Assembly (NCBI GenBank): GCA_963740085.1
Contig: CAVUCU010000003.1
Span: 1-64,000 of the forward strand
Source: Nitrospirota bacterium
GTDB lineage: Bacteria > Nitrospirota > UBA9217
Direction of reading: 5' to 3'
DNA: 64,000 nucleotides
A program made the translations under genes and the position numbers. Shown here piece by piece: positions 1-64,000 of the stretch (position 1 is the first letter of the stretch; each line of letters starts with the position of its first letter). The notes below the pieces were generated by a model. That model was given only the letters and a program-made list of their open reading frames with translations. It was not told where the DNA came from and ran no database searches.

Positions 1-166
1 TATTCCAGACGAGCAACTCCAGGAATCGTCCTGCGACGGGCCCGGTGAGCATGGCCGCCTGGCCGAGCTCGCGCGCCGTCTGCTCGGAGAGCTCCGCGAG
101 CAGCGGGTCGTGCGGCGACGACATCCGCTCGGTGTACGCCTCGATCCGCGGGTCGACGAGGTCCAC
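1..166 (-). CDS. O-methyltransferase (CCoAOMT/COMT-like), 5' part only, runs off the window
   Basis: Manual translation from GTG at 166: MDLVDPRIEAYTERMSSPHDPLLAELSEQTARELGQAAMLTGPVAGRFLELLVW, typical N-terminus of this family. Confidence 0.75.
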   Translation of the reverse strand, partial: MDLVDPRIEAYTERMSSPHDPLLAELSEQTARELGQAAMLTGPVAGRFLELLVWN

Positions 167-840
167 TAGCCGCGCTCGACGCGCGAGCCGCCGACGATCG
201 CGTCGCTGCCGTCGTCGAAGCGCACCCACGCCTTGCCCTTGCCGTCGTAGTCGGGCGACCAGACGACGAGCGTCGCCGGCGCGGCCGCGCGACCGACACG
301 CGCTCGGTTCCCTCGGGCTCGGCGCCGCGCCAGACGCGGACGAACGGGTTCTGCTCCCACTCGCGGCCGATCGTCGTCTCGTCGGTGTGGCCCGGGCAGC
401 ACGCGGCGCTCGTGCGGCATCGGCATGAAGACGTCCATCACGGCGTCCTTGATCTGCTCGAAGTCGCCGCCGCCGACCGCGTCCTTGAAGAGCGTGTCGC
501 CCGAGAAGACGACCGCGCTCGGTCGTCTGACCACGAAGCAGACCATGTCGTCGGAGTGGCCCGGGGTCGGGAGCGCCTCGATCGCAGAGGCCGCCGGTCT
601 CGAGCGAGCGGCGCGACCGACCGGCAGCGCCGAGCTCGTCCTCGTGCTCGACGTGGTCGGGGTGGGCGTGCGTCCGCAGCACGTGCGGTCGGGGTCAGCC
701 CGCCACTCGCTCGACCGCCTGCGAGCAGCGGCTCGAGCGGCGCGCCCGAGTCGACGAAGACCGCGGTGCCTCCCGCCTCGTCGGCGACCAGGTAGGCATT
801 CGAGAGCCAGCCGGGAGTCCATGCTCCGGGCGACCAGCAC
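166..840 (-). CDS. MBL-fold metallo-hydrolase (frameshifted in this assembly)
   Basis: Fragments across frames: NAYLVADEAGGTAVFVDSG, TPGHSDD, VFSGDTLF, VLPGH. Confidence 0.8.
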   Translation of the reverse strand: MLVARSMDSRLALECLPGRRRGGRHRGLRRLGRAARAAARRRSSEWRADPDRTCCGRTPTPTTSSTRTSSALPVGRAARSRPAASAIEALPTPGHSDDMVCFVVRRPSAVVFSGDTLFKDAVGGGDFEQIKDAVMDVFMPMPHERRVLPGPHRRDDDRPRVGAEPVRPRLARRRARGNRARVGRAAAPATLVVWSPDYDGKGKAWVRFDDGSDAIVGGSRVERG

Positions 841-885
841 GTCGTTAGGCTAGCCGTGCACCCGACCGCGAGGAGAACGGAACAC

Positions 886-1630
886 ATGCCCGGGCTGATG
901 GCGCGCACTCTCATTGATCTTCAAGGCGAAGTTCTCGAAGCTGCTCGACCGCGCCGAGAACCCGAACGAGACGCTCGACTACTCCTACGAGGAGCAGCTC
1001 CGCCAGCTCCAGAACGTCAAGCGCGGCATCGCCGACGTGACGACGGCGAAGAAGCGGCTGGAGATGCAGTACACGTCGATGCAGCAGCAGGTCGAGAAGC
1101 TCGACGGCCAGGCGCGGCAGGCGCTGCAGGCCGGCCGCGAGGATCTCGCCCGCGAGGCGCTGACGCGCAAGGCGGCGGTGCAGGCGCAGCTCGAGGGGAT
1201 CATGCAGCAGGGCCAGCAGCTCGAGGCCCAGCAGCAGAAGCTCGTCGACGGCGAGAAGACGCTCTCGGCCAAGATCGAGGCCTTCCGCTCGCAGAAGGAA
1301 GTGATCAAGGCGCAGTACTCGGCCGCCGAGGCGCAGGTGCGGATCGGCGAGGCTGCGACCGGGCATCGGCGAGCAGATGGCCGACGTCGGCCTCGCGGTC
1401 CAGCGCGCGAAGGACAAGACCGAGCAGATGCAGGCGCGCGCGAGCGCGATCGACGAGCTGACCGCGGCCGGCACGCTCGAGGACTTCACCGTCGTCGGGC
1501 GACGACATCGACCGCCAGCTGGCGCAGATCTCGCAGGGCGGCCAGGTCGACGACGAGCTCGCGAAGATGAAGGCCGAGCTCGGCAAGGGCGGCGACGCGC
1601 CGAAGGAGCATCGAAGGAGAGAAGCCGTGA
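886..1630 (+). CDS. pspA: PspA/IM30 family protein (frameshifted)
   Basis: LLDRAENPNETLDYSYEEQL...KEVIKAQYSAAEAQVRIGEA; continues MADVGLAVQRAKDKTEQMQARASAIDEL in another frame. Confidence 0.9.
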
Positions 1631-1920
1631 TCGTCCGGCTGATGGGCGAAGGGCAGTTCCGCGTCGACGACGCGCTGATCGCGCGGCTCAACGAGCTCGA
1701 CGACGAGGTCTCGCGTGCAGTGGCCGACGGCGACGAGCGCGCGTTCTGGACCAGCCTGCAGGCGCTTGCCGACGCGGTGCGCGACGGCGGCGAGAAGCTC
1801 GCAGACGAGGACCTGCGCCCGTCCGACGCGATCATCCCGCCCGAAGACCTCTCGCTCGAGGAGGCGCGCGAGCTGCTGGCGGACGAGGGGTTCATCCCCG
1901 ACCTGCCCGTGCCGTCCTGA
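1627..1920 (+). CDS. pspAA: PspA-associated protein PspAA
   Basis: GTG overlaps pspA stop; MIVRLMGEGQFRVDD...SDAIIPPEDLSLEEARELL..EGFIPD. Confidence 0.8.
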   Translation: MIVRLMGEGQFRVDDALIARLNELDDEVSRAVADGDERAFWTSLQALADAVRDGGEKLADEDLRPSDAIIPPEDLSLEEARELLADEGFIPDLPVPS

Positions 1921-2892
1921 TGCGCGAGGTCGTGCTCGCCGCACGTCCGCAAGGCGAGCCGAAAGCGTCCGACTTCGAGCTGCGCGACGCGCCCGACGTC
2001 TCGCCCGGCGACGGCGAGGTGCTCGTTCGCAACGTCTACGTGTCGGTCGATCCCTACATGCGCAGCCGCATGACGGGTGTGCGCACCTACGTCGGCCCGT
2101 ACGAGCTCGGCGACCCGATCGACGGCGGCGCCGTCGGCCGCGTCGTCGAATCGCGGCACGAGGGATTCGCCGAGGGCGACTGGGTGCTGTCGATGCTCGG
2201 CTGGCGAGAGCAGGGGGTCGTTGCGGGCGACCACCTGCGGAAGCTCGACGCCGACGCTCGCGCCGCCCTCGACCGCTCTCGGCGTGCTCGGAATGCCGGG
2301 GCTGACGGCCTGGGTGGGGCTGGTCGACATCGGGCGTATCAAGGAGGGAGAGACGATCTACGTCACCGGCGCCGCTGGGGCTGTCGGCAGCGCGGCAGCG
2401 CAGATGGCGAAGCTGAAGGGGCTCCGCGTCATCGGCAGTGCGGGGTCGACCGAGAAGGTCGACTGGTTGCGCTCACTCGGCGTCGAGGCGTTCAACTACC
2501 GCGAGACGCCGGCGAAGGAGGCGCTCGCAGACGGCATCGACGTGTGCTTCGACAACGTCGGTGGAGAGCAGCTGGAGGCCGCTGTGAACGCGCTCCGTCC
2601 GTTCGGTCGCGTGATCGCCTGCGGCGCGATCTCGCGCTACAACGACGAGCGCCCCGCACCCGGCCCGCGCAATCTCGGCTTCGTCGTCACGAAACGGCTG
2701 CGGATCGAGGGGTTCATCGTCAGGGATCACTCCGACCGGTTCCCGGCGTTCCTCGCCGAGGCTGGGCCGTGGGTCGCCGCGGGTGAGCTGCAGTATCGCG
2801 AGACCTTCGTCGACGGGATCGAGAACGTTCCCGGCGCGTTCGCCGGCCTGTTTCGTGGCGACAACACCGGCAAGATGCTCGTGCGCGTGTAG
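1920..2892 (+). CDS. NADP-dependent oxidoreductase (MDR, CurA/PTGR-like), one frameshift near 2250
   Basis: VLAARPQGEP, SVDPYMRSRM, LGMPGLTAW, GAAGAVGS, FDNVGG, GDNTGKMLV. Confidence 0.9.
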
Positions 2893-2894
2893 GC

Positions 2895-4859
2895 CTAGCG
2901 GTGCACGAAATCGATGTGCGTCGAGCCGAGGAGGCTCTGGCCGTCGATCTCGAAGTGGCAGACGCGTGGAGACGGTGACGGGGGCACGAAGATCGTGCCG
3001 TTCCAGTAGTCCAGGCCCGCGATCCTGGCGCGGGTCGTGATCCGGCCGTCGAGCCGCAGGGTCACGACGCTCGTCAGCTTGGGCAGGAGCGTCAGCTCGA
3101 GCCGTCCACCGGCGCAGTCGTAGGCGCGCACCCGCCCGGGCTCCGTCATGTCGCCATTTGGCTTGATCCCGCGCTCGAGTGTCGTGAGCCGGGCCGGGCC
3201 GGTCAGCCGCCACACAGTGAGCCCGGCCGTGTCGAGCCCCAGTTGCGTCAGGTGCGCCACGGGGGCTGCCGACGAACGAGTGCGGGTCGCTCGCGATGAC
3301 GTAATGGTCGGTGATCGGCAGCAGCCCCGTCGGCGGGACGTGAACGACCCGCTGCGGCATCGGGCCGGGCACGCGTGCCGGGGCGGCGGATACGACGTCT
3401 GTCGACGTTCCGGTTCCAGAACCGCACCTGCCAGACGCCGTTCCAGTACGACTCGCCGTCGTAGAAGTAGGCAGTCGGTGCGTGCGTGGCACGGGCGATC
3501 CAGTCGGGTGGGGTGCCGACGAGATTGTGCTGGTCATAGGCGACGCGGTCGCTGAGGTTGTTCGACGCGACGGCGCTCGAAACGAGCAGGAGAATGATCA
3601 TCGCGACGGGAAGTGCTGCGAGGAAGCGTCGTTGCAGCGTGACGATCGCGGTGAGGAGAAGTACCGCAACGATGGCGACTGCCCACGCTGCGCGGTCTCC
3701 ACCCAGCCGGTCGAGGATCACGAGGTCGAACGTATCCGGTAGCGCGTCGATGTTGACGAGGTGGTTCCAGGGCGCCAGCAACAGCAGCGCCAGCGCCGAG
3801 AGCGCGACGAGAAAGACGGTCGGCCGCGGCCGCGGCGCACCGCGATCGAGCCAGAGCGCGAAGACGGTGAAGAGCAGCGGTGGGAGCAGCGCGAGGTCAC
3901 GGCCGAGCAGGTGAGGCGCGTAGCGCGCGGCGAACAGGCCGACCTGCACGACGACGAGAACGGTCGCGCACGCTGCGACGGAGACGAGCGCCCGTACGGC
4001 CGGGTCGCGCTCGTCGCCGCGCACGACGGCGATCAGCAGCAGCGCGAGCGCGACGACCGGAGCGACGGCCGTCGAGAGCGCCAGGTAGCTGAAGTGCTCG
4101 CCGACCAGGCTCGCCGCCGGGCCGAGCGGGTAGTGACCACGGAGCGTCTCCTCGTAGGCGCCGAAGAGACCGGGGGCGGCCGCGACAGCGGCCCCCGCCG
4201 CTGCCAGCACCCACCAGACCGGCCAGTAGCTACGCAGCGTTCGCCGCTCGCGCGACACCAGCCAATTGACGACGATCGCCGCGGCGAAGACGGCAACCAG
4301 CACGACCGACTGCACCCTCGTCAGGATCGTCAGCGCGATCGCTCCGAATGCGATCGCCTGGTCGCGGAGCGTCGCGGTCTCGACGGCGCGTGCGACCGCC
4401 AGCAGCGCGAATGCGCCGAGCGGATAGATGAGGACCTCGGTCATGAGGAAGCCCGAGTAGAGCGTCAGCGGGCGACGCCAGAGCGAGCGCTCCCGCGACG
4501 AGCGCGTAACCCGGGCGCATGAACCGGCGTCCGTAGAAGGAGATCGGCACGGCGACCAGCGACATCGTCAGCGCCTGCAGCAGCTTCAGCGAGGCGTAGC
4601 CGGTCGCGAGCCGGCCGACCGAGAGCGGGACCCCGGCCAGCACCGGGTAGAGAAAGCCGTAGCCGGCGCCTTCGCCGTGGAGGATCGCCAGGTTGCCGTG
4701 GCGCCAGAGGGATACCGCGCGCTCAGCGTAGATCGCCTCGTCGGGCATGATCCACAGCCCGCTGATTCGCCGTCCGGCCAGCCAGTGCAGGATCGTCGAG
4801 ACACCGACCAGCGCGGGAAGCGCGAGGACTAGATCGGGGCGTCGAAGAGCGCGAGCCAT
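2895..4859 (-). CDS. Multi-pass membrane protein, GT-C/ArnT-PMT-like glycosyltransferase (frameshifted into 3 ORFs)
   Basis: MPDEAIYAERA acidic motif after TM1; many TM segments in ORFs 4230-4859 and 3248-4444; soluble C-terminus 2895-3260. Confidence 0.55.
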
Positions 4860-5397
4860 CGCGTCAGGTCCTGCTCGATCGGAAGCTCCTTCTCGAGCTT
4901 CGCCTTCAGTTCGAGCTCGGTCGCGTTGTCGCGCTTCTGGCCTCGCCGATCGGGACGAACGGCCAGAACGCGCCGCGCTTGAAGCCGTAGATCCAGTAGA
5001 CCGGGTGCTCGCCGCCCTCGAACGGGAACGCCGCGGCGAGCAGCTGCGCGCCGAAGCCCTGCGCCGTCAGCTCCGGCCGCCAACGTGTGCGCGGTGTGAC
5101 GAGATCCTCGAGGTCGGGGTCGTGGACGACCATCCAGTCGAAGCCGAAGTCGTCGGTCTTGCGCTCGATCTGGGAGCCGCACTGCTGTGCGGCGGCGTCG
5201 ATGCAGCTTGTCGACGTCGTCGAACGCGCTGCGAACTCACCCGAGGAGAGCGGCTTGAAGGCGACCGCCGCCGCGCCGGCCGTGATGAGCCCGAGCTCGG
5301 TCTGCAGCGTCACCGCCGCGGTCGTGAAGGCGAAGAGCCGGTCGTCGCTCGGCTCGGTCAGCTTCTTGCGCCCGAAGAGGACGTCGCGGAGCGCCAC
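4829..5397 (-). CDS. pspAB: PspA-associated protein PspAB (frameshifted)
   Basis: MALRDVLFGRKKL..DDRLFAFTTAAVTLQ..GFGAQLLAAAF..YWIYGFKRGAFWPFVP..ELPIEQDLTRWLALFDAPI. Confidence 0.8.
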
Positions 5398-5399
5398 CC

Positions 5400-6318
5400 T
5401 TAGGCGACCGGGCGGCCCATCTCGCGGGCGATCTCGGCGAGCGCCGCGAGGCGCTTCTCGAGCGGCGGGTGATCCATGAAGAGCTCGGCCATGGCGCCCT
5501 TCGCCTTGGCCGGGATGATGAAGAACGCGTTCATGCCCTCGACCTCGCGCAGGTCCTGCTGCGGGATCAGCGTCATCTGCGACGAGATCTTCTGCAGCGC
5601 GCTCATCAGGTACTCCGGCGCGCCGGTGATCAGCGCCGAGCCGCGGTCGGCGGCGTACTCGCGGTAGCGCGAGATCGTCCGGATCAGGACGAAGCTGATC
5701 GCGTAGACGACGATCGAGACGACGAAGACGATCAGCCAGACGGGCGGGCCGTTGTTGTTGTTCGCGGTTCCCGCCGCCGCCGCCGAACATGCCGGCGTAG
5801 AGGCCGAAGCGGGTCAGCATCGCGGCGAGCATCGCGAAGAAGCTCGCGACGGTCATGATCAGCACGTCGCGGTTCGCGACGTGCGAGAGCTCGTGGGCGA
5901 GCACGCCCTCGATCTCCTTCGGCTCGAGCCGGTCCCAGAGGCCGGTCGTCACGCGACCGCCGCGTGCTTCGGGAGCGGCCCGGTCGCGAACGCGTTCGGG
6001 ACCGGCGTGTCGATCGACGCGACCGCGGCTTCGGCAGGTCGGCCATCGCGCAGAGCCGCTCGACCATGTCGTGCAGCGCCGGCGCCTCCTCGCGGCGAGA
6101 CGACCTTCGCGCCGGACGCCGCGAGCGCGAGCTTGTCCGAGGTGTAGTACTGGAAGAACGCGAGCCCGACGACGATCACGAGCATCGGGACGAGCCCGAC
6201 GTTCAGGACCTGGAACAGGACGACGGCGAAGACGACGTAGAGCAGGCCGAGCAGGCCCGCTCGTGAAGAGCATCCGCAGGGTGAGGCCGGCGTCGCGACC
6301 GTACGATCTGCGTTTCAT
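5400..6318 (-). CDS. htpX: Zinc metalloprotease HtpX (frameshifted)
   Basis: PNAFATG, GVLAHELSHVANRD (HExxH), REYAADRG, LFMDHPPLEKRL. Confidence 0.9.
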
Positions 6319-6404
6319 GCCGCGGATGGTACGGATGCGCAGGTCGCGCTGCAGGCGCTTAACGCCCCGGTCAACGTGCGCCGGTCGGTATAGACTCCGC
6401 GCTC

Positions 6405-6830
6405 GTGCGCCGCCTCGTTCCGTCATCGCTCGCCGTCGCTCGTCTTCGCCGCCGGCTGCTCGACCTCGAAGCCGGCGGCGAAGGTCGTCGCTCGCCGACT
6501 GCCGACGACGGTCGTCGGCACGGTCCGACGCGCCGACGCCGGCCCGGTCGCCGGCCGCAGTCCACGAACGGGCGACCCGACGGCCGGCAAGGCGGTCTTC
6601 GCGAGCGCCGGCTGCGCCGGCTGCCACACGCTCGCCGACGCGAACGCGACCGGCACGGTCGGCCCGAACCTCGACCAGGCGAAGCCCGACCTGTCGCAGG
6701 CGGTCGACCGCGCGGTGACGAACGGCGAGCGGCGCGATGCCGTCGTTCAAGGGCCAGCTGACGCACGCAGCAGATCGCCGACGTCGCCGCCTACGTCGTC
6801 AAGGCGACCGGCGGCAACCCGACCGGCTGA
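6405..6830 (+). CDS. c-type cytochrome, probable lipoprotein (frameshifted)
   Basis: GKAVFASAGCAGCHTLADA..GTVGPNLD (CxxCH) around 6586-6675; MPSFKGQLT. Confidence 0.75.
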
Positions 6831-7667
6831 CGCTCTCCCGCCGAGACTTCCCGCGCGACGTCGCCGTCGTCGCGACCGACCTCGACCGCACGCTCGATCT
6901 GGCGAGGACGGCGTGCTGCGGCCGCGCACGCTGGCGGCGCTCGCGCGGCGCGCGGCGACCGGGCCTCGACGTGATCGTCGTCACCGGGCGGATGGTGCAG
7001 TCGGTGCGCCGCTTCCTCGAGCCGGCGCGAGCTCGACGAGCCGGTCGTCTGCTACCAGGGCGCCGTCGTCGCCGACCCGGACGGGCAAGTGGCTCCGCCA
7101 CGAGCCGATCCCGCTCGACGCTCGCGCGCGAGGCGATCGAGGCGGTCGAGGCGGCGGGCTTCCAGCTCAACGTGCTACGTCGACGACGAGCTGTACGTCG
7201 CCGAGGTGACGCCGGAGGCGCGCGCGCTACGCCGGCTTCCAGCACCTCGAGATCCACGCGGTCGGCGACCTGCTCGCTGGCTCGACGCGAGCCGCCGACG
7301 AAGCTCGTCGCGTCGGCGACCCGGCGGCGCTCGACGAGCTCGAGGCGCGAGCTGAAGCGCGCGCTTCGGCGGCCGGCTCTTCATCTCGAAGTCGCTGCCG
7401 TACTTCCTCGAGTTCGCGCACCCGGCGTGACGAAGGGCGCCGGGCTCGAGTTCCTCGCCGAGCGGCTCGGCTTCACGCGCCGAGCAGACGGTCGCGTTCG
7501 GCGACGGCGAGAACGACGTCGAGCTGCTCGACTGGGCCGGCTTCGGCGTCGCGGTCGCGAACGCGCACGACGCGCGTGCAAGGCGGTCGCCGACTGGGTC
7601 TGCCCGCCGGCGCAGGAGGAAGGCGTCGCCAGCGTGCTCGAGGCGCTTCTAGACTCAAGCGGCGTGA
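6830..7667 (+). CDS. Cof-type HAD-IIB hydrolase (frameshifted; start approximate)
   Basis: [40 protein letters not shown] motifs across frames. Confidence 0.8.
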
Positions 7668-8916
7668 TCGACCTCCGCGCAGCCCGCACCGATCCCGACG
7701 GCTTCCGGCGCCGCGCTCGCGCGCAAGGGCGCGGCCGAGGTCGTTCGACGAGCTGCTCGCCGCCGACGCGCGCTGGCGCGAGCTGCAGCCGCAGGTCGAC
7801 GAGCTGCGCGCGCGCACGAAGCTGAAGGGCAAGCCGACGCCGGAGCAGCTCGAGGAGCTGACGCGGCGTCAAGGAGCGAGCTGCAGCCGCTCGAGGAGCA
7901 GCTCGCCGAGGCCGAGGCCGCGGCGCGACGAGCTGCTCGACCGCGTGCCGAACCCGCCCGGCCGACGCGCGCCCGACGGCGCGACCGAGGAGGACGCCGT
8001 CGAGGTGCGACGGTCGTCGGCGAGCCGCCGAGCTTCGACCGAGCCGCGCGACCACCTCGACCTCGGCGGCGCTTCGGCTGGATCGACTCGAGCGCGGCGC
8101 GAAGGTCTCGGGCTCGCGCTTCGGCTACCGCGTCGGCGACGTCGGCGCTGCTCGAGCTCGCGCTCTACCGCTACGCGCTCGACCGCGCTCGCGCAGAAGG
8201 GCCACGCGCCGATGCTGCCGCCGGTGCTCGTGCGCGAGGAGGCGATGTACGGCACGGGCTTCTTCCCGACCGACGAGGTCGAACATCTACGCGGTCGAGC
8301 GGACGAGCTCTACCTCACCGGCACCTCCGAGGTCGCGCTCGCCGGCCTTCCACATGGGCGAGATCCTCGAGCGAGGCTGCCGCTCCGCTACGTCGCGCTT
8401 CTCGACGTGCTTCCGCCGCGAGGCGGGCGCCGCCGGGCAAGGACACGCGCGGGATGTTCCGCGTCCACCAGTTCGACAAGGTCGAGATGTTCGTCTTCTG
8501 CGCGCCGGAGCGCGTCGCGCGACGAGCACGAGCGGCTGCTCGCGATCGAGGAGGAGCTCGTGCAGGAGCTCGGCCTCCCCTACCGCGTCGTCAACGTCGC
8601 CGCCGGCGACCTCGGCGCCTCGGCGGCGAAGAAGTACGACATCGAGGCGTGGTTCCCCGGGCCAGGAGCGCTACCGCGAGATCACCTCGACCTCGAACAC
8701 GACCGACTTCCAGGCGCGCCGGCTCGGCATCCGCTACCGCGCGCGACGGCAGAGCTCGAGCCGCGTGCACACGCTGAACGGCACCGCGGTGACGGCGCGC
8801 GCGCTGATCGCGGTGCTCGAGAACTTCCAGGAGTCGGACGGCTCGGTCGTCGTGCCGGAGCCGCTCTCGGAGTTCGGCGCGCCGGCGCGCTCGGCGCCGA
8901 CCGCGCCCGAACCTAG
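7664..8916 (+). CDS. serS: Seryl-tRNA synthetase (frameshifted)
   Basis: [74 protein letters not shown]. Confidence 0.95.
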
Positions 8917-8929
8917 CGCCGCGGCGCGG

Positions 8930-9324
8930 TCAGTTGCTCCACCAGTTCTGCGACCATCTCGACGTCCTGAGGATCGGTCCCGGCGCCGAACGCGAGGTAC
9001 TCGACACCCTGCGGGCCTGCCTGCACGTCGCGCATCGTGTCCTTGTCGAACCGGATCGCGTCCCATTCGCCGACCTCGACGACCTCGTCCTCGACCTTGA
9101 TCTGCGCGGAGCCGCGGACGACGACGTACACCTCCTCCTGCCCTTCGTGCTTGTGCCCGAACGGGATGCGAAAGCCCGGCGCCAGCTTGAAGTGGCTCAG
9201 CCCGAGCGTTTCCCCGTCCAGAGCTGTCCGTGCAAAGCGAGCCTCCACTCTCCTCCGGCATGCCGAACTTCGGAGCTGCGTTCTCGACGTCGGCCTTGAC
9301 GTTCTTCTTCGTGTAGTTGCTCAT
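8930..9324 (-). CDS. Cupin domain protein (frameshifted)
   Basis: PFGHKHEGQEEVYVVVRGS cupin motif 1. Confidence 0.8.
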
Positions 9325-9432
9325 AGAGCACCAGGTGCCCGCCGGCCGCGGTTCGCGAAACCACGAGGCGGCCGGTGCTGCGGCAACCAGGTAAGCTCCC
9401 GCGACGCCTGGATTTGGCTCGAATACAGGCTC

Positions 9433-9520
9433 GGCGGGGTGCCGGGAGCGGTCGAACGGGGCGGTCTTGAAAACCGCTGACGGGGCAACTCGTCCGTGGG
9501 TTCAAATCCCACCCCCGCCG
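9433..9520 (+). tRNA. tRNA-Ser (anticodon UGA)
   Basis: Acceptor stem GGCGGGG/CCCCGCC, anticodon arm GCGGT-CTTGAAA-ACCGC, long variable arm GACGGG-GCAA-CTCGTC, T arm GTGGG-TTCAAAT-CCCAC, discriminator G, no encoded CCA. Confidence 0.95.
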
Positions 9521-9523
9521 CCT

Positions 9524-9821
9524 CAGCCATGCGGATTCTCGTGGTGTAGTGCGGGCTGGCGTCCCGTAGGCGCGGCATCGAAGCGGGGGTCTCTGCTGAT
9601 GTTGCCTTGGCTTTGGTTCGCCGTGACGGTCAAGGCAGGCGATTCACAGTGATCTTGGAGTTTGCAGTGGTGGGGCGAGTTCAGGCTCGCTCCACACCGC
9701 GACGGGATAGCCGTCTGGACCGTGCGGGGTCTCCTCGTGAACGGCCTGCGCCCAGGATCAGGTGAAGCCGAAGCCTCGAACCGGCACAGTCACCGCCGTG
9801 CGGGAAAGGCAGCCATGCGGA
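9524..9821. repeat. 12-bp direct repeat CAGCCATGCGGA bracketing a hairpin-rich non-coding stretch 3' of the tRNA
   Basis: Copies at 9524-9535 and 9810-9821; hairpins at about 9604-9637, 9670-9695 and 9701-9715. Confidence 0.55.
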
Positions 9822-9831
9822 GGTACCTAAT
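9822..9831. other. Junction between two unrelated sequences (contig boundary or chimera)
   Basis: Abrupt drop in GC and indel rate; radical SAM frame begins at CNLRCKHC right after an in-frame TAA (9828-9830) with no start codon. Confidence 0.85.
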
Positions 9832-10826
9832 GCAACCTCAGGTGCAAACACTGCTACCAACAGGGAAGTTTGCCTGATGAAATGTCTTTATCTGAGATAA
9901 CATCCGTCATAGACGAAGTATCAGACATGTTGAACGAGTGGAGGGAAACGCATCACATCGATTTTACGTCCAGTTTCAATGTCACGGGCGGTGAACCATT
10001 CCTGAGGAGGGATTTTTTCTCCATCCTGGAGGAATTAAAAAACAAGGGGTTTGACGCCTTCATTCTTACGAATGGCACCCTCATCGATCGCAACAAAGCC
10101 GATGTGCTCGCCAAACTCGCCGTGAAGGGAGTCCAGGTAAGCATCGAAGGACCGGAGAATATTCACGATGCCATCCGGGGCCCGGGCAGTTTCTCATCCT
10201 CAATAAAAGGCATACGAAATCTCCTCGAAGCCGGCATTCCGGTGACACTGAATACTACCCTCTCCGATATGAATGCCGCCTGTTTCGCAGACGTTATCGA
10301 TCTGGCGTCTTCACTCGGAGTGCAGCGCGTGGGTTTTTCACGGCTTGTACCCACGGGACGCGGGGGTGACATGCTGAACACTATGCTTTCCCGGGAGGCC
10401 CTTGGGGATTTATACAATTCTATTTTTTCATTCAATGCAAAAGGGCTTCAAATTGTCACGGGAGATCCCGTTGCGTCGCAGATGAATGGACCTGCCGTTA
10501 ATGACGGCGAAACTCCCTTTCCATCAGGAGGATGCGCGGCAGGCATCTCCGGATTGACGATACTCCCCGACGGTACCGTGACTCCTTGCAGAAGACTTCC
10601 TGTTCCCATCGGCAATGTAAAAAAAGATTCCCTGAGGGAAATCTGGGCGACATCAGACGTATTACAGGGATTAAGAGATAAGTCCCGGTATACAGGCAAA
10701 TGCGGCGAATGCAGCAAGTGGTCGGCTTGCAGGGGCTGCAGGGCAATTGCCTTTGCCTTTTCCAAAGCAAACGGCAATGCCAGTTGCCTTGCCGAAGACC
10801 CGCAGTGTTTTCTGCCGCATGAGTGA
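9831..10826 (+). CDS. Radical SAM/SPASM protein, 5'-truncated
   Basis: CNLRCKHC at 9831-9854 in frame with ORF 9870; TGGEP; SPASM cysteines CAAG..PC..KCGEC....CRGC..EDPQC. Confidence 0.9.
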   Translation, partial: CNLRCKHCYQQGSLPDEMSLSEITSVIDEVSDMLNEWRETHHIDFTSSFNVTGGEPFLRRDFFSILEELKNKGFDAFILTNGTLIDRNKADVLAKLAVKGVQVSIEGPENIHDAIRGPGSFSSSIKGIRNLLEAGIPVTLNTTLSDMNAACFADVIDLASSLGVQRVGFSRLVPTGRGGDMLNTMLSREALGDLYNSIFSFNAKGLQIVTGDPVASQMNGPAVNDGETPFPSGGCAAGISGLTILPDGTVTPCRRLPVPIGNVKKDSLREIWATSDVLQGLRDKSRYTGKCGECSKWSACRGCRAIAFAFSKANGNASCLAEDPQCFLPHE

Positions 10827-10847
10827 AACCGGGAAAGGTTGGCTTGC

Positions 10848-11384
10848 ATGGCTCTATGGCTTGTGGACCCTGATCATTCAGTTGCGGCATTTTCCGTCGT
10901 CCACATGATGATCGCCCACGTTCGGGGCCAGTTCAACAAGATCAGCGGGACTGTTTATTTTGATCCTTTGAATATCAATGCCTCTTCAGTGGAACTCGTC
11001 ATTGATGTCGCAAGCATTTATACGGGGATACGGAAACGTGACGACCACCTGAGAAGTTCTGATTTTTTCAATGTCGATACGTGCCCCACCATGTCGTTTA
11101 AAAGCACCCGCATCGAATCAGCGAATGACGATCTGGTACAGGTGACCGGCGACCTGCGAATACACGGCATAACGCGTCGGATTACGGTCCCGGCACTGTT
11201 GTCAGGACCGGTAAAAGATCCCTTTGGCGACGGATCAAGCATGGGCTTTACCGCATCATTCGTAATAAACCGCGAAGACTATGGCATAACATGGAACCAG
11301 CCAATGGCTGATAACGGGTTCATGGTCAGCTCTGAAGTCGATATCTTCATCGATATGGAAGCGGATCTGGACTCGACAGAATGA
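10848..11384 (+). CDS. YceI family lipid/polyisoprenoid-binding protein
   Basis: VDPDHS.AAFSVVHMMIAHVRGQF, RDDHLRSSDFF, GDLRIHGIT, REDYGITWN. Confidence 0.92.
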   Translation: MALWLVDPDHSVAAFSVVHMMIAHVRGQFNKISGTVYFDPLNINASSVELVIDVASIYTGIRKRDDHLRSSDFFNVDTCPTMSFKSTRIESANDDLVQVTGDLRIHGITRRITVPALLSGPVKDPFGDGSSMGFTASFVINREDYGITWNQPMADNGFMVSSEVDIFIDMEADLDSTE

Positions 11385-11414
11385 CAATGAAAACGGACAG
11401 GACGGTGTGGAATC

Positions 11415-12779
11415 GTGAAAGCGTATGATGTAGTCGTCATCGGCGCGGGTGACGCAGGGCTGGGAATAGCTTTTAAAGCCCTCTCAGGCGGCCTGAAGGT
11501 CGCACTGATCGACAAGGGAACCGTGGGGGGAACCTGCATCAACACTGGTTGCGTGCCCTCTAAAACACTTATTACCGCTGCAGACAGATTCGTTGAGTCC
11601 GTGGAAAATTCAAAACTCGGCATTCGTTCTAAAACGAGAGAAGTGGACTTCAACGCGGTCATGAAGCGGATGAGAAGCGCCGTCACCAATGGGAGAAACG
11701 CCATTCGACAGGCTATGAAAACGTCCAGAAATCTCGATTTCATACACAATGAAGCCCATTTTATGGATGAACATACAATTGAAGCCGGAGGTCGCTCTAT
11801 CAGAGGGGGGAAGATTTTCATCGCAACCGGTGCGCGGCCTTCGATCCCTCCGATACCGGGACTTGATGCAATTCACTACCTGACGAATGAAAGCGTCCTG
11901 CGGCTTGAACACAAACCTGAAAGCATGATCTTTGTCGGGGGCGGATTTATCTCGCTTGAATATGCGCACTTTTTCTCAGCCCTTGGCGTGAAAGTTTCGA
12001 TCATTGAGAAACACGCGGCGCTCCTGCGTTTTGGCGAGCCGGAGATCTCTGAATTGCTGAAAAACAAATTGGGGCAACGGGTCAAACTGCATCTGGGTTT
12101 CGAGACAAGGGCTGTCCGACGCACCGTCAAGGGTCATGCCGTAATGGTAAAAGATCTCAATACCGGCCGGAAAAAAGAGCTCGTCGCGCAGGCAGTGGTC
12201 GTTTCCACGGGCAGAACCTCCAACACAGACCTGCTGGGACCTGAACACGCGGGGATCAAGACCGATGAGGCCAATTTCATCAAGGTTGACGACTATCTTC
12301 GGACGAATAAAAAACATATTTGGGCAATCGGGGATGCCATCGGCGGGACAATGTTCACCCATGCAGCGGACAAAGAGGCTGAATTGGCATGGAACAATGC
12401 GACACAGAGAAAAAAAATAAGAATGGATTTTGCACAGGTACCCTATGCGGTCTATACTCATCCCCAAATAGCATCGGTGGGCCTCACAGAACAACAGGCC
12501 CGAAAACACTACAAAATACTTGTTGGCCGCGCCTCGTATTCCGATACGGTAATGGGAACAGCGATGATGGAGCGTGAGGGTTTTGCAAAGGCTGTCGTCG
12601 AAAGGGGCACCGGGAAAATACTGGGATTTCACATCATCGGTCCGCATGCAGCAATGCTCATTCAGGAGGTCATCAATGCCATGCTAAACAAAGCCGATGT
12701 GAAGTCCATAACCGGATGTATGCATATATTCCCGGCACTTTCAAATATCATTCCGGAAACGTTCAATAATCTCAGATAA
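11415..12779 (+). CDS. Class I pyridine nucleotide-disulfide oxidoreductase (DLD/MerA-like)
   Basis: GAGDAG, GGTCINTGCVPSK redox disulfide, GGGFIS, AIGDA; C-terminal HIFPALSN. Confidence 0.88.
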   Translation: MKAYDVVVIGAGDAGLGIAFKALSGGLKVALIDKGTVGGTCINTGCVPSKTLITAADRFVESVENSKLGIRSKTREVDFNAVMKRMRSAVTNGRNAIRQAMKTSRNLDFIHNEAHFMDEHTIEAGGRSIRGGKIFIATGARPSIPPIPGLDAIHYLTNESVLRLEHKPESMIFVGGGFISLEYAHFFSALGVKVSIIEKHAALLRFGEPEISELLKNKLGQRVKLHLGFETRAVRRTVKGHAVMVKDLNTGRKKELVAQAVVVSTGRTSNTDLLGPEHAGIKTDEANFIKVDDYLRTNKKHIWAIGDAIGGTMFTHAADKEAELAWNNATQRKKIRMDFAQVPYAVYTHPQIASVGLTEQQARKHYKILVGRASYSDTVMGTAMMEREGFAKAVVERGTGKILGFHIIGPHAAMLIQEVINAMLNKADVKSITGCMHIFPALSNIIPETFNNLR

Positions 12780-12824
12780 CACCCGACCATTCACACCACT
12801 GTCTATTGCCTATAAAAACTCGTT

Positions 12825-14081
12825 CTAACCAGCATGCACGGTCATTTTCGGAACCAGCAGTTCCCTGAACGCCTTGATGAGACGCCCGTTGTCCCACCAT
12901 GTCCGCACCGTGATCCTGATATAGCGTCCGTCGAGTCCAGTGAAGGAAGAACAGTCCCGAACAAATATCCCGCGTTCTCCGAGTTTGCCGATGAACGTCG
13001 GCACATCAATGGCAGTGACTTTGATGAGTATGAAATTTGAAGAGCAGGGAAAGGTTTCCACTCCGGGAAGTATCCTGAAGGCCGAAAAAAGTCGGTCGCG
13101 CTCTTTCTCTATCAACCGGCGCGTCTTTTTGATATATGGCCAATCACCCAGGACCGCTATCGCTGCCCGTTCTGCGGGAATGCTCACCGTCCACGGTTCC
13201 TGCGCGTCACGCAAGACCGCAATGGTCTTCTCATCGGACACGGCGTATCCGATCCGGAGTCCCGGCATGCCGAAGAATGCGGTAAAGGCCCTCAGACAGA
13301 TGAGGTGGGACGATTCCACGGCTTCTTTGATGATTGAATCGGAGTCCATGAGCTCAAAGTCCATGAATGCTTCATCAACCACCAGTCGCACCCCGTGCTG
13401 GAGCGCAAACCGCACGATCTCGAGCATTTCCGACTTGGGGACGATCCGGCCGGTCGGGTTGTTCGGATTGCAGAGAAAGGCCATATCCGCATCTTTGAGC
13501 GCAAAGGACATCTCCAGGGGGTCCACCCGGAAACCCTCACGCTCCAGGAGAGAAAACGGAATAACCTCTCCACCCGCGTCTTCGACCGCAACAGCGTATT
13601 CCGAAAAGGTCGGGAATGGTATCAATACCTTCTTCGGTCTGAACACGCGCGGGATGAGGTGGATGAGAGCATTCGATCCATTGCCACATACGACATGACC
13701 GGATTTTATGCCGAAATACCGCGCGATCGCCGAGCGCAGCTCGCGCATGTCAGGGTCGGGATAGCGGCCGATGGATGAAATCGCCCTTTTCGCCGCCCGT
13801 TTTGCGACCGACGACGGCCCCAGGGGATTCACGCTCGAACTGAAGTCGAGGATCTTGTTCTCCGCATAACCGTAGCGCCGTGCCGCCTCGTAGATATTTC
13901 CACCGTGGGTTCGAGTCCTCTTCTGAGCGGCCACATCGGCGCTTACCGTCGTGGGGCTGTCTGTTTCCGTATTCTGCACCGCAGGTGTCCCCTTCCCTTT
14001 TGGAATGCGAATCGCGAATTGAAATTCAAGGGGCAGTTGTTTCTCCTTCCGCAATTCGCCTTCCTTCTGCCTAACATCCAT
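12825..14081 (-). CDS. CobD/HisC-like class I/II PLP-fold protein lacking the Schiff-base Lys (true start may be near 13934)
   Basis: HGGNIY, LDFSSSVNPLG, GNGS, CNPNNPTG, VDEAFMDF, RAFTAFFGMPGLRIGY, RDCSSFTGL. Confidence 0.85.
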   Translation of the reverse strand: MDVRQKEGELRKEKQLPLEFQFAIRIPKGKGTPAVQNTETDSPTTVSADVAAQKRTRTHGGNIYEAARRYGYAENKILDFSSSVNPLGPSSVAKRAAKRAISSIGRYPDPDMRELRSAIARYFGIKSGHVVCGNGSNALIHLIPRVFRPKKVLIPFPTFSEYAVAVEDAGGEVIPFSLLEREGFRVDPLEMSFALKDADMAFLCNPNNPTGRIVPKSEMLEIVRFALQHGVRLVVDEAFMDFELMDSDSIIKEAVESSHLICLRAFTAFFGMPGLRIGYAVSDEKTIAVLRDAQEPWTVSIPAERAAIAVLGDWPYIKKTRRLIEKERDRLFSAFRILPGVETFPCSSNFILIKVTAIDVPTFIGKLGERGIFVRDCSSFTGLDGRYIRITVRTWWDNGRLIKAFRELLVPKMTVHAG

Positions 14082-15835
14082 TACAGTTCCGCTGCCAGAT
14101 CGGGGAACCGTTCTTCCATAAAGTTTTCAGCCGTTTTTCTGGCCAATGCGGCTGTGGGCTGCTGCATGACGAGCGACGCAAGTTCGACGGCATCCTGCAT
14201 GCGGACCGATCTGACCACCTTTTTTACCCAGGGGATCGAGGCCACGTTCATGCTCAGGTGTTGGAACCCCATCCCGAGAAGGATCGCGGCGTAGAGCGGA
14301 TCGCCTGCCATTTCGCCGCACATTGCAAGCGTAATGTTCGCCTGGTGCGCGGCGACGGACACACGCTCGAGCAGACGGAGCACGGCAGGATCGAGCGGCT
14401 CGTACATATATGCCACGTGCTCGTTCAGTCGGTCGATCGCAAGTGTGTACTGGATCAGATCGTTCGTGCCCACGCTGAAGAAACTGGCTTCACGGGCGAG
14501 AAGGTCGGCGATCATGGCGGCTGACGGTATCTCTATCATAACGCCGATCTGAACGTTCTCGTTGAACGCCTTGCCTTCTGCCCTGAGTTCCGCCTTCACT
14601 GTCTCCATGATCTTTTTGGTCTCATACAATTCGGGCAGACCGGAGATCATCGGAAGAAGGATCTTGATGTTCCCGTGGGCCGTCGCCCTGAGGAGACCGC
14701 GCAGCTGGACCGTAAAGATATCGCGGTTCTGGAGGCAGAAGCGAATCGCGCGCAACCCGAGAGCCGGGTTCGCCTCCTTGTCGAAACCGCCGAGCAAGCC
14801 GATCTTGTCCCCGCCCACGTCGAGCGTGCGGATCACGACCTCATGGGGGGCGGCCTTCTCCACTACATGACGGTATGCTTTGTAATGCTCCTCCTCGGTC
14901 GGCAGGGTCGTCCTGTTCAGGAACAGGAATTCCGTGCGGTAGAGACCGATGCCGGTACCGCCGTGGTCCGCCGCGGATGCTACTTCCTCCGGCAGTTCGA
15001 TATTGCCCTGGAGCTGGACCACATGGCCGTCAAGGGTCTCGGCAGGAAGCGACTTCAACTTTTCGAGATCCTGTTCGAAGTACTTGTATTTCTGCTGCTT
15101 CTTCAGGTAGTCGAGAAACGTCTCTTCTTCGGGACCAACGATCACGACGCCGTGAATACCGTCAAGGATGACCACGTCGCCGGTCTTGACCGTTTTCGTG
15201 ATGTTCTCGAGGCCGACTGTTGCGGGGATACCGAGTGATCGCGCAAGGATCGCAGTATGCGACGTCCGGCTCCCGGCATCGGTGGCGAACCCGAGGATCT
15301 TGTCCTTCCGCATCATAAGGGTATCGGTCGGTGCGAGGTCATGAGCTATGATTATGGCCTCTTCATTGATGTCGGCAAGGCTCTCCTGCTTATAACCGAC
15401 GAGATTGCGGAGGACACGCTCTCCGACCTGATCCACATCCTGCTTGCGCTCGCGCAGATACTCGTCCTCGATCGTGTCGAACTTAAGCCCGATCGCGTTG
15501 ATCGTTTCCTTGAGCGCGCCTTCGGCATTCAGATACAGCTCCTTAATACGCTTGATTGTGCCCTCAACAAGCATTTTGTCTTCGAGCAGCATGATGTGTG
15601 TTTCAAGAATGTAGCGGTGGGTCTTGCCGAGGCCCTTGGCGAAGCGCTTTTTCAGGTCCTCAAGCTGGGACTTGGATATTTCCACCGCCTTCTTGAACCG
15701 CGCCACCTCGTCCTTGATGCTGACTTCCTCGATCGTCCGTCCCGCCACCACCACCCTGCGACGGTCAAGGAGGTACGCCCTGCCGATCACGATGCCGGGC
15801 GACGCCACAATGCCTCTGTAGATTTTTTCGTGCAT
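14081..15835 (-). CDS. ptsI: PTS enzyme I (PEP-protein phosphotransferase)
   Basis: GSRTSHTAILAR (phospho-His), GLYRTEFLF, RTLDVGGDK, SVGTNDLIQY, MCGEMAGD. Confidence 0.97.
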   Translation of the reverse strand: MHEKIYRGIVASPGIVIGRAYLLDRRRVVVAGRTIEEVSIKDEVARFKKAVEISKSQLEDLKKRFAKGLGKTHRYILETHIMLLEDKMLVEGTIKRIKELYLNAEGALKETINAIGLKFDTIEDEYLRERKQDVDQVGERVLRNLVGYKQESLADINEEAIIIAHDLAPTDTLMMRKDKILGFATDAGSRTSHTAILARSLGIPATVGLENITKTVKTGDVVILDGIHGVVIVGPEEETFLDYLKKQQKYKYFEQDLEKLKSLPAETLDGHVVQLQGNIELPEEVASAADHGGTGIGLYRTEFLFLNRTTLPTEEEHYKAYRHVVEKAAPHEVVIRTLDVGGDKIGLLGGFDKEANPALGLRAIRFCLQNRDIFTVQLRGLLRATAHGNIKILLPMISGLPELYETKKIMETVKAELRAEGKAFNENVQIGVMIEIPSAAMIADLLAREASFFSVGTNDLIQYTLAIDRLNEHVAYMYEPLDPAVLRLLERVSVAAHQANITLAMCGEMAGDPLYAAILLGMGFQHLSMNVASIPWVKKVVRSVRMQDAVELASLVMQQPTAALARKTAENFMEERFPDLAAEL

Positions 15836-15926
15836 TATTCTTGTTCCTATCCTCCGACCCTTGAGTGACTCGACTGCACTCGTCCAAGTCTCCGAACTCC
15901 CAACAATATACCCGGTACGCCGGACA

Positions 15927-16196
15927 TCACTCTTTTTCTCCGAACTTGTTCCTGAAGAGGTTTTCCATCTGCTCCACCGCGCGATTCTCGTCTTCTCCAT
16001 TCGCATGAAGCATAATTGTGCTCCCTTTGGCCGCGGCAAGCATCATGATACCCATGATGCTCTTGCCGTCCACCTCGAGACCGTCCTTGACAAGCGTGAT
16101 CTTGGACACGAATGCGCCGGCGCACTTCACGATCTGGGCCGCGGCCCGCGCATGGAGTCCCAACTTATTCTCGATCAACAGCTCTTTTCTCTTCAT
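15927..16196 (-). CDS. ptsH: Phosphocarrier HPr
   Basis: NKLGLHARAA (His15) and DGKSIMG (Ser46). Confidence 0.96.
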   Translation of the reverse strand: MKRKELLIENKLGLHARAAAQIVKCAGAFVSKITLVKDGLEVDGKSIMGIMMLAAAKGSTIMLHANGEDENRAVEQMENLFRNKFGEKE

Positions 16197-16975
16197 CCAA
16201 TGACTCCCGCGTAGGCCAGGGCAATACAGAGCGCCGCCAGCCCCAGCATAAGTTTTATCGGCGAACCGCCGTGCCGCAGAATCGCAACCAGGCCCAGGGT
16301 GACAACCAGCCAAACGAGCGCCGTCGGCAGGATGGATGCACTAACGCCCGGTTGGAACTCCGCGCTCCAGTCCGGGACCATTCCGATAGTACCTCCGAGA
16401 ACGGCAAGTGTGGTCCGCTTTAACCGTTTTGCCATGTTCATCAAGCTGTGCCGGCCCATGAGCGCCATCGCATCACCGCCGCTCCGGTAACCCCAGAACA
16501 GCATGCCGGCCCTGAGGCCTACATGCCAAACATTGTAGAATACCAGGAACAGGAGCGGCGCCCACCAGTGCCCGGTCATGAGCAGCGCGACGGCCAAGAC
16601 TGACGCTAACGGCTTGAGCGCACCCCAGAAGAAGGTATCGCCGAGCGCGCCAAGCGGCGCAGCAAGCGCCGCCTTCAAATTGGAGACGTCTTGACTTGCG
16701 TTCCGGCCTGCTGCCCGGTCCTCCTCCATTCTGACAACCGCGCCCAGGATGAAAGAAGCAAGGTACGGTTGGGTGTTGAAATACTCCAGATGGATCCGCA
16801 GCCGGGATTCGTACTCGGCCTGGTCCGGATAGAGTTTTCTGAGCACCGGTTCGATGGCAAACGCGAAACCGAGCGACTGCATGCGCTCGTAGCTCCATGA
16901 CGCCTGGATCATCAACGTCCTTCGAAACACTCCGAACAGGTCGGAAACGCGTATTCCCTTATGAACGTCGTTCAC
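16193..16975 (-). CDS. PTS mannose/fructose/sorbose family EIID
   Basis: QASWSYERMQSLGF, HLEYFNTQP, PLGALGDTFFW. Confidence 0.92.
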   Translation of the reverse strand: MNDVHKGIRVSDLFGVFRRTLMIQASWSYERMQSLGFAFAIEPVLRKLYPDQAEYESRLRIHLEYFNTQPYLASFILGAVVRMEEDRAAGRNASQDVSNLKAALAAPLGALGDTFFWGALKPLASVLAVALLMTGHWWAPLLFLVFYNVWHVGLRAGMLFWGYRSGGDAMALMGRHSLMNMAKRLKRTTLAVLGGTIGMVPDWSAEFQPGVSASILPTALVWLVVTLGLVAILRHGGSPIKLMLGLAALCIALAYAGVIG

Positions 16976-17739
16976 GGTATCTGGCCCCCAACCACCCGCC
17001 GGTGACGGTAAGCAGTACGATAACAATCGCCGGGGCATGGAAGAGCATCCCCGCCACCACCGCGATCACGAACCCGCTGAGAAAGAAAAGATCGACCGTT
17101 CTCATGGAAAGTTTACGCACCACCAGCGCCGCCCCGACCAGGGGAAGAAGTTTCACGAACAGGGACATTGCCCCGTGAACACGCTCAGGTAAATGATTGA
17201 ACGACTGATACGGCCGCAATACCCGCCGGCAGGAACACAAGGCACAAGACAAAGGACTTCAGAAAAAATACCGGGAGTCCTGACAGGTGAGCCCGGACCA
17301 GCGCGCGTCTCATGTCCGGTCCAGGAGCAATGACGAGTGCGTCAGCAAGCCGCGAGTTCCAATGTCTGATAATGTCGTCGGCTTTCATGGTTGCGGGCAC
17401 CATCGCCGTAGTCAGGAGAATGCTGAATCCGACGACCGGCAGTGACGAGCCCCCCGGGCTCCCCAGCGCCGCGATCGCTGTTGCGGACACCGTGCTGATC
17501 GTCGCATCTGCGGGTACAAAAGAGCCGATCGGCATATCAAGCACCCAGATGAGCTCAAGAACAGCGCCTATCACAAACCCCGCAACCGCATCACCGAGGA
17601 TCCACCCGGTCAGAGGGCCGGCAACGATGGGTTGCGAGATCATGAACTGACCGACCGCGGTCCGGTCAAGCCCGATGAGTCCGCCGGCCAGTGCGATGCC
17701 CACAATCATGAGGATCATATGCGAATCGAACATCGGCAT
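16959..17739 (-). CDS. PTS mannose-family EIIC, split by a frameshift near 17205
   Basis: GLDRTAVGQFMISQPIVAG..LELIW..PIGSFVP; C-terminal TM helices continue in ORF 16959-17252. Confidence 0.85.
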
Positions 17740-17750
17740 AAAATGTTTTA

Positions 17751-17785
17751 CCTGTACCCTGTACCCTGAACCCTGTATCCTGGTA
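17751..17785. repeat. Heptamer tandem repeat (CCTGTAC x5, degenerate)
   Basis: cctgtac cctgtac cctgaac cctgtat cctggta between EIIB and EIIC. Confidence 0.85.
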
Positions 17786-17790
17786 GTATG

Positions 17791-18276
17791 TTAAACATGG
17801 CAGGTAGTGAATACCTTTTCGAGGGGCACAGGCCGTTGGGTCGGGACCGTCTGGACATTGACCTTGATGCCATTCGCAGCAATCTCTTTGAGTGCCGCCA
17901 GATCCTCATCATTAACCGCAAGCACATCCATGAGCTTGCGTTTTCCCGGTACATAGTGCATCCCCCCGATATTGATCACCTGGCAGTCCAAGCCTGACTT
18001 GATGGCCCGCAGGACATCGGCGGGATTCGAGAACAGCAGGATGATCCGATCGGCATTAAGCGGCGCGGCGCGCAACTGACCGCAGATGTCCTCGACCCGG
18101 CCGATGACAACCCGCAACCCCTGAGGCACGGAGAGTTCCATGATGGAACGCTGGAAGGCATTTGACGCAACCCCGTCGTCGGCAACAAAAATACAGGTCG
18201 CCTTCAGATAATTTACCCAGCCCTCCACGACCTGGCCATGGATCAAACGGTCATCAATGCGGCTCATGACTATCAT
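17791..18276 (-). CDS. PTS mannose-family EIIB
   Basis: RIDDRLIHGQVV, INIGGMH. Confidence 0.95.
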   Translation of the reverse strand: MIVMSRIDDRLIHGQVVEGWVNYLKATCIFVADDGVASNAFQRSIMELSVPQGLRVVIGRVEDICGQLRAAPLNADRIILLFSNPADVLRAIKSGLDCQVINIGGMHYVPGKRKLMDVLAVNDEDLAALKEIAANGIKVNVQTVPTQRPVPLEKVFTTCHV

Positions 18277-18281
18277 AGAAC

Positions 18282-18683
18282 CTACTTTTTCCCCTTCAGC
18301 ATTTGACTTGCTATCACGATGCTTTTCTGCGCCGCCTCCTGGACGAGCCTGGCAAGCTCGGGAAGCGATTTTTCTTCACGGTGGTTCGCGAACTTGATCA
18401 GCATCGAAAGATTGACCCCCGTGACCACTTCGATCGATTCTCCCAGGAACGCGAGGGCGATATTGGAAGGGGTCCCGCCGAACATGTCGGTAAAAAGCAT
18501 GACGCCTTTCTTACGGTCGACCTTTTTAATCGCGGACTGGACCTCGTCCCGGAGCAATTCCGGAGCACTCTCCTGCTTTACGCTGACCGTCGCAACTGCA
18601 TCGACCTTGCCTACGATCATCTCGGCGGCCTTCACCAGCTCTGTGCCCATGTCCTCATGACATACCACCACAAGTCCGATCAT
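18282..18683 (-). CDS. PTS mannose-family EIIA
   Basis: MIGLVVVCH, FTDMFGGTPSN, VTGVNLSML. Confidence 0.93.
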   Translation of the reverse strand: MIGLVVVCHEDMGTELVKAAEMIVGKVDAVATVSVKQESAPELLRDEVQSAIKKVDRKKGVMLFTDMFGGTPSNIALAFLGESIEVVTGVNLSMLIKFANHREEKSLPELARLVQEAAQKSIVIASQMLKGKK

Positions 18684-18700
18684 GATCGAATCTCCTTCCG

Positions 18701-18754
18701 AAGACTGACCAGACAGATCGGACTGATCCGATTGATCAGACTCATTAGACTTTT
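18701..18754. repeat. Nonamer tandem repeat (about CAGACTGAT x6)
   Basis: aagactgac cagacagat cggactgat ccgattgat cagactcat tagactttt between rapZ and EIIA. Confidence 0.8.
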
Positions 18755-19617
18755 CACTCTCCCCTGTCCCGATGTTTAATAATGACATCGTAACCTCGTT
18801 GCCTGAGAAACTCCGCGATCATCAGTGAGACCGCGACCGAACGGTGTCTGCCGCCCGTGCATCCAAACCCGATCGTGAGATAGCTTTTCCCTTCACTCCG
18901 GTAGCGCGGAAGGAGGTACTCGATGAAATTCTGGAGCCTGGCAAGGAACTCCGCGGAATCGGGTTGTGCCATGATATACTCCCTGACCCCCGGATCTTCC
19001 CCGGTGTAGGGCCGGAGCTCAGGCACAAAATGCGGGTTCGGCAGGAACCGCAGATCGAACAGGAGGTCCAGGTCATAGGGAACACCGAATTTGTACCCGA
19101 ACGTGAGCAGGGTAATCACCATGGGCCTGCCGGCATCGCCCGCGGCGTAATGCCGCTCTATCGTCTGGCGAAGATCATGTACCGTATAGTCCGTGGTATC
19201 GATGATCCGGTCAGCCAGTTTTCTGACCTCGGCAAGCGCTGTCCGTTCCCTCCTGATGCCTTCCAATAACGGTGTCGCTCCCCGCGCGAGTGGATGAGGT
19301 CTCCTCGTTTCGCTGAAACGACGCACAATGGCCTGGTCCGACGCATCCAGAAAAAGCATTTCGATGGAGAGACCCTGGGATCTCAACTCGCCGTAAAGGG
19401 CCGGGAACCTTTCGGGGAAGCCTTTTTCCCGGATGTCGATGCCGATAACCGAATGGAATGCCTCCTCCGACCCCCGGGCGAAAACGACGAACGCGGAAAG
19501 CAGCTCGAGAGGGAGGTTGTCCACGCAGTTGAAACCCAGGTCCTCGAAGGCCTTCAGTGTTGCGCTCCGGCCCGAGCCGGAAAGTCCCGTAACGATCACT
19601 AGGTGCGCGCGATTCAT
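18754..19617 (-). CDS. rapZ: RNase adapter RapZ/YvcJ
   Basis: VTGLSGSGRS, CVDNLP, RFSETRRPHPL, DLRFLPNP, GCTGGRHRSV. Confidence 0.96.
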   Translation of the reverse strand: MNRAHLVIVTGLSGSGRSATLKAFEDLGFNCVDNLPLELLSAFVVFARGSEEAFHSVIGIDIREKGFPERFPALYGELRSQGLSIEMLFLDASDQAIVRRFSETRRPHPLARGATPLLEGIRRERTALAEVRKLADRIIDTTDYTVHDLRQTIERHYAAGDAGRPMVITLLTFGYKFGVPYDLDLLFDLRFLPNPHFVPELRPYTGEDPGVREYIMAQPDSAEFLARLQNFIEYLLPRYRSEGKSYLTIGFGCTGGRHRSVAVSLMIAEFLRQRGYDVIIKHRDRGE

Positions 19618-20477
19618 CCCGAAAGCCTCTTTCTGATCTTTTTGTCAAGGTCCCGCGCGGTAAAGATACCGCTTTTTTTCAGCATCTGATTTCTGGCCGC
19701 CACTTCAATGAGCGTGGCCATGTTCCTGCCCGGTTTGACCGGCAGTTTCAGGTAGGGCAGGTTGATCCCGAGGATGCGGTAACGCCGTTCGCGCAGACCA
19801 ATGAGGCTGTATTGATGCCCCTCTTGCCACTCTTCGAGTTCCACGACCAGATCGATCTTGCAAACGCCGATCGCGGCTGATTTTCCGAACAATGCCCTGA
19901 TGTTGATGATCCCGAGCCCCCGGATCTGCAACAGGTCCGTACTCATGTCCGGCGGCCGACCGCTGATCTCGCTGTTCTTCCTTTCCAGGATCACGATATC
20001 GTCGGCGGCAAGCTTGTGTCCGCGGAGCACCAGGTCGAGAGCGGCCTCGCTCTTGCCGACAGCGCTTTCTCCGATGATGAGCGTTCCGAGATCGAAAATG
20101 CGCACGAGCACGCCATGAAGGCTGGTTGTCGACGACAGCTTTTCCAACAAAAGACGTCGAAGGTTCGGCAGGTTTTTACTTTTGAGCACCGGGATCTTCG
20201 ATGCTGACGCCAAATCAAGCAGCTCCTTGCAGGGTTTGCAGCCGCTGAGCAGGATGCACGCGGGTTTCTGTTTCACCAGGGCACGGGCAAGCAGTGTCCG
20301 CTCGTTAACGGAAAGTGAGCACAGGTACGTGATCTGGCTTGGACGAAGATGCATGACGCTCGAGGCAGTCTCCCTCCCTGAACCAGGTGACGAAAGCTCC
20401 GGGGCTGTCATCTGCGCTGACAGAATCTCCCTCCCGAGACCTGCGCGTCCCGCAAGGACCGTCGCGGTTCCCGTCAA
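19614..20477 (-). CDS. hprK: HPr kinase/phosphorylase (start uncertain)
   Basis: LHGVLV, GESAVGKSEAALDLVLRGH.LAADD, IRGLGIINI, PVKPGRN..LIEVAARN. Confidence 0.93.
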   Translation of the reverse strand: MTGTATVLAGRAGLGREILSAQMTAPELSSPGSGRETASSVMHLRPSQITYLCSLSVNERTLLARALVKQKPACILLSGCKPCKELLDLASASKIPVLKSKNLPNLRRLLLEKLSSTTSLHGVLVRIFDLGTLIIGESAVGKSEAALDLVLRGHKLAADDIVILERKNSEISGRPPDMSTDLLQIRGLGIINIRALFGKSAAIGVCKIDLVVELEEWQEGHQYSLIGLRERRYRILGINLPYLKLPVKPGRNMATLIEVAARNQMLKKSGIFTARDLDKKIRKRLSG

Positions 20478-20494
20478 TGCCTCGACAGTAACCT

Positions 20495-20983
20495 TTACTT
20501 TTTCACGGCCTGCGGCTGCGGATATTTGCTGTCTTCTTGGTATATCAGCCTCTGAATTTCCTGCCGATGGGGGGCCGTTCTCAGGCTTTCCCGTAAAACA
20601 GGATTTTTGAGAATTCGGGATATTCGGGCAAGCGCCTTGAGATGATCTCCCGGTTTGTCTTCGGGCGTCACGAGTAGAAAAAAAAGAAAGACAGGTTTCG
20701 AGTCCATAGACTGGAAGTCGACCCCCTTGTTTGATCTGCCGAAGGCGACGATCATCTCGGAACCAATGTGCAGCTTGCCGTGAGGGATTGCCACCCCGTC
20801 ACCGATACCGGTGCTGCCGAGCGATTCGCGCTCGAGCAAAGCGCGCAGGAGTTCCTCTTCGCTGTCGACCCTGTTCATGGATTTGAGCAGTCGGGCAAAC
20901 TCGCGGAGGACCCCCGGCTTGTCGACTGCCTCGATCTCTTCGATGATCAGGTTATCCTGTAATAAGTCCCGAATCGTCGGCAT
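20495..20983 (-). CDS. ptsN: PTS EIIA-Ntr
   Basis: RESLGSTGIGDGVAIPHGK, HLKALARISR. Confidence 0.92.
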   Translation of the reverse strand: MPTIRDLLQDNLIIEEIEAVDKPGVLREFARLLKSMNRVDSEEELLRALLERESLGSTGIGDGVAIPHGKLHIGSEMIVAFGRSNKGVDFQSMDSKPVFLFFLLVTPEDKPGDHLKALARISRILKNPVLRESLRTAPHRQEIQRLIYQEDSKYPQPQAVKK

Positions 20984-20995
20984 CGCAACACATCC

Positions 20996-21532
20996 TTATT
21001 GAGCAGGCTCAATGAGCCCGACGTTCCCGTCTTTCAGCTTGTAGATGACGTTGACATGGCCGCTGGTGGCGTTTGCAAAGATGAAGAATTCCTTGTCCAG
21101 AAGCTCCATCTGCATAACGGCCTCTTCCGGCTGCATGGGCTTGAGATCAAAGCGTTTGGTTTTAATGATCTGCGGGATACGGTCGTCAGGGTGCGGCGAC
21201 TCTGAGACCCTGGCGACACCCTCGTCCTTGCTGCTTTGATGCTTGTGGTCAACCAGCTTTTCCTTGTATCTCCTGACCCGCCGCTCGAGCTTCGCGGTCA
21301 GGAGGTCGATCGCGGAATACATCTCTTCCGTTTCTTCCGATGCCTGGATCAGCAGGCCGTTTGATTTGATAACTGCCTCGGCGATATGGTGCACTTTTCT
21401 TACGACCGAAAGAGTAACGACCACCTGACTGTTATTTGCAAGATGCTTTTCCAATCTGCTAAACTTCTCCGTGGCATACTGTTTGAGCGCTTCCGTCGCC
21501 TCAATGTGCCTTCCTATCACCGTAACCTGCAT
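20996..21532 (-). CDS. hpf: Ribosome hibernation promoting factor (long HPF)
   Basis: GRHIEATEALKQY, MYSAID, KPMQPEEAVMQMELL, DGNVGLIEP. Confidence 0.95.
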   Translation of the reverse strand: MQVTVIGRHIEATEALKQYATEKFSRLEKHLANNSQVVVTLSVVRKVHHIAEAVIKSNGLLIQASEETEEMYSAIDLLTAKLERRVRRYKEKLVDHKHQSSKDEGVARVSESPHPDDRIPQIIKTKRFDLKPMQPEEAVMQMELLDKEFFIFANATSGHVNVIYKLKDGNVGLIEPAQ

Positions 21533-21655
21533 TCTGAACCCTCCTTGGTAGTGCTGAATTCATCAAATCCCACTTTTCAAATCGTTAACAGCTTGATATT
21601 TGGTTACTGAAATTTATCGGTCGTTTGGTGCTTGTTGATTGTAATTGGTGCTTAT

Positions 21656-23137
21656 TTAATTTCCCGTCCTCTTGCGAACGCTTGTTGGCGGGATCCTCAG
21701 TTCCTCGCGATATTTCGCCACGGTCCTTCTCGCAATCTCGATTCCCCGCTCTTTCAGAACATCGACGATCTGCTGGTCCTTGAGCGGCGTTACCGGGTCT
21801 TCCTCTTTGATCAATTTTTGGATCGTGTCTTTGACGGTCAGTGATGAGACATCGGCGCCGGATCCGTCAGAAAATCCCGTTGTAAAGAAGTACTTCATCT
21901 GGAAGATCCCCTGCGGGGTATGCATAAACTTATTCGTCGTCACACGACTGATCGTTGATTCGTGCATCCCGATGTCTTCAGCCACGTCCTTGAGAACCAT
22001 GGGCCTCAGGTGGGAGATACCCTGGTCCAAAAATTCGCCCTGGAACTTGACGATACTCTCGGCCACCCGGTAGATGGTCTTGTTTCGCTGCTCCATCCCC
22101 TTGATGAGCCACTGGGCCGAGCGCAAGCGCTCCTCGACATATTCCTTGGTCACCTTGTCAATGGCCTCGTTCCGGTTGAGCAGCTTGCGGTAATAGGGGT
22201 TGATGCGGACCCTCGGCAGCCCTTCGTCGTTGAGCTGCACCACGTAGCGGTCCTCTATCTTGAAAACATAGACGTCCGGCACTACATAGTTGGTGTCAGC
22301 GGAAAGGTAAGGCCTGCCGGGCTTCGGTTCCAGTTCGTGGATGATCGTCTGGGCTGCCTCCATGACCTCCTGGGGCGTTACATTGAGGTCTTTGGCAATG
22401 TTTAGATATTTTCTCTTCTCCAGATCGCCGAGGTGGTCGAGAATGATCTTCTCGACGAGCGTACCCTGAAGGTCCAGTTGCCTCACTTGGATCAGAAGAC
22501 ATTCCCGGAGGTCTCTTGCACCGATACCCAGGGGATCGAAACCCTGGATAAGATCGAGCGCCCGCTCCATCTCCCGTAAGGACACCCCGGACTGTTGCGC
22601 GAGCTCGTCGATCGTGGCGCGAAGATAACCGTCATCATCGAGGTTGCCGATGATCCATTCTCCGCCTTTCACCAGGCCGGGGTCCGATGACGAAAGGTGG
22701 AGCTGCCATAGCAGGTGATCGCTCAGAGAGGGGAGACGGGTCAGGGTCTGGTCGTATGAAGGAAGCTCTTTGTCATCCGCTTCGGCATTGCCGTAGTCGC
22801 GGCCGTCCCCCATCTCATTGAGATATTCGTCCCACTGAGGGCCGAGTTCGAGATCGCTCTTAAGCTCCTGGGTCCCTTCCTGCTCGGGTGCCGTCTCGGA
22901 CGGTTTTTCCGCGGCCGTTTGCAGTTCGGAAACGGCCTCGCCTTCTTCAGAAGATTGTTCCTCCCCTGACTCGTCGGAAGTCACCTCTTCAAGGACCGGA
23001 TTCTCGATCAGTTCCTGGGAGACCGACTGCGACAGTTCGAGACGCGACAACTGCAGCAGCTTGATAGCCTGCTGGAGCTGCGGCGTCATGATGAGTTTCT
23101 GCTGAAGTTTTAGTTCGAGCCGTGCTTCCATATTCAC
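21656..23137 (-). CDS. rpoN: RNA polymerase sigma-54 factor
   Basis: MTPQLQQAIKLLQ, MHESTISRVT, RpoN box ARRTVAKYRE. Confidence 0.98.
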   Translation of the reverse strand: MNMEARLELKLQQKLIMTPQLQQAIKLLQLSRLELSQSVSQELIENPVLEEVTSDESGEEQSSEEGEAVSELQTAAEKPSETAPEQEGTQELKSDLELGPQWDEYLNEMGDGRDYGNAEADDKELPSYDQTLTRLPSLSDHLLWQLHLSSSDPGLVKGGEWIIGNLDDDGYLRATIDELAQQSGVSLREMERALDLIQGFDPLGIGARDLRECLLIQVRQLDLQGTLVEKIILDHLGDLEKRKYLNIAKDLNVTPQEVMEAAQTIIHELEPKPGRPYLSADTNYVVPDVYVFKIEDRYVVQLNDEGLPRVRINPYYRKLLNRNEAIDKVTKEYVEERLRSAQWLIKGMEQRNKTIYRVAESIVKFQGEFLDQGISHLRPMVLKDVAEDIGMHESTISRVTTNKFMHTPQGIFQMKYFFTTGFSDGSGADVSSLTVKDTIQKLIKEEDPVTPLKDQQIVDVLKERGIEIARRTVAKYREELRIPPTSVRKRTGN

Positions 23138-23241
23138 TCAGGAGTCAGGTGAGAGACCAGAAAAAACAGGGCATCGACATGCTCTCCTGAATTCTGTCTT
23201 CCGACGGTTCCTGACTCTTCTTTCTCTGATGCCTCTATAAT

Positions 23242-23973
23242 CTATAACCGAAAATCCTCACCCAGGTAAAATTGCCGTACCTGGGGGCTTGCCATGATTT
23301 CAGCCGCGCTGCCCGCCTTGATGATCTCCCCCTCGCTGATGATATACGCCCGGTCGGTAATCGCGAGTGTTTCCCTGACATTGTGATCGGTAATCAGTAT
23401 CCCGATTCCCTTGGTCTTCAGGAGCGAAATGATGCCCTGAATATCCTGAACCGCCAGAGGGTCGATCCCGGCAAACGGCTCATCCAGAAGGATAAACTTC
23501 GGAGACAGCGTAAGGGCGCGGGCAATCTCAACTCTCCGCCGCTCCCCTCCGGAAAGCGTATAGGCCATGTTCCCAGCCAGGTGCGCGATTCCCAATTCGC
23601 CCAGAAGGAGGTCCCGTCGCTCCCTGCGTTCAATTCCTGAAAGATCCATGGTCTCAAGGATGGCCATCAGGTTCTCAGCAACGGTCAGTTTCCTGAAGAC
23701 GGACGGTTCCTGGGGCAGATAGCCGATGCCGTTCTTTGCCCGCTGATACATCGGCATTTTTGTGATATCCGCCCCATCCAGAAGCACCCTGCCCTTGTCC
23801 GGCCGCACAAGCCCGACGACCATGTAGAACATCGTGGTCTTGCCCGCCCCGTTCGGTCCAAGGAGCCCGACGACCTCTCCATGTTTGACCAGCAAGCTTA
23901 TACCCCGGACGACATTCCGGCCGCGGTAGCTCTTTTCCAGTTTTATTGCCTCAAGCGCCTGCATGTCATCCAT
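23242..23973 (-). CDS. lptB: LPS export ABC ATPase
   Basis: [56 protein letters not shown]. Confidence 0.97.
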
Positions 23974-23978
23974 GTTAA

Positions 23979-24479
23979 TTACTTTCTCTTCCCGGTCTCC
24001 AGTGACTTGTCCTTGTAAAAGATTACCTTTCCCTTGCCTTCGATGATGCTGCGATCATCGGCCATGAACAGCGTTATTTTTTCTCCGCCGATCTTGTTCT
24101 CGTTCTCTATGATGCTGGCATCTCCGGTGAGAACGATCGTTTCCCCCTTGCGGGAATACACGGCATTGTTCGAGTGAGCCACCCTGCCGTCTTTGCGCAC
24201 CACGACGTTGCCATGGGCGTCGACCTCCCTGATGTCCTTCGACCTGGCATTGTAAAACACGATGATGACATCCGACGAAAGCGTCATCCCTTCTTTTTTA
24301 AGAGTTACATTCTCCGTAAAGGTTACCTTGTCGCCGAGCTTTTCCGCATGCATGCGGTTCGAGGTTATTACCAGGGGTTCCCGGGTGTTCTTATCGCGAC
24401 GCGCATTCCCGGATGTCGCCGCAATGAGAAGCAGGGATGAAGCGAGGAACAGGCTATTCCTGAAGCACCGCTTTAACAT
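23979..24479 (-). CDS. lptA: LPS transport periplasmic protein LptA/OstA
   Basis: Signal peptide, [23 protein letters not shown]; between lptC and lptB. Confidence 0.85.
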
Positions 24480-25020
24480 CGTTCTTGACCATGATCGTAC
24501 GCATGTCCACATTCGCCGACATTCCCGTCCCTTCGAGGTAAATCTCGCTTCCGAGCAGCTTGAACGGATCGGCGGTCCAGACAACCCGTTCACCCGCCTT
24601 CCAGAAGAGCGAGTCAGTTGTCAGCAGATAGCCGTCACTCGTAATAACCCTGACCTCCCGGGTCACCCGGCGGATGGAAGCGTTCCCGCTTGCGGTATCC
24701 ATGGTCCCCGTTTCACCAAGGATTGTTGACTCCTTGTTCTCGGGGCTTGTAAATACAATTTTTATGTCCTGTAGTTGAGCTTCCTTGTTCTCGTACAGGT
24801 CGGCACTCCTGGCATCCATGCGCCATGAGACTCTTCCGTTCTCGGACTGGGTGAACCGAAACCCGTCCATGCTCATAATCAGCCGCTTTCCAGGGGCAGG
24901 ATGAAAGAGGGAAGGCACGGCAATATCCCTCCCTCGCATAAGCAGGTAACTACCGAAGGCAATTGCCGCGATAACGAGCACTGCAGCAGTCACTTTATAA
25001 AAATTCACATTGAACATCAT
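24454..25020 (-). CDS. lptC: LPS export protein LptC
   Basis: N-terminal TM, beta-rich, LTTDSLFW; synteny with lptA and lptB. Confidence 0.8.
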   Translation of the reverse strand: MMFNVNFYKVTAAVLVIAAIAFGSYLLMRGRDIAVPSLFHPAPGKRLIMSMDGFRFTQSENGRVSWRMDARSADLYENKEAQLQDIKIVFTSPENKESTILGETGTMDTASGNASIRRVTREVRVITSDGYLLTTDSLFWKAGERVVWTADPFKLLGSEIYLEGTGMSANVDMRTIMVKNDVKAVLQE

Positions 25021-25140
25021 GAACGAATACCTGAAGAGTGTATGGCGGCCTGCAGGGCCGCCATATGCATAATTTATACCACAGGTTCCGGTTTCTGTAA
25101 AGACCTAAATCGTGACAGGAAAAAACACCGGGGGAAAATG

Positions 25141-26412
25141 CTATTGTGGGGAACCTTGTCGCGCCTTGAGGACGGATAATTCCTGCTCCTTCTCCAGCAG
25201 GAGACGCTCGAGATGAATTCGGAAAGATATGTCACGCACCACGGACTGGACAAACCGTTTACCCATAAGGGAAAGCCGTACCGCGCTCACCTCAACAGAA
25301 ACCACAGTGCCGTCGACCCTCCGAAGCTCTCCGGACCTGACCGATGGTCGTCCTTCTCCGACCTCCGCGAGAATTTCCCGCGGCCCGGCGGGGTCGACAA
25401 AGAGCTCGAACAGGTTTTTATGAAGCAGATCATACTTCGTTGCCCCGGTAAGGATGGCCGCCTGTTCGTTCGCAAATACGATGTCTCCGTTTGCAGCAAG
25501 AACGAAAATGGATTCGGCGGCGTTTTCAACAAGCGTCCGGTATCGTTCTTCCGAGGCCCTGAGTTCCTCGGTCTTTTCGGCGACCCACTGCTCCAGTTCG
25601 GAGTTCATCTTGCGCAACTCCACCTGCATCTGTTCGTTCTGGATCGTCGTGGAAAGGATCCCGGAGAGCGTTGTGAAAAAATTGATTTCTTCGTCGGTAA
25701 AGGTCTTTGCTTTGGCGTAGAACACTTCCATGATCCCGACAAGAGCACCATTAGAATATACATAGAGCGGGAGGCAATAGAGCGACTGGTAACCGCTCAA
25801 TGACAGACCGGTTATCTCACGGAATCTCGTATCATTTCGATAATCTTTGAGCGTGACCGGCTCAAGCCTCCGCCCGACCCATCCTTCGATCCCCTCGCCG
25901 AGCGGGATGCGAACGTTGCCGACCGCGGATTCCTGTACACCGTTGGTCGCCGCAAGCAGCAGCTCGTCCTTGTTCTTATCATAGAAGTAAATGAAACAGG
26001 CATCGGCCTCCATGACCCTGGCGGTAGTATCAGCAACATCCTTCAGCCGGTTCGAGAAAAGCCGGGGCGAGTTCGCCGCATAATTCAGGTCATAAACGCC
26101 AAGGAACTTAACGAACAGGTCGTCCTTGATATCGAGAAGCTCCTCCTGCTTCAAATGCAGTTCGAGGTTGGCGTCCTCCAGACGGCGATAATACGGGAAG
26201 ATGATCTTTCCGTACAGAACAAATGACGCCAGTGGGATAAGGGGGACCAGTGCTAATGCGAGGAGAACAGTATACCGGTGATCAAGCGCAGCGAAGTATC
26301 CCGCTGTCGCACCGAGGAGAACCGCAGCAGCCAGAATAAGTGATAGTATGAAAACCAGGATACCCTTGTTGTGTTCGAAACCGCCCTGCGGCATTCTTCG
26401 TACCTCCGTCAT
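25141..26412 (-). CDS. Membrane-anchored GAF + PAS protein without an output domain
   Basis: 2 TMs; GAF (LLLAATNG..GEGIEGWV); SEERYRTLVENA PAS; ends shortly after RDIS. Confidence 0.75.
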   Translation of the reverse strand: MTEVRRMPQGGFEHNKGILVFILSLILAAAVLLGATAGYFAALDHRYTVLLALALVPLIPLASFVLYGKIIFPYYRRLEDANLELHLKQEELLDIKDDLFVKFLGVYDLNYAANSPRLFSNRLKDVADTTARVMEADACFIYFYDKNKDELLLAATNGVQESAVGNVRIPLGEGIEGWVGRRLEPVTLKDYRNDTRFREITGLSLSGYQSLYCLPLYVYSNGALVGIMEVFYAKAKTFTDEEINFFTTLSGILSTTIQNEQMQVELRKMNSELEQWVAEKTEELRASEERYRTLVENAAESIFVLAANGDIVFANEQAAILTGATKYDLLHKNLFELFVDPAGPREILAEVGEGRPSVRSGELRRVDGTVVSVEVSAVRLSLMGKRFVQSVVRDISFRIHLERLLLEKEQELSVLKARQGSPQ

Positions 26413-26438
26413 AAGTTCCCCCTCCACTGGAGGGAGTG

Positions 26439-27272
26439 TTACCGGTTTTTTACGAGGCGAACCAGGTCACTCACCGCCTGATCAACATGGACCGGCACAT
26501 CAACAGGCACACCCTGGTCCCGCAGCTTGAGAAAAAGTTCCGTGAGGATCGGCGGGTCGATGTTGGACGCCTTCAGCGCTTCAACCTGCAAAAATATATC
26601 CGCCGGCGTCCCGGCAGTGATCACGCCGTGCCCTTTGGCGAGCACATACACCCGGTCGGCGAACCCTGAGACCAGGTTGAGGTCATGCGTGGACATAACG
26701 ATTGTCATGCCCTCGCCATTCCGCTTGTTCAACAACGCTACCAGTTCTGTCCGCGACCGGGAGTCGAGCCCTTCGAACGGCTCATCCAGGATCAACAGTT
26801 CCGGCCGCATGACAAGCGCTCCGGCGAGAGCCACTTTCCGCTTCTCCCCGCCGGACAGGTAGTGGCAGATCTTGTCGCGCAGGTGCCGGATCCCGAGTTC
26901 ATCCATGACCTGCTCGACCATGTGGCCGCTCTCTTTCTTCCCGTATCCGTAATTCCGGGGGGAAAAGGAGATGTCGTCCCATACCGTGGGAGAAAGGATC
27001 TGGTCATCCACGTTCTGGAGCAGCACTCCGATGCGCTCCCGTATGTCATTGTAACGTCCCGCGGGATTAACGCCGAACACGGCAACCTTGCCCTCGTTGG
27101 GTGCGAGCAGACCCAGAATGTGATAGAGAAGAGTGGTTTTGCCTGATCCATTTCCGCCGAGCACCACGACCCGCTCCCCGCGTTTTACGACGAAGTCAAG
27201 ACCGCAGATATGGATCTCGGTGGTGTCGGGATATATGTGCTTGAGACAGCTTACCGTGACGATGGTTTCCAT
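26439..27272 (-). CDS. cbiO: ECF transporter ATPase (CbiO/NikO)
   Basis: GGNGSGKTT, QNVDDQI, LSGGEKRKVALAG, LDEP. Confidence 0.88.
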   Translation of the reverse strand: METIVTVSCLKHIYPDTTEIHICGLDFVVKRGERVVVLGGNGSGKTTLLYHILGLLAPNEGKVAVFGVNPAGRYNDIRERIGVLLQNVDDQILSPTVWDDISFSPRNYGYGKKESGHMVEQVMDELGIRHLRDKICHYLSGGEKRKVALAGALVMRPELLILDEPFEGLDSRSRTELVALLNKRNGEGMTIVMSTHDLNLVSGFADRVYVLAKGHGVITAGTPADIFLQVEALKASNIDPPILTELFLKLRDQGVPVDVPVHVDQAVSDLVRLVKNR

Positions 27273-27328
27273 AAACCTCTTTAAAAGCAGTTTTTGACGA
27301 TTCCTTCCGCCTTCTGTCGTTAGGACCT

Positions 27329-28033
27329 TTACTTCCAGAAAAGCACCAGCACGAGTACCGCGCTTCCGGTCCCGAGTGGAAGCCAATCTTCCCGCTGGAA
27401 GCGTACAGAACCCCGTTCTGCCATACTGCCGCTGTATCCCCGAACCACCATGACCGCGTAGAGGCTCGAGGCGCGCTCTACCGCCCTCACCAGAAGCATC
27501 CCGATGCCTTTTGAAATATTGGCGCTGTTCTTAAACAGGCTTCCGGGAGAGAATCCGCCGCGCAGGCGTATGGCCGCGGCAAAATTGTCCATCATATCGA
27601 GGAGGATAAAGAGCGTCCGATAGGTCATGAACAGGCCCGCTGCCAGGATCTCGGGAAGCACTGCGCTGAACAGGGAAAAGATCCTCGGATAGGGAGTGCT
27701 CACAATGAGCATGAGCACGGCAAATGAAGGAGTTATTGCCTTGACGATAAAGAGCGCGGCAAGCCACCATCCTCCCCGGAGACTGATCGCATACAAGATC
27801 GCAAACAGAGCGCCATACCAGGACAACCCCATCACCCGGAACCAGGGAAGCCCTGACGCCGCTGCCACGGCAAGCAGAACCCCGTATCCTATTATGAGCG
27901 GATAGGGGTTTCGGGAGATGACCGCGGACGAGACCACGAGCAGCAGAAAAAGTATTTTCGCGGGAGTTGAGGCCCTGTGGAAGGGTCCGGACCCCGTTGC
28001 GGCCCAAAAATCGATCCTGGCGACATCTATCAC
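27329..28033 (-). CDS. cbiQ: ECF T component (CbiQ/NikQ)
   Basis: Hydrophobic; RLRGG and VVRGY motifs. Confidence 0.85.
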   Translation of the reverse strand: MIDVARIDFWAATGSGPFHRASTPAKILFLLLVVSSAVISRNPYPLIIGYGVLLAVAAASGLPWFRVMGLSWYGALFAILYAISLRGGWWLAALFIVKAITPSFAVLMLIVSTPYPRIFSLFSAVLPEILAAGLFMTYRTLFILLDMMDNFAAAIRLRGGFSPGSLFKNSANISKGIGMLLVRAVERASSLYAVMVVRGYSGSMAERGSVRFQREDWLPLGTGSAVLVLVLFWK

Positions 28034-28043
28034 GGCAGGTTCC

Positions 28044-28739
28044 TCATTTGTTATCGGCCGACTTTTCACGATGCAGCGCATGGTCAAGCAGATCCGGCTT
28101 GACCTGCGAGATGAACCTTACCACTGCACCGGTGATCGCCGCTTCTATGATCCAACCGATGCTCCCGAGCGATAACACCATGATCGCGAACATCCGCACG
28201 GACACCTGTCCCTGGTGGAGGAATCCATGCTCGTCGCCATGGCTCATGAGTTCCGGCCTGATATGGGCAACAGCTACGATGCCTATCAGTGCAAGTGTCG
28301 TCATGAAGAGGGTCAGGACCGTCGCGGCCGCGGCGCTCCAGAACACGGAGATGCGGTTCTTAAACAGATAAAACAGCAGATGACCCAGGACCGCCTCGGA
28401 ACCGAGGAGCAGCGTATTGAGGCCGATCACCGTAATCCCGCCGTGGCCCATGAGTGCAAGAATGAGGTTCGCGATAAACGCCGCCAGAAAACCGAGGGCC
28501 GGACCAAGGAGAATTCCGGCAACGACCGAGAGGTTGATATGATAGGCCAAAGGAAGGATCTCGAGACTCATAGCCACAAGCATTGCAGCGCTCACCGCTC
28601 CGAGAAGAGGGATCTTTTTGGCCTTGTCTATCCCCCTGAGCCGGAACAGGCAGAACCCGACGGCAAGCGCCATCACGATCAAGCCGGTCAACCAGAGACT
28701 TACCGGCAGGACGCCGTCTGGAATGTGCATGTGGGTCAT
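28044..28739 (-). CDS. cbiM: ECF S component CbiM/NikM
   Basis: MHIPDG metal-binding N-terminus, GILLGP, GHGGITVIGLN. Confidence 0.9.
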   Translation of the reverse strand: MTHMHIPDGVLPVSLWLTGLIVMALAVGFCLFRLRGIDKAKKIPLLGAVSAAMLVAMSLEILPLAYHINLSVVAGILLGPALGFLAAFIANLILALMGHGGITVIGLNTLLLGSEAVLGHLLFYLFKNRISVFWSAAAATVLTLFMTTLALIGIVAVAHIRPELMSHGDEHGFLHQGQVSVRMFAIMVLSLGSIGWIIEAAITGAVVRFISQVKPDLLDHALHREKSADNK

Positions 28740-28932
28740 GACAAGACCTTCTTGGCGCTATCCCCCAATTTCAAACCACCAACCCTCGGATAAATTCCAG
28801 ACAAATAAATAATAATTGACATCTCCCTGTGGAATCCCTTTTCTCCACCGTCTCCCCGCCGGGGAAACTAAACCTGCGCGTTGCAATTGTCAGGTGATGC
28901 GCGGTGCTTGAATTTCATGTTGACTGTTGTCG

Positions 28933-29319
28933 TCACCGGTCCCCCTTGCCCTCCCGGTTGATGGAAATAACTTTTCCACTGCTGCTTATGAAGATATTCA
29001 CCCCCCAGCTGACAAGGCTGATGACCAGTGCCCCGAAAAACGCGGACCGGAAAGACTCTATCGCGAAACCGGGCACCAAAGCCGAAACAAGCATAAGCAT
29101 CGCGGCATTGACCACCAGGGTGAACAGTCCAAGTGTCAGGAGATTGATAGGAAGCGTCAGGACAAGCACCACCGGCCTGATCACCGCGTTCACCATGCCA
29201 AGTATCCCGGCGGCGATGATGCCCATTCCCAGGCTCTCTATTCTGATTCCCTTGATCACTGAACCCGCAACCACAAGAGCCAGCAGGTTGATGGACACGC
29301 GCAGGAGAAACCCTAACAT
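28933..29319 (-). CDS. YvlD/DUF360 4-TM membrane protein (phage-holin-4 family)
   Basis: GMVNAVIRPVVLVLTLPINLLTLGLFTLVVNA. Confidence 0.9.
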   Translation of the reverse strand: MLGFLLRVSINLLALVVAGSVIKGIRIESLGMGIIAAGILGMVNAVIRPVVLVLTLPINLLTLGLFTLVVNAAMLMLVSALVPGFAIESFRSAFFGALVISLVSWGVNIFISSSGKVISINREGKGDR

Positions 29320-29469
29320 ACGACCTCCTCGAACAAAAAAAGCTTATCATACTTCCACCCGCTTTGCAACCGCGGAAAGGGATGCTATTTGAACTGAAAC
29401 AATATTTATTTGCATATATATTCGGCATCACCAAGTGTCTGTTGCCTCCGGGATGTCAGAAGAATCTCA

Positions 29470-29498
29470 TTGACTTTGAGCGTTCAGTATGCTAAAAA
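29470..29498 (+). promoter_or_regulatory. sigma70-type promoter of the aminotransferase
   Basis: TTGACT-17 nt-TAAAAA with extended -10 TG. Confidence 0.55.
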
Positions 29499-29552
29499 AT
29501 CTAGATTATCAGAGCATTGTGATTGCAATCTACTGTAAAGAACGGGTATTCC

Positions 29553-30755
29553 ATGAGCATGGGAATTGCAAAAAGGGCGCAGTCCATCAAACCCTCCCCC
29601 ACGCTGGCTACAGCGGCAAAAGCCAAGTCCATGAAGGCTCAGGGGATCGATGTCGTGGATTTCGGCGTGGGAGAACCTGATTTTGACACGCCGGAGAACG
29701 TAAAACAGGCGGGCATCAAGGCGATCCAGTCAGGGTTCACGAAGTATACCCCCGCCGGCGGCACGGACGAGTTGAAAGAAGCGGTCATAGAGAAGTTCAA
29801 GAGAGACAATAATCTCTCGTATGAAAAGTCCCAGATCCTGATCTCCTGCGGGGCAAAACACAGCCTCTATAATATAGCTGAAGCGTTGTTCGATCCCGGA
29901 GACGAGGTCATCATCCCCTCACCCTACTGGGTCTCCTATCCCGATCAGGTGCTCTTGAACGACGCAACACCCGTCATTGTCGAGACCACGGAGGCGGAAG
30001 GATTCAAGCTCTCGGCACAGAAACTCGAAAAGGCCATCACCAAAAAGACCAAGGCGCTGGTGCTGAACAGCCCCTCCAATCCCACCGGGCTTGCGTACGA
30101 CAAGAAAACACTCGAAGAGATCGCGGCAATTGCGGTGAAGCACGGGATATATGTGATCTCCGACGAGATCTACGAAAAACTGCTCTATGACGGGTTCACG
30201 CATTTCAGCATCGCCTCGTTTAACCAGGAGATAAGGGGCCTGACCATCGTGGTAAACGGCGTGTCCAAGTCACACTCCATGACCGGCTGGCGCATCGGCT
30301 ATGCCGCCGGCCCCAAAGAGGTCATTACCGCCATGGCCAATATCCAGAGTCAGAGCACCTCGAACCCGTGCTCCATCTCCCAAAAAGCGGCTCTTGAAGC
30401 TCTCCGGGGCCCGCAGGATTTTATCAGAACCATGGGCGTCGAATTCGACAAAAGAAGAAGATATATGGTGGAACGTCTGAACAGAATCCAGGGAGTTTCC
30501 TGTCTGATGCCTGTGGGGGCATTCTACGCCTTTCCGAACGTTGCAAAGCTGTATGGAAGATCGATCCAGGGAAAGACGATTAAAAATTCATCGGACCTCG
30601 CAGCGTATCTGCTAGAAGAAGCAAAGGTGGCGCTCGTTTCTGGCGATGCCTTCGGCGCGGATCCGTACATCCGGCTCTCCTATGCCACCTCCATGGAGAA
30701 CATTCAAAAGGGACTCGACAGGATAGAAAAAGCGATACGTGCATTGCAGAAATGA
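29553..30755 (+). CDS. aspC: Aspartate aminotransferase (class I PLP)
   Basis: GEPDFDTP, NSPSNPTG, SDEIY, GVSKSHSMTGWRIG (Lys intact). Confidence 0.93.
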   Translation: MSMGIAKRAQSIKPSPTLATAAKAKSMKAQGIDVVDFGVGEPDFDTPENVKQAGIKAIQSGFTKYTPAGGTDELKEAVIEKFKRDNNLSYEKSQILISCGAKHSLYNIAEALFDPGDEVIIPSPYWVSYPDQVLLNDATPVIVETTEAEGFKLSAQKLEKAITKKTKALVLNSPSNPTGLAYDKKTLEEIAAIAVKHGIYVISDEIYEKLLYDGFTHFSIASFNQEIRGLTIVVNGVSKSHSMTGWRIGYAAGPKEVITAMANIQSQSTSNPCSISQKAALEALRGPQDFIRTMGVEFDKRRRYMVERLNRIQGVSCLMPVGAFYAFPNVAKLYGRSIQGKTIKNSSDLAAYLLEEAKVALVSGDAFGADPYIRLSYATSMENIQKGLDRIEKAIRALQK

Positions 30756-30773
30756 CTCGGGAGGTCATTTTTT
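30750..30773 (+). terminator. Intrinsic terminator
   Basis: AAATGAC...GTCATTT stem followed by a T run at the aspC stop. Confidence 0.55.
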
Positions 30774-30779
30774 ATAGCC

Positions 30780-30862
30780 GTCATTCCCGAATATTTTGAT
30801 CGGGAAGCCAGAAGTCCTCAAAGATAGATACCGGGCTCCTGATAAAGGTATTCGGGGAGGAC
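30780..30862. repeat. GTCATTCCCG-type REP-like palindromic element
   Basis: GTCATTCCCGA..TCGGGAA with distal arm TATTCGGGGAGGAC; second copy at 40098. Confidence 0.55.
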
Positions 30863-30918
30863 GAACTATGTATCCCTGAGCAGTGATCTATATCGTTCAA
30901 GGAGGATTGCATTCGCTG

Positions 30919-31722
30919 ATGAAAATCGCCATCTCTGTTTTGACAGCAGTGCTCATCATGACCCTCACCGCAGGTGCCGTGTTCTACCTCAAATCATACA
31001 AACCCATGGCAGAGGATAATGCGCGCATGAAAACTCGAATGCCGGAGCTTGACAAGGCAAAAACCGAGCTTAGGCAGATAAAAGAAAAAGAAAGCAAAGC
31101 GACCGCGTGGCTCAATCCGGAAATCGAGGCCCTGAGAGCAGGACTGAGCAACGAGATCAAATCGGGCAAAGCCGAGGTCCTTGCGGCAGACAACAAGGTC
31201 GTTGTGAACGTTTCTGAACAGGCGCTCTACCTGCCCGGCTCCTATACCTTTTCAAAAGAGAGCCCTCAACTCCGATCGGTCCTCGTTGCCCTGTTGAAGA
31301 GCGACATCCTGAAGGGCAAAGATATTTATATCGGGAACACGACACATGCCGTTCCGGCGCAGGGCAGAGGAAGAAAAAAGATCCCGGCGAAGGACGCAAG
31401 AACGCTCGCCGCGGAGCGATCAACCGCCCTTATCAGGGACTTTGAGAAGAATGGTATAAACCAGAACGCTCTCATCGCCGCTGCATACTCGCCAAAACAG
31501 CCTGTGCTGGGGCAATTGATCAAGGATCGTAAGACCGTCATCATCATCGAAAACCCGCCGACGATCTCTTTGGGCGCAACGAAGCAAGAGGCTGCTTCAC
31601 AAGTCCATGCAAAGCCGGTTCAGGATGCCAGTGGCACCCTGACCGTGCCCGCTCCTCCCCCGGCATCGCAGACGCAGCCAGGACCGATCCCGATACAACC
31701 GTCCCGGCCGAAAGCGCCGTGA
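30919..31722 (+). CDS. Membrane-anchored coiled-coil protein with degenerate OmpA/MotB-like domain and Pro-rich tail
   Basis: TM, VVVNVSEQALYLPGS, IYIGNTT, LAAERS, AAAYSPKQP. Confidence 0.6.
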   Translation: MKIAISVLTAVLIMTLTAGAVFYLKSYKPMAEDNARMKTRMPELDKAKTELRQIKEKESKATAWLNPEIEALRAGLSNEIKSGKAEVLAADNKVVVNVSEQALYLPGSYTFSKESPQLRSVLVALLKSDILKGKDIYIGNTTHAVPAQGRGRKKIPAKDARTLAAERSTALIRDFEKNGINQNALIAAAYSPKQPVLGQLIKDRKTVIIIENPPTISLGATKQEAASQVHAKPVQDASGTLTVPAPPPASQTQPGPIPIQPSRPKAP

Positions 31723-31775
31723 TCCTCTTTTGATCCAGGTGGACCCGACAGCATATGCCGATTTCCGGAGTGACG

Positions 31776-32891
31776 ATGTCCGATATCGATTTAACAGAGA
31801 AAATCGCCCAGCTCGAGCAGGACTTGAATGAATCACGTGCCCACGAGAAATCGCTGAGCGACCTGCTCGAAAAAAAGCTGAACGAAGTATACATCCATTA
31901 TCATATCTCGCGTACGATCGGCTCCCTTTTGGACCTGCGGGAGATGCTGCGGCAGGTGTTCGATATCATCCAAAAATCCCTTCCCTTCGATCGCATAACG
32001 GTCTACCTGCTCGATGAAAAACAGGAAAATCTCGACCTTGTCTTCAACCGCGGACTCGACGTTCATGGCAAGATCGCCCTGCGGATCGGCGAAGGAACAC
32101 CCGGAAGAATCGCGGAGAACGGCGAGCACGTTCATATCCACGACCTTTCGGTGTTCTATGAAACTTTCAATGACTTTGTCCACATTCCGGGTGAGGAAAA
32201 GCTCAATGGATCGTACATTGGTATTGCGCTCAAGGCGCACAATACGACTATCGGCGTCATCGGCATGGACAGTTCGGCCAAGTACGGGCTGAGCGTGGAC
32301 GACATGGATTTCATGGCCATCCTTTCATACCAGCTGGCCGCCGGCATCGAGAAGTCCCTCCTCTTCGATAAAATTCAGCGGCTGTCACAGAAGGACGGGC
32401 TCACCGGCCTCTATAACCACCGGATGTTTGTTGAAAAGCTTGACCAGGAGATCAAGAGAATGCAGAGGACCGGGAAAACGCTCTCGCTCTTGATGCTCGA
32501 TATCGACCACTTCAAACAGTTCAACGACGACTTCGGCCACCAGGTAGGCGATGCCGTGCTGAAAGAGCATGCAATGATCATGCTGGCGCAGAGCAGAAGC
32601 CATAGCATCGATATCTGCTGCCGTTACGGTGGGGATGAATTCGCCATCATCATGCCCGAGTTGGAGCTCCAGAACGCGATCGCCGTAGCCGAACGGCTCA
32701 GAAAAGCGGTGGAACACCATATGTTTCCGATCAATGATAATAAACGGGAAGGCAAAGTTACCATCAGCGTCGGGGTTGCCGCTTTCAAGAGCGGAGAAGA
32801 ACTTACCCCCGAGAAGCTCACGAAAAAATCCGATGATGCGCTTTATGACTCAAAAAGAAACGGGAGAAATCGGGTAAGTTCCAGCCGGTAG
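31776..32891 (+). CDS. GAF-GGDEF diguanylate cyclase
   Basis: DGLTGLYN, DIDHFKQFNDDFGHQVGD, RYGGDEF intact. Confidence 0.95.
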   Translation: MSDIDLTEKIAQLEQDLNESRAHEKSLSDLLEKKLNEVYIHYHISRTIGSLLDLREMLRQVFDIIQKSLPFDRITVYLLDEKQENLDLVFNRGLDVHGKIALRIGEGTPGRIAENGEHVHIHDLSVFYETFNDFVHIPGEEKLNGSYIGIALKAHNTTIGVIGMDSSAKYGLSVDDMDFMAILSYQLAAGIEKSLLFDKIQRLSQKDGLTGLYNHRMFVEKLDQEIKRMQRTGKTLSLLMLDIDHFKQFNDDFGHQVGDAVLKEHAMIMLAQSRSHSIDICCRYGGDEFAIIMPELELQNAIAVAERLRKAVEHHMFPINDNKREGKVTISVGVAAFKSGEELTPEKLTKKSDDALYDSKRNGRNRVSSSR

Positions 32892-33066
32892 GGAATAAAA
32901 GTATCTTTTCGCAAAGAAAGAATGGAGCTAAATTTCGGCACAAAGCTCTCTGACGCAAAGAAAAAAGAAGCATGGGTATATGCGCAGCAATGGATTGACG
33001 CGGGCAGGATTCCCGCGCAACAGGACATCATCTCCAGGATCATTGTGACAGAACCCGACCTCACCG

Positions 33067-33849
33067 TTACCGACCCAACCTCTTTTTCAGATGTTCCATA
33101 AATCCAGCCGCCCGCTGCCGGGCCGCGCTGTCCTTTTCCATATTCATATACGTACGAGCATACTGCATCGCCATGTCGTACTTTCCCGCCTGATCCAGGG
33201 CCAGGGCCGCGTTCCAGTATCGAGGCGCGACTTCCGGCTGCTGTTCGATCGCCTTTAAAAAATACTGGGCCGCTTTTTCATACTCTTTTTTCATCATCAT
33301 AACCTGTCCCATGGTATTGAGCGCCTGAGGCATATTGGGGTCCGAGGAAAGCGCCGTCTGAGCAACCGAGACGGCCTGTTCATATCGCCCTGTCTGCAGC
33401 AGCGCGATCGACAAATTGTTCAGGAGGCTGGCGTCATTGGGCGCGTGGCGCAATCCCGTCTGCCAGGCGGAAATGGCGTCATCCATGCGATTCATCCTGA
33501 AATAGACCACCCCGATCTCTCGGTACAGATCGCGCAAGGGAACGCTGCCGTCGTCCTTCAAGGCAAGAACGGTATTGAATTCCTGAAGCGCCTCTTGAAG
33601 ACGGCCCACCGTGGAGAGCGCCTGGCCGTAATTTTCATGGGCACGGCGCTTGTTCGGAGAGGTTTTTGTAATGTTCCCCCAGAGGGTTATAAAATCATGA
33701 TAGATGCTGTTTCTCTGATACGCGGTCGCTGCAAGGGCGCAGATAATGACAATGGAGAGCGCCAGCATTGTGATCGAGAGGCCGGCTGGTTCTTCAATTA
33801 CTGCCGTTCTTGACGGATTTATTGTTTTATCCCTTTTCGTTCTCTTCAT
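33067..33849 (-). CDS. Membrane-anchored TPR protein
   Basis: TM, QRNSIY..TLW, several TPR helices. Confidence 0.85.
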   Translation of the reverse strand: MKRTKRDKTINPSRTAVIEEPAGLSITMLALSIVIICALAATAYQRNSIYHDFITLWGNITKTSPNKRRAHENYGQALSTVGRLQEALQEFNTVLALKDDGSVPLRDLYREIGVVYFRMNRMDDAISAWQTGLRHAPNDASLLNNLSIALLQTGRYEQAVSVAQTALSSDPNMPQALNTMGQVMMMKKEYEKAAQYFLKAIEQQPEVAPRYWNAALALDQAGKYDMAMQYARTYMNMEKDSAARQRAAGFMEHLKKRLGR

Positions 33850-33983
33850 GGCACTATACTAGTATCCTCTCATCTTCGATGTCAAGAAAAATGGTAACTG
33901 TTCACGCATAGAGACAGACGGCTGAAGTAGAGATGCTTGAGGTTCTCTGAAACCTTCTCCCTCCAAGCTGTAGTTATAATGGA

Positions 33984-35099
33984 TCAATGTCTTTTATGAA
34001 CTCCTCCGGGTCCATCCGGGTACTCGTTCATCCGTTCCACGACCGCTCCCGGATAATAGTGCGACAGGATCGATTTGAAGTCATGGCCTTGCTCTGCCAT
34101 TTCCTTCGCGCCCCACTGACAGAGCCCCACACCGTGTCCCCTGCCCCTGCCCGAAAATACCGCCTCCCCCTCAGACAGCTCCAGCTCAAAAAAAACGCTC
34201 GGAATCTCCGTGTTGCCGAGGGCCGCCCGAAGGGTCTCGGCCGGAACAGTTGTTGTGCCGCTCGCCGAGATAATGGTGACATCCTTGACCCTTCCTGCCG
34301 GAGTGATGCCGGCTATGCTCATGTTCGAAATATGGTCAATGCGATATCCCTGACGCCTCAGCGCATCGGAAACATGGGACACGCTCACCCGCTTTTCCCA
34401 AAGCCCATCCTTGATGATACCCTGACACTCGCAGTCAACCCCCTTGAGATAGGGCGCATCAATGCCCCACATCAGAGAGGCATTCTCGGTGTGCCCTCCG
34501 CAGTTGGCGTGATAGAAGGCCGGGATCACCTTCCCCTGATAGGTAAGAATAAGCCCCTTGGTCTCCGTTACAGCCCGCACCGAGTTTACCTGCTCGCCAT
34601 TAACCCCGTTGTATACCTGGCTCGTGACCGTAGCGAGAATATGGTATGGCCTTTTCCCCGCCGTTCGTTTTTCGTAGAGCGCGTAGGTCCGCGATGCCAC
34701 CGCCTGGGCCTTCAGCGCTTCGAGCTCCCAATCGGGCGGGACCTCAGCCGCGATCACTCCCCTGAGATACTCCTCAAGGTCAAGATCGTTGACTACCAGG
34801 AGAAGCCCGCTCTTTTTCTTTCTGAGTTCCACCCAGCCCCGGTAACGCCTCCCGTTCACCCGCGTGATCCCGTCAGTTGACCTGACCCGCACCGGCTTTC
34901 CTCCGACCGACCCGGGTGTGAAGCGCAGTAACTTCTCATGGGTATCCGACGGTGCCCCTGCGATGAGCAGGCCTGTCGAGGATTTGAGCGAAACGGTCCT
35001 TTGGTTGTCGGCAATTGCGACACGGATATTTTCTGAGCCGGAAGCGGGCAGCGTGGATATCACGATGACCGCGATACCGAACAGGATGGAATATTTCAC
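33984..35099 (-). CDS. SpoIID/LytB domain peptidoglycan lytic transglycosylase
   Basis: LEEYLRGVIAAE, EALKAQAVASRTYA, GRGHGVGLCQWGA, ILSHYYPG. Confidence 0.93.
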   Translation of the reverse strand: MKYSILFGIAVIVISTLPASGSENIRVAIADNQRTVSLKSSTGLLIAGAPSDTHEKLLRFTPGSVGGKPVRVRSTDGITRVNGRRYRGWVELRKKKSGLLLVVNDLDLEEYLRGVIAAEVPPDWELEALKAQAVASRTYALYEKRTAGKRPYHILATVTSQVYNGVNGEQVNSVRAVTETKGLILTYQGKVIPAFYHANCGGHTENASLMWGIDAPYLKGVDCECQGIIKDGLWEKRVSVSHVSDALRRQGYRIDHISNMSIAGITPAGRVKDVTIISASGTTTVPAETLRAALGNTEIPSVFFELELSEGEAVFSGRGRGHGVGLCQWGAKEMAEQGHDFKSILSHYYPGAVVERMNEYPDGPGGVHKRH

Positions 35100-35190
35100 C
35101 TGAAAATGTCTCTCACATTATCTCCTCCCCATCGACGGGGGTGTATTGTCAAGATTTATCCATACGCCGTATTCCCTGAGAACTGAAGGT

Positions 35191-35724
35191 TCACGGGCGT
35201 TTTTGGTATCTTTCTTTTTCGCTGTAGATACAACCGCAGTATTGCTGCCGGTAGAGTCCCATGGCCCTGGACTCCACTATCCCCTCCCGCCAGCCTTTGC
35301 GGAAGTCCTCATAATAGAACTCGACGCCGTGTTCCGATGCCATCTCTTGGGCAATTCCTTTGATCAGGTCATGCTTTTGATACTTGCTGTAAAGAAGCGA
35401 CGTGGTGAACACCCCAACCCTCTTCTCCCGGGCGGCAACGGCCGCGGCATCCAGTCTCATCCGGTAGCAATGCTCACACCTCTGGGCGCCTTTGCCCGCG
35501 ATGCGGAGAAGGAAAGAATCGAGGTCGTAGCCGTCCCGGTAATGAACGGTGACACCCACGCGCGAGGAGAATTCCCTGACCGTATCAAGTCTTTTTTTGT
35601 ATTCCAGATAGGGATGGATGTTCGGATTATAAAAATATCCTGTGGGATTGAATCCTTCTTCCTTCAGCCTGAAATAGGGATAGAGTGCGCAGGGTGCGCA
35701 GCAGATATGGAGGAATATGTTCAT
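35191..35724 (-). CDS. queH: Epoxyqueuosine reductase QueH (DUF208)
   Basis: LHICCAPC, YNPNIHP, RCEHC, YRQQYCGCIYS. Confidence 0.93.
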   Translation of the reverse strand: MNIFLHICCAPCALYPYFRLKEEGFNPTGYFYNPNIHPYLEYKKRLDTVREFSSRVGVTVHYRDGYDLDSFLLRIAGKGAQRCEHCYRMRLDAAAVAAREKRVGVFTTSLLYSKYQKHDLIKGIAQEMASEHGVEFYYEDFRKGWREGIVESRAMGLYRQQYCGCIYSEKERYQKRP

Positions 35725-35835
35725 TGATTCAGACTCCCCGTACACTGATAACAATAGAGAAGGCGAACAGAAAAAAACAAAACAGAGTCATTTCCCATAC
35801 GACTCTTGTCGATCATTTATTCTCCGCCCGTCTCT

Positions 35836-36855
35836 CTACAACAACCGTTCCTGATTGGATGCGGGCTTTTTCCTGCCAAAATATTCATAGGCATGGCGCG
35901 TTGCCTGTCTGCCCCGGGGAGTACGGTCGAGAAAGCCTTCCTGTATCAGAAAAGGCTCGTACACATCCTCCAGCGTGTCTTTTTCTTCGCTCAGCGCTGC
36001 TGCAAGGGTATCGAGGCCTACCGGTCCTCCTTCGAACTTCTCGATGATCGTCAGGAGAAGCCTCCGGTCCATATGATCAAGCCCTTTTTCATCCACTTGA
36101 AGCCGGGTCATGGAGCTCTCGACCAGTTCCTTCGTGATCCCTCCGTCACCCTCCACCTGTGCGAAATCCCTCACCCTCCGAAGCAGGCGATTGACGATCC
36201 GCGGCGTACCCCGGGAGCGGCGCGCTATCTCGGAGGCCGCCGCAGCATCGATCTTCGTTCGCATGAGGCCCGCCGAACGCTGGACAATGGTCGTCAGCTC
36301 GTCGGGAGAATAGAAGGCGAGCCGGTCGATAACCCCGAATCGGTCCCTGAGCGGTGACGTCAGGAGACCGGTCCTCGTGGTCGCCCCCACAAGCGTAAAG
36401 TTCGGCAAATCGAGCTTGATGGAACGCGCCCCGGGTCCCTGGCCGATGATGATGTCGAGTTGAAAATCCTCCATTGCAGGATACAGGATTTCTTCGACCA
36501 CCCGGTTCAGCCGGTGTATCTCGTCGATGAAAAGGACATCCCGCTCCTGGAGATTCGTCAGGATCGCGGCCAGGTCGCCGGCTCGTTCGAGCACCGGGCC
36601 GGAGGTGGACCTGATGTTCACGCCCAACTCATGTGCGATAATGTTCGCGAGCGTGGTCTTGCCGAGCCCCGGGGGTCCGCAGAACAGCACGTGATCGAGC
36701 GCCTCACCCCTGCCCTTGGCCGCATCGATAAATACCCGCAGGTTCTCCTTGATCCTGTCCTGGCCCACAAAATCCTCGAAGCGGACCGGTCTCAGGCTCC
36801 TGTCGAGCTGCACATCGTCGTCGTTCTGTTCGGGTTCTATGATCCGTTCGGGCAA
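35836..36855 (-). CDS. ruvB: Holliday junction helicase RuvB
   Basis: [29 protein letters not shown]. Confidence 0.98.
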
Positions 36856-36893
36856 TGTTGACCTCAGACTACTAAGTTATCTGTTTTCCGCCA

Positions 36894-37496
36894 CTATCGT
36901 ATCTGCAATCGGGACAGGGCTTCCCGGATCAGTTCTTCGACGGTAATGCCCGGACGGCCATGTCCGATCTTTTTGACCGCTTCTTCAGCTTGGGGTTTCT
37001 TATATCCCAGGTTCATCAGCGCCGATATCACGTCTTTGACATCATCAGACACGATATCCGCCTCCGGCAAAGGAGCCGGAATCATCGGCATGATCAACTT
37101 CATCTTGTCTTTCAGTTCAAGGACCATACGCGCCGCGGTCTTTTTCCCGATGCCGGGGACCGTGCTGAGCAGGGAATCATCGGAGGACTGAATAGCGCGC
37201 GAAAGGTCCCGGACAGAGAGGCTGGAAAGGATCACAAGCGCAAGTTTGGGACCGATGCCGGACACGCCCAGGAGGAGCAAGAACATGTCCTTCTCCACCT
37301 CGGTAAAAAAACCGAACAGGGAAAGCGAGTCTTCACGCAGATGGGTATGAATATGGAGGCTGACGTCCTCTCCTTCATCAGGGATGCCGGAATACGTCGA
37401 GAGCGGCACAAAGACCTGATAGCCGACACCGGAGACATCGATGATCAAATAGTCGGCGGCCTTGTGCCTGAGCCTTCCTGAAAGCCATGCGATCAT
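36894..37496 (-). CDS. ruvA: RuvA
   Basis: VSGVGY, VSGIGPKLAL, VPGIGKKTAARMVLELKDK, ALMNLGY. Confidence 0.97.
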   Translation of the reverse strand: MIAWLSGRLRHKAADYLIIDVSGVGYQVFVPLSTYSGIPDEGEDVSLHIHTHLREDSLSLFGFFTEVEKDMFLLLLGVSGIGPKLALVILSSLSVRDLSRAIQSSDDSLLSTVPGIGKKTAARMVLELKDKMKLIMPMIPAPLPEADIVSDDVKDVISALMNLGYKKPQAEEAVKKIGHGRPGITVEELIREALSRLQIR

Positions 37497-37500
37497 GCTA

Positions 37501-38064
37501 TCAGACCTGCGTCCTGCGGGTACCGGCATTCCTGAAGCCACTCACACTCCTCACCGGCTGCCGCAGGGAAGACGAGTTTTTGAGGATTTCCCTGAGCCTC
37601 GAAGCGTGGATATGACAGATCGCGGCGGCAAGCGCGTCGGCTGCGTCGGCGGGATGGGGAACCTTGGGGAGATCGAGCAGGGTCTTGACCATAATCTGCA
37701 CCTGTTTTTTTTCGGCTTTCCCGTTTCCCACCACTGCCTGCTTGACCTCGAGCGGGGCGTATTCGAACACCGGCAATCCGGCATTCATGGCCGCGAGAAT
37801 CGCGACACCTCGCGCGTGCCCGAGCTTGAGCGCGGATTTGATATTCTTTGAGACGAACAGGTCCTCAACCACGACCATCTGCGGCCGGTACTTGTCAATG
37901 ATCTTCTCAAGCTCTTCATAGATCTTTTTGAGCCGCTGGGGAAAAGGCTGTTTTGCCGAAGGGCTGATGCCTCCCGAAACCACGTGGAACAACTTATGGT
38001 CCTCTTCCATTACGATCCCGTAACCGGTCGTCAACGTCCCCGGATCGATCCCCAGCACCCTCAT
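37501..38064 (-). CDS. ruvC: Resolvase RuvC
   Basis: LGIDPG, KLGHARG, DAADALAAAICH. Confidence 0.97.
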   Translation of the reverse strand: MRVLGIDPGTLTTGYGIVMEEDHKLFHVVSGGISPSAKQPFPQRLKKIYEELEKIIDKYRPQMVVVEDLFVSKNIKSALKLGHARGVAILAAMNAGLPVFEYAPLEVKQAVVGNGKAEKKQVQIMVKTLLDLPKVPHPADAADALAAAICHIHASRLREILKNSSSLRQPVRSVSGFRNAGTRRTQV

Positions 38065-38151
38065 ACGCTCTCCCCCTGCTAGTGATTAATAAAACTGACC
38101 GCGCGAGATCGGGGAATTGTCCGGATCTCTCAGTTTCTCAATCACGATTCT

Positions 38152-38895
38152 CTAGTTCGCGTTCAATATCTCTTCCGGTATGTCAAAGTTGGCATACACA
38201 TTCTGGACGTCGTCATTATCCTCAAGCGTCTCGACCAGCCGCAGCATTTGCTGGGCTTCCTTGCCGTCAAGCTTCACGTAGGTCTGCGGGATCATGGTGA
38301 TCTCGGCAAGTTCCGGGGAAACGCCTGCATCTTCTAGCGCCTTCCGCACCTTTTCGAAATCATTTGGAGCCGTCGTGACCACGAAATTATCGTCTTCAGG
38401 CTGCATGTCCTCGGCCCCTGCGTCGAGGGCAAGCGTCATAAGCTTGTCCTCGTCGACCTTGGCGCGGCTTACCACAAGATACCCCTTCTTGTGGAACATC
38501 CAGGAGACACAGCCTGCCTCGCCCATATTTCCGCCGGCCTTGCTGAAGATATTGCGGATCTCGGAAACGGTCCTGTTCCGGTTGTCGGTCATGGACTCGA
38601 CAATGACCGCCACGCCGCCCGGTCCGTATCCCTCGTAGATTATCTCTTCGTACGAGACCCCCGGGAGTTCACCCGTGCCTTTCTGGATCGCGCGCTTGAT
38701 ATTCTCGGCCGGCAGGCTGATCGCTTTCGCCTTGGCCACCGCGGTCCTGAGACGCGGGTTCCCGTTGGGATCGCCGCCGCCCAGTCTGGCAGCCACGGTG
38801 ATCTCTTTCCCGATCTTCGTAAAGCTCTTTCCGCGCTTTGCATCGGTCGCGGCTTTCTTGTGCTTCGTTGTCGCCCACTTTGAATGACCTGACAT
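38152..38895 (-). CDS. yebC: YebC/PmpR family protein
   Basis: [37 protein letters not shown]. Confidence 0.97.
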
Positions 38896-38918
38896 GAAAC
38901 CTCCGTGCCCAATAAATT

Positions 38919-39000
38919 ATTGAAAGTTGAAGATTGGAAATTGGAGATTTTAAATTTTATTCAATTTTCACTTTTCAATTTCCAATTTAAAATTTTCAAT
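38919..39000. repeat. Heptad-periodic inverted repeat (TTGGAAA)n...(TTTCAAT)n
   Basis: ATTGAAAGTTGAAGATTGGAAATTGGAGA ... TTTTCAATTTCCAATTTAAAATTTTCAAT; arms about 39 bp. Confidence 0.85.
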
Positions 39001-39021
39001 TCGTCGCAATGTGACGTTCCG

Positions 39022-40023
39022 CTACTCGTTCTCCATCTCTTCCTTGAGTTTCGTGAAGATCATCCGTCCCGCCGCTGTCTGGAGCACGCTCGTGACCGCC
39101 ACATCCACGTTCTTGTTGATGTGCTTGCGGCCGTTCTCGACCACGATCATCGTGCCGTCGTCAAGATAGGCCACTCCCTGGCCCAGTTCCTTGCCCTCTT
39201 TGAGAACGAACACCCGCATGCTCTCACCCGGGAGCGCCACGGGCTTCACGGCATTTGACAGGTCGTTGATGTTCAATACCTTGACCCCCTGGAGTTCCGC
39301 GACCTTGTTGAGATTGAAATCGTTCGTGATGACCTTGGCGCCGAGCGACTTGGCCAGGGCGATCAGCTTGCTGTCAACTTCCCGGATCTTGGGGAAGTCC
39401 TCTTCAGTGATCCTGACCTCCATGTGGCTCATCTTCTGGATACGGTGCAGGATGTCGAGTCCGCGTCTTCCCCGGGCCCGCTTCAGGGAATCCGAGGAAT
39501 CGGCAATATGCTGGAGTTCGTGCAGGATGAACTGCGGGATAAGGATGGTGCCGTCGAGGAATTCGGTCTCGCACACATCCGCGATCCTCCCGTCGATTAT
39601 CACGCTCGTGTCCATGATCTTTGTATTCTCTTCCGAACCGCCTTTGAAGAGCTTTTTCAAGTTCGCGGGGTTGAACTTCTCACCCTCCCGGATGCCGATG
39701 ACAATGCCGATGTAGCCGAAGAAACCGTTCATGAGCAAAAGAATGAATTGCACGATGCTGCGATCGAGCGGTACGTACTTGAGGGGAGCGGCGATGATGG
39801 TGGCCGACGTCAGGCCGAGGATAAAGCCGAGAATCCCTCCGACAATGACCTTTAATGCGACTCTTCTGAACAGATATTCTGTAAGAATGATCATGATTGC
39901 AACACCGCCCCCGACAACCATACCCTCGATCTTGCTTACCTGATCGTAAAGCTGAGTGGCCTCGTAGTACCCAAGAAGTGTGCATAACAAAACAAACAAT
40001 ATACGGATAAGGATAAGTCCCAT
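39022..40023 (-). CDS. Membrane PIN/TRAM domain protein (YacL)
   Basis: 4 TMs, [40 protein letters not shown]. Confidence 0.95.
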
Positions 40024-40097
40024 CGTTTTCACCTCCTTTATAAATGGAAAATAAAATAAAAATGCGGGTTTTGAGGCCCTTGCAACTGATCCCTTCC

Positions 40098-40130
40098 GTC
40101 ATTCCCGCAGCGACCCTGAGCGGGAACGGG
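40098..40130. repeat. GTCATTCCCG-type REP-like element (second copy)
   Basis: GTCATTCCCGC-AGCGACCCTGA-GCGGGAA. Confidence 0.55.
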
Positions 40131-40264
40131 TTCTCGGCGTTTGAAAAACCCCATTGACGGACCTTCGACAGACCCGGGACATTCAGTGATGGTGAACCGT
40201 TTTGCAAGAACCCCGTATAACACGTGTCTGCTGATTGAACAGCGCCATCGTTGAGGAAGCGAGG

Positions 40265-41764
40265 CTATTCCGGACGAATGGTAACGAACAGATCTTGACC
40301 CTTCCTTCGGAGAAGGAGCAGCAGCCTTTCTTTGGCCTTTATCTTCGGGGCTATTTTTTTATACTCTTCCAGGGATTCGATATTTTTCTGATTTATCTGG
40401 AGAATGATATCACCGGGCCTGATCCCGGCCTCAAAAAGCTTGCTGCCGGGTTCGATCTTCACGACAACCACGCCTTTTTCGTTTTCCTCAAAACCAAAGC
40501 GGCGCGCGAGATCAGGCGTGATTTCGTGCACGACAAGCCCGGCAAGCGCGTTGCTCTCTTCATCACTGTTCTCTCCTGACTCGTTTTCCTGTGACGACGA
40601 CTCTGCAAGCTTTTTGGGAAGCTCGGCGATGACCACGTCAACCGTGATCTCCTTTTTATTCCGGAGCAGTTTTACCTTCACGTTCGTGTTGATCGGGGTC
40701 TGGGAAACCATGTTCCGGAGATGGCCCGTATCCTCAACCACCCTGCCGTTGTACTGGAGGATCACGTCGCCCTGCCTGATTCCCGCTTTCTCGGCGGGGC
40801 TGCCCTTCATCACACCGCTCACGAGCGCGCCCTTCAGGTCCTTTACACCGAACTCTTCCGCGAGATCGGAGGTCACCTCCTGGATGCTCACGCCGAGCCA
40901 GCCGCGCACCACCTTCTTATACTTGAGGAGACTGTCCATAACCTGTTTTGCCATGCTGCTCGGGACTGCAAATCCGATCCCCTGGTATCCGCCGGTCCTC
41001 GACAGAATGGCGGTATTGATACCGATCAGCTCTCCGCGGGCGTTGATGAGCGCACCGCCCGAGTTTCCGGGATTAATGGCCGCATCGGTCTGGATGAAAT
41101 CTTCGTAGTCCGCGATGCCCACGTTCGCCCTGCCGACAGCGCTGATCACGCCCATGGTCACGGTCTGGTTCAAACCAAAGGGGTTCCCGATCGCAAATAC
41201 GACCTCTCCCACATTCAGTTTGTTGGAATCTCCCCAGGGAAGCGCTGCAAGCCCCTTGACATCGATCTTGATGACCGCGAGATCGGTCTTCGGATCAGCG
41301 CCGATAAGTTTGGCCTTGTAATCCTTTTTATTGGAAAGCAGGACCTTGATCTCCTGGGCCTTCTCGATCACGTGATTGTTCGTAATGATGTAGCCGTCCT
41401 CGGACACAATGACGCCTGACCCCAGGCTCTGCTCCTTGTATTCCTTCGGCAGGTTGGGATGCGGGACCTGGTCGCCGAAGAACCTCCTGAAGAACGGGTC
41501 CTCGAACAGATCAAGGGGCATCTCTTCGTGGGACTTGATCATCCTCGTCGTGGAGATATTCACTACGGAAGGTGTTGCCACTGCAGCAACCTCGGATTGG
41601 GCCTCGGAGAGTTGTGTCAGGATCTCAACGGACTTCGACGATATCTGACTCCTGGCCGGAAGTTGATTCGTGATCTGGAGACGTGAAGACAGCAGCAGAC
41701 CGACAAACACACCGAGCACGAGAATGAACAAGAGTGACACGGTGAATCTTTTCTTATTGATCAT
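40265..41764 (-). CDS. DegP/DegQ (HtrA) serine protease with 2 PDZ domains
   Basis: SLGSGVI, TNNHV, QTDAAINPGNSGG, VVRGWLGV. Confidence 0.96.
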   Translation of the reverse strand: MINKKRFTVSLLFILVLGVFVGLLLSSRLQITNQLPARSQISSKSVEILTQLSEAQSEVAAVATPSVVNISTTRMIKSHEEMPLDLFEDPFFRRFFGDQVPHPNLPKEYKEQSLGSGVIVSEDGYIITNNHVIEKAQEIKVLLSNKKDYKAKLIGADPKTDLAVIKIDVKGLAALPWGDSNKLNVGEVVFAIGNPFGLNQTVTMGVISAVGRANVGIADYEDFIQTDAAINPGNSGGALINARGELIGINTAILSRTGGYQGIGFAVPSSMAKQVMDSLLKYKKVVRGWLGVSIQEVTSDLAEEFGVKDLKGALVSGVMKGSPAEKAGIRQGDVILQYNGRVVEDTGHLRNMVSQTPINTNVKVKLLRNKKEITVDVVIAELPKKLAESSSQENESGENSDEESNALAGLVVHEITPDLARRFGFEENEKGVVVVKIEPGSKLFEAGIRPGDIILQINQKNIESLEEYKKIAPKIKAKERLLLLLRRKGQDLFVTIRPE

Positions 41765-41872
41765 GGGTTTGAATAACCTCCGGATGGCAATCCTGCAAAG
41801 GGGTGAGCCCTTATGAACCAGCGACGCCTATTCTACCAGAAAGATACGAATCTTTTCAAGCCCTTTTTATTA

Positions 41873-41916
41873 TTGACAAAAAACCTGTTGACCTATAATA
41901 TTATTTATTGACCTAT
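41873..41916 (+). promoter_or_regulatory. sigma70 promoter of bioA with an overlapping repeated operator-like motif
   Basis: TTGACA (41873), TAATAT at 17 nt; TTGACCTAT twice (41888, 41908). Confidence 0.55.
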
Positions 41917-41937
41917 TCGTGAAAGAAGGGACTTTTT

Positions 41938-43323
41938 TTGCCGACAAAAGGCCACTCAAAGAGACCTGCCGCGGGTCACCTGGAAAAACTGGATAAAAAA
42001 TACGTCTGGCATCCTTTTACTCAGATGAAGGACTGGGAAAAGGATACGCCGGTCATCATCGAAAGCGGCAAAGGAGCGATCCTCACCGATATCCGCGGCA
42101 AAAAATACATTGACGGGGTGTCATCGCTCTGGGTGACGGTCCACGGACATCGCAAGAAAGAGATAGACCGGGCGGTGGCAATGCAACTCAAGAAGATCTC
42201 CCACTCCACCCTGCTCGGACTCTCGAACGTCCCGTCAATCCTGCTCGCGGAAAAGCTCGTCGCAATAGCGCCGGCCGGACTCTCGAAGGTCTTCTATTCC
42301 GACAACGGCTCCACCAGTGTGGAGATCGCGCTCAAGATCGCCTTTCAGTACTGGCACCAGAGAGGGCCGGAATACCAGCGAAAGACCGGTTTTATCTCTC
42401 TCTCCGGGGCGTATCACGGCGACACGGTCGGTTCCGTGAGCGTTGGGGGCATCGACCTCTTTCACTCCCTCTATAAACCGCTCCTGTTTCATGCCCGCAA
42501 GATCGATTCACCGCACTGTTACCGCTGCGCGTACGGCTTGACTTATCCGGAGTGCCAGAAGACCTGCTTCATGCATGCCGAGAGAACGATCCAGAAATAC
42601 GCCTCCGTGACCGCGGCCCTTATCATCGAACCCCTTGTCCAGGGGGCCGCCGGCATGCTCATCCAGCCGCCGGGATTCGTGAAGCGGATCCGGGAACTTT
42701 GCACGAAGAACAACATTCTGATGATCGCGGACGAAGTGGCAACCGGCTTTGGAAGGACCGGAAAGATGTTCGCCTGCGATCACGAACAGGTTTCTCCGGA
42801 CATTCTGTGCACGGCAAAGGGGATCTCCGGCGGGTACCTTCCCCTCGCGGCCACGCTCACCACCGAGGAGATCTACCGCGGTTTCCTCGGCGAATACGAG
42901 GAGTTCAGGACCTTCTTCCATGGCCACACCTACACCGGGAATCCACTCGCCTGCGCCGCATCCATCGCAAACATCGATCTGTTCAAAAAAGAAAAGACGC
43001 TGGCGAAGCTCCAGCCGAAGATAGCGTACCTGAAAAAGGAATTGGCTCTTTTTTCGGAACTCAGGCACGTCGGCAATATCAGGCAAAAAGGCTTCATGGT
43101 CGGGATTGAACTGGTGAAGGACAGGGCAACGAAAATGCCCTATCCGACCGTGGACAAGATCGGCGCCAGAACAGTACTGGAATGCCGCAAACGCGGGCTT
43201 ATAATCCGTCCCCTCGGGGATGTGATCGTGATCATGCCGCCGCTCTCGATATCGTTGCAGGAACTCAAAAAGATGGTGCAGATCGTATTTACTTCGCTCA
43301 AGCTGGTAACGGAACCGGGCTGA
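41938..43323 (+). CDS. bioA: DAPA aminotransferase
   Basis: VWHPFTQM, DGVSSLWV, DNGSTSVEIALK, ADEVATGFGRTG, AKGISGGYLP, FFHGHTYTGN. Confidence 0.96.
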   Translation: MPTKGHSKRPAAGHLEKLDKKYVWHPFTQMKDWEKDTPVIIESGKGAILTDIRGKKYIDGVSSLWVTVHGHRKKEIDRAVAMQLKKISHSTLLGLSNVPSILLAEKLVAIAPAGLSKVFYSDNGSTSVEIALKIAFQYWHQRGPEYQRKTGFISLSGAYHGDTVGSVSVGGIDLFHSLYKPLLFHARKIDSPHCYRCAYGLTYPECQKTCFMHAERTIQKYASVTAALIIEPLVQGAAGMLIQPPGFVKRIRELCTKNNILMIADEVATGFGRTGKMFACDHEQVSPDILCTAKGISGGYLPLAATLTTEEIYRGFLGEYEEFRTFFHGHTYTGNPLACAASIANIDLFKKEKTLAKLQPKIAYLKKELALFSELRHVGNIRQKGFMVGIELVKDRATKMPYPTVDKIGARTVLECRKRGLIIRPLGDVIVIMPPLSISLQELKKMVQIVFTSLKLVTEPG

Positions 43324-43521
43324 TCGATATTGTCGTGGAAATCCTTTAGGTTGACCCGACCTGATCAGATTATAAGAAACGCTACTCTTGGAAATCCATA
43401 TATGATATCAGGCCGTCCTCTGTGTCTCCGTGCATCCAGGTAAGAAAAGCTTCAGCCTGTTTCCCCTTTTCCTCAGACTCACGCTGACTGTATCCACTTT
43501 ACCTTCACGTGTTTTGAACAT

Positions 43522-44745
43522 ATGGACAAAAAACAGATCCTGAGCTGGTGTCTCTTCGATTTCGCGAACTCGAGCTACTCGGCGGTGATCGCCGCGGTCA
43601 TCTTCCCGGTCTATTACGCCGGCGTGATCGTCGGGAACACCTCCGGTGAGGGCGACCTCTGGTGGGGACGCGCCATCTCCCTGAGCATGCTCTTAATAGC
43701 CCTTTCCTCTCCGTTCCTCGGCGGCATCGCCGACTACGCGGGTCTGCGGAAACGGCTCCTTGCGTTCTATACCGCGACATGCGTCGTTGCCCTGTCGGGG
43801 CTGACGCTCCTCACGCCGGGCGCGGTCGTCGCCGGGTTCATCCTGATCGTGTTCGCAAACATCGGCATGGAAGGCGGCCTGGTCTTCTACAATTCCTTCC
43901 TTCCGCGGATAGCGCCGGCGGAGTATCACGGCAGGGTCTCGAGCTGGGGTTTCAGCATCGGCTACGCGGGCTCCATCGCCTCGCTCCTGATCGCGCTGCC
44001 GCTCGTAAAATCCGGGCATTACGGAATGACGTGGATCGCAACCGCGGCCTTCTTCGCGCTCTTTTCCCTTCCGGCCTTTTTGTTCCTGCCGGGAGACGCC
44101 CGGGCTGACGTGAGGGCAATGCAGGCCGGGACCCGGGGCTTTGAGCAGGCCTGGAAAACCATCAAGGACCTCTGGAAACGCAGGGAACCGAGAAAATTTC
44201 TTATCGCTTATCTGTTGTATGAAGACGGGGTCAATACGGTCATCGTCTTTTCAAGCATCTTTGCGGCAACGACACTGCATTTCGGGACAGGAGAACTTAT
44301 CGGTCTCTACATCACCGTACAATTCACGGCACTCCTCGGCGCCTTCTTCCTGGCAAAGCCCACGGACACCTGGGGACCCAAAAAGGTCGTCATGCTCTCC
44401 CTCATCCTCTGGACCATCGTCGCCGTCACTGCTTATTTTGTGGAGACCAAACAACAGTTCTGGGCCGTCGCATGCACCGCTGGAATGGGGCTCGGGACCG
44501 TACAGGCCGGCACACGCGCCTTTTACACACAATTCGTGCCACAGGGCAGCGAGGCCGAGTATTTCGGCGTTTACTCCCTTGTGGGCAAATCCTCTGCAAT
44601 CTTCGGTCCGCTCGTCTTCGGCTTTGTTTCGTCTACCTTCGGAAGCCAGCGGCCCGCGATCCTCTCCATTGCACTTTTTTTTGTCACGGGGATGATCCTG
44701 CTCAGCATGGTCAAGGGCGGAGGACCGAACATCGGTAAAGAGTGA
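43522..44745 (+). CDS. MFS transporter (UMF1/ATG22-like)
   Basis: SWCLFDFANS, FYNSFLP, GRVSSWG; about 12 TMs. Confidence 0.9.
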   Translation: MDKKQILSWCLFDFANSSYSAVIAAVIFPVYYAGVIVGNTSGEGDLWWGRAISLSMLLIALSSPFLGGIADYAGLRKRLLAFYTATCVVALSGLTLLTPGAVVAGFILIVFANIGMEGGLVFYNSFLPRIAPAEYHGRVSSWGFSIGYAGSIASLLIALPLVKSGHYGMTWIATAAFFALFSLPAFLFLPGDARADVRAMQAGTRGFEQAWKTIKDLWKRREPRKFLIAYLLYEDGVNTVIVFSSIFAATTLHFGTGELIGLYITVQFTALLGAFFLAKPTDTWGPKKVVMLSLILWTIVAVTAYFVETKQQFWAVACTAGMGLGTVQAGTRAFYTQFVPQGSEAEYFGVYSLVGKSSAIFGPLVFGFVSSTFGSQRPAILSIALFFVTGMILLSMVKGGGPNIGKE

Positions 44746-44814
44746 AGGTTGGATTAACAGCCCTGCCTCTGACCTGACCCTGACTCCTGGCTCCTGCCTT
44801 TCCAGTATTTCTTC

Positions 44815-44843
44815 TTGACAAAACCGGAGCTTCCCCTTATAAT
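44815..44843 (+). promoter_or_regulatory. Consensus sigma70 promoter of the yceD-rpmF-plsX-fab operon
   Basis: TTGACA-17 nt-TATAAT exact. Confidence 0.85.
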
Positions 44844-44881
44844 TCGATGCTTACAGCGCTTGCAGCCTCCAGAGAAACAAA

Positions 44882-45397
44882 ATGGCCATGAAGATCAACG
44901 ATATACCGCCAGAGGGGCTTACACTGGATCTGAAACAGCAGCTCGACCTATTCGACACGGGAACGGCATCAACGGCTTTTACGGCGATTCTCAGCATCAG
45001 ACCGACGGGCGCCGAAGTCCTCCATATAAAAGGCCGGGTTCAGGCTGACCCGGAACTCGAGTGCAGCCGTTGTCTGAAGGTTTTTCCGTATCATATCGAT
45101 ACGGAACTGGATATAACCCTTGCCCCGGAGAAGGTCCTTGGAACGGCCCCGGAGCATGAACTTGGCCGGTCAGAGCTCGACATGGAGTTCTATCAGGGCG
45201 AGGAGATAGATCCCGTCGAACTCGTAAAAGAGCAGTTGCTGATTTCCGTTCCCATGGTTCCGCTCCACCGTCCCGACTGCAAGGGCCTTTGCCCCGTCTG
45301 CGGAACGGACCTGAACGAAAGGGACTGTGGTTGCAAGAGAGACAGCCTTGGTGATTTCGGGGCATTTTCCGTTTTAAAGGATCTATTGAAAAAATGA
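44882..45397 (+). CDS. yceD: YceD/DUF177
   Basis: ECSRCL, CKGLCPVCG.DLN..CGC; upstream of rpmF. Confidence 0.93.
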   Translation: MAMKINDIPPEGLTLDLKQQLDLFDTGTASTAFTAILSIRPTGAEVLHIKGRVQADPELECSRCLKVFPYHIDTELDITLAPEKVLGTAPEHELGRSELDMEFYQGEEIDPVELVKEQLLISVPMVPLHRPDCKGLCPVCGTDLNERDCGCKRDSLGDFGAFSVLKDLLKK

Positions 45398-45471
45398 CGT
45401 TTCGCACTGAGAAACGTCTCCCTGAGCGAAGCGAAGGGCCTAAAAAAAGAGGTTAAGGAGTTTACACGAAC

Positions 45472-45654
45472 ATGGCAAATCCAAAACACAAGACATCCAA
45501 GTCCCGCAGGGACAAGAGGCGCACTCACAAGCACCTCAAGGCCCCGAATCTCATGGCCTGTCCGCAATGCCAGGAAGTGAAGCAGCCCCATCACGCCTGC
45601 CTATCCTGCGGCACCTACAACGGCCGCGAGATCGCAACTGTTCAGCAGATATAA
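45472..45654 (+). CDS. rpmF: 50S ribosomal protein L32
   Basis: MANPKHKTSKSRRDKRRTH, CPQC..CLSCG. Confidence 0.97.
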   Translation: MANPKHKTSKSRRDKRRTHKHLKAPNLMACPQCQEVKQPHHACLSCGTYNGREIATVQQI

Positions 45655-45734
45655 CCGGCGCTTGCTCAAAGGCAAAGGGATGATACTGTGTTTTCCGGTA
45701 TGACTCTTTGCCTTTTATATTGCGGAGAGCTTGA

Positions 45735-46748
45735 ATGAAGATCGCTGTTGATGCCATGGGAGGGGACAATGCGCCTCATGCCATCGTCGCCGGAGCCGTT
45801 CAGGCGGCGAAGGAATACGGTATCGGCATCATCGTGGTGGGCATTGAACAAGTTATTCAAGCGGAACTGAAAAAGCACCCCCTTTCACAATCACTGCCGA
45901 TAGAGATACGGAACGCCACCGAGGTGGTGGACATGCTCGACTCTCCGGTCACGGTATTCCGGAGAAAGAAAGACTCTTCGATCCGGGTGGCTAATGAGCT
46001 TGTCAAGAGCGGAGAAGCGGTGGCCGTTATCAGCGCCGGACATACCGGAGCGGCCATGGCCACGTCGCTCTTTGTCCTGGGAAACCTCGAGGGGATCGAG
46101 CGACCGGCTATCGCCACCTTTATGCCGACGATCAAGGGAACGTCCATCATCCTCGATATGGGCGCGAACGTGGACTGCAAACCCAATCACCTTCTTCAGT
46201 TCGCCGTTATGGGTGAGGTCTACGCAAAGTATCTGTTGAAGGTCCCCAGTCCCCGTGTGGGTCTCCTGTCCATCGGCGAAGAAGAGACAAAGGGGAACGA
46301 ACTGACCAAGGAGGCCTTCAAGCTCCTGACCGAGACCTCGCTCAATTTCATCGGCAATGTCGAGGGACGCGACGTCACGTCCGGCAACGCGGATGTCATC
46401 GTCTGCGACGGTTTTGTCGGAAACGTAGTGCTCAAAGTCTCCGAGTCCGTCGCCGAGGCCGTCGGTCTCTTTATTCGCGAGGGTGTCGGCAACAGTATGG
46501 TTCGCAAACTCGGGTATCTCTTGATGAGGCCGGCCTTCCAATATCTCAAACGGCGGACCGATTATGCTGAATACGGCGGCGCGCCGCTCGTCGGCATCAA
46601 TGGCATCAGCATCATCAGCCATGGTCGATCATCCGACCGGGCCATTAAGAATGCCATACGCGTGGCAGCAGAACTCGCGAAGAGCGAGGTCAATAAGCAC
46701 CTGCGCGCGGATATAGAAAAGAATATGGAGCTGACCAGAGCCAAATGA
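45735..46748 (+). CDS. plsX: Phosphate acyltransferase
   Basis: IAVDAMGGD, SAGHTGA, LDMGAN, GEEETKG, CDGFVGN. Confidence 0.97.
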   Translation: MKIAVDAMGGDNAPHAIVAGAVQAAKEYGIGIIVVGIEQVIQAELKKHPLSQSLPIEIRNATEVVDMLDSPVTVFRRKKDSSIRVANELVKSGEAVAVISAGHTGAAMATSLFVLGNLEGIERPAIATFMPTIKGTSIILDMGANVDCKPNHLLQFAVMGEVYAKYLLKVPSPRVGLLSIGEEETKGNELTKEAFKLLTETSLNFIGNVEGRDVTSGNADVIVCDGFVGNVVLKVSESVAEAVGLFIREGVGNSMVRKLGYLLMRPAFQYLKRRTDYAEYGGAPLVGINGISIISHGRSSDRAIKNAIRVAAELAKSEVNKHLRADIEKNMELTRAK

Positions 46749-47725
46749 TTCAAGCGCGCATAACAGGGACCGGGTCGTACGCACCGAAGAAGATCGCCAC
46801 CAATCACGACCTCGAGAAGCTTGTGGACACGAGTGACGCTTGGATTCTCGAACGCACCGGCATCAAGGAACGCAGGATCGCGGAAAAAGGCCAGACCACA
46901 TCCGATCTCGCGTACGAAGCAAGCCGGCGAGCACTCAAAGCCGCCGGACTCGGCGCTGATGATGTGGACCTGATATTGGTTGCGACCATGACGCCGGACA
47001 CGATCCTTCCGTGCACCGGATGCGTGCTTCAGGAGAAGCTCGGGGCCAGGAAAGCGGCGGCATTCGATATCTCCGCGGCCTGCTCAGGATTTATCTACGG
47101 AATGTCCATCGCCGACGCCTTTATCAAGTCCGGGGCCTATAAAACCATTCTCCTTGTAGGGGCGGAGATCCTTTCGCGGTTTACCGACTGGGAGGACCGC
47201 GCGACCTGCGTCCTGTTCGGTGACGGGGCCGGAGCAATCGTGATCCAGCGGCACACGGGCAAGCGCGGTATTCTTTCGAGTCACCTTCATTCGGACGGGA
47301 CCCTCGGGGATTTGATCAAGGTACCTGCCGGAGGCGCCTCGCACCCGTCATCGCACGAAACCATCCGCAAGCGAATGCACTTCATCAAAATGAAGGGCAA
47401 TGAAACGTTCAAGGCCGCGGTTCGGGCGCTGGAGGGAGTGGTTCAGGAGGCACTGGAGCACAATAAGATAAAACCCGAGGAGATCGACTTCCTCGTCCCG
47501 CACCAGGCCAATTTAAGGATCATTCAGGCCATGGCACAGCGCCTGAACATGCCGATGGAAAAGGTCGTGCTCACGCTTCCGAAATACGGGAATACCTCCG
47601 CGGCCTCCATCCCGATGGCGCTTGACGAGGCTGTCCGTGACGGCAGGATCAAGGAAAATCATCTTCTTTTGTTCGAAGCATTCGGCGGTGGACTCACCTG
47701 GGCATCTGCCCTGGTACGGTGGTAA
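46745..47725 (+). CDS. fabH: Beta-ketoacyl-ACP synthase III
   Basis: AACSGF, FGDGAGA, PHQAN, GNTSAAS. Confidence 0.97.
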   Translation: MIQARITGTGSYAPKKIATNHDLEKLVDTSDAWILERTGIKERRIAEKGQTTSDLAYEASRRALKAAGLGADDVDLILVATMTPDTILPCTGCVLQEKLGARKAAAFDISAACSGFIYGMSIADAFIKSGAYKTILLVGAEILSRFTDWEDRATCVLFGDGAGAIVIQRHTGKRGILSSHLHSDGTLGDLIKVPAGGASHPSSHETIRKRMHFIKMKGNETFKAAVRALEGVVQEALEHNKIKPEEIDFLVPHQANLRIIQAMAQRLNMPMEKVVLTLPKYGNTSAASIPMALDEAVRDGRIKENHLLLFEAFGGGLTWASALVRW

Positions 47726-47731
47726 AGAATC

Positions 47732-47833
47732 ATTGGAAATTGCAAATTGGAGATTGGAAAGTGTTCGTTGACATGCTTTTCTCGTTCCGGGTTGCAATTT
47801 AAAATTTCCAATTCTCGATCTTAAATTTCCAAT
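47732..47833. repeat. Heptad-periodic inverted repeat, same family as 38919
   Basis: ATTGGAAATTGCAAATTGGAGATTGGAAA ... AATTTAAAATTTCCAATTCTCGATCTTAAATTTCCAAT. Confidence 0.85.
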
Positions 47834-47853
47834 TAATGTTTTTGGAGGATTCA

Positions 47854-49011
47854 ATGGATTACCTGCTGACAGAGGAACAAATCATGATACGCGATCTCGC
47901 ACGGCAGATCGCCGTGGAAAAGATCGTGCCCGTGCGCGCCGAGCTCGATGAGCATAACAAATTCCCCACTGATATCATGAAGGCCATGGCCCAGGCGGAC
48001 CTCTTCGGGATCTATATCCCCGAGGAATATGGCGGCCTTGGGAAAAAGAGCCTCGATCTCTACATCGCCATCGAAGAGATCTCCAAGGCATGTCTTGGCG
48101 TATCCACGTGCTATGCCGCCAATGCCCTTGGCTCCTATCCGATCCTCCTCTACGGCAGCGACGCGCAGAAGAAAAAATACCTTCCCAACATCGCATCGGG
48201 CAAGGATTTCGTGGCGTTCGGCCTTACCGAGGCAAACGCCGGCAGCGATGCCAGCGGCATCCAGACGACTGCAAAACTTGAAGGCAACGAATACGTGCTG
48301 AACGGCACCAAGCAGTGGATCACGAACGGCGGCGAGGCACGGGTATACACCGTCATCGCCATCACGGACAAGTCCAAGGGCGCCCGCGGCGCTTCTGCCT
48401 TCATCGTGGAAAAGGACACTCCGGGCTTCACCTTCGGCAAGAAAGAGAACAAGATGGGCATCCGGGCATCCTCCACCACCGAGCTCATTTTTAACAACTG
48501 CCGCATCCCCAGGGAAAACCTCATCGCCAGGGAAGGCCTGGGCTTCATCGTGGCCATGAAGACCCTCGACAGCTCGCGCGCAGGCGTGGGCGCCCAGGGT
48601 GTGGGCGTCGCGCAGGGCGCGATCGACGAATGCATCAAGTTCGCCAAGGGCAGGGTCCAGTTCGGCCAGCCCATCACCTCGTTCCAGGCGATCCAGCATA
48701 TGCTTGCGGACATGCAGACCCAGACCGAGGCGGCCCGCGCCCTTGTCTATTCCGCGGCCCGCATGATGGACAGCGGAGCAAAGGACTTCTCCCGGGCGTC
48801 AGCCATGGCGAAGCTCTTCGCTACCGACACGGCCATGAAAGTCACCATTGATGCGGTTCAGGTCATGGGCGGTTCGGGCTACATGAAGGAATACCCCGTT
48901 GAGAAGATGATGCGCGACGCAAAGATCCTCCAGATCTACGAGGGGACCAACCAGGTCCAGCGCAACGTCATTGCCCTCGATATGATCAGGGAAGCGACGA
49001 GACAGAAATAA
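47854..49011 (+). CDS. Acyl-CoA dehydrogenase (Bcd/SCAD-like)
   Basis: FGLTEANAGSD, GTKQWITNG, KMGIRAS, RDAKILQIYEGTNQVQR (catalytic Glu). Confidence 0.95.
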   Translation: MDYLLTEEQIMIRDLARQIAVEKIVPVRAELDEHNKFPTDIMKAMAQADLFGIYIPEEYGGLGKKSLDLYIAIEEISKACLGVSTCYAANALGSYPILLYGSDAQKKKYLPNIASGKDFVAFGLTEANAGSDASGIQTTAKLEGNEYVLNGTKQWITNGGEARVYTVIAITDKSKGARGASAFIVEKDTPGFTFGKKENKMGIRASSTTELIFNNCRIPRENLIAREGLGFIVAMKTLDSSRAGVGAQGVGVAQGAIDECIKFAKGRVQFGQPITSFQAIQHMLADMQTQTEAARALVYSAARMMDSGAKDFSRASAMAKLFATDTAMKVTIDAVQVMGGSGYMKEYPVEKMMRDAKILQIYEGTNQVQRNVIALDMIREATRQK

Positions 49012-49040
49012 GCGGAGCACGAGGACAAAACACTCATTAA

Positions 49041-49095
49041 ACCACAAAGGCACGAAGGCACAAAGGACTGCACCATGCCTTCGTGCCTTTGTGGT
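49041..49095. repeat. Perfect 20-bp inverted repeat built of 9-mers
   Basis: ACCACAAAGGCACGAAGGCA / TGCCTTCGTGCCTTTGTGGT, 15-nt loop. Confidence 0.9.
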
Positions 49096-49110
49096 AAAAG
49101 GATCGGATAC

Positions 49111-49896
49111 ATGCACATCATTGTCTTGATAAAACAGGTCCCCGACACATCGGAAGTCAAGATCAACCGGGAGACCAATACGCTCATTCGCGACGGGGTA
49201 CCGAGCATCATCAATCCCTTTGACATGTTTGCCATTGAAGAGGCTCTTCGCCTGCGCGAGCAGCACGGCGGCAAGGTTACCGCCGTGACCATGGGCCCGC
49301 CTCAGGCGGCAGACTCGCTCAAAGAGGCCGTTGCCATGGGTGTGGACGACGTCGTGTTGTTCTCGGACCGTGCCTTTGCGGGAGCCGATACCTGGGCGAC
49401 ATCCTATACACTCTCTCAGGGGATCAAGAAGATCGGCGCTTTCGACCTCATCATCGCGGGGAAGCAGGCTATCGACGGTGACACGGCCCAGGTCGGTCCC
49501 GAAACAGCGGAGATGCTCGGCATCCCCTTCATCGCCTATGTGCGAAAAATAGAAAAGGTGGAAAATTCTACGCTGGTGGCCGAGCGCATGATGGATGAAG
49601 GATACGATGTTGTCGAGACGTCGCTCCCTGCGCTCATCACGGTCGTGAAAGAGATCAACCAGCCGCGCCTGCCGTCGCTCAAGGGAAAGATGAAGGCCAA
49701 AGGTCTCAAGGTCGCTTCGTGGACCGCGGCGGACATCGGCGCGGACCAGGACCTGTGCGGGCTCAGGGGTTCCCCCACCAAGGTCGTCCGGATATTCCCG
49801 CCCGCGCCGCGTGGACAGCGGGAGATCCTTTCGGGCAGCATGGAAGAGCAGGTTACCACGGTGTTGAAGAAGCTGAAAGAACAGGCGTTGATATAA
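49111..49896 (+). CDS. etfB: Electron transfer flavoprotein beta subunit (bifurcating-type motifs)
   Basis: KQVPD, INPFD, FAGADTWAT, GKQAIDGDTAQVGP, GLRGSPT. Confidence 0.95.
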   Translation: MHIIVLIKQVPDTSEVKINRETNTLIRDGVPSIINPFDMFAIEEALRLREQHGGKVTAVTMGPPQAADSLKEAVAMGVDDVVLFSDRAFAGADTWATSYTLSQGIKKIGAFDLIIAGKQAIDGDTAQVGPETAEMLGIPFIAYVRKIEKVENSTLVAERMMDEGYDVVETSLPALITVVKEINQPRLPSLKGKMKAKGLKVASWTAADIGADQDLCGLRGSPTKVVRIFPPAPRGQREILSGSMEEQVTTVLKKLKEQALI

Positions 49897-49899
49897 ACA

Positions 49900-50120
49900 C
49901 AGGGGACAGGGGTCAGATCAAACTGGAAAAAACTTTTGACACGGATTTACACGGATAAAATTCGGACAACAGCGGAATTTTTCTCTTATGGAGTTTTTAT
50001 CCATCTGGTGAAAGCTCAAGAGAAGCATAATTCTTTTTCTTCCGTTTTTATCATATTTTAATCCGCCTCTTCAGTGTCTAAATGCTTGTTTCTCTCTCCT
50101 GACTACTGGCTTTTGACTCC
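49900..50120. repeat. Nested periodic inverted-repeat elements
   Basis: Outer CAGGGGA-CAGGGGT-CAGA / CTGACTA-CTGGCTT-TTGACTC; inner GACACGGATTTACACGGAT / ATCCGCCTCTTCAGTGTC. Confidence 0.65.
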
Positions 50121-50139
50121 CGATCGTAAGGAGCTTCAC

Positions 50140-51330
50140 ATGGCTGTAAAGGTCATATCTGATAAATGCACCGGATGCGAGACTTGCGTATCCACGTGCC
50201 CGTTCGGCGCTATTGAGATGCGCGACGGCAAGGCGTTCATTACCGAGGCCTGCACCATGTGCGGCGCCTGCGTCGAGGTCTGCGAATTCAAAGCCATCGA
50301 AAAGACGGAAGAGGTTGCCGGCCCGGCTGCCGACCTCTCGGCCTACAAGGGTGTTTGGGTCTTCGCTGAACAGCACAAAGGCAGTATTGCCGGCGTTGCC
50401 CTTGAACTCCTTGGAGAAGGCAGGAAGCTTGCTGATAAAAAGAATGCCAAGCTCGCTGCTGTTTTCCTCGGGCACGGCATCAAAGACACGGCACAGGAAC
50501 TCATTGCCTTCGGCGCAGACATTGTCTACGTAGCAGACGATCCAACGCTCAGGGATTTTAATGATGACTCCTATGCCGCGGTCCTGACATCCCTCGTGAA
50601 ACAGCACAAACCCGAGATACTCCTGGCGGGCGCAACAGCGATCGGCCGCTCCTTTTTCCCCAAGGTAGCCTCTTCACTCTATGCCGGCCTTACCGCCGAC
50701 TGTACCGTTCTCGATATCGACGCTGAGACCGGCCACCTTCACCAGACCCGTCCGGCGTTCGGCGGAAACATCATGGCCACGATCGTCACACCAAACCACC
50801 GTCCCCAAATGGCAACGGTAAGGCATAAGGTGATGAAACCCGCCCCGCGCGACGACGCACGGACCGGCGAGATCATCGACGTCACGTTGAACGGGTCCGA
50901 AACTCTTCGCACCAGGGTCATCAAGACCGTGGAAGAACTGGGCGAGACCGTCAATATTTGTGAAGCGGACATCATCGTAGCGGGCGGCCGGGGCCTGGGC
51001 AGCGCCAAGAACTTCCACCTGCTGGAGGAACTGGCAAAAGCGCTGGGCGGCGCGGTTGCGGCAACGAGGGGAGCTGTCGATGAAGGATGGATCCCCTACT
51101 CCCACCAGGTGGGCCAGACGGGAAAGACGGTCTGTCCAAAGCTGTACATCGCCTGCGGCATCTCAGGCGCTATCCAGCATATTGCAGGGATGCAGTCATC
51201 GGACGTCATTGTAGCGATCAACAAGGACCCCGATGCGCCTATCTTCAGCGTCGCGACCTATGGCATTGTCGGCGATGTGCATGAAGTGCTTCCGATCATG
51301 ATCAAGAAGATCAGGGAAATGCGGGGCTGA
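50140..51330 (+). CDS. etfA: ETF alpha subunit with N-terminal 2x[4Fe-4S] ferredoxin domain
   Basis: [12 protein letters not shown] and [11 protein letters not shown]; [28 protein letters not shown]. Confidence 0.95.
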
Positions 51331-51345
51331 GGGCAAAAATCTTTT

Positions 51346-51445
51346 TCTCGCAGAGGCGCAGAGTTCACCGAGAATAACCTAGAAATAATCCGGGCTAAAA
51401 TCAAGTTGCTGATTTAACTCCGCGTCCCCTGCGTGCTCCGCGAGA
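51346..51445. repeat. Nonamer-periodic inverted repeat (CGCAGAG type)
   Basis: TCTCGCAGAGGCGCAGAGTTCACCGAG ... CTCCGCGTCCCCTGCGTGCTCCGCGAGA. Confidence 0.75.
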
Positions 51446-51491
51446 GACGCTTTATGGTTTTGTCTTATAATTTTTTGAGGTTTATACTTTT

Positions 51492-52424
51492 ATGAAAATC
51501 GCCTTCATCTTTCCCGGCCAGGGCTCGCAGTACCTTGGAATGACAAAGGAGTTCAGTGAGACTTTTGCCGAATCAAAGGAAGTCTTCGAGGCCGCAAGCA
51601 CGGTGCTCGGCTACGATCTCCTCCAGCTCTGTCTGAACGGACCGGTCGAGAAGCTGAATCTTACCGAGTACACCCAGCCCGCACTATTGAGCGCGAGCAT
51701 CGCCATTCTGCAGCCGCTGGTGAGAAGAGGATTGCAGGCTTCTGCTGCAGCCGGCCACAGCCTCGGTGAGTACACCGCCATAACCGCGGCAGGCGGGTTC
51801 GAACTCAAGGACGCCGTCATGCTGGTGCAAAAGCGCGGTCGGTTCATGCAGGAGGCCGTACCGGAAGGAACCGGGCTCATGGCGGCGATCCTCGGCATGG
51901 ACCGGCAGGACGTAGAAAAAACTTGCCTTGAAGCGGCCAAAAATGGTATAGTTGCCCCTGCAAATTACAACTCTCCGGGTCAGATCGTTATCGCCGGCGA
52001 GAAAAAGGCAGTGGAAAAGGCCATGGAGCTTGCCAGGACGGCCGGGGCAAAAAAAGTGATCCCCCTCTCCGTGAGCGTGCCTTCACACTGTGCAATGATG
52101 AAGCAGGCCGGGGCCCGGCTTGCGCAGGAACTCGAACGGGTGACGATCCATGATCTGGACATCCCGATCGTGAATAACGCGGATGCGAAGTTTCTCCGGA
52201 ACGCTGCGGAGCTCGTACAGTCGCTCGTCAGACAGATCAGTTCCCCGCTCTACTGGGAAGATTCTATCAAGCGCATGGCCGCAGAGGGGTACGACACCTT
52301 CATCGAGATCGGTCCCGGCAAGGTGCTTTCCGGCCTCGTAAAACGCATTGCGAAGGATGTGAAGGTTCTGAACATCGAAGACCAGAAAAGCATGAGCGAC
52401 GCGCTCAACGCGCTGGGAATGTAA
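51492..52424 (+). CDS. fabD: Malonyl-CoA:ACP transacylase
   Basis: FPGQGSQ, GHSLGEY, SVPSH, EIGPGKVL. Confidence 0.97.
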   Translation: MKIAFIFPGQGSQYLGMTKEFSETFAESKEVFEAASTVLGYDLLQLCLNGPVEKLNLTEYTQPALLSASIAILQPLVRRGLQASAAAGHSLGEYTAITAAGGFELKDAVMLVQKRGRFMQEAVPEGTGLMAAILGMDRQDVEKTCLEAAKNGIVAPANYNSPGQIVIAGEKKAVEKAMELARTAGAKKVIPLSVSVPSHCAMMKQAGARLAQELERVTIHDLDIPIVNNADAKFLRNAAELVQSLVRQISSPLYWEDSIKRMAAEGYDTFIEIGPGKVLSGLVKRIAKDVKVLNIEDQKSMSDALNALGM

Positions 52425-52428
52425 GAAC

Positions 52429-52460
52429 AGGGTTCATAGGGTTCAAGGGTTCAAGGGTCA
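52429..52460. repeat. Octamer tandem repeat AGGGTTCA x4
   Basis: agggttcat agggttca agggttca agggtca. Confidence 0.8.
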
Positions 52461-52526
52461 TCAGAAACAAGGTTCACTGTTCATGTTCCAGTGTTCAGTT
52501 CAGTCAGGTTCGAAAGGAGCAGTCTG

Positions 52527-53267
52527 ATGAGTTTGAACGGAAAGATAGCGCTTGTCACCGGAGCGGCACAGGGGATCGGCAGGGACATCGCTCTTGCGCT
52601 CGCGGCAGACGGCGCTGATGTCGCCATCTGCGATGTGAACCTTGATGTTGCTCAGAAGACCGCCGCGGACATCGAAGCACTGGGGTGTAAATCGCTTGCC
52701 ATCAAGACCAACGTTGCCGCGTCCGCCGAGGTCACGGCGATGATCGACCAGGTCGTTGGGAAGCTCGGCAGGATAGACATCCTGGTGAACAACGCCGGCA
52801 TAACCCGCGACGGGCTCATTCTCCGGATGAAGGACGAGGACTGGGACCTGGTCCTGAGCATCAATTTGAAAGGCTCGTTCCTGTGCGCCAAGTCAGCGCT
52901 CAAGTATATGAGCAAACAGCGCAGTGGAACCATCATCAACATCGCCTCGATCGTCGGCGCCATGGGCAATGCCGGGCAGGCGAACTATGTTGCATCCAAG
53001 GCCGGCCTCATCGGCTTGACCAAGACCATCGCACGGGAATATGCGAACCGCGGCATCACGGCAAACGCCGTGGCCCCCGGTTTTATCGATACCGCCATGA
53101 CACGGGCATTGTCTGAGAACGTCAGGGCGGAACTCGCGAAGCAGATCCCCATGGGCAAGCTCGGCACCCCCGAGGATGTGGCAAATGCGGTCCGTTTCCT
53201 TGCTTCACCGTGGGCCGCCTACATTACCGGCCAGGTGATCCATGTAAACGGCGGGATGTACATGTAA
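52527..53267 (+). CDS. fabG: 3-oxoacyl-ACP reductase
   Basis: TGAAQGIG, NNAGITRD, GQANYVASK, VAPGFIDT. Confidence 0.97.
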   Translation: MSLNGKIALVTGAAQGIGRDIALALAADGADVAICDVNLDVAQKTAADIEALGCKSLAIKTNVAASAEVTAMIDQVVGKLGRIDILVNNAGITRDGLILRMKDEDWDLVLSINLKGSFLCAKSALKYMSKQRSGTIINIASIVGAMGNAGQANYVASKAGLIGLTKTIAREYANRGITANAVAPGFIDTAMTRALSENVRAELAKQIPMGKLGTPEDVANAVRFLASPWAAYITGQVIHVNGGMYM

Positions 53268-53353
53268 TAATACCCGTTTTGAAGGATTCAACGTACACAG
53301 CTCATTGAGACGTACGATGCACAGCGTGAAGAACACAATCAGAGGAGGATGAC

Positions 53354-53590
53354 ATGGCAGATGTGGTGGCAAAAGTTAAAAAGATCATTTCCGAGCAGCT
53401 CGGCGTACCAGAAGCGGATGTAAAGCCCGAGGCGTCGTTCGTGAACGACCTTGGCGCTGATTCACTCGACACCGTGGAGCTCGTGATGGCGCTCGAGGAG
53501 GAATTCGGCGTCGAGATCCCCGATGAAGATGCCGAAAAGATAGCGACCGTGCAAAACGCGATCGACTACATCAAGGCGAAGGCAAAGTAA
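53354..53590 (+). CDS. acpP: Acyl carrier protein
   Basis: [20 protein letters not shown]. Confidence 0.98.
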
Positions 53591-53603
53591 AAGTCAGAAA
53601 GCG

Positions 53604-53708
53604 GGAATACAGACGATCAGGGTTCAGAGAACAGATGAACGATGACTGACTTAAGCTTTTGATTCAGTCCGTCTTCTGTTCTCCCTGGTGTTCTGTCCTC
53701 TGTATTCC
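53604..53708. repeat. Heptad-periodic inverted repeat
   Basis: GGAATACAGA..GAACAGATGAACGATGACTGA / TCAGTCCGTCTTCTGTTC..TCTGTATTCC. Confidence 0.75.
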
Positions 53709-53717
53709 AAATTACTT

Positions 53718-53773
53718 CCGAAAGCCAGAAGACCTCTCGCTCAGGCGTACGAGTCGGTTTTTTGGCTTTTCGG
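53718..53773 (+). terminator. Terminator-like hairpin after acpP
   Basis: CCGAAAGCCAGAAGACC...GGTTTTTTGGCTTTTCGG. Confidence 0.5.
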
Positions 53774-53908
53774 ATTTCTTGCTCCGCCAGCGTCAGCCTC
53801 TACCCTTGTCAGCGGCTAACATCATCATACCGGTTTGTGAAATAACGTCACACCATATCTTCACGGGGGCCTTGTCTCTGAGGGGATCTATACAGGAGGT
53901 ATCGTCGT

Positions 53909-55150
53909 TTGAAAAAAAGAGTCGTCATCACCGGCGTCGGGATGGTCACTCCGGTCGGCCTCGATACTGAAGCAAGCTGGGAAGGCCTGATCAACGGTAA
54001 ATCAGGCATTGGCCCCATCACGCAGTTCAATGACAAGGCCATCCCCACGCAGATCGCGGGTGAGATTCACGGTTTCGCGCCGGAGAAGTACATCGAACCC
54101 AAAGAGATCAAAAAGATGGACCGCTTTATCCATTTTGCGATAGGGGCAAGCCAGATGGCCATGGACATGTCCGGCCTCAAGATAACCCCGGAAAACGCCG
54201 ATCGCGTCGGCGTCATCGTAAGCTCGGGCATGGGCGGTCTTCCGGCCATCGAACGGGTCCATGAGGCATATCGTGAGAAAGGATATCGCCGGATAACGCC
54301 CTTCTTCATTCCCATGTCCATCATCAACGAAGTGGCCGGCCATATTTCCATCCGCTTCGGCGCCAAAGGGCCCAATCTCAGCGTTGTCACCGCATGCTCA
54401 ACAGGCACCCATTCCATCGGCGACGCCTTCAAGTGGATCCAGCGCGGCGATGCTGACGCCATGATCGCCGGCGGCACGGAATCGTGCATCTGCCCGACGG
54501 GCGTGGGCGGGTTCAACGCCATGAAGGCCCTCTCTACCCGGAACGACGAACCGCAGCGCGCAAGCCGTCCCTTTGATGCCGAGCGCGACGGTTTCATCAT
54601 GGGGGAAGGTTCCGGCATAGTGGTCCTCGAGGAAATGGAATTTGCGCTCAAACGCGGCGCCCGCATCTACGCGGAGGTGCTGGGTTACGGCGCCTCGGGC
54701 GATGCCTATCATATAACCTCACCCGCGCCGAACGGCGAGGGGGCTGCGAGGTGCATGGCATTGGCGATCAAGGACGCGGGGATCGACCGGAAAGAACTGG
54801 GCTATATCAACGCGCACGGCACCTCCACCAAGTACGGCGACGAGCTCGAGAGCATTGCCATCAAGACCGTGTTCGGCGATACTGCCTATAAAATACCGGT
54901 AAGCTCCACAAAATCGATGACCGGCCATCTGCTCGGCGCTGCCGGCGGTGTTGAGGCCGTCATCTCCGTGCTTGCGCTGGACCGCGGTGTCCTTCCGCCC
55001 ACGATCAACCTTGAGAATCCCGATCCTGAGTGCGATCTGGATTATATCCCGCACACGGCCAGAAAGGTGCAGGTGGACGTAGCCATGTCCAACTCATTCG
55101 GTTTCGGCGGCACGAACGCCTGCCTGGTCTTCCGCAGATTCCGAAAATAA
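53909..55150 (+). CDS. fabF: Beta-ketoacyl-ACP synthase II
   Basis: [35 protein letters not shown]. Confidence 0.97.
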
Positions 55151-55151
55151 G

Positions 55152-55850
55152 ATGCCTCCCCTTTCGGACATCCAGCAGCGAATCGGCTATACATTCAAGG
55201 ACACGGAGCTCCTCGAACGCGGGCTCACCCACAAGTCCTATGCGAACGAGTGCCGGGTCCCCTATCACAATGAACGGATGGAGTTCCTCGGCGACGCCGT
55301 CCTCGGTCTCGTCATAAGCGAATATCTGATGAAGGCCTTCCCTGAATCCACTGAAGGCGACCTCTCGAGGCTCAGGGCGGCAGTCGTGAGCGAACCCGCC
55401 CTCGCCGCCGTTTCCCGCGAGATCGGGCTCGGCAGCTATCTTCTGCTCGGAAAAGGGGAAGATCAAACAGGCGGAAGGAACAAGGATTCGCTCCTTGCCG
55501 ACTGTCTTGAGGCACTCATTGCGGCCGTATATCTCGATGCGGGCAAGGATGCAGCGGAGTCGCTCGTTATCCGCCTTTTTGAAGAGGTGATCAAGAAGAC
55601 CAGCACCTCCGGCGGATCGCTTGATTATAAGACGGAGTTCCAGGAGCGCTGCCAGGAGCAGCTCAAACAGCTTCCGGAATACCGCATTGTTTCCGAGACC
55701 GGCCCTGATCATCAGAAGCAGTTCGAGATGGAAGTATGGATCAAGGGAAATCTTGCCGGCCGGGGCAGAGGAAAGAGCAAAAAGGAGGCGGAGCAACGTG
55801 CGGCCAAGGAAGCCCTGGAAAGACTTTCTGAGAAATCGAACCCTGCATAA
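55152..55850 (+). CDS. rnc: Ribonuclease III
   Basis: NERMEFLGDAVL, DCLEALIAAVYLD, dsRBD SKKEAEQRAA. Confidence 0.97.
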   Translation: MPPLSDIQQRIGYTFKDTELLERGLTHKSYANECRVPYHNERMEFLGDAVLGLVISEYLMKAFPESTEGDLSRLRAAVVSEPALAAVSREIGLGSYLLLGKGEDQTGGRNKDSLLADCLEALIAAVYLDAGKDAAESLVIRLFEEVIKKTSTSGGSLDYKTEFQERCQEQLKQLPEYRIVSETGPDHQKQFEMEVWIKGNLAGRGRGKSKKEAEQRAAKEALERLSEKSNPA

Positions 55851-56176
55851 GCCTACAGAGAGCAGTTCAGCCACATAAAGTACAAATAAATCAATCAGCA
55901 CTTTGGTAAAAAACTTCACCAAACAGGTGATTTTTCTTTTTGGCGTCAAGATGCTGTTTCTCCTCTGTGATTTTTGAGCCTTCAGTGGCCAACTGCCGTT
56001 TTTATCATAAAATCAGGAACAACCGCGCCAACCCCGATGTTCTCGCAGAATATCTACCCTTGAATATGCAAATTGCATATTGGTCCGACTAATTCTAATT
56101 TTCCACATATTGCATATTAGTCAGCAATTGAATTGCAATGAATTCCACCCCTTACCTTAAGTTTTTTCAATTCATC

Positions 56177-56206
56177 TTGACCAATTCATATTGTTTATGC
56201 TACCGT
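56177..56206 (+). promoter_or_regulatory. Putative cassette-array (Pc-like) promoter
   Basis: TTGACC-18 nt-TACCGT with extended -10 TG. Confidence 0.45.
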
Positions 56207-56215
56207 ATCCCGTCC

Positions 56216-56234
56216 CTATAATAACTTGTTATAC
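56216..56234 (+). mobile_element. attI-like simple site
   Basis: CTATAAT-AACTT-GTTATAC: inverted L/R boxes 5 bp apart, 9 nt before the first cassette ATG. Confidence 0.45.
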
Positions 56235-56243
56235 CCTTAAATT

Positions 56244-57005
56244 ATGAAGGACGAAGAAAATATATTTACACGCAAACTTGAGGTCTTCCGCACTGAGATT
56301 GAATCGGCCATTCAATTTTTTTATGCCCATCGTGCAATGAATGGAGTACTGGCCAAAGACAAATACACACTTGAGATTGTTAATCGAACCCCGCTATTTT
56401 GGGTCACTACTACGGGTGCCCTTCATACTGCTTTTTTCATTACATTAGGGCGCATTTTCGATCAAGACTCAAATCACAATATCGACAAGATTCTCCGCAC
56501 TGCGCAAGAACACACTATAATCTTTTCTAAAGAAGCATTAGAGCGAAGAAAACGTGCAGGAAGTGCAAATGCAGCTGAGTGGATTAATGAATACATGAAG
56601 AGTGTCTATGTTCCAAGCGCTGTGGATTTTCGTAGATTAAGAAAGTATGTCGCCAAATATCGAAAAACATATGAAACTGTTTATAGAGACATCCGAAACA
56701 AAGTAATTGCCCACAAACAGCTGTCTAACGTAGATGACATTCATGCACTGTACGCTAAGACAAATATTGCCGACATGCAAAAATTGCTCATCTTTTTGAA
56801 CAAGCTTTATCATGCGCTCTGGCAGCTTTACCACAATGGGAATAAGCCCGTATTGCGACAGATGAAGTATTCTGCTAAAAGAATGATAAGAGCAGAATTA
56901 CCTAAATGGCAAAGCCACCATGTTCAGGAGCGAATAGTGGCCGATACCGTAAATTTCTTAAAACTGCTTTCGAATATACCGAAAGAACAATTGGGCCGAG
57001 ATTAA
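56244..57005 (+). CDS. HEPN-domain (AbiU2-like) protein, first cassette
   Basis: Low GC; FITLGRIFD and RNKVIAH HEPN-type motif; all-helical character. Confidence 0.7.
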   Translation: MKDEENIFTRKLEVFRTEIESAIQFFYAHRAMNGVLAKDKYTLEIVNRTPLFWVTTTGALHTAFFITLGRIFDQDSNHNIDKILRTAQEHTIIFSKEALERRKRAGSANAAEWINEYMKSVYVPSAVDFRRLRKYVAKYRKTYETVYRDIRNKVIAHKQLSNVDDIHALYAKTNIADMQKLLIFLNKLYHALWQLYHNGNKPVLRQMKYSAKRMIRAELPKWQSHHVQERIVADTVNFLKLLSNIPKEQLGRD

Positions 57006-57011
57006 ATCGCT

Positions 57012-57287
57012 ATGCAAAAGATGATGTCGATGTTCATCGTAATACTTCCTGGAATCGTCGGGGTGATCCTTCGCCTACGACATTTCCGTGAGATTCCCGC
57101 CTGGCTGTTGTCATGCACGATAATCCCTATATTTATTCTCGTTGATGAATTCCTTCTCCTTTACCATGGCGGCGGTGCCTCAATGTGGCCCATCGCCATT
57201 GCTTTTGGAACTTTTTACGGGTCCATGACAGGCGGTTTTGGCGTAGCGATTGCGTCATACTATCTCAAAAAGAAAAAGCTAAACTAG
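57012..57287 (+). CDS. Small 3-TM hypothetical membrane protein
   Basis: Hydrophobic; GGGASMWPIA; Lys-rich tail; followed by attC. Confidence 0.7.
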   Translation: MQKMMSMFIVILPGIVGVILRLRHFREIPAWLLSCTIIPIFILVDEFLLLYHGGGASMWPIAIAFGTFYGSMTGGFGVAIASYYLKKKKLN

Positions 57288-57301
57288 ATAAACCGAGCTG
57301 A

Positions 57302-57360
57302 ATATAACCTGCGCCTCGACAGCGACGCGCCAAAGACGGCGCGTCAGGCGCGCGTTAGAA
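57302..57360 (+). mobile_element. attC site (59 bp)
   Basis: ATATAAC..GCCT[C]GAC / GTCAGGC..GTTAGAA; unpaired C is the 9th base after TAAC. Confidence 0.85.
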
Positions 57361-57378
57361 TCATTATGGAGGTGAAAT

Positions 57379-57714
57379 GTGCCATCTTTAGTCATACATA
57401 CCCCGGATTCCCAATTAGGTCGCGAAGGCACAAAGAGCTTCGAAGAGACTTTTAAATCAGGTGTCGGAAGTGCTTACGCTCTTAACAATAAAATATATCA
57501 ACAAATACATCTTGGCTGTAAGGTTGTGTTGCTATGCAAAAAAAGAAGATTACGGGCCGAGGGCCAACTCGTTCGGCTTGAACCTGCCACAAATGAGGGC
57601 AGACCATGGGTTACCGGGAATCATATCCAGAGGTATAACGTGCTTGTAAAAAACTTCGATATGGTCCCATATACATCCGAAGCACTTAACCGCAACGGGG
57701 TTGCAGTTATCTGA
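57379..57714 (+). CDS. Hypothetical cassette protein (111 aa)
   Basis: GGAGGTG SD before GTG; bounded by attC sites. Confidence 0.7.
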   Translation: MPSLVIHTPDSQLGREGTKSFEETFKSGVGSAYALNNKIYQQIHLGCKVVLLCKKRRLRAEGQLVRLEPATNEGRPWVTGNHIQRYNVLVKNFDMVPYTSEALNRNGVAVI

Positions 57715-57719
57715 CCAAT

Positions 57720-57783
57720 TGATAATAAGGCGATGCGCCTGACACGGCAAAATGACGCTATTTGTGCGAGCTTTACGTTGGTC
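57720..57783 (+). mobile_element. Degenerate attC site
   Basis: TGATAAT-AAGGCGATGCGCCTGAC...GAGCTTTAC-GTTGGTC; poor pairing. Confidence 0.4.
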
Positions 57784-57850
57784 TTCTGTTTAAAGGCTGT
57801 TAATAACTCCGTTCAGTGAGAGGGACAAGAACGTCACTCAAGGAGATCTT

Positions 57851-58408
57851 ATGAGAAGGGTTGTTTTTGCGATCAATATTACCACTGACGGGTACTGCAA
57901 CCACACGGACATGATTGCCGACGACGCGGTGCACGAGTACTTCACCAGGCTGCTGCGCAATGCGAATCTCCTCCTCTTCGGCCGGAATACATATCAACTC
58001 ATGGTACCCTATTGGCCCGAAGTCGCCAAAAACCAATCTGAGAATGAAGCAACCAATGAGTTCGCTCGCGTGTTCGACTCTCTCAACAAGATCGTATTCT
58101 CCACGACATTGAAACAGGTTGAAGGAAAGAATACGAGAATCGTGCGTGCTAACCTTGCGGAAGAAGTGCTCGCGCTGAAGCAGCAGCCTGGAAAAGACAT
58201 TAACATAGGCAGTTTGAGCATTGCGTCCCAGCTTTCGGAGCGCGGTTTGATTGACGAGTATCGTTTCGTGGTTCATCCGGTTGTTGCCGGAAAAGGACCG
58301 CGGTTATTCGAAACCGTGAAGCCGCAGGACAGGCTTCGACTCGATTTTATTGGTTTGGAAACCTTTCAATCCGGCGTCGTTGCCCTTCATTACAGAAAGC
58401 ATACGTGA
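57851..58408 (+). CDS. DHFR/RibD C-terminal domain protein
   Basis: [43 protein letters not shown]. Confidence 0.92.
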
Positions 58409-58439
58409 GTCGAAACGCAAACGAAGATATTTGAAAAAG

Positions 58440-58498
58440 TTCTAACGTGAACGCTCGAAAGGGGCTCTAAATACGCGCCCCTCAGCGTCGTGTTGTCC
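58440..58498 (+). mobile_element. attC site
   Basis: TTCTAAC..CGCT[C]GA-AAGGGGC...GCCCC-TCAGCG..GTTGTCC. Confidence 0.75.
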
Positions 58499-58521
58499 CA
58501 TGAAAACAGCGGTGAGAAAAT

Positions 58522-59172
58522 ATGACTAAGTACACAGAGCCTGTGTGGTTCAACTCCGCGCTGATCACAATTGACACACAGTGCGACACACTCGACAGAC
58601 AACCTTTTGAGATTCCGGGAACATCGGCGATTCTTCCCAACATGAGAAAACTCCTGCAAGCTTACCGCAAGGCAAAGAGGCAGATCGTTCACATTGTTCG
58701 GATTTATAAATCCGACGGCACCAATGTTGATTTATGCCGAAGAGAGTTGGTTGAACGAGGTGCCGCTTTAGTGTTGGCAGGTTCCGCAGGTTGTCAGCTA
58801 GCGACGGAATTACTTCCGCACCCCGGCATTGAACTTGATGCGAATCTTCTTCTCTCCGGTGGTATCCAGCACATACAAGCTGGAGAGGTAATCATTTACA
58901 AGCCGCGTTGGGGCGCATTCTACAATACCCCCTTAGAGAAGTACCTGCAGGAAAAAGGTATTTCGACGCTTGTCTTTAGCGGCTGCAACTTTCCAAATTG
59001 CCCTCGAACTTCGATATATGAAGCAAGCGAACGCGACTTCCGGGTGGTTTTAGCGGAGGATGCAATATCCGGCTTGTACGACCAAGGAAAACGGGAAATG
59101 CGAAATATTGGCGTGGAGTTGATTCTAACGGACCAAATCATTGATGCAGTTCATCAGACCAGTAAGTCATAA
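58522..59172 (+). CDS. Isochorismatase/cysteine hydrolase family
   Basis: ALITIDTQCD, KPRWGAFY, GCNFPNCPRTS..EASERDF. Confidence 0.92.
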   Translation: MTKYTEPVWFNSALITIDTQCDTLDRQPFEIPGTSAILPNMRKLLQAYRKAKRQIVHIVRIYKSDGTNVDLCRRELVERGAALVLAGSAGCQLATELLPHPGIELDANLLLSGGIQHIQAGEVIIYKPRWGAFYNTPLEKYLQEKGISTLVFSGCNFPNCPRTSIYEASERDFRVVLAEDAISGLYDQGKREMRNIGVELILTDQIIDAVHQTSKS

Positions 59173-59226
59173 CAATCGCGTCCACATCGACTCGCCAAAA
59201 AGCGGTGAGTGACGCGATCGTTAGGC
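59167..59226 (+). mobile_element. attC site (60 bp); upstream stop codon lies inside R''
   Basis: TCATAAC-AATCGCGT[C]CAC...GTGACGCGATC-GTTAGGC. Confidence 0.9.
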
Positions 59227-59250
59227 CCTGGAAATACAGAGGAGAGCACG

Positions 59251-59595
59251 ATGAGCAACGAACAGGTGGCACCTGAGACGAAAGGTGTTACGGTGAAGTT
59301 ACTTGCAACGGTTGACCTTGGCCCTGAGATCGAGGGCATGGCAGGGCGCCAACTTCGAATGCGTATGGTGACCATCGAGCCTGGAGGCGTCTTCGGCCCG
59401 ATTCACGACCATAAAGACAGACCAGGCACCGTCTACATCCTGCAAGGAGCGATCACTGACCATCGAAATGGAGTCGCTACGGACTATGGACCGGGAGTGG
59501 GCTGGCCCGAGGATAGGAACACCACACACTGGCTTGAGAACAGAGGAACGAAGCCGGCGGTGGAGATCTCGGTCGATATAGTCAGGCAAGAGTAA
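59251..59595 (+). CDS. Cupin domain protein
   Basis: IHDHKDRPGTVYILQG, HWLENRG. Confidence 0.9.
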   Translation: MSNEQVAPETKGVTVKLLATVDLGPEIEGMAGRQLRMRMVTIEPGGVFGPIHDHKDRPGTVYILQGAITDHRNGVATDYGPGVGWPEDRNTTHWLENRGTKPAVEISVDIVRQE

Positions 59596-59623
59596 GCTCA
59601 AGCCCGACATCTGACACGATCGG

Positions 59624-59701
59624 GCCTAACACGCGGCTCGACCGGACGCCCTTCAGTCGGCTTCGCCTCCTTTTGCGCGCCGGTTAGCCACAACGTTGGC
59701 G
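59624..59701 (+). mobile_element. attC site (78 bp)
   Basis: GCCTAAC-ACGCGGCT[C]GACCGG...CCGGTTAGCC-ACAAC-GTTGGCG. Confidence 0.88.
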
Positions 59702-59709
59702 AGATTAAT

Positions 59710-60114
59710 ATGGATATCTACTTAATCATCAAGAGTATATTATTCTTTATCCTGGTTGCTTCCGGCGAAACATTAAACGGGATTGCCAGAACTGTTTATC
59801 TGAACAAGCGAGTTGGTATTAAAAAGGCAAAAAGGATATCCATGGCATCCGCTTTGATACTTTGTTTGCTTGTCTCTTATTGGTATATCCCGCTGCTCAA
59901 CATCCGTACCGATAAAGGTCTGCTGATTCTTGGCGTCTCTCTTTCATCATTTATGGCGTTGTTTGACATTGTCCTGGGCAGGATCGTCTTTAAAGCAAAA
60001 TGGGAAACAATCTTGGATGAATTTAACCTCGCGAAAGGTAATCTGCTGGCACTTGGCATGATCGTCATGGCGCTCTGTCCCTTGCTGGCATCAAAAATTC
60101 CGAGTATCTTCTAA
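59710..60114 (+). CDS. Hypothetical 4-TM membrane protein
   Basis: Low GC, hydrophobic, ETLNGIAR; starts 8 nt after attC. Confidence 0.75.
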   Translation: MDIYLIIKSILFFILVASGETLNGIARTVYLNKRVGIKKAKRISMASALILCLLVSYWYIPLLNIRTDKGLLILGVSLSSFMALFDIVLGRIVFKAKWETILDEFNLAKGNLLALGMIVMALCPLLASKIPSIF

Positions 60115-60180
60115 ACGGGGCGAGTTACCGCCGCGATTGATCGGACATCTTGAAGTACCCGACTCAAAGGAACTGATGCG

Positions 60181-61437
60181 GTGACAACATTGGATACAGT
60201 AATTGTAGGTGCTGGTCAAGCCGGTCTCGGGGTCAGTTATTATCTGAAACGGGATGGCCGCCGGCATATTATCTTTGAGCAAGGACGGATAGGCGAAACG
60301 TGGTTATCCCAGCGTTGGGATTCATTCAGGCTCAATAGCCCCAATTTTTTGAACGCTTTGCCCGGTTTCCCCTACGACGGCCCGGAGCCCGATGGTTTCG
60401 GGCGGTGCGATGAACTGGTCTCCTATTTTCAACGATACGTCGAGCTGTTCCAATTGCCGGTTCGAACGGGTGTCACGGTCGCCTCGGTCGAGCATGCCGA
60501 AGATGGGGAACACTTTATCGTGAGAACAAGGACCGGCGGACAGGAAGAAGCGGTCCAAAGCCGTTCCCTTGTCATCGCTTCCGGTATCCAGCGGACACCG
60601 AAATTCCCTTTGATCCGCTCCCGCATACCCAGCAATATTACGCAGCTGCATACTGCTGACTACCGCAGCGCGGCAGCGTTGCCGCCGGGTGCAGTCGTCG
60701 TTGTCGGCAGCGGGCAATCAGGCTGCCAGATAGCCGAAGAACTGCTGTCCGTCGGCCGGACGGTGTATCTTTGCACAGGCAAAGTTGGGCGGGTTCCCCG
60801 CCGATATCGGGGACGCGATCTGTTCGCATGGTGGGTTGATACGAAGTTTTGGGACGTCACCTTTGCCAGTCTGGCGGACAAGGCTATTAGCCGCGCGGCT
60901 CAGCCGCAGGTCTCCGGTCTTGGACGCCATGGGCACACCGTCAGCCTGCAATACCTGGCGCGCCAGGGTGCGGTGATCCTGGGGCGCCTGCTGGACGTAG
61001 AAGCAGACACGCTCGTTCTGAGCGATGAGGCGGCCGCCCATGTCCGCTTCGCCGATGAATTCTCGCAAAGGTTAAAGGACGGCGTTGATGCCTACCTGAC
61101 ACAGGCAGGTATCACCTCGCCGCCACCCGAGGCTGATCCGGCGGACGTACCCGATCCCCTGGCCGGGTGCGTTTCGCCGTTGCGACGGCTGAATTTTCGC
61201 GAGGCAGGGGTCAGCACCGTTATCTGGGCCACGGGGTTCACGGCAGATTTCAGCTGGTTGCACTTGCCGGCACTCGACGCAGAAGGTAAGCCGGTCCATG
61301 AGCGGGGAATTTCGCCGGTGCGCGGTCTGTACTTCGTCGGATTTCCCTGGCTTAACAGTCGAAAATCAGGCATCATTTATGGAATAGAGGAAGACACCCA
61401 TTACATCGCTGGTGCAATTGCACAACAATTGGCCTAA
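60181..61437 (+). CDS. Flavin-containing monooxygenase (CzcO/MSMEG_0569-like)
   Basis: GAGQAG, RWDSF, LHTADY, GSGQSG.QI, IWATGF. Confidence 0.9.
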   Translation: MTTLDTVIVGAGQAGLGVSYYLKRDGRRHIIFEQGRIGETWLSQRWDSFRLNSPNFLNALPGFPYDGPEPDGFGRCDELVSYFQRYVELFQLPVRTGVTVASVEHAEDGEHFIVRTRTGGQEEAVQSRSLVIASGIQRTPKFPLIRSRIPSNITQLHTADYRSAAALPPGAVVVVGSGQSGCQIAEELLSVGRTVYLCTGKVGRVPRRYRGRDLFAWWVDTKFWDVTFASLADKAISRAAQPQVSGLGRHGHTVSLQYLARQGAVILGRLLDVEADTLVLSDEAAAHVRFADEFSQRLKDGVDAYLTQAGITSPPPEADPADVPDPLAGCVSPLRRLNFREAGVSTVIWATGFTADFSWLHLPALDAEGKPVHERGISPVRGLYFVGFPWLNSRKSGIIYGIEEDTHYIAGAIAQQLA

Positions 61438-61604
61438 GGACGCACAATAAAGCGCCCAACGCGAGGAACCAACAGAAGGTCCTATAGGCTCCCTATTTAT
61501 GTCGATTCAAGAAATCGCACCATTTATGCGTAGGATTGTTCAGCTGAGCTGGCATAACCCATGATAAAAGTCGCAGCCGCGAAAGCGTGCAAGGAAGGGG
61601 TAGT

Positions 61605-62783
61605 ATGAAGAACGAACTTTCGCCTGAAGCGAAAAGTGAAGGGAACGAAAGCGTGCCGGAAGCACCGGGACCTGCTCCAGCGGCGCTGCGCATGCCGGTT
61701 GATGTCAGCAGTTTTTCGCTCTCTCTGCTCACGGTGCTCGCGGTCATCTTCGTGCTGCATTGGGCCGCGGCGATATTCATCCCGTTGATGTTGGGTGTGA
61801 TGATCAGCTATGCGCTTTCTCCCCTCGTCAACCTGATGCAAAAATGGCGGATTCCGCGCGCTATCGGGGCCGCAGTATTGCTGCTCGTTATCGTGGGAGG
61901 GACCGTCTCTATCGCTTATTCGCTCAGCGACGATGCAGCCAAGATGATCGAAACCCTGCCCAGCGCCGCGCAGAAGATCCGCCTGGCGAGGCTCAAAGAC
62001 CGGGGAACGTCCAAAGGCACGATGGAAAATGTGCAAAAAACCGCGACCCAACTTGAGCGGGCAGCGAGTGAGACAGGCGCTCCGGAGCCTGCCGCTCCGA
62101 GCGGGGTGACGCGGGTGCAGATCGAAAAGCCAAAACTGAATATCAAAGACTACCTTTGGATGGGAACCAAGGGCGCCTTCGTGTTTGCCGGCCAGCTAAC
62201 CATGGTATTGTTTCTGGCGTATTTTATGATGGTTGCCGGCAACACGTTTCGGCGCAAGCTGGTCAAGATCACCGGCCCTGCCCTCAGCAAGAAAAAGATC
62301 ACCCTTCAAGTGCTGGATGAAATCGCCGGCCAGATCCAGCGCTATCTGCTGGTGCAGATATTCACCAGCTTTGTGGTGGGCATAGCGACCTGGCTCGCAT
62401 TTGTCTGGATCGGCCTGGAGAATGCGGCAATCTGGGGAATCGTAGCCGGGGTATTCAATACGGTGCCCTATCTCGGCCCGGTCATTGTTACCGGCGGCAC
62501 GGCGCTCGTGGCCTTTCTCCAATTCGGGACATTCAGCATGGCGTTTCTGGTTGCGGGCACCTCGCTCGTCATCACCAGTCTCGAAGGTTACCTGCTGACG
62601 CCGTGGCTTACCGGTCGGGCAAGCCGGATGAGCCCGGTGGTGGTTTTCGTCAGCGTACTGTTCTGGGGTTGGTTGTGGGGCGTGTGGGGGTTATTGCTGG
62701 GCGTGCCCATTATCATGATTCTCAAGGCGGTATGCGATCGGGTGGAGGAATTGAAGCCCATCGGCGAATTGCTCGGCGATTAG
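61605..62783 (+). CDS. AI-2E family transporter
   Basis: ALSPLV, NTVPYLGP, LEGYLLTP, WGVWGLLLGVP. Confidence 0.93.
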   Translation: MKNELSPEAKSEGNESVPEAPGPAPAALRMPVDVSSFSLSLLTVLAVIFVLHWAAAIFIPLMLGVMISYALSPLVNLMQKWRIPRAIGAAVLLLVIVGGTVSIAYSLSDDAAKMIETLPSAAQKIRLARLKDRGTSKGTMENVQKTATQLERAASETGAPEPAAPSGVTRVQIEKPKLNIKDYLWMGTKGAFVFAGQLTMVLFLAYFMMVAGNTFRRKLVKITGPALSKKKITLQVLDEIAGQIQRYLLVQIFTSFVVGIATWLAFVWIGLENAAIWGIVAGVFNTVPYLGPVIVTGGTALVAFLQFGTFSMAFLVAGTSLVITSLEGYLLTPWLTGRASRMSPVVVFVSVLFWGWLWGVWGLLLGVPIIMILKAVCDRVEELKPIGELLGD

Positions 62784-62939
62784 GAGTGAATTCTTAATTT
62801 CAGCACTCACGGCTTTTTTGATTTGGTCTATCATCGCACACTATTTCACTTCCAATTATTATCTTTCTGTACTAATGGGCGTAGCCGGCATTATCTTTAA
62901 TGGATTTATACAATCAACGGATGCATGGAGGTAACGCTG

Positions 62940-63209
62940 ATGTGTAGAAACATCAAAACCCTGTTCAACTTCGAACCGCCCGTAACGGATGAAGAGATTC
63001 GTGCGGCGGCACTGCAATTCGTGAGAAAAGTGAGCGGTTTCAATAAACCATCGAAAGCCAACGAAGCTGTGTTCCTTACGGCCGTTGACGAGGTAGCGGC
63101 AGTTTCCAGAAAACTTCTGAGCTCGCTTGAGACCAGCGCACCGCCCAGGAACCGTGCAGAAGAGGCCGCCAAGGCACGGGCGCGTGCTGCTCAGCGGTTT
63201 TCCACTTAA
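62940..63209 (+). CDS. DUF2277 family protein
   Basis: MCRNIKTLFNFEPP..EIRAAALQFVRKVSG. Confidence 0.9.
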   Translation: MCRNIKTLFNFEPPVTDEEIRAAALQFVRKVSGFNKPSKANEAVFLTAVDEVAAVSRKLLSSLETSAPPRNRAEEAAKARARAAQRFST

Positions 63210-63247
63210 AACTGGCTGACTGGAGTTTTTTTCGCTACAATACGGCC

Positions 63248-64000
63248 ATGATCATCCCCTTCTTTATCCCTCATTCCGGCTGCCCGCACCAGTGCGTGTT
63301 CTGCAACCAGAAGAACATTACCGGCCAGGCAAAGCCGGTCCCATCTTCCGCGATCCCTCGGAAGATAACCGAGTACCTTGCCAGCACCAACTCCGTTGAG
63401 CCAGCACACGTGGCATTTTACGGCGGAAGCTTTACCGCCCTGCCGATTGAAACGCAGAAAACATATCTCATCGCTGTCCAACCCTTCATCCAGGCTTGTC
63501 ACATTGCAGATATCAGGCTCTCCACCCGGCCCGATCGCATCACCAACGAGGTCCTCAACCTGCTCAAGGAATATCACGTAACCACCATTGAACTCGGCGT
63601 CCAATCCATGGATGATGCGGTTCTCACCCGTTCCGGCCGTGGTCACACAGCAGCCGATACCGTGAATGCGGTAAAGCTTATAAAATCCCGTGATTTTCTG
63701 ATCGGCCTTCAGCTGATGCCCGGTTTGCCCGGTGATTCTGCCGAGAGCTTCATGAGAACGGCAAACAGGGTCATTGAGCTCAAGCCTGACTTCGTCAGAA
63801 TCTATCCCGCCCTCGTGATCAAAGACACACCGCTCGAAGACCTGTATACGACCGATCGCTATGTGCCGCTCTCTCTTCATGATGCCGTTGCGTTGTGCCG
63901 GGAAGCTCTCGAAAGGTTCGAACGGGCGGGAATCGACGTGATAAGGATCGGTTTGCAGCCGACAGAGGAGCTGGAAAAACACGGAACGATCGTGGCCGGA
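63248..64000 (+). CDS. Elp3/YhcC-like radical SAM protein, 3' end beyond the window
   Basis: MIIPFFIPHSGCPHQCVFCNQ, AFYGGSFT, STRPD, IELGVQS, RIYP. Confidence 0.9.
   Translation, partial: MIIPFFIPHSGCPHQCVFCNQKNITGQAKPVPSSAIPRKITEYLASTNSVEPAHVAFYGGSFTALPIETQKTYLIAVQPFIQACHIADIRLSTRPDRITNEVLNLLKEYHVTTIELGVQSMDDAVLTRSGRGHTAADTVNAVKLIKSRDFLIGLQLMPGLPGDSAESFMRTANRVIELKPDFVRIYPALVIKDTPLEDLYTTDRYVPLSLHDAVALCREALERFERAGIDVIRIGLQPTEELEKHGTIVAG

What the first reader, a model, noticed from the sequence alone, without database searches (positions are those of the whole stretch)
46745..52424. Acyl-CoA dehydrogenase-EtfB-EtfA(Fd) module inside the core fab operon: candidate novel enoyl-ACP reductase
Seen: gene order plsX-fabH-[ACAD-etfB-etfA]-fabD-fabG-acpP-fabF-rnc, all on one strand behind a perfect sigma70 promoter, with no fabI/fabK/fabL/fabV in the operon. 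EtfB has GKQAIDGDTAQVGP and EtfA has an N-terminal 2x[4Fe-4S] domain. Established: these features match electron-bifurcating Etfs (clostridial Bcd-EtfAB, Acetobacterium CarCDE) that reduce enoyl-thioesters with NADH while reducing ferredoxin. In clostridial fab operons fabK often occupies the fabH-fabD slot. Inference: the trio may perform the enoyl-ACP reduction step of FAS II, coupling lipid synthesis to ferredoxin reduction. Alternatively it may make butyryl or branched acyl-CoA primers for FabH.
Basis: partly seen in the sequence, partly recalled or inferred. Interest (0 to 1): 0.85.

Follow-up and report, generated by a model that had tools for sequence, protein, structure and literature searches.

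The report
Flavoprotein trio replacing enoyl-ACP reductase
An acyl-CoA-dehydrogenase-like enzyme and its two electron-transfer partners sit in the fatty-acid synthesis operon exactly where related bacteria keep their enoyl-ACP reductase, so they probably perform that missing step, possibly saving energy as reduced ferredoxin.

Summary
The operon reads yceD-rpmF-plsX-fabH-ACAD-etfB-etfA(2x[4Fe-4S])-fabD-fabG-acpP-fabF-rnc behind a 12/12 sigma-70 consensus promoter.

The source is a Nitrospirota genome, 98.5% complete. It has no FabI-, FabL- or FabV-type enoyl-ACP reductase (ENR). Its only FabK-like gene is split and is missing from its closest relatives.

- In related Nitrospirota the same fabH-fabD slot holds FabK, a FabL-like SDR, or this trio. 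It is empty where FabI lies elsewhere.
- Of 151 Nitrospirota genomes, 83 carry the ACAD orthologue and 49 carry FabI. None carries both.
- Of 121 Thermodesulfobacteriota genomes, 58 carry the ACAD, 46 of them within 6 kb of fabF. Only 1 of the 58 has a clear FabI.
- At least five different fab-linked arrangements occur across phyla.
- Four small, complete carrier genomes have no crotonase or Hbd, which argues against butyryl-CoA primer supply.
- The Etf subunits match proven bifurcating Etfs (CarDE, Bcd-Etf) far better than canonical ones.

Best reading (about 0.62): an Etf-dependent, probably ferredoxin-coupled, enoyl-ACP reductase of FAS II. ACP use and bifurcation are inferred, not shown. 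Nine full-text searches found no description of this.

The parts
44815..44843 (+). sigma-70-type promoter-like site TTGACA-17-TATAAT upstream of yceD
   Evidence: 12 of 12 consensus matches. It is the only such site in 44600-56400. The region had 11 promoter-like sites against 5.5 +/- 2.5 in shuffles.
44882..45397 (+). yceD (first gene of the conserved unit)
   Evidence: PF02620, 97 bits. It is syntenic in relatives.
45472..45654 (+). rpmF (ribosomal protein L32)
   Evidence: ORF. phmmer finds it at the same position in related loci.
45735..46748 (+). plsX, phosphate acyltransferase
   Evidence: PF02504 391 bits; TIGR00182 387 bits, over the cut-off.
46745..47725 (+). fabH, ketoacyl-ACP synthase III; overlaps plsX by 4 bases
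   Evidence: TIGR00747 453.5 bits, over the cut-off of 292.
47836..49011 (+). ACAD-family flavoprotein, the candidate catalytic subunit of the enoyl-ACP reductase (probable start 47854)
   Evidence: Acyl-CoA_dh_N, _M and _1 domains.: best NCBIfam match AcrC, 479 bits, under the cut-off of 640.: best solved relative is Bcd of the C. difficile Bcd-EtfAB complex (5OL2_C), 419 bits.: the YEGT motif with Glu369 is invariant in 24 of 24 aligned orthologues.
49075..49896 (+). etfB, small Etf subunit of the bifurcating type (probable start 49111)
   Evidence: PF01012.: it scores 213-267 bits against CarD (6FAH_B), 7KOE_A, 5OL2_B, 7QH2_B and 4KPU_B, but only 89-95 bits against canonical Etf-beta.
50074..51330 (+). 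etfA, large Etf subunit with an N-terminal 2x[4Fe-4S] ferredoxin domain (probable start 50140)
   Evidence: Fer4, ETF and ETF_alpha domains.: best solved relative is CarE (6FAH_A), 427 bits, aligned from the ferredoxin domain to the C-terminus. Canonical Etf-alpha chains score 136-159 bits.
50146..50316 (+). ferredoxin-like domain of EtfA with two CxxCxxCxxxC motifs
   Evidence: Fer4 stretches at residues 25-48 and about 56-81 of the ORF. The alignment to CarE shows the same.
51492..52424 (+). fabD, malonyl-CoA:ACP transacylase
   Evidence: TIGR00128 357 bits, over the cut-off.
52491..53267 (+). fabG, 3-oxoacyl-ACP reductase
   Evidence: TIGR01830 335 bits, over the cut-off.
53354..53590 (+). 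acpP, acyl carrier protein
   Evidence: NF002149 136 bits, over the cut-off. The DSL motif is invariant in 24 of 24.
53909..55150 (+). fabF, ketoacyl-ACP synthase II
   Evidence: TIGR03150 665 bits, over the cut-off.
55152..55850 (+). rnc, RNase III (last gene of the conserved unit)
   Evidence: TIGR02191 275 bits. Terminator-like sites on the + strand follow at 55916-55930 and 55984-56000.

Best explanation
The ACAD, EtfB and ferredoxin-fused EtfA form a Bcd/CarCDE-type flavoprotein complex. This complex supplies the enoyl-ACP reductase step of type II fatty-acid synthesis in this organism, and in many other anaerobes that lack FabI, FabK, FabL and FabV.

Proposed mechanism. NADH reduces the FAD of EtfB. 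One electron passes through the FAD of EtfA to the FAD of the ACAD. After two such rounds the ACAD reduces trans-2-enoyl-ACP to acyl-ACP. The other, low-potential electron leaves through the two [4Fe-4S] clusters of EtfA to ferredoxin. Each elongation cycle would then yield reduced ferredoxin.

Shown here: the gene content, the operon position, the absence of the known reductases, the phyletic complementarity, and the similarity to proven bifurcating Etfs.

Inferred, not shown: that the three proteins form a complex, that the substrate is the ACP thioester, that chains up to C16-18 are accepted, and that ferredoxin is reduced.
For: (1) In-situ displacement. The operon yceD-rpmF-plsX-fabH-[X]-fabD-fabG-acpP-fabF-rnc is otherwise colinear across families of the same phylum. 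X is FabK in 3 loci (L140-L142). X is a FabL-like SDR in 3 loci (L134-L136; its best NCBIfam match is FabL). X is ACAD-etfB-etfA in families f1, f3 and f12. X is empty in 2 FabI-bearing genomes (L144, L145).

(2) Complementary distribution in Nitrospirota. Among 151 genomes at least 90% complete, 83 have the ACAD orthologue (E<=1e-140), 49 have a FabI-like protein, and 0 have both. FabK over its cut-off occurs in 4, none of which has the ACAD.

(3) Second phylum. Of 121 genomes of the phylum of G191 (a Thermodesulfobacteriota MAG), 58 have the ACAD. In 46 of those 58 it lies within 6 kb of fabF. FabI-like proteins of 227 bits or more occur in 17 genomes, only 1 of which has the ACAD. FabK over its cut-off occurs in 4, all without the ACAD.

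(4) Further genomes. Of 43 more genomes, 24 have a fab-linked ACAD, and none of these has FabI or FabK over the cut-off. Of the 19 with an unlinked ACAD, 6 have FabI and 1 has FabK.

(5) Several independent gene orders link the trio to fab genes: between fabH and fabD; between fabH and fabG; plsX-ACAD; fabF-rnc-ACAD; fabF-ACAD; and ACAD-etfBA-fabD. etfB-etfA-fabD is seen in L138.

(6) Own genome. FabD, FabH, FabG, FabF, AcpP and FabZ are present, but no recognised ENR is. A separate, longer ACAD with a plain Etf lies in a beta-oxidation-like cluster elsewhere.

(7) No source of crotonyl-CoA. The closed or ~100% complete carrier genomes G030, G067, G090 and G021 have no ECH_1 hit. Their only 3HCDH_N hits are partial, at 25-27 bits. 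The three of them that were searched with EtfA (G030, G067, G090) each have a single Fd-EtfA.

(8) Conservation. The ACAD is at least as conserved as FabF in the same genome pairs. ACAD/FabF identities are G071 85/78, G030 77/72, G067 74/66 and G191 67/58 %.

(9) Etf type. EtfA and EtfB score 2-4 times higher against bifurcating Etfs, including the ferredoxin-fused CarE, than against canonical Etfs.
Against: No biochemical or genetic test exists, and no tool here showed ACP binding.

The own genome holds two NMO-family genes. One is FabK-like but split, scoring 54+190 bits. The other is an intact 376-aa protein next to ribF with only 104 bits to FabK. I could not survey the second across genomes, so it is not excluded as an ENR.

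In the second phylum, sub-cut-off FabK-like proteins (E<=1e-70) occur in 14 of 58 ACAD-bearing and 25 of 63 ACAD-free genomes. Complementarity with the FabK family is therefore not clean. G201 has both the ACAD and a 273-bit FabI-like protein.

In 40 of the 83 Nitrospirota carriers (11 families) the ACAD is not next to fabF.

A Bacillota clade of 12 close homologues (66-70% identity) is never fab-linked, and 7 of the 12 genomes have FabI or FabK. Orthology alone therefore does not fix the function.

The phyletic pattern is strongly clustered by family, so independent events are few.

ENR types outside FabI, FabK, FabL and FabV (MDR or OYE type) were not surveyed. The FabV searches had no positive control.
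Confidence: 0.62

Rival explanations
1. The trio is a Bcd/Etf-type enoyl-CoA reductase that makes butyryl-CoA or another short acyl-CoA as the primer for FabH. A still unrecognised enzyme does the enoyl-ACP reduction.
For: The closest solved relative of the ACAD is a butyryl-CoA dehydrogenase (5OL2_C, 419 bits). The best NCBIfam matches are the acryloyl-CoA reductase subunits AcrC, AcrB and AcrA. The trio lies directly after fabH.
Against: No thiolase, Hbd or crotonase genes accompany the trio in any of the 92 loci examined. Four near-complete carrier genomes lack crotonase and Hbd altogether. In some arrangements fabH is absent from the locus (L058, L067, L071, L096). The slot is the one used by FabK or a FabL-like SDR in sister families. 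The missing-ENR problem would also remain.
Confidence: 0.1
2. The complex works as an acyl-ACP dehydrogenase or desaturase, introducing a 2-enoyl bond for anaerobic unsaturated fatty-acid synthesis as FabX does in Helicobacter. It may do this in addition to, or instead of, ENR activity.
For: ACADs naturally oxidise acyl thioesters. No FabA/FabB pair was seen in the own genome, only FabZ and a FabA-like piece inside another lipid cluster. FabX is a flavin and [4Fe-4S] enzyme acting on acyl-ACP (abstract in the listing).
Against: The Etf is of the NADH-using bifurcating type that drives enoyl reduction in all solved relatives. The distribution complements ENRs and not desaturation systems. An ENR would still be missing.
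Confidence: 0.08
3. The real ENR is a divergent NMO/FabK-like protein or an unsurveyed MDR/OYE-type reductase. The ACAD-Etf trio has another housekeeping redox role, such as NADH:ferredoxin balancing, and is merely co-regulated with lipid synthesis.
For: NMO-family genes exist in the own genome. FabK-like sub-cut-off proteins exist in 14 of 58 ACAD-bearing genomes of the second phylum. ENR families beyond FabI, FabK, FabL and FabV were not searched.
Against: The FabK-like gene of the own genome is split and was found in only 3 of 38 family genomes. At E<=1e-40 no FabK-like match was found in the closed carrier genomes G030, G067, G071, G085, G090 and G093. Weak TIGR03151 hits also occur in 13 of 14 control genomes, including FabI users. 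An ACAD needs an enoyl or acyl thioester substrate, and in four carrier genomes no route to enoyl-CoA was found.
Confidence: 0.15

Closest known systems
Butyryl-CoA dehydrogenase/EtfAB complex of Clostridia (C. difficile, PDB 5OL2)
   Same: It has the same three-protein make-up of ACAD, EtfB and EtfA. It is the best solved match of the ACAD (419 bits) and a strong match of both Etf subunits. According to the abstract of PMC5691135 (listing), it reduces an enoyl thioester with 2 NADH while reducing 2 ferredoxins.
   Different: The substrate there is crotonyl-CoA in butyrate fermentation, and the genes lie with crt, hbd and thl (recalled). Here the genes lie inside the FAS II operon of organisms without crotonase or Hbd, and EtfA carries a ferredoxin domain that 5OL2_A lacks (alignment ranges). 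The ACAD is under the cut-off of the nearest NCBIfam equivalog.
Caffeyl-CoA reductase CarCDE of Acetobacterium woodii (PDB 6FAH)
   Same: It gives the best solved match of EtfA (CarE, 427 bits, including the N-terminal 2x[4Fe-4S] domain) and of EtfB (CarD, 267 bits). It is an enoyl-thioester reductase; that it bifurcates is recalled, not seen in a call.
   Different: CarC matches the ACAD less well (316 bits) than Bcd does. Car serves respiration with phenylacrylates (recalled), not lipid synthesis.
FabK (flavin-dependent enoyl-ACP reductase II) and FabL
   Same: They occupy the same operon slot between fabH and fabD in sister families of the phylum. The proposed reaction, enoyl-ACP to acyl-ACP, is the same.
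   Different: The folds are unrelated: FabK is an NMO TIM barrel and FabL an SDR. Both are single subunits fed directly by NAD(P)H, with no Etf and no Fe-S clusters. The 2022 ENR review (PMC9260719; passages from a term search) lists FabI, FabK, FabL, FabV, FabL2 and FabI2 and has no occurrence of 'acyl-CoA dehydrogenase', 'electron transfer' or 'ferredoxin'.
ACADs that act on carrier-protein thioesters (MbtN acyl-ACP dehydrogenase, RedW/PigA prolyl-PCP dehydrogenases)
   Same: They show that the ACAD fold can accept carrier-protein-bound substrates. They appear among the NCBIfam hits of this ACAD.
   Different: The matches are weak (MbtN 78 bits, RedW 259 bits, PigA 247 bits, all far under their cut-offs). 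Those enzymes oxidise, belong to secondary metabolism, and are not known to use bifurcating Etfs (recalled).
Helicobacter pylori FabX
   Same: A flavoenzyme with a [4Fe-4S] cluster that acts on acyl-ACP within FAS II (abstract in the listing).
   Different: According to that abstract it is a dehydrogenase/isomerase for unsaturated fatty acids. It is not an ENR, has no Etf partners, and belongs to a different protein family.

Membership tests
Acyl-CoA dehydrogenase superfamily | Three-domain architecture (N-terminal helical, middle beta, C-terminal helical) | tested here: met
   PF02771 123 bits, PF02770 99 bits and PF00441 177 bits, all over their cut-offs.
Acyl-CoA dehydrogenase superfamily | Catalytic glutamate in the C-terminal YEGT motif (position recalled from MCAD/Bcd) | tested here: met
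   Glu369 in IYEGTNQ is invariant in 8 of 8 and 24 of 24 orthologues. It aligns with the same motif of 5OL2_C and 4L1F_A.
Butyryl-/acryloyl-CoA dehydrogenase equivalogs (NCBIfam AcrC, NF042972) | Score over the curated equivalog cut-off | tested here: not met
   479 bits against a cut-off of 640. No other ACAD equivalog is reached either.
Butyryl-CoA dehydrogenase (functional class) | Genomic or metabolic source of crotonyl-CoA (thiolase, Hbd, crotonase) | tested here: not met
   No such neighbours in 92 loci. No ECH_1 hit and no full 3HCDH_N hit in G030, G067, G090 and G021. The own genome does have a beta-oxidation-like cluster elsewhere, with its own ACAD and Etf.
Electron-bifurcating Etf (group of Bcd-Etf, CarDE, LctBC) | Closer sequence similarity to proven bifurcating Etfs than to canonical AMP-containing Etfs | tested here: met
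   EtfA scores 287-427 bits against the bifurcating set and 136-159 bits against the canonical set. EtfB scores 213-267 against 89-95 bits.
Electron-bifurcating Etf (group of Bcd-Etf, CarDE, LctBC) | Second FAD in EtfB and NADH-dependent ferredoxin reduction | not testable with these tools
   This needs cofactor analysis and enzyme assays. AcrABC, also a near match, is recalled as non-bifurcating.
Ferredoxin-fused EtfA (CarE type) | N-terminal domain with two CxxCxxCxxxC motifs | tested here: met
   Fer4 Pfam hits and the alignment to CarE residues 1-60.
Known enoyl-ACP reductases FabI / FabL / FabV (SDR) and FabK (NMO) | SDR or NMO fold of the protein itself | tested here: not met
   The trio has ACAD and ETF folds only. 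It would be a separate ENR class.
Enoyl-ACP reductase (functional class) | Sits in the FAS II operon and is mutually exclusive with other ENRs | tested here: met
   Slot equivalence. 83 genomes with the ACAD, 49 with FabI and 0 with both, of 151. 46 of 58 linked to fabF and 1 of 58 with a clear FabI in the second phylum. Exclusivity with sub-cut-off FabK-like proteins is not clean.
Enoyl-ACP reductase (functional class) | Reduces trans-2-enoyl-ACP and binds ACP | not testable with these tools
   This needs an enzyme assay. The complex prediction gave no verdict (see Tried and rejected).

The most novel reading that the evidence does not exclude
A sixth, mechanistically distinct class of bacterial enoyl-ACP reductase: an electron-bifurcating ACAD/EtfAB-ferredoxin complex. 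It would turn every elongation cycle of fatty-acid synthesis into a ferredoxin-reducing, energy-conserving step. It would be the main ENR of about half of the sampled Nitrospirota and Thermodesulfobacteriota, and of members of Omnitrophota, Rokubacteria, Saganbacteria/Margulisbacteria and other anaerobic lineages.
Probability: 0.4. Interest if true: 0.92.

Novelty: new variant of a known kind. Interest (0 to 1): 0.85.

Why it matters
Many anaerobes, including cultured Thermodesulfovibrio-type sulfate reducers, have no recognisable enzyme for the last step of the fatty-acid elongation cycle. This finding names a concrete, testable candidate that is widespread: 83 of 151 sampled Nitrospirota genomes and 58 of 121 sampled Thermodesulfobacteriota genomes.

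If the complex bifurcates as its closest relatives do, lipid synthesis in energy-limited anaerobes would recover part of the free energy of enoyl reduction as reduced ferredoxin, 7-8 times per C16-18 chain. That would change energy budgets, interpretations of lipid hydrogen isotopes, and metabolic models of such organisms.

It would also extend flavin-based electron bifurcation from catabolism into core biosynthesis. And it would add an ENR class unrelated to the targets of FabI- and FabK-directed inhibitors.

Tried and rejected
- **Complex prediction** of an ACAD dimer with AcpP (alignments A2 and A3): no verdict, score 0.01 against a mark of 0.32. The controls were not run. I do not use it either way.
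- **Expression.** The look-up of sequencing runs on 45735-53590 listed 20 DNA holders and no RNA holder. Read laying was therefore not used, and I make no statement on expression.
- **FabL model NF005975 as a genome probe**. It does not discriminate. FabG proteins score 175-187 bits, above the slot SDR of G130 at 162 bits. FabL-likeness therefore rests on the best-hit scan of single proteins.
- **FabV searches** with PF12242 (own genome) and PF12241 (151 genomes). Nothing was found, but none of the 14 control genomes rang either, so this is weak evidence of absence.
- **Clade-specific residues**. Only R23 and R34 are at least 91% conserved in 79 non-Bacillota rows and differ in the Bacillota clade, where they are Ala in 10-12 of 12. 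Without coordinates I cannot say whether they face ACP, Etf or neither. I draw no conclusion.
- **G012.** Its ACAD is in two pieces and it has an intact FabK-like gene. I considered this a possible replacement. However, in the ORF listing of that contig fabG and acpP were also not recovered as intact hits, so assembly errors may explain it. I did not check this further.
- **Neighbours of the unlinked Bacillota homologues**: RACo, a corrinoid protein, FolD, MFS, MetRS, SpoIIR and a MiaB-like protein. There is no butyrate pathway and no fab genes, and their role stays open.
- **The 376-aa NMO-family protein**. It carries generic 'nitronate monooxygenase' labels.
- **Literature.** Nine full-text searches found no paper describing an ACAD/Etf enoyl-ACP reductase. 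Subscription journals are not covered and supplements were closed. I saw passages only of PMC4916218, PMC5317091 and PMC9260719. All other papers were seen only as search listings with the start of the abstract.

Full report
**What is there.** The window is the start of contig C3 of a 3.46-Mb, 7-contig genome, 98.5% complete with 2.7% contamination. Its nearest named relatives are Nitrospirota MAGs of the Thermodesulfovibrionia type. All on the + strand lie yceD, rpmF, plsX, fabH, an acyl-CoA dehydrogenase family gene (ACAD, 47836-49011), etfB (49075-49896), etfA (50074-51330), fabD, fabG, acpP, fabF and rnc. The fab genes pass their NCBIfam equivalog cut-offs. EtfA starts with two CxxCxxCxxxC motifs. 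A 12/12 TTGACA-17-TATAAT site lies at 44815-44843. No + strand terminator-like site falls between 46470 and 55915.

**Is a known enoyl-ACP reductase present in the genome?** The genome has five full-length SDR-type (adh_short_C2) proteins plus weaker partial matches in one 521-aa frame.
- The best NCBIfam matches of the five full-length ones are FabG families or a pteridine-reductase-like family, never FabI or FabL.
- FabV domains were not found, but that search had no positive control.
- One FabK-like gene exists at C5:335903-336851. It is read in two frames, with the break at a run of A, and scores 54+190 bits against a FabK cut-off of 453.
- At E<=1e-40 that gene was found in 3 of 38 genomes of the family and in none of the other 4 genomes of the genus. 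It is therefore not the family's housekeeping reductase.
- A second, intact NMO-family gene (376 aa, next to ribF) has only 104 bits to FabK. Hits of that strength occur in 13 of 14 control genomes, including FabI users. I could not survey it further.
- FabZ is present, so only the reductase step lacks a candidate.

**Displacement in place.** In relatives of the same phylum the operon is colinear, and only the position between fabH and fabD varies.
- It holds FabK in G019, G028 and G024 (families f2 and f7).
- It holds an SDR whose best NCBIfam match is FabL (158-162 bits, under the cut-off) in G080, G130 and G105 (families f16 and f20).
- It holds ACAD-etfB-etfA in families f1, f3 and f12.
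- It is empty in G025 and G026, which have FabI elsewhere.

This is the classical signature of non-orthologous replacement of one function.

**Distribution in Nitrospirota.** I sampled 151 genomes at least 90% complete.
- The ACAD orthologue (E<=1e-140, 70-99% identity) is in 83, covering 14 families.
- A FabI-like protein (238-380 bits to NF006019) is in 49, covering 7 families.
- No genome has both.
- FabK over its cut-off is in 4 (f2 3 of 3, f7 1 of 1), none with the ACAD.
- Sixteen genomes have none of these three. Three are in f1: G012 has its ACAD in two pieces, and in G115 fabF lies at the start of its contig. Twelve are in f16 and one in f20. I examined 3 of those 13, and all 3 have the FabL-like SDR in the slot.
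- FabV was found in 0 of 151, without a positive control.

Linkage of the 83 carriers:
- In 32 the ACAD lies within 7 kb of fabF (f1 25, f3 6, f12 1).
- In 2 it is 18-24 kb away but still follows plsX-fabH (L018, L019).
- In 9 of families f1 and f3 the two genes are on different contigs.
- In 40 genomes of eleven other families the two are unlinked. Six are on one contig more than 100 kb apart, and 34 are on different contigs.

Those unlinked genomes still lack FabI, FabK and FabV. Each of the five that were searched has a single ferredoxin-fused EtfA. In G067, etfB-etfA-fabD are adjacent (L138).

**Other phyla.**
- The 80 best loci from one genome per species show ACAD orthologues of 66-79% identity in MAGs labelled Thermodesulfobacteriota/Deltaproteobacteria, Omnitrophota, Rokuibacteriota, Saganbacteria, Margulisiibacteriota, Actinomycetota, Elusimicrobia, Verrucomicrobiota, Lentisphaerae and Bacillota.
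- Their contexts include at least five fab-linked orders: fabH-ACAD-etfBA-fabD, fabH-ACAD-etfBA-fabG, plsX-ACAD-etfBA-fabG, fabF-rnc-ACAD-etfBA and fabF-ACAD-etfBA, besides ACAD-etfBA-fabD.
- I tested 43 of these genomes; their completeness is not reported. The 24 with a fab-linked ACAD have no FabI and no FabK over the cut-off. FabK-like proteins of 320-358 bits occur in 3 of them, and weaker ones in 6 more.
- The 19 unlinked ones include 6 with FabI and 1 with FabK.
- A FastTree of 94 ACADs roughly follows organismal groups. It sets apart a Bacillota clade of 12 (support 87) that is never fab-linked. Seven of those 12 genomes have FabI or FabK.
- In 121 genomes of the phylum of G191, 58 have the ACAD (57-71% identity). 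In 46 of these it lies within 6 kb of fabF. In 3 it is on the same contig but far away, in 6 on another contig, and in 3 fabF was not found at the threshold.
- In the same phylum, FabI-like hits at E<=1e-40 occur in 19 genomes. Seventeen score 227 bits or more, and only G201 among them has the ACAD. The two others, G218 and G258, score 143-149 bits and do have the ACAD.
- FabK over its cut-off occurs in 4, all without the ACAD. Sub-cut-off FabK-like proteins (E<=1e-70) occur in 14 of 58 carriers and 25 of 63 non-carriers. The FabK family does not give a clean contrast there.

**Primer supply or reductase?**
- None of the 92 loci examined has thiolase, Hbd or crotonase next to the trio.
- Four closed or ~100% complete carrier genomes (G030, G067, G090, G021) have no ECH_1 match. 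Their only 3HCDH_N matches are partial, at 25-27 bits. G020 has one ECH. These organisms have no evident way to make crotonyl-CoA, so a Bcd role is unlikely.
- Some arrangements lack fabH at the locus.
- The own genome keeps a separate beta-oxidation-like cluster with a 595-aa ACAD and a plain Etf.
- The ACAD is at least as conserved as FabF between the same genomes, for example 85/78, 77/72, 74/66 and 67/58 %. That fits a core enzyme.

**Mechanism.**
- The ACAD's nearest solved relatives are the Bcd subunits of bifurcating complexes (5OL2_C 419 bits, 4L1F_A 397 bits; CarC 316 bits).
- The catalytic Glu of the YEGT motif is invariant.
- EtfA matches CarE best (427 bits) over its whole length, including the two-cluster domain. 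The next matches are other bifurcating Etfs (287-330 bits), against 136-159 bits for canonical ones.
- EtfB behaves likewise: 213-267 against 89-95 bits.
- Bifurcation is inferred. The NCBIfam neighbours AcrABC are recalled as non-bifurcating.
- Use of ACP follows only from pathway logic. All other enzymes of the operon act on ACP esters, and no tool result shows ACP binding.

**Known or new?** Nine full-text searches found no description. The 2022 review of bacterial enoyl reductases has no occurrence of 'acyl-CoA dehydrogenase', 'electron transfer' or 'ferredoxin'. The Caldithrix genome paper notes that no close FabI homologue was identified there (passage). Subscription literature and supplements were not visible.

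I rate it a new variant of a known kind: a Bcd/CarCDE-type complex recruited as the FAS II enoyl reductase. Confidence in the ENR role is about 0.62. Confidence in ferredoxin-coupled bifurcation as well is about 0.4.

Noticed in passing
window 1-9522: The first ~9.4 kb have 67-74% G+C against 51-58% in the rest of the window, and the segment ends at a tRNA-Ser(tga) gene at 9433-9522. This is either an island inserted at a tRNA or a chimeric contig end. ORFs there include a piece of an ADH_N_2 (MDR-type) oxidoreductase and a PspAB/M48 protein.
   Followed up: partly
G000:C5:335903-336851 (L001 1347-2322): A FabK-like NMO-family gene is read in two frames, with the break at a run of A. It scores 54+190 bits against the FabK cut-off of 453. 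It is followed by a deaminase gene. At E<=1e-40 it was seen in only 3 of 38 genomes of the family.
   Followed up: yes
G000:C5, L002 1432-2562: An intact 376-aa NMO-family protein lies divergent from ribF, with only 104 bits to FabK. Atlas look-alikes carry generic nitronate monooxygenase labels. Its distribution across genomes was not surveyed.
   Followed up: partly
G000:C1:739585-749557 (L010): A second ACAD (595 aa, with an extra C-terminal domain) lies with a plain EtfBA, an ECH-like gene and a 3-hydroxyacyl-CoA dehydrogenase gene. The last matches in two frames. This is a beta-oxidation-like cluster. Its split gene hints at assembly indels or pseudogenes.
   Followed up: partly
G000:C4:399594-422414 and G000:C5:472100-476060: Two further clusters hold FabG-like, FabF-like, ACP and FabA-like genes. 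One SDR best matches the flexirubin reductase FlxB. These are possibly aryl-polyene or flexirubin-type lipid clusters.
   Followed up: no
L134-L136 (G080, G130, G105): Nitrospirota families f16 and f20 have no FabI, FabK or ACAD. They carry a 270-280-aa SDR between fabH and fabD whose best NCBIfam match is FabL at 158-162 bits, far under the cut-off of 328. It is possibly an undescribed FabL-like ENR subfamily.
   Followed up: partly
ACAD residues 23 and 34 (window 47902-47904 and 47935-47937): Arg is at least 91% conserved at both positions in 79 non-Bacillota orthologues. It is Ala in 10 and 12 of the 12 Bacillota-clade homologues that are never fab-linked. The meaning is unknown.
   Followed up: no
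L062, L068, L085: In three Bacillota MAGs the homologous ACAD-etfBA follows genes for a RACo-type corrinoid activator, a B12-binding protein and FolD. This suggests a link to methyl-group or demethylase metabolism rather than to fab.
   Followed up: no

Follow-up and report, generated by a model that had tools for sequence, protein, structure and literature searches.

An insert of 7.4 kb, cassette array included, separates rnc from a radical SAM gene in the window, as we call the whole 64,000-nucleotide stretch of Nitrospirota DNA analysed here, which raises the question of what this insert is and how it came to lie between 2 genes that are 39-204 nt apart in 26 of the 28 Nitrospirota relatives holding both. 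An earlier note on this DNA had described a CALIN-like array without integrase following rnc at 56216..60114. The array is indeed there, with four attC-type sites, no neighbouring intI and syntenic flanks, but the true insert runs further, to 63247 (Table 1). Because synteny with relatives holds on both sides, the array is not a contig-edge artefact. The best relatives of the window rnc come from Nitrospirota MAGs; the window itself is composite, its GC content being about 70% over roughly the first 9.6 kb, and only 3.9 kb of it are visible beyond the array. At another locus, L008, the gap between rnc and the radical SAM gene holds an unrelated 166-aa gene.

Table 1. Features of the insert and its flanks, numbered from the first letter of the window
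Feature	Coordinates	Strand	Evidence
rnc (RNase III), left core-genome flank	55152..55850	+	TIGR02191 E 3.5e-82
52-nt non-coding block common to the window and L002	56009..56060		81% identity to L002 10696-10746, E 1.5e-5
attI-shaped site ahead of the first cassette	56216..56234	+	7+5+7 layout as attI1
Cassette unit 1 gene a, HEPN AbiU2-family protein	56244..57005	+	PF18734 E 3e-22
Cassette unit 1 gene b, small hydrophobic protein, full length	57012..57287	+	24 homologues
attC A, 59 nt	57302..57360	+	geometry score 9/9; R3 E 0.37
Cassette gene, standalone PUA-like (EVE/ASCH/YTH-type) domain	57379..57714	+	34 homologues
Possible ruined attC left arm, not confirmed as attC	57720..57783	+	begins 5 nt past stop codon
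Cassette gene, RibD C-terminal (DHFR-like) reductase	57851..58408	+	PF01872 E 2.8e-17
attC C, 59 nt, degenerate	58440..58498	+	geometry score 8.5; R1-R3 miss it on + strand
Cassette gene, isochorismatase-family cysteine hydrolase	58522..59172	+	PF00857 E 2.5e-24
attC D, 60 nt, predicted recombinogenic	59167..59226	+	pfold 0.34; R3 E 0.13
Cassette gene, cupin	59251..59595	+	PF07883 E 3.7e-10
attC E, 78 nt, predicted recombinogenic	59624..59701	+	pfold 0.80; R3 E 3.8e-5
Last cassette-headed gene, uncharacterised hydrophobic protein	59710..60114	+	no Pfam/NCBIfam family
Rest of insert: flavin-dependent oxidoreductase (60181-61437), AI-2E transporter (61587-62783)	60181..62783	+	family matches
DUF2277 gene and 38-nt spacer up to the radical SAM gene, distal insert end	62925..63247	+	PF10041
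Elp3-like radical SAM gene, right core-genome flank	63248..64000	+	family matches; follows rnc in relatives

The four attC-type sites (A, C, D and E) have the form xxxTAAC...GTT, lie on the cassette (+) strand within 2.4 kb and each stand at a gene end, starting 14, 31, -6 and 28 nt from the stop codon, respectively. All four show inverted AAC/GTT cores, 5-6-nt spacers, paired L boxes and one extrahelical base, the unpaired C that had been noted 9-10 nt after TAAC being measured at base 9, 10, 9 and 9. A scan for this geometry over 56216-60114 found 4 sites, all of them on the + strand and none on the - strand, while among 1000 dinucleotide shuffles none reached 4 and one reached 3, a null that is somewhat flattering since the scan was written and its threshold set after the sites had been seen. 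Another 50,401 nt from the same organism gave 1 match. A minus-strand match at 28777-28932 was set aside as noise that the covariance model R3 does not recover, and 61454-61554 was too weak to count as a further attC (score 6.5, altered right core, z -1.07). The degenerate site proposed at 57720 was not supported: no attC hairpin results there (z -0.02 and -0.63), a relaxed geometry scan passes it over, plasmids hold no match, and R3 gives it E 1.7 in a search limited to the 7.4-kb region; it may resemble the left arms of long attCs.

Covariance models recovered the sites in part. R3, a home-made model built from 22 class 1 plasmid attC hits, returned six matches with E<1 over the window and the related locus L002 (84,690 nt), three of them sites A, D and E and the other three the array sites of L002; attC C was not recovered on the + strand. 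With the same settings, 0 matches at E<=10 were found in 98,397 nt of five relatives, and with default filters 3 scattered ones in 475,525 nt of 29 relatives. Two narrower models, R1 and R2, each recover 1 of the 4 sites; both are insensitive, R1 having picked up just 14 class 1 hits with the long dfrA/arr types missing altogether, and the R2 training set included sites that a search with site E had brought in. Three alignments were too poor for use, two of them made with MAFFT from attCs of mixed length. Across seven sites, 82.5% of cells were paired versus 25.5-44.1% in slid controls, and 6 of 10 L-stem pairs had changed on both sides, figures to be read knowing that the structure was derived from the same seven sequences and that two rows are one base out of register.

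The folding of the bottom strand likewise divides the sites. It is stabler than the top strand at all four, by 0.7-5.4 kcal/mol, but pfold exceeds 0.1 for D and E only, with 0.0034 for A and 0.0003 for C, whose minimum-energy folds differ from the canonical attC fold. Among class 1 control attCs, pfold exceeded 0.1 in 12 of 17, and two genuine sites scored 0.006 and 0.0007, so that a low value is not proof of a dead site. In attC A the canonical geometry is possible and a competing fold dominates; this site shares 70% identity with a single decayed site carried by a Ca. Manganitrophus plasmid. attC C has a left spacer of 6 nt and a non-canonical right core, GTTGTCC. attC D folds better than all of 200 shuffles (z -4.3) and gave only short chance matches against plasmids. 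attC E, for which the fold energy by itself is weak (z -1.67), is identical at 47-54 of 78 positions to three Methylibium plasmid attCs, the 54/78 match being ungapped and to an attC beside an intI fragment. A 4-nt deletion shared by A and D was considered and discarded, both aligning canonically with the L002 and Manganitrophus sites. The mixed origins that had been proposed agree with the pairwise identity of 42-68% among the four sites and with their two types, short with a second extrahelical base (A, C and D) and the 78-nt E; long decay would equally give such heterogeneity.

No tyrosine recombinase was found in the window, as the earlier note had stated: the best IntI1 tblastn match has an E of only 0.27, in a search sensitive enough to recover a 32%-identical recombinase in another locus (L039) at 3e-34, and, of the 143 stop-to-stop frames spanning 150 aa or more, none has a Pfam integrase family among its best five families listed. 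The leader (390 nt), read by eye in its three reverse frames, contains nothing IntI-like; six-frame reading and IntI1 tblastn gave no intI remnant there, none was found in the L002 leader, and no intI-bearing version of the locus turned up among 30 Nitrospirota-labelled loci. An intI adjoining attI, the mark of a complete sedentary integron, is not present. With two or more attC sites grouped on one strand, no integrase near and no cut by a contig edge, the locus falls within the published definition of a CALIN, namely at least 2 attC sites without neighbouring intI (PMC9024848), and we assign it to that class with high confidence.

The array comprises seven co-oriented ORFs on the + strand (56244-60114), mostly low in GC as previously described: six have 0.40-0.50, under the host value of 0.549, the exception being the cupin (0.56). 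The first encodes a protein matching AbiU2 with 79.5 bits (cut-off 26.8) and carrying the motif RNKVIAH at residues 151-157, in agreement with the R-x4-6-H pattern, which makes it, judging from sequence, a candidate anti-phage RNase. PADLOC returned one non-significant match for it (E 0.01) and recognised 0 of the 8 cargo proteins tested. Gene b begins 6 nt past AbiU2 with no attC between them, giving a two-gene or fused cassette; its start aligns with those of 10 of its homologues, all 24 of which (66-90% identity) come from contigs under 10 kb. The PUA-like assignment is a lead at fold level only, drawn from a model with pLDDT 88.6 whose best Foldseek E is 0.0096 and whose top structural matches, all below Z 8, are 1wmm (Z 7.1, rmsd 3.0, 91 aligned), ASCH and VcaM4I. 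The hydrolase stop codon falls within attC D. Look-alikes of the last protein are all hypothetical proteins, and neither the geometry scans nor R3 found an attC after its gene. Head and left cores are complementary at 6/7, 7/7 and 7/7 positions in three of five cassette units and at only 4/7 in two, the hydrolase unit among them, with 3/7 for the last gene; the left core of attC C pairs 7/7 with the core at 57354. The cupin unit (59221-59695, 475 bp), with 7/7 complementary cores and as the only cassette between two well-folding attCs, is predicted to be the best candidate for excision.

Upstream of the array, the leader block shared with L002 holds a 19-nt inverted repeat at about 56036-56054, whose TGTTC-N5-GAAYA core occurred only in these two loci when the window and 31 loci were scanned. 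As a LexA box this palindrome was rejected, the motif lying nowhere else in the window or the 31 related loci, and one literature search for a matching LexA motif listed nothing relevant. The attI-shaped site consists of a degenerate inverted box, CTATAAT, a 5-nt spacer and the core GTTATAC, which is the only GTTR of the leader and complements the first attC's left core at 6 of 7 positions. Crossover would be expected between 56228 and 56229, in a motif, ACTTGTTA, found also at the first GTTR of L002, where there is no inverted left box and the distance from rnc is only about 77 nt. A promoter scan gave 7 matches versus 7.9 expected, none above chance.

In L002, too, an array without integrase lies at this point between rnc and the radical SAM gene, with cargo typical of cassettes, including an addiction-module/ParE pair. 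None of the 6 cassette-region proteins of L002 matches the window, and none of the 9 window insert proteins other than DUF2277 matches L002; what the two loci share is limited to the 52-nt leader block, the crossover motif and the terminal DUF2277 gene with its spacer. Among the fetched loci DUF2277 was found in L002 only, at 95% identity and with the 38-nt spacer aligning ungapped, which is weak evidence alone because the protein is highly conserved in general (82-97% identity to at least 120 proteins listed). The two genomes, the only carriers of an array, are sisters with a support of 1.000 in a FastTree tree built without L007 and L029 (missing data) and L031; in L003/L030, the clade that is sister to both, the site is empty. 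Synonymous divergence in the flanking genes is 0.25-0.77 between window and L002, and leader lengths are about 160 versus 0 nt and 168 versus 27 nt on either side of the common block.

Cassettes enter an integron when IntI joins the folded attC bottom strand to a receptor site, with strand exchange between the G and the TT of the core, so that the newest cassette adjoins the leader. We consider it moderately probable that the locus is a chromosomal CALIN founded once, which later lost its intI by deletion and is now decaying. One founding event is indicated by the leader block, crossover motif and distal spacer common to both loci, and a single origin by the sister relationship and the empty sister clade; founding would thus be placed on the branch leading to the window genome and L002. 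The position of the shared DUF2277 gene at the distal end also agrees with integron polarity. The founder was most likely a sedentary integron, and the attI-shaped site may be a leftover of the later deletion of intI. In favour of the loss, disappearance of intI from conserved loci is described in Xanthomonas (10.1101/2025.06.18.660453). Against it, neither leader yielded a remnant, so that a past intI at this locus is unproven; for 95% of CALINs an intI pseudogene is reportedly absent from the surroundings (10.1101/2022.09.11.507474). The missing left box of L002, the low core complementarity of two units and the last gene, the chance-level promoter matches and the restriction of arrays to two genomes also count against this account. 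Cassette gain, as long as an integrase was available, and later loss would have set the two arrays apart, followed, without a local integrase, by attC erosion and cassette fusion (AbiU2 with its neighbour; PUA-like with RibD), decay being indicated by the pfold values at A and C against those at D and E. Today the array is most likely a fixed accessory operon with the candidate anti-phage HEPN gene first, from which IntI in trans is predicted to excise mainly the cupin cassette.

Less probable, yet to be weighed seriously, is that the locus serves as a landing site free of integrase, be it an orphan attI or an attG hotspot, and has been loaded time and again by an IntI encoded elsewhere, with intI lost before the two genomes split or never present. 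Both sisters lack intI here and yet have disjoint cargo, and ACTTGTTA is kept at the first crossover despite the flanking divergence; insertion at attG has been shown experimentally and proposed as the source of small CALINs (10.1101/2022.09.11.507474), and survey supplement rows list a complete Nitrospira genome with two CALINs and no intI (PMC9024848). On the other hand, the leader-proximal attC A folds poorly and the distal D and E well, unlike what recent loading at the front would give, the unequal leader lengths fit independent deletions, and disjoint cargo is also obtainable by differential loss from a large ancestral array. An ancestral attG target, which would carry GWT and the hotspot motif on its right, is not reconstructable because the empty spacers of relatives do not resemble the leader and are unlike each other even in L003 and L030. 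The stronger form of this idea, a long-lived natural landing pad downstream of rnc whose motif and palindrome were kept across genus-level divergence while its cargo was fully turned over in trans, we regard as rather unlikely; if true, it would be a natural dedicated receptor site without a linked integrase, or an attG hotspot becoming an attI.

That array fragments were transposed or rearranged from integrons elsewhere, independently in each genome, into a permissive intergenic spot seems improbable. A non-cassette insertion did occur, the distal 2.6 kb with the oxidoreductase and AI-2E transporter having host-like GC (0.58), no convincing attC and no counterpart in any fetched relative locus, and the occupied gap of L008 would also fit. 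Against it, neither the insert nor the rest of the window yielded a transposase gene (the sole transposase-family row is a below-cutoff match inside RuvA), the two loci share leader block, crossover motif and distal spacer, and both carriers are sisters. Blastn of 56000-60200 against plasmids gave no match, and protein searches of plasmids brought up distant relatives only. Finally, that the palindromes are terminators or REP-like repeats instead of attC, as the single recovery by R1 and R2 and the non-canonical folds of A and C might suggest, is scarcely credible given the fixed core-spacer-bulge geometry and strand bias, the compensatory changes across sites, the resemblance of E to attCs near an intI fragment, the typical cassette cargo of L002 and the lack of any Rfam family at the locus, palindrome positions included.

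Returning to the CALIN itself, we find no difference in kind from published CALINs, which are described as having co-oriented attCs and cassette genes, no intI and a small size (almost 6 attC on average), except that the window array keeps an attI-shaped site and is partly decayed. The two 3-attC CALINs listed for Ca. Nitrospira inopinata (PMC9024848), a genome given there without complete integron or In0, are of the same phylum and similar size in a different lineage, a likeness drawn from the survey rows. The Xanthomonas CALINs at lamG/secF and recD and the intI-deleted ilvD integrons, as described, share a fixed position across relatives with differing cassettes, but that genus has an intI-bearing locus (10.1101/2025.06.18.660453), and none was found among the 30 Nitrospirota-labelled loci here. 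Insertions at attG (SALINs) are similarly reported as intergenic cassettes with no integrase or transposase near, but comprise one cassette where the window locus stacks several, and attG hotspots, which require a motif on the right-hand side of the cut, differ in structure from attI, while the window site looks attI-shaped on the left (10.1101/2022.09.11.507474).

Since CALINs are common (2961 are reported in 21,105 complete genomes; PMC9024848, 10.1101/2022.09.11.507474), the array itself is an ordinary, decaying one; what is new is the 7.4-kb extent of the insert, the attI-shaped site and the sister array, which has other cassettes in that position. A Vibrio mimicus HEPN-AbiU2 cassette is reported to protect against T4 and T7 (10.64898/2026.03.17.712381), and the first gene of the window belongs to the same Pfam family and has an R-x5-H motif, a likeness at family level. 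AbiU2, the small membrane protein and the standalone PUA-like domain are candidate anti-phage genes standing first in the array. The locus also extends a sparse record for Nitrospirota, in which survey supplement rows show CALINs in 1 of 9 matched complete genomes and intI in 0 of 9 (PMC9024848), and these orthologous integrase-less arrays with disjoint cargo offer a test case for integrase loss versus loading in trans.

The window is composite, with a GC content of about 70% up to about 9.6 kb and of about 55% beyond. Its first part (1 to about 9800, about 70% GC) belongs to a different organism, carries PspA-associated genes and a tRNA (9433-9520), and joins the Nitrospirota segment without an N gap. 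Since the closest relatives of the rnc gene are Nitrospirota MAGs, with identity up to 90%, we assigned the second part to a Nitrospirota chromosome. Among the 30 Nitrospirota-labelled loci compared (L002-L031), rnc and the radical SAM gene occur together in 28, and the gap between the two matches is 39-204 nt in 26 of these, 816 nt in L008 and about 5.1 kb in L002. The short gap in the relatives therefore defines a window insert of about 7.4 kb, which, besides the array, also carries a flavin oxidoreductase, an AI-2E transporter and a DUF2277 gene. The L008 gap is filled by an unrelated 166-aa gene (10858-11358) without an attC match. A TACAAT hexamer lies 6 nt ahead of the radical SAM start codon (window 63210-63247) and is kept in L002; speculatively, the insert may supply the promoter of this gene.

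Features of the cassette array, its flanks and the orthologous locus
Feature	Position	Strand	Remark
rnc	55152-55850		left flank
Cassette gene 1			HEPN-AbiU2, motif RNKVIAH
Cassette gene 2			small hydrophobic protein
attC-type site	57302-57360	gene strand	geometry scan
Cassette gene 3	57379-57714		putative standalone PUA-like domain
Cassette gene 4			RibD-C
attC-type site	58440-58498	gene strand	geometry scan
Cassette gene 5			isochorismatase-family hydrolase
attC-type site	59167-59226	gene strand	geometry scan
Cassette gene 6			cupin
attC-type site	59624-59701	gene strand	geometry scan
Cassette gene 7			uncharacterised protein
Elp3-like radical SAM gene	from 63248		right flank
Second integrase-less cassette array	L002 10697-15497		orthologous site
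L002 attC sites	11743, 13391, 15422

To locate attC sites, we scanned for an AAC core, a 5-6-nt spacer, 3 pairs, one unpaired base, 3 pairs, further stem, a spacer and a GTT core. In ten class 1 plasmid loci the scan recognised sites of attC shape located after cassette genes, of which 17 distinct ones served as controls. All four palindromes that the earlier note had called attC-like (57302, 58440, 59167 and 59624) were recovered, each on the strand of the genes; at a threshold set after the sites had been seen, none of 1000 dinucleotide shuffles reached four, and the organism's other 50,401 nt gave one match. The scan overlooks some real sites, such as L002 13391 and one detected by covariance model in L083, another comparison locus. 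The degenerate attC proposed at 57720 did not fold as an attC and stayed unconfirmed. A weak attC-like candidate lies at 61454-61554, 16 nt past the oxidoreductase stop; its L box pairs, its right core is altered and its folding is not significant.

We also searched with three covariance models of our own. R1, built from 7 aadA-like sites, found only 59624 (E 0.75), and R2, trained partly on sites retrieved with the 59624 sequence itself, found it at E 5.5e-5. R3, built from 22 class 1 plasmid matches aligned by R2, returned six matches at E<1 across 84,690 nt, and each falls on an array site, three in the window (59624, 59167 and 57302) and three in L002. It returned none at E<=10 in 98,397 nt of five relatives under the same settings, and it did not detect 58440. 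Aligning seven short sites left 82.5% of cells paired versus at most 44% in slid controls, the structure being derived from the same sequences, with compensatory changes at 6 of 10 L-stem pairs. Single weak attC-model matches (E 0.74-4.1) occur in three relatives, at L027 20112-20170, L011 18241-18304 and L012 19343-19406, 8-10 kb past the point where rnc starts, and are possibly isolated cassettes or noise.

Next, we calculated the probability of a recombinogenic bottom-strand fold, following the approach outlined in PMC5371416 with slightly different constraints. Values were 0.0034 for 57302, 0.0003 for 58440, 0.34 for 59167 and 0.80 for 59624, against class 1 control sites that exceeded 0.1 in 12 of 17 cases and fell below 0.01 in 2 of 17. 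The cupin unit (59221-59695) is alone in having a well-folding site on either side. End-core complementarity was 7/7 for this unit and for the PUA-like and RibD genes together, 6/7 for the AbiU2 gene with its neighbour, 4/7 for the hydrolase unit and, for the last gene, which lacks an attC, 3/7. Two units thus comprise two genes apiece, either native or arisen via attC loss.

Individual sites have look-alikes elsewhere. Site 59624 is identical, ungapped, at 47-54 of 78 positions to three attCs that neighbour an intI fragment on a plasmid of Methylibium (L092 13603-16093, NC_008826.1), where four attC matches, including a tandem pair around the first gene, follow a truncated intI. Site 57302 is 70% identical to a solitary, decayed attC-like site carried by Ca. 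Manganitrophus plasmids (L093 19997-20054, CP114554.1); no IntI match was obtained in the 37-40 kb stretches searched on these plasmids.

Regarding the cargo, AbiU2 is described as an abortive-infection HEPN family (PMC3710099), and a Vibrio cassette of this family is reported to protect against T4 and T7 (10.64898/2026.03.17.712381), so phage defence is a candidate function, while PADLOC recognised none of eight cargo proteins. For cassette gene 3, the best structural match (Z 7.1), Foldseek (best E 0.0096) and language-model look-alikes agree with a PUA-like assignment, which we treat as a lead only. The family comprises at least 34 proteins, mostly on short contigs, and its look-alike clusters are rich in phage proteins. 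No promoter scored above chance at the array.

The earlier claim that the window lacks a tyrosine recombinase stood: IntI1 gave no match (best E 0.27), although the same query does pick up a distant recombinase when run on a control locus, Pfam listed no integrase family among 143 window frames of at least 150 aa, and the leader, read by eye, contains no IntI-like frame. A FastTree phylogeny of five proteins and 28 taxa, with two taxa dropped, places L002 in the sister genome (support 1.000); in the flanking genes, synonymous divergence is 0.25-0.77. Its locus likewise gave no IntI match, and its six cassette-region genes (a hypothetical protein, a DapF-like protein, an addiction-module/ParE pair, an S49 peptidase and one with a weak hydrolase match only) had no match in the window (0/6). 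A possible attC 3' remnant lies near L002 14560-14575.

Behind rnc, a block of 52 nt is common to both loci. It contains a 19-nt inverted repeat lying between rnc and the array (window 56036-56054, L002 10722-10740), which is perfect in L002 and in the window carries a single change that retains a G-T pair. DUF2277 is likewise common to both, together with the spacer that separates it from the radical SAM gene. The motif ACTTGTTA occupies the only GTTR of each leader; in the window it lies within a 7+5+7 layout (56216-56234) resembling attI1, the left box of which is not recognisable in L002. The window leader also holds an AT-rich 19-nt palindrome (56063-56081) and a 28-nt imperfect inverted repeat (55883-55942), neither present in L002.

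In integrons, an IntI inserts cassettes by working on the folded bottom strands of attC sites, and the cassettes here would have been placed in this way. Because the leader block and distal spacer are shared and the genomes are sisters in the tree, the locus would have been founded once, in their common ancestor. From these two genomes we lean towards a sedentary integron whose intI was later lost, since a site shaped like attI is still present, the two leaders differ in length in a way that separate deletions would produce, and the attC nearest the leader folds poorly. The main rival, an integrase-free site loaded in trans, appears less likely; in its favour, intI is absent at the locus in both sisters, no intI remnant was found and the cargo is disjoint. 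Integrase-driven insertion at genomic attG sites is documented, and 95% of CALINs are given as having no nearby intI pseudogene (10.1101/2022.09.11.507474).

With its attC sites and no neighbouring intI, the element falls, as the earlier note proposed, under the CALIN definition stated in PMC9024848, and is a real, ordinary, decaying CALIN. For Ca. Nitrospira inopinata, the same source gives two CALINs, with no intI for this genome in its supplement rows. Literature searched largely at title level, mostly outside subscription journals and apart from bioRxiv supplements, yielded no publication on this locus. Cassette arrays without an integrase, occupying conserved loci in different species and resembling this one, are already described in Xanthomonas (10.1101/2025.06.18.660453). 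Its slight added interest beyond an ordinary CALIN is that of an orthologous array with complete cargo turnover.
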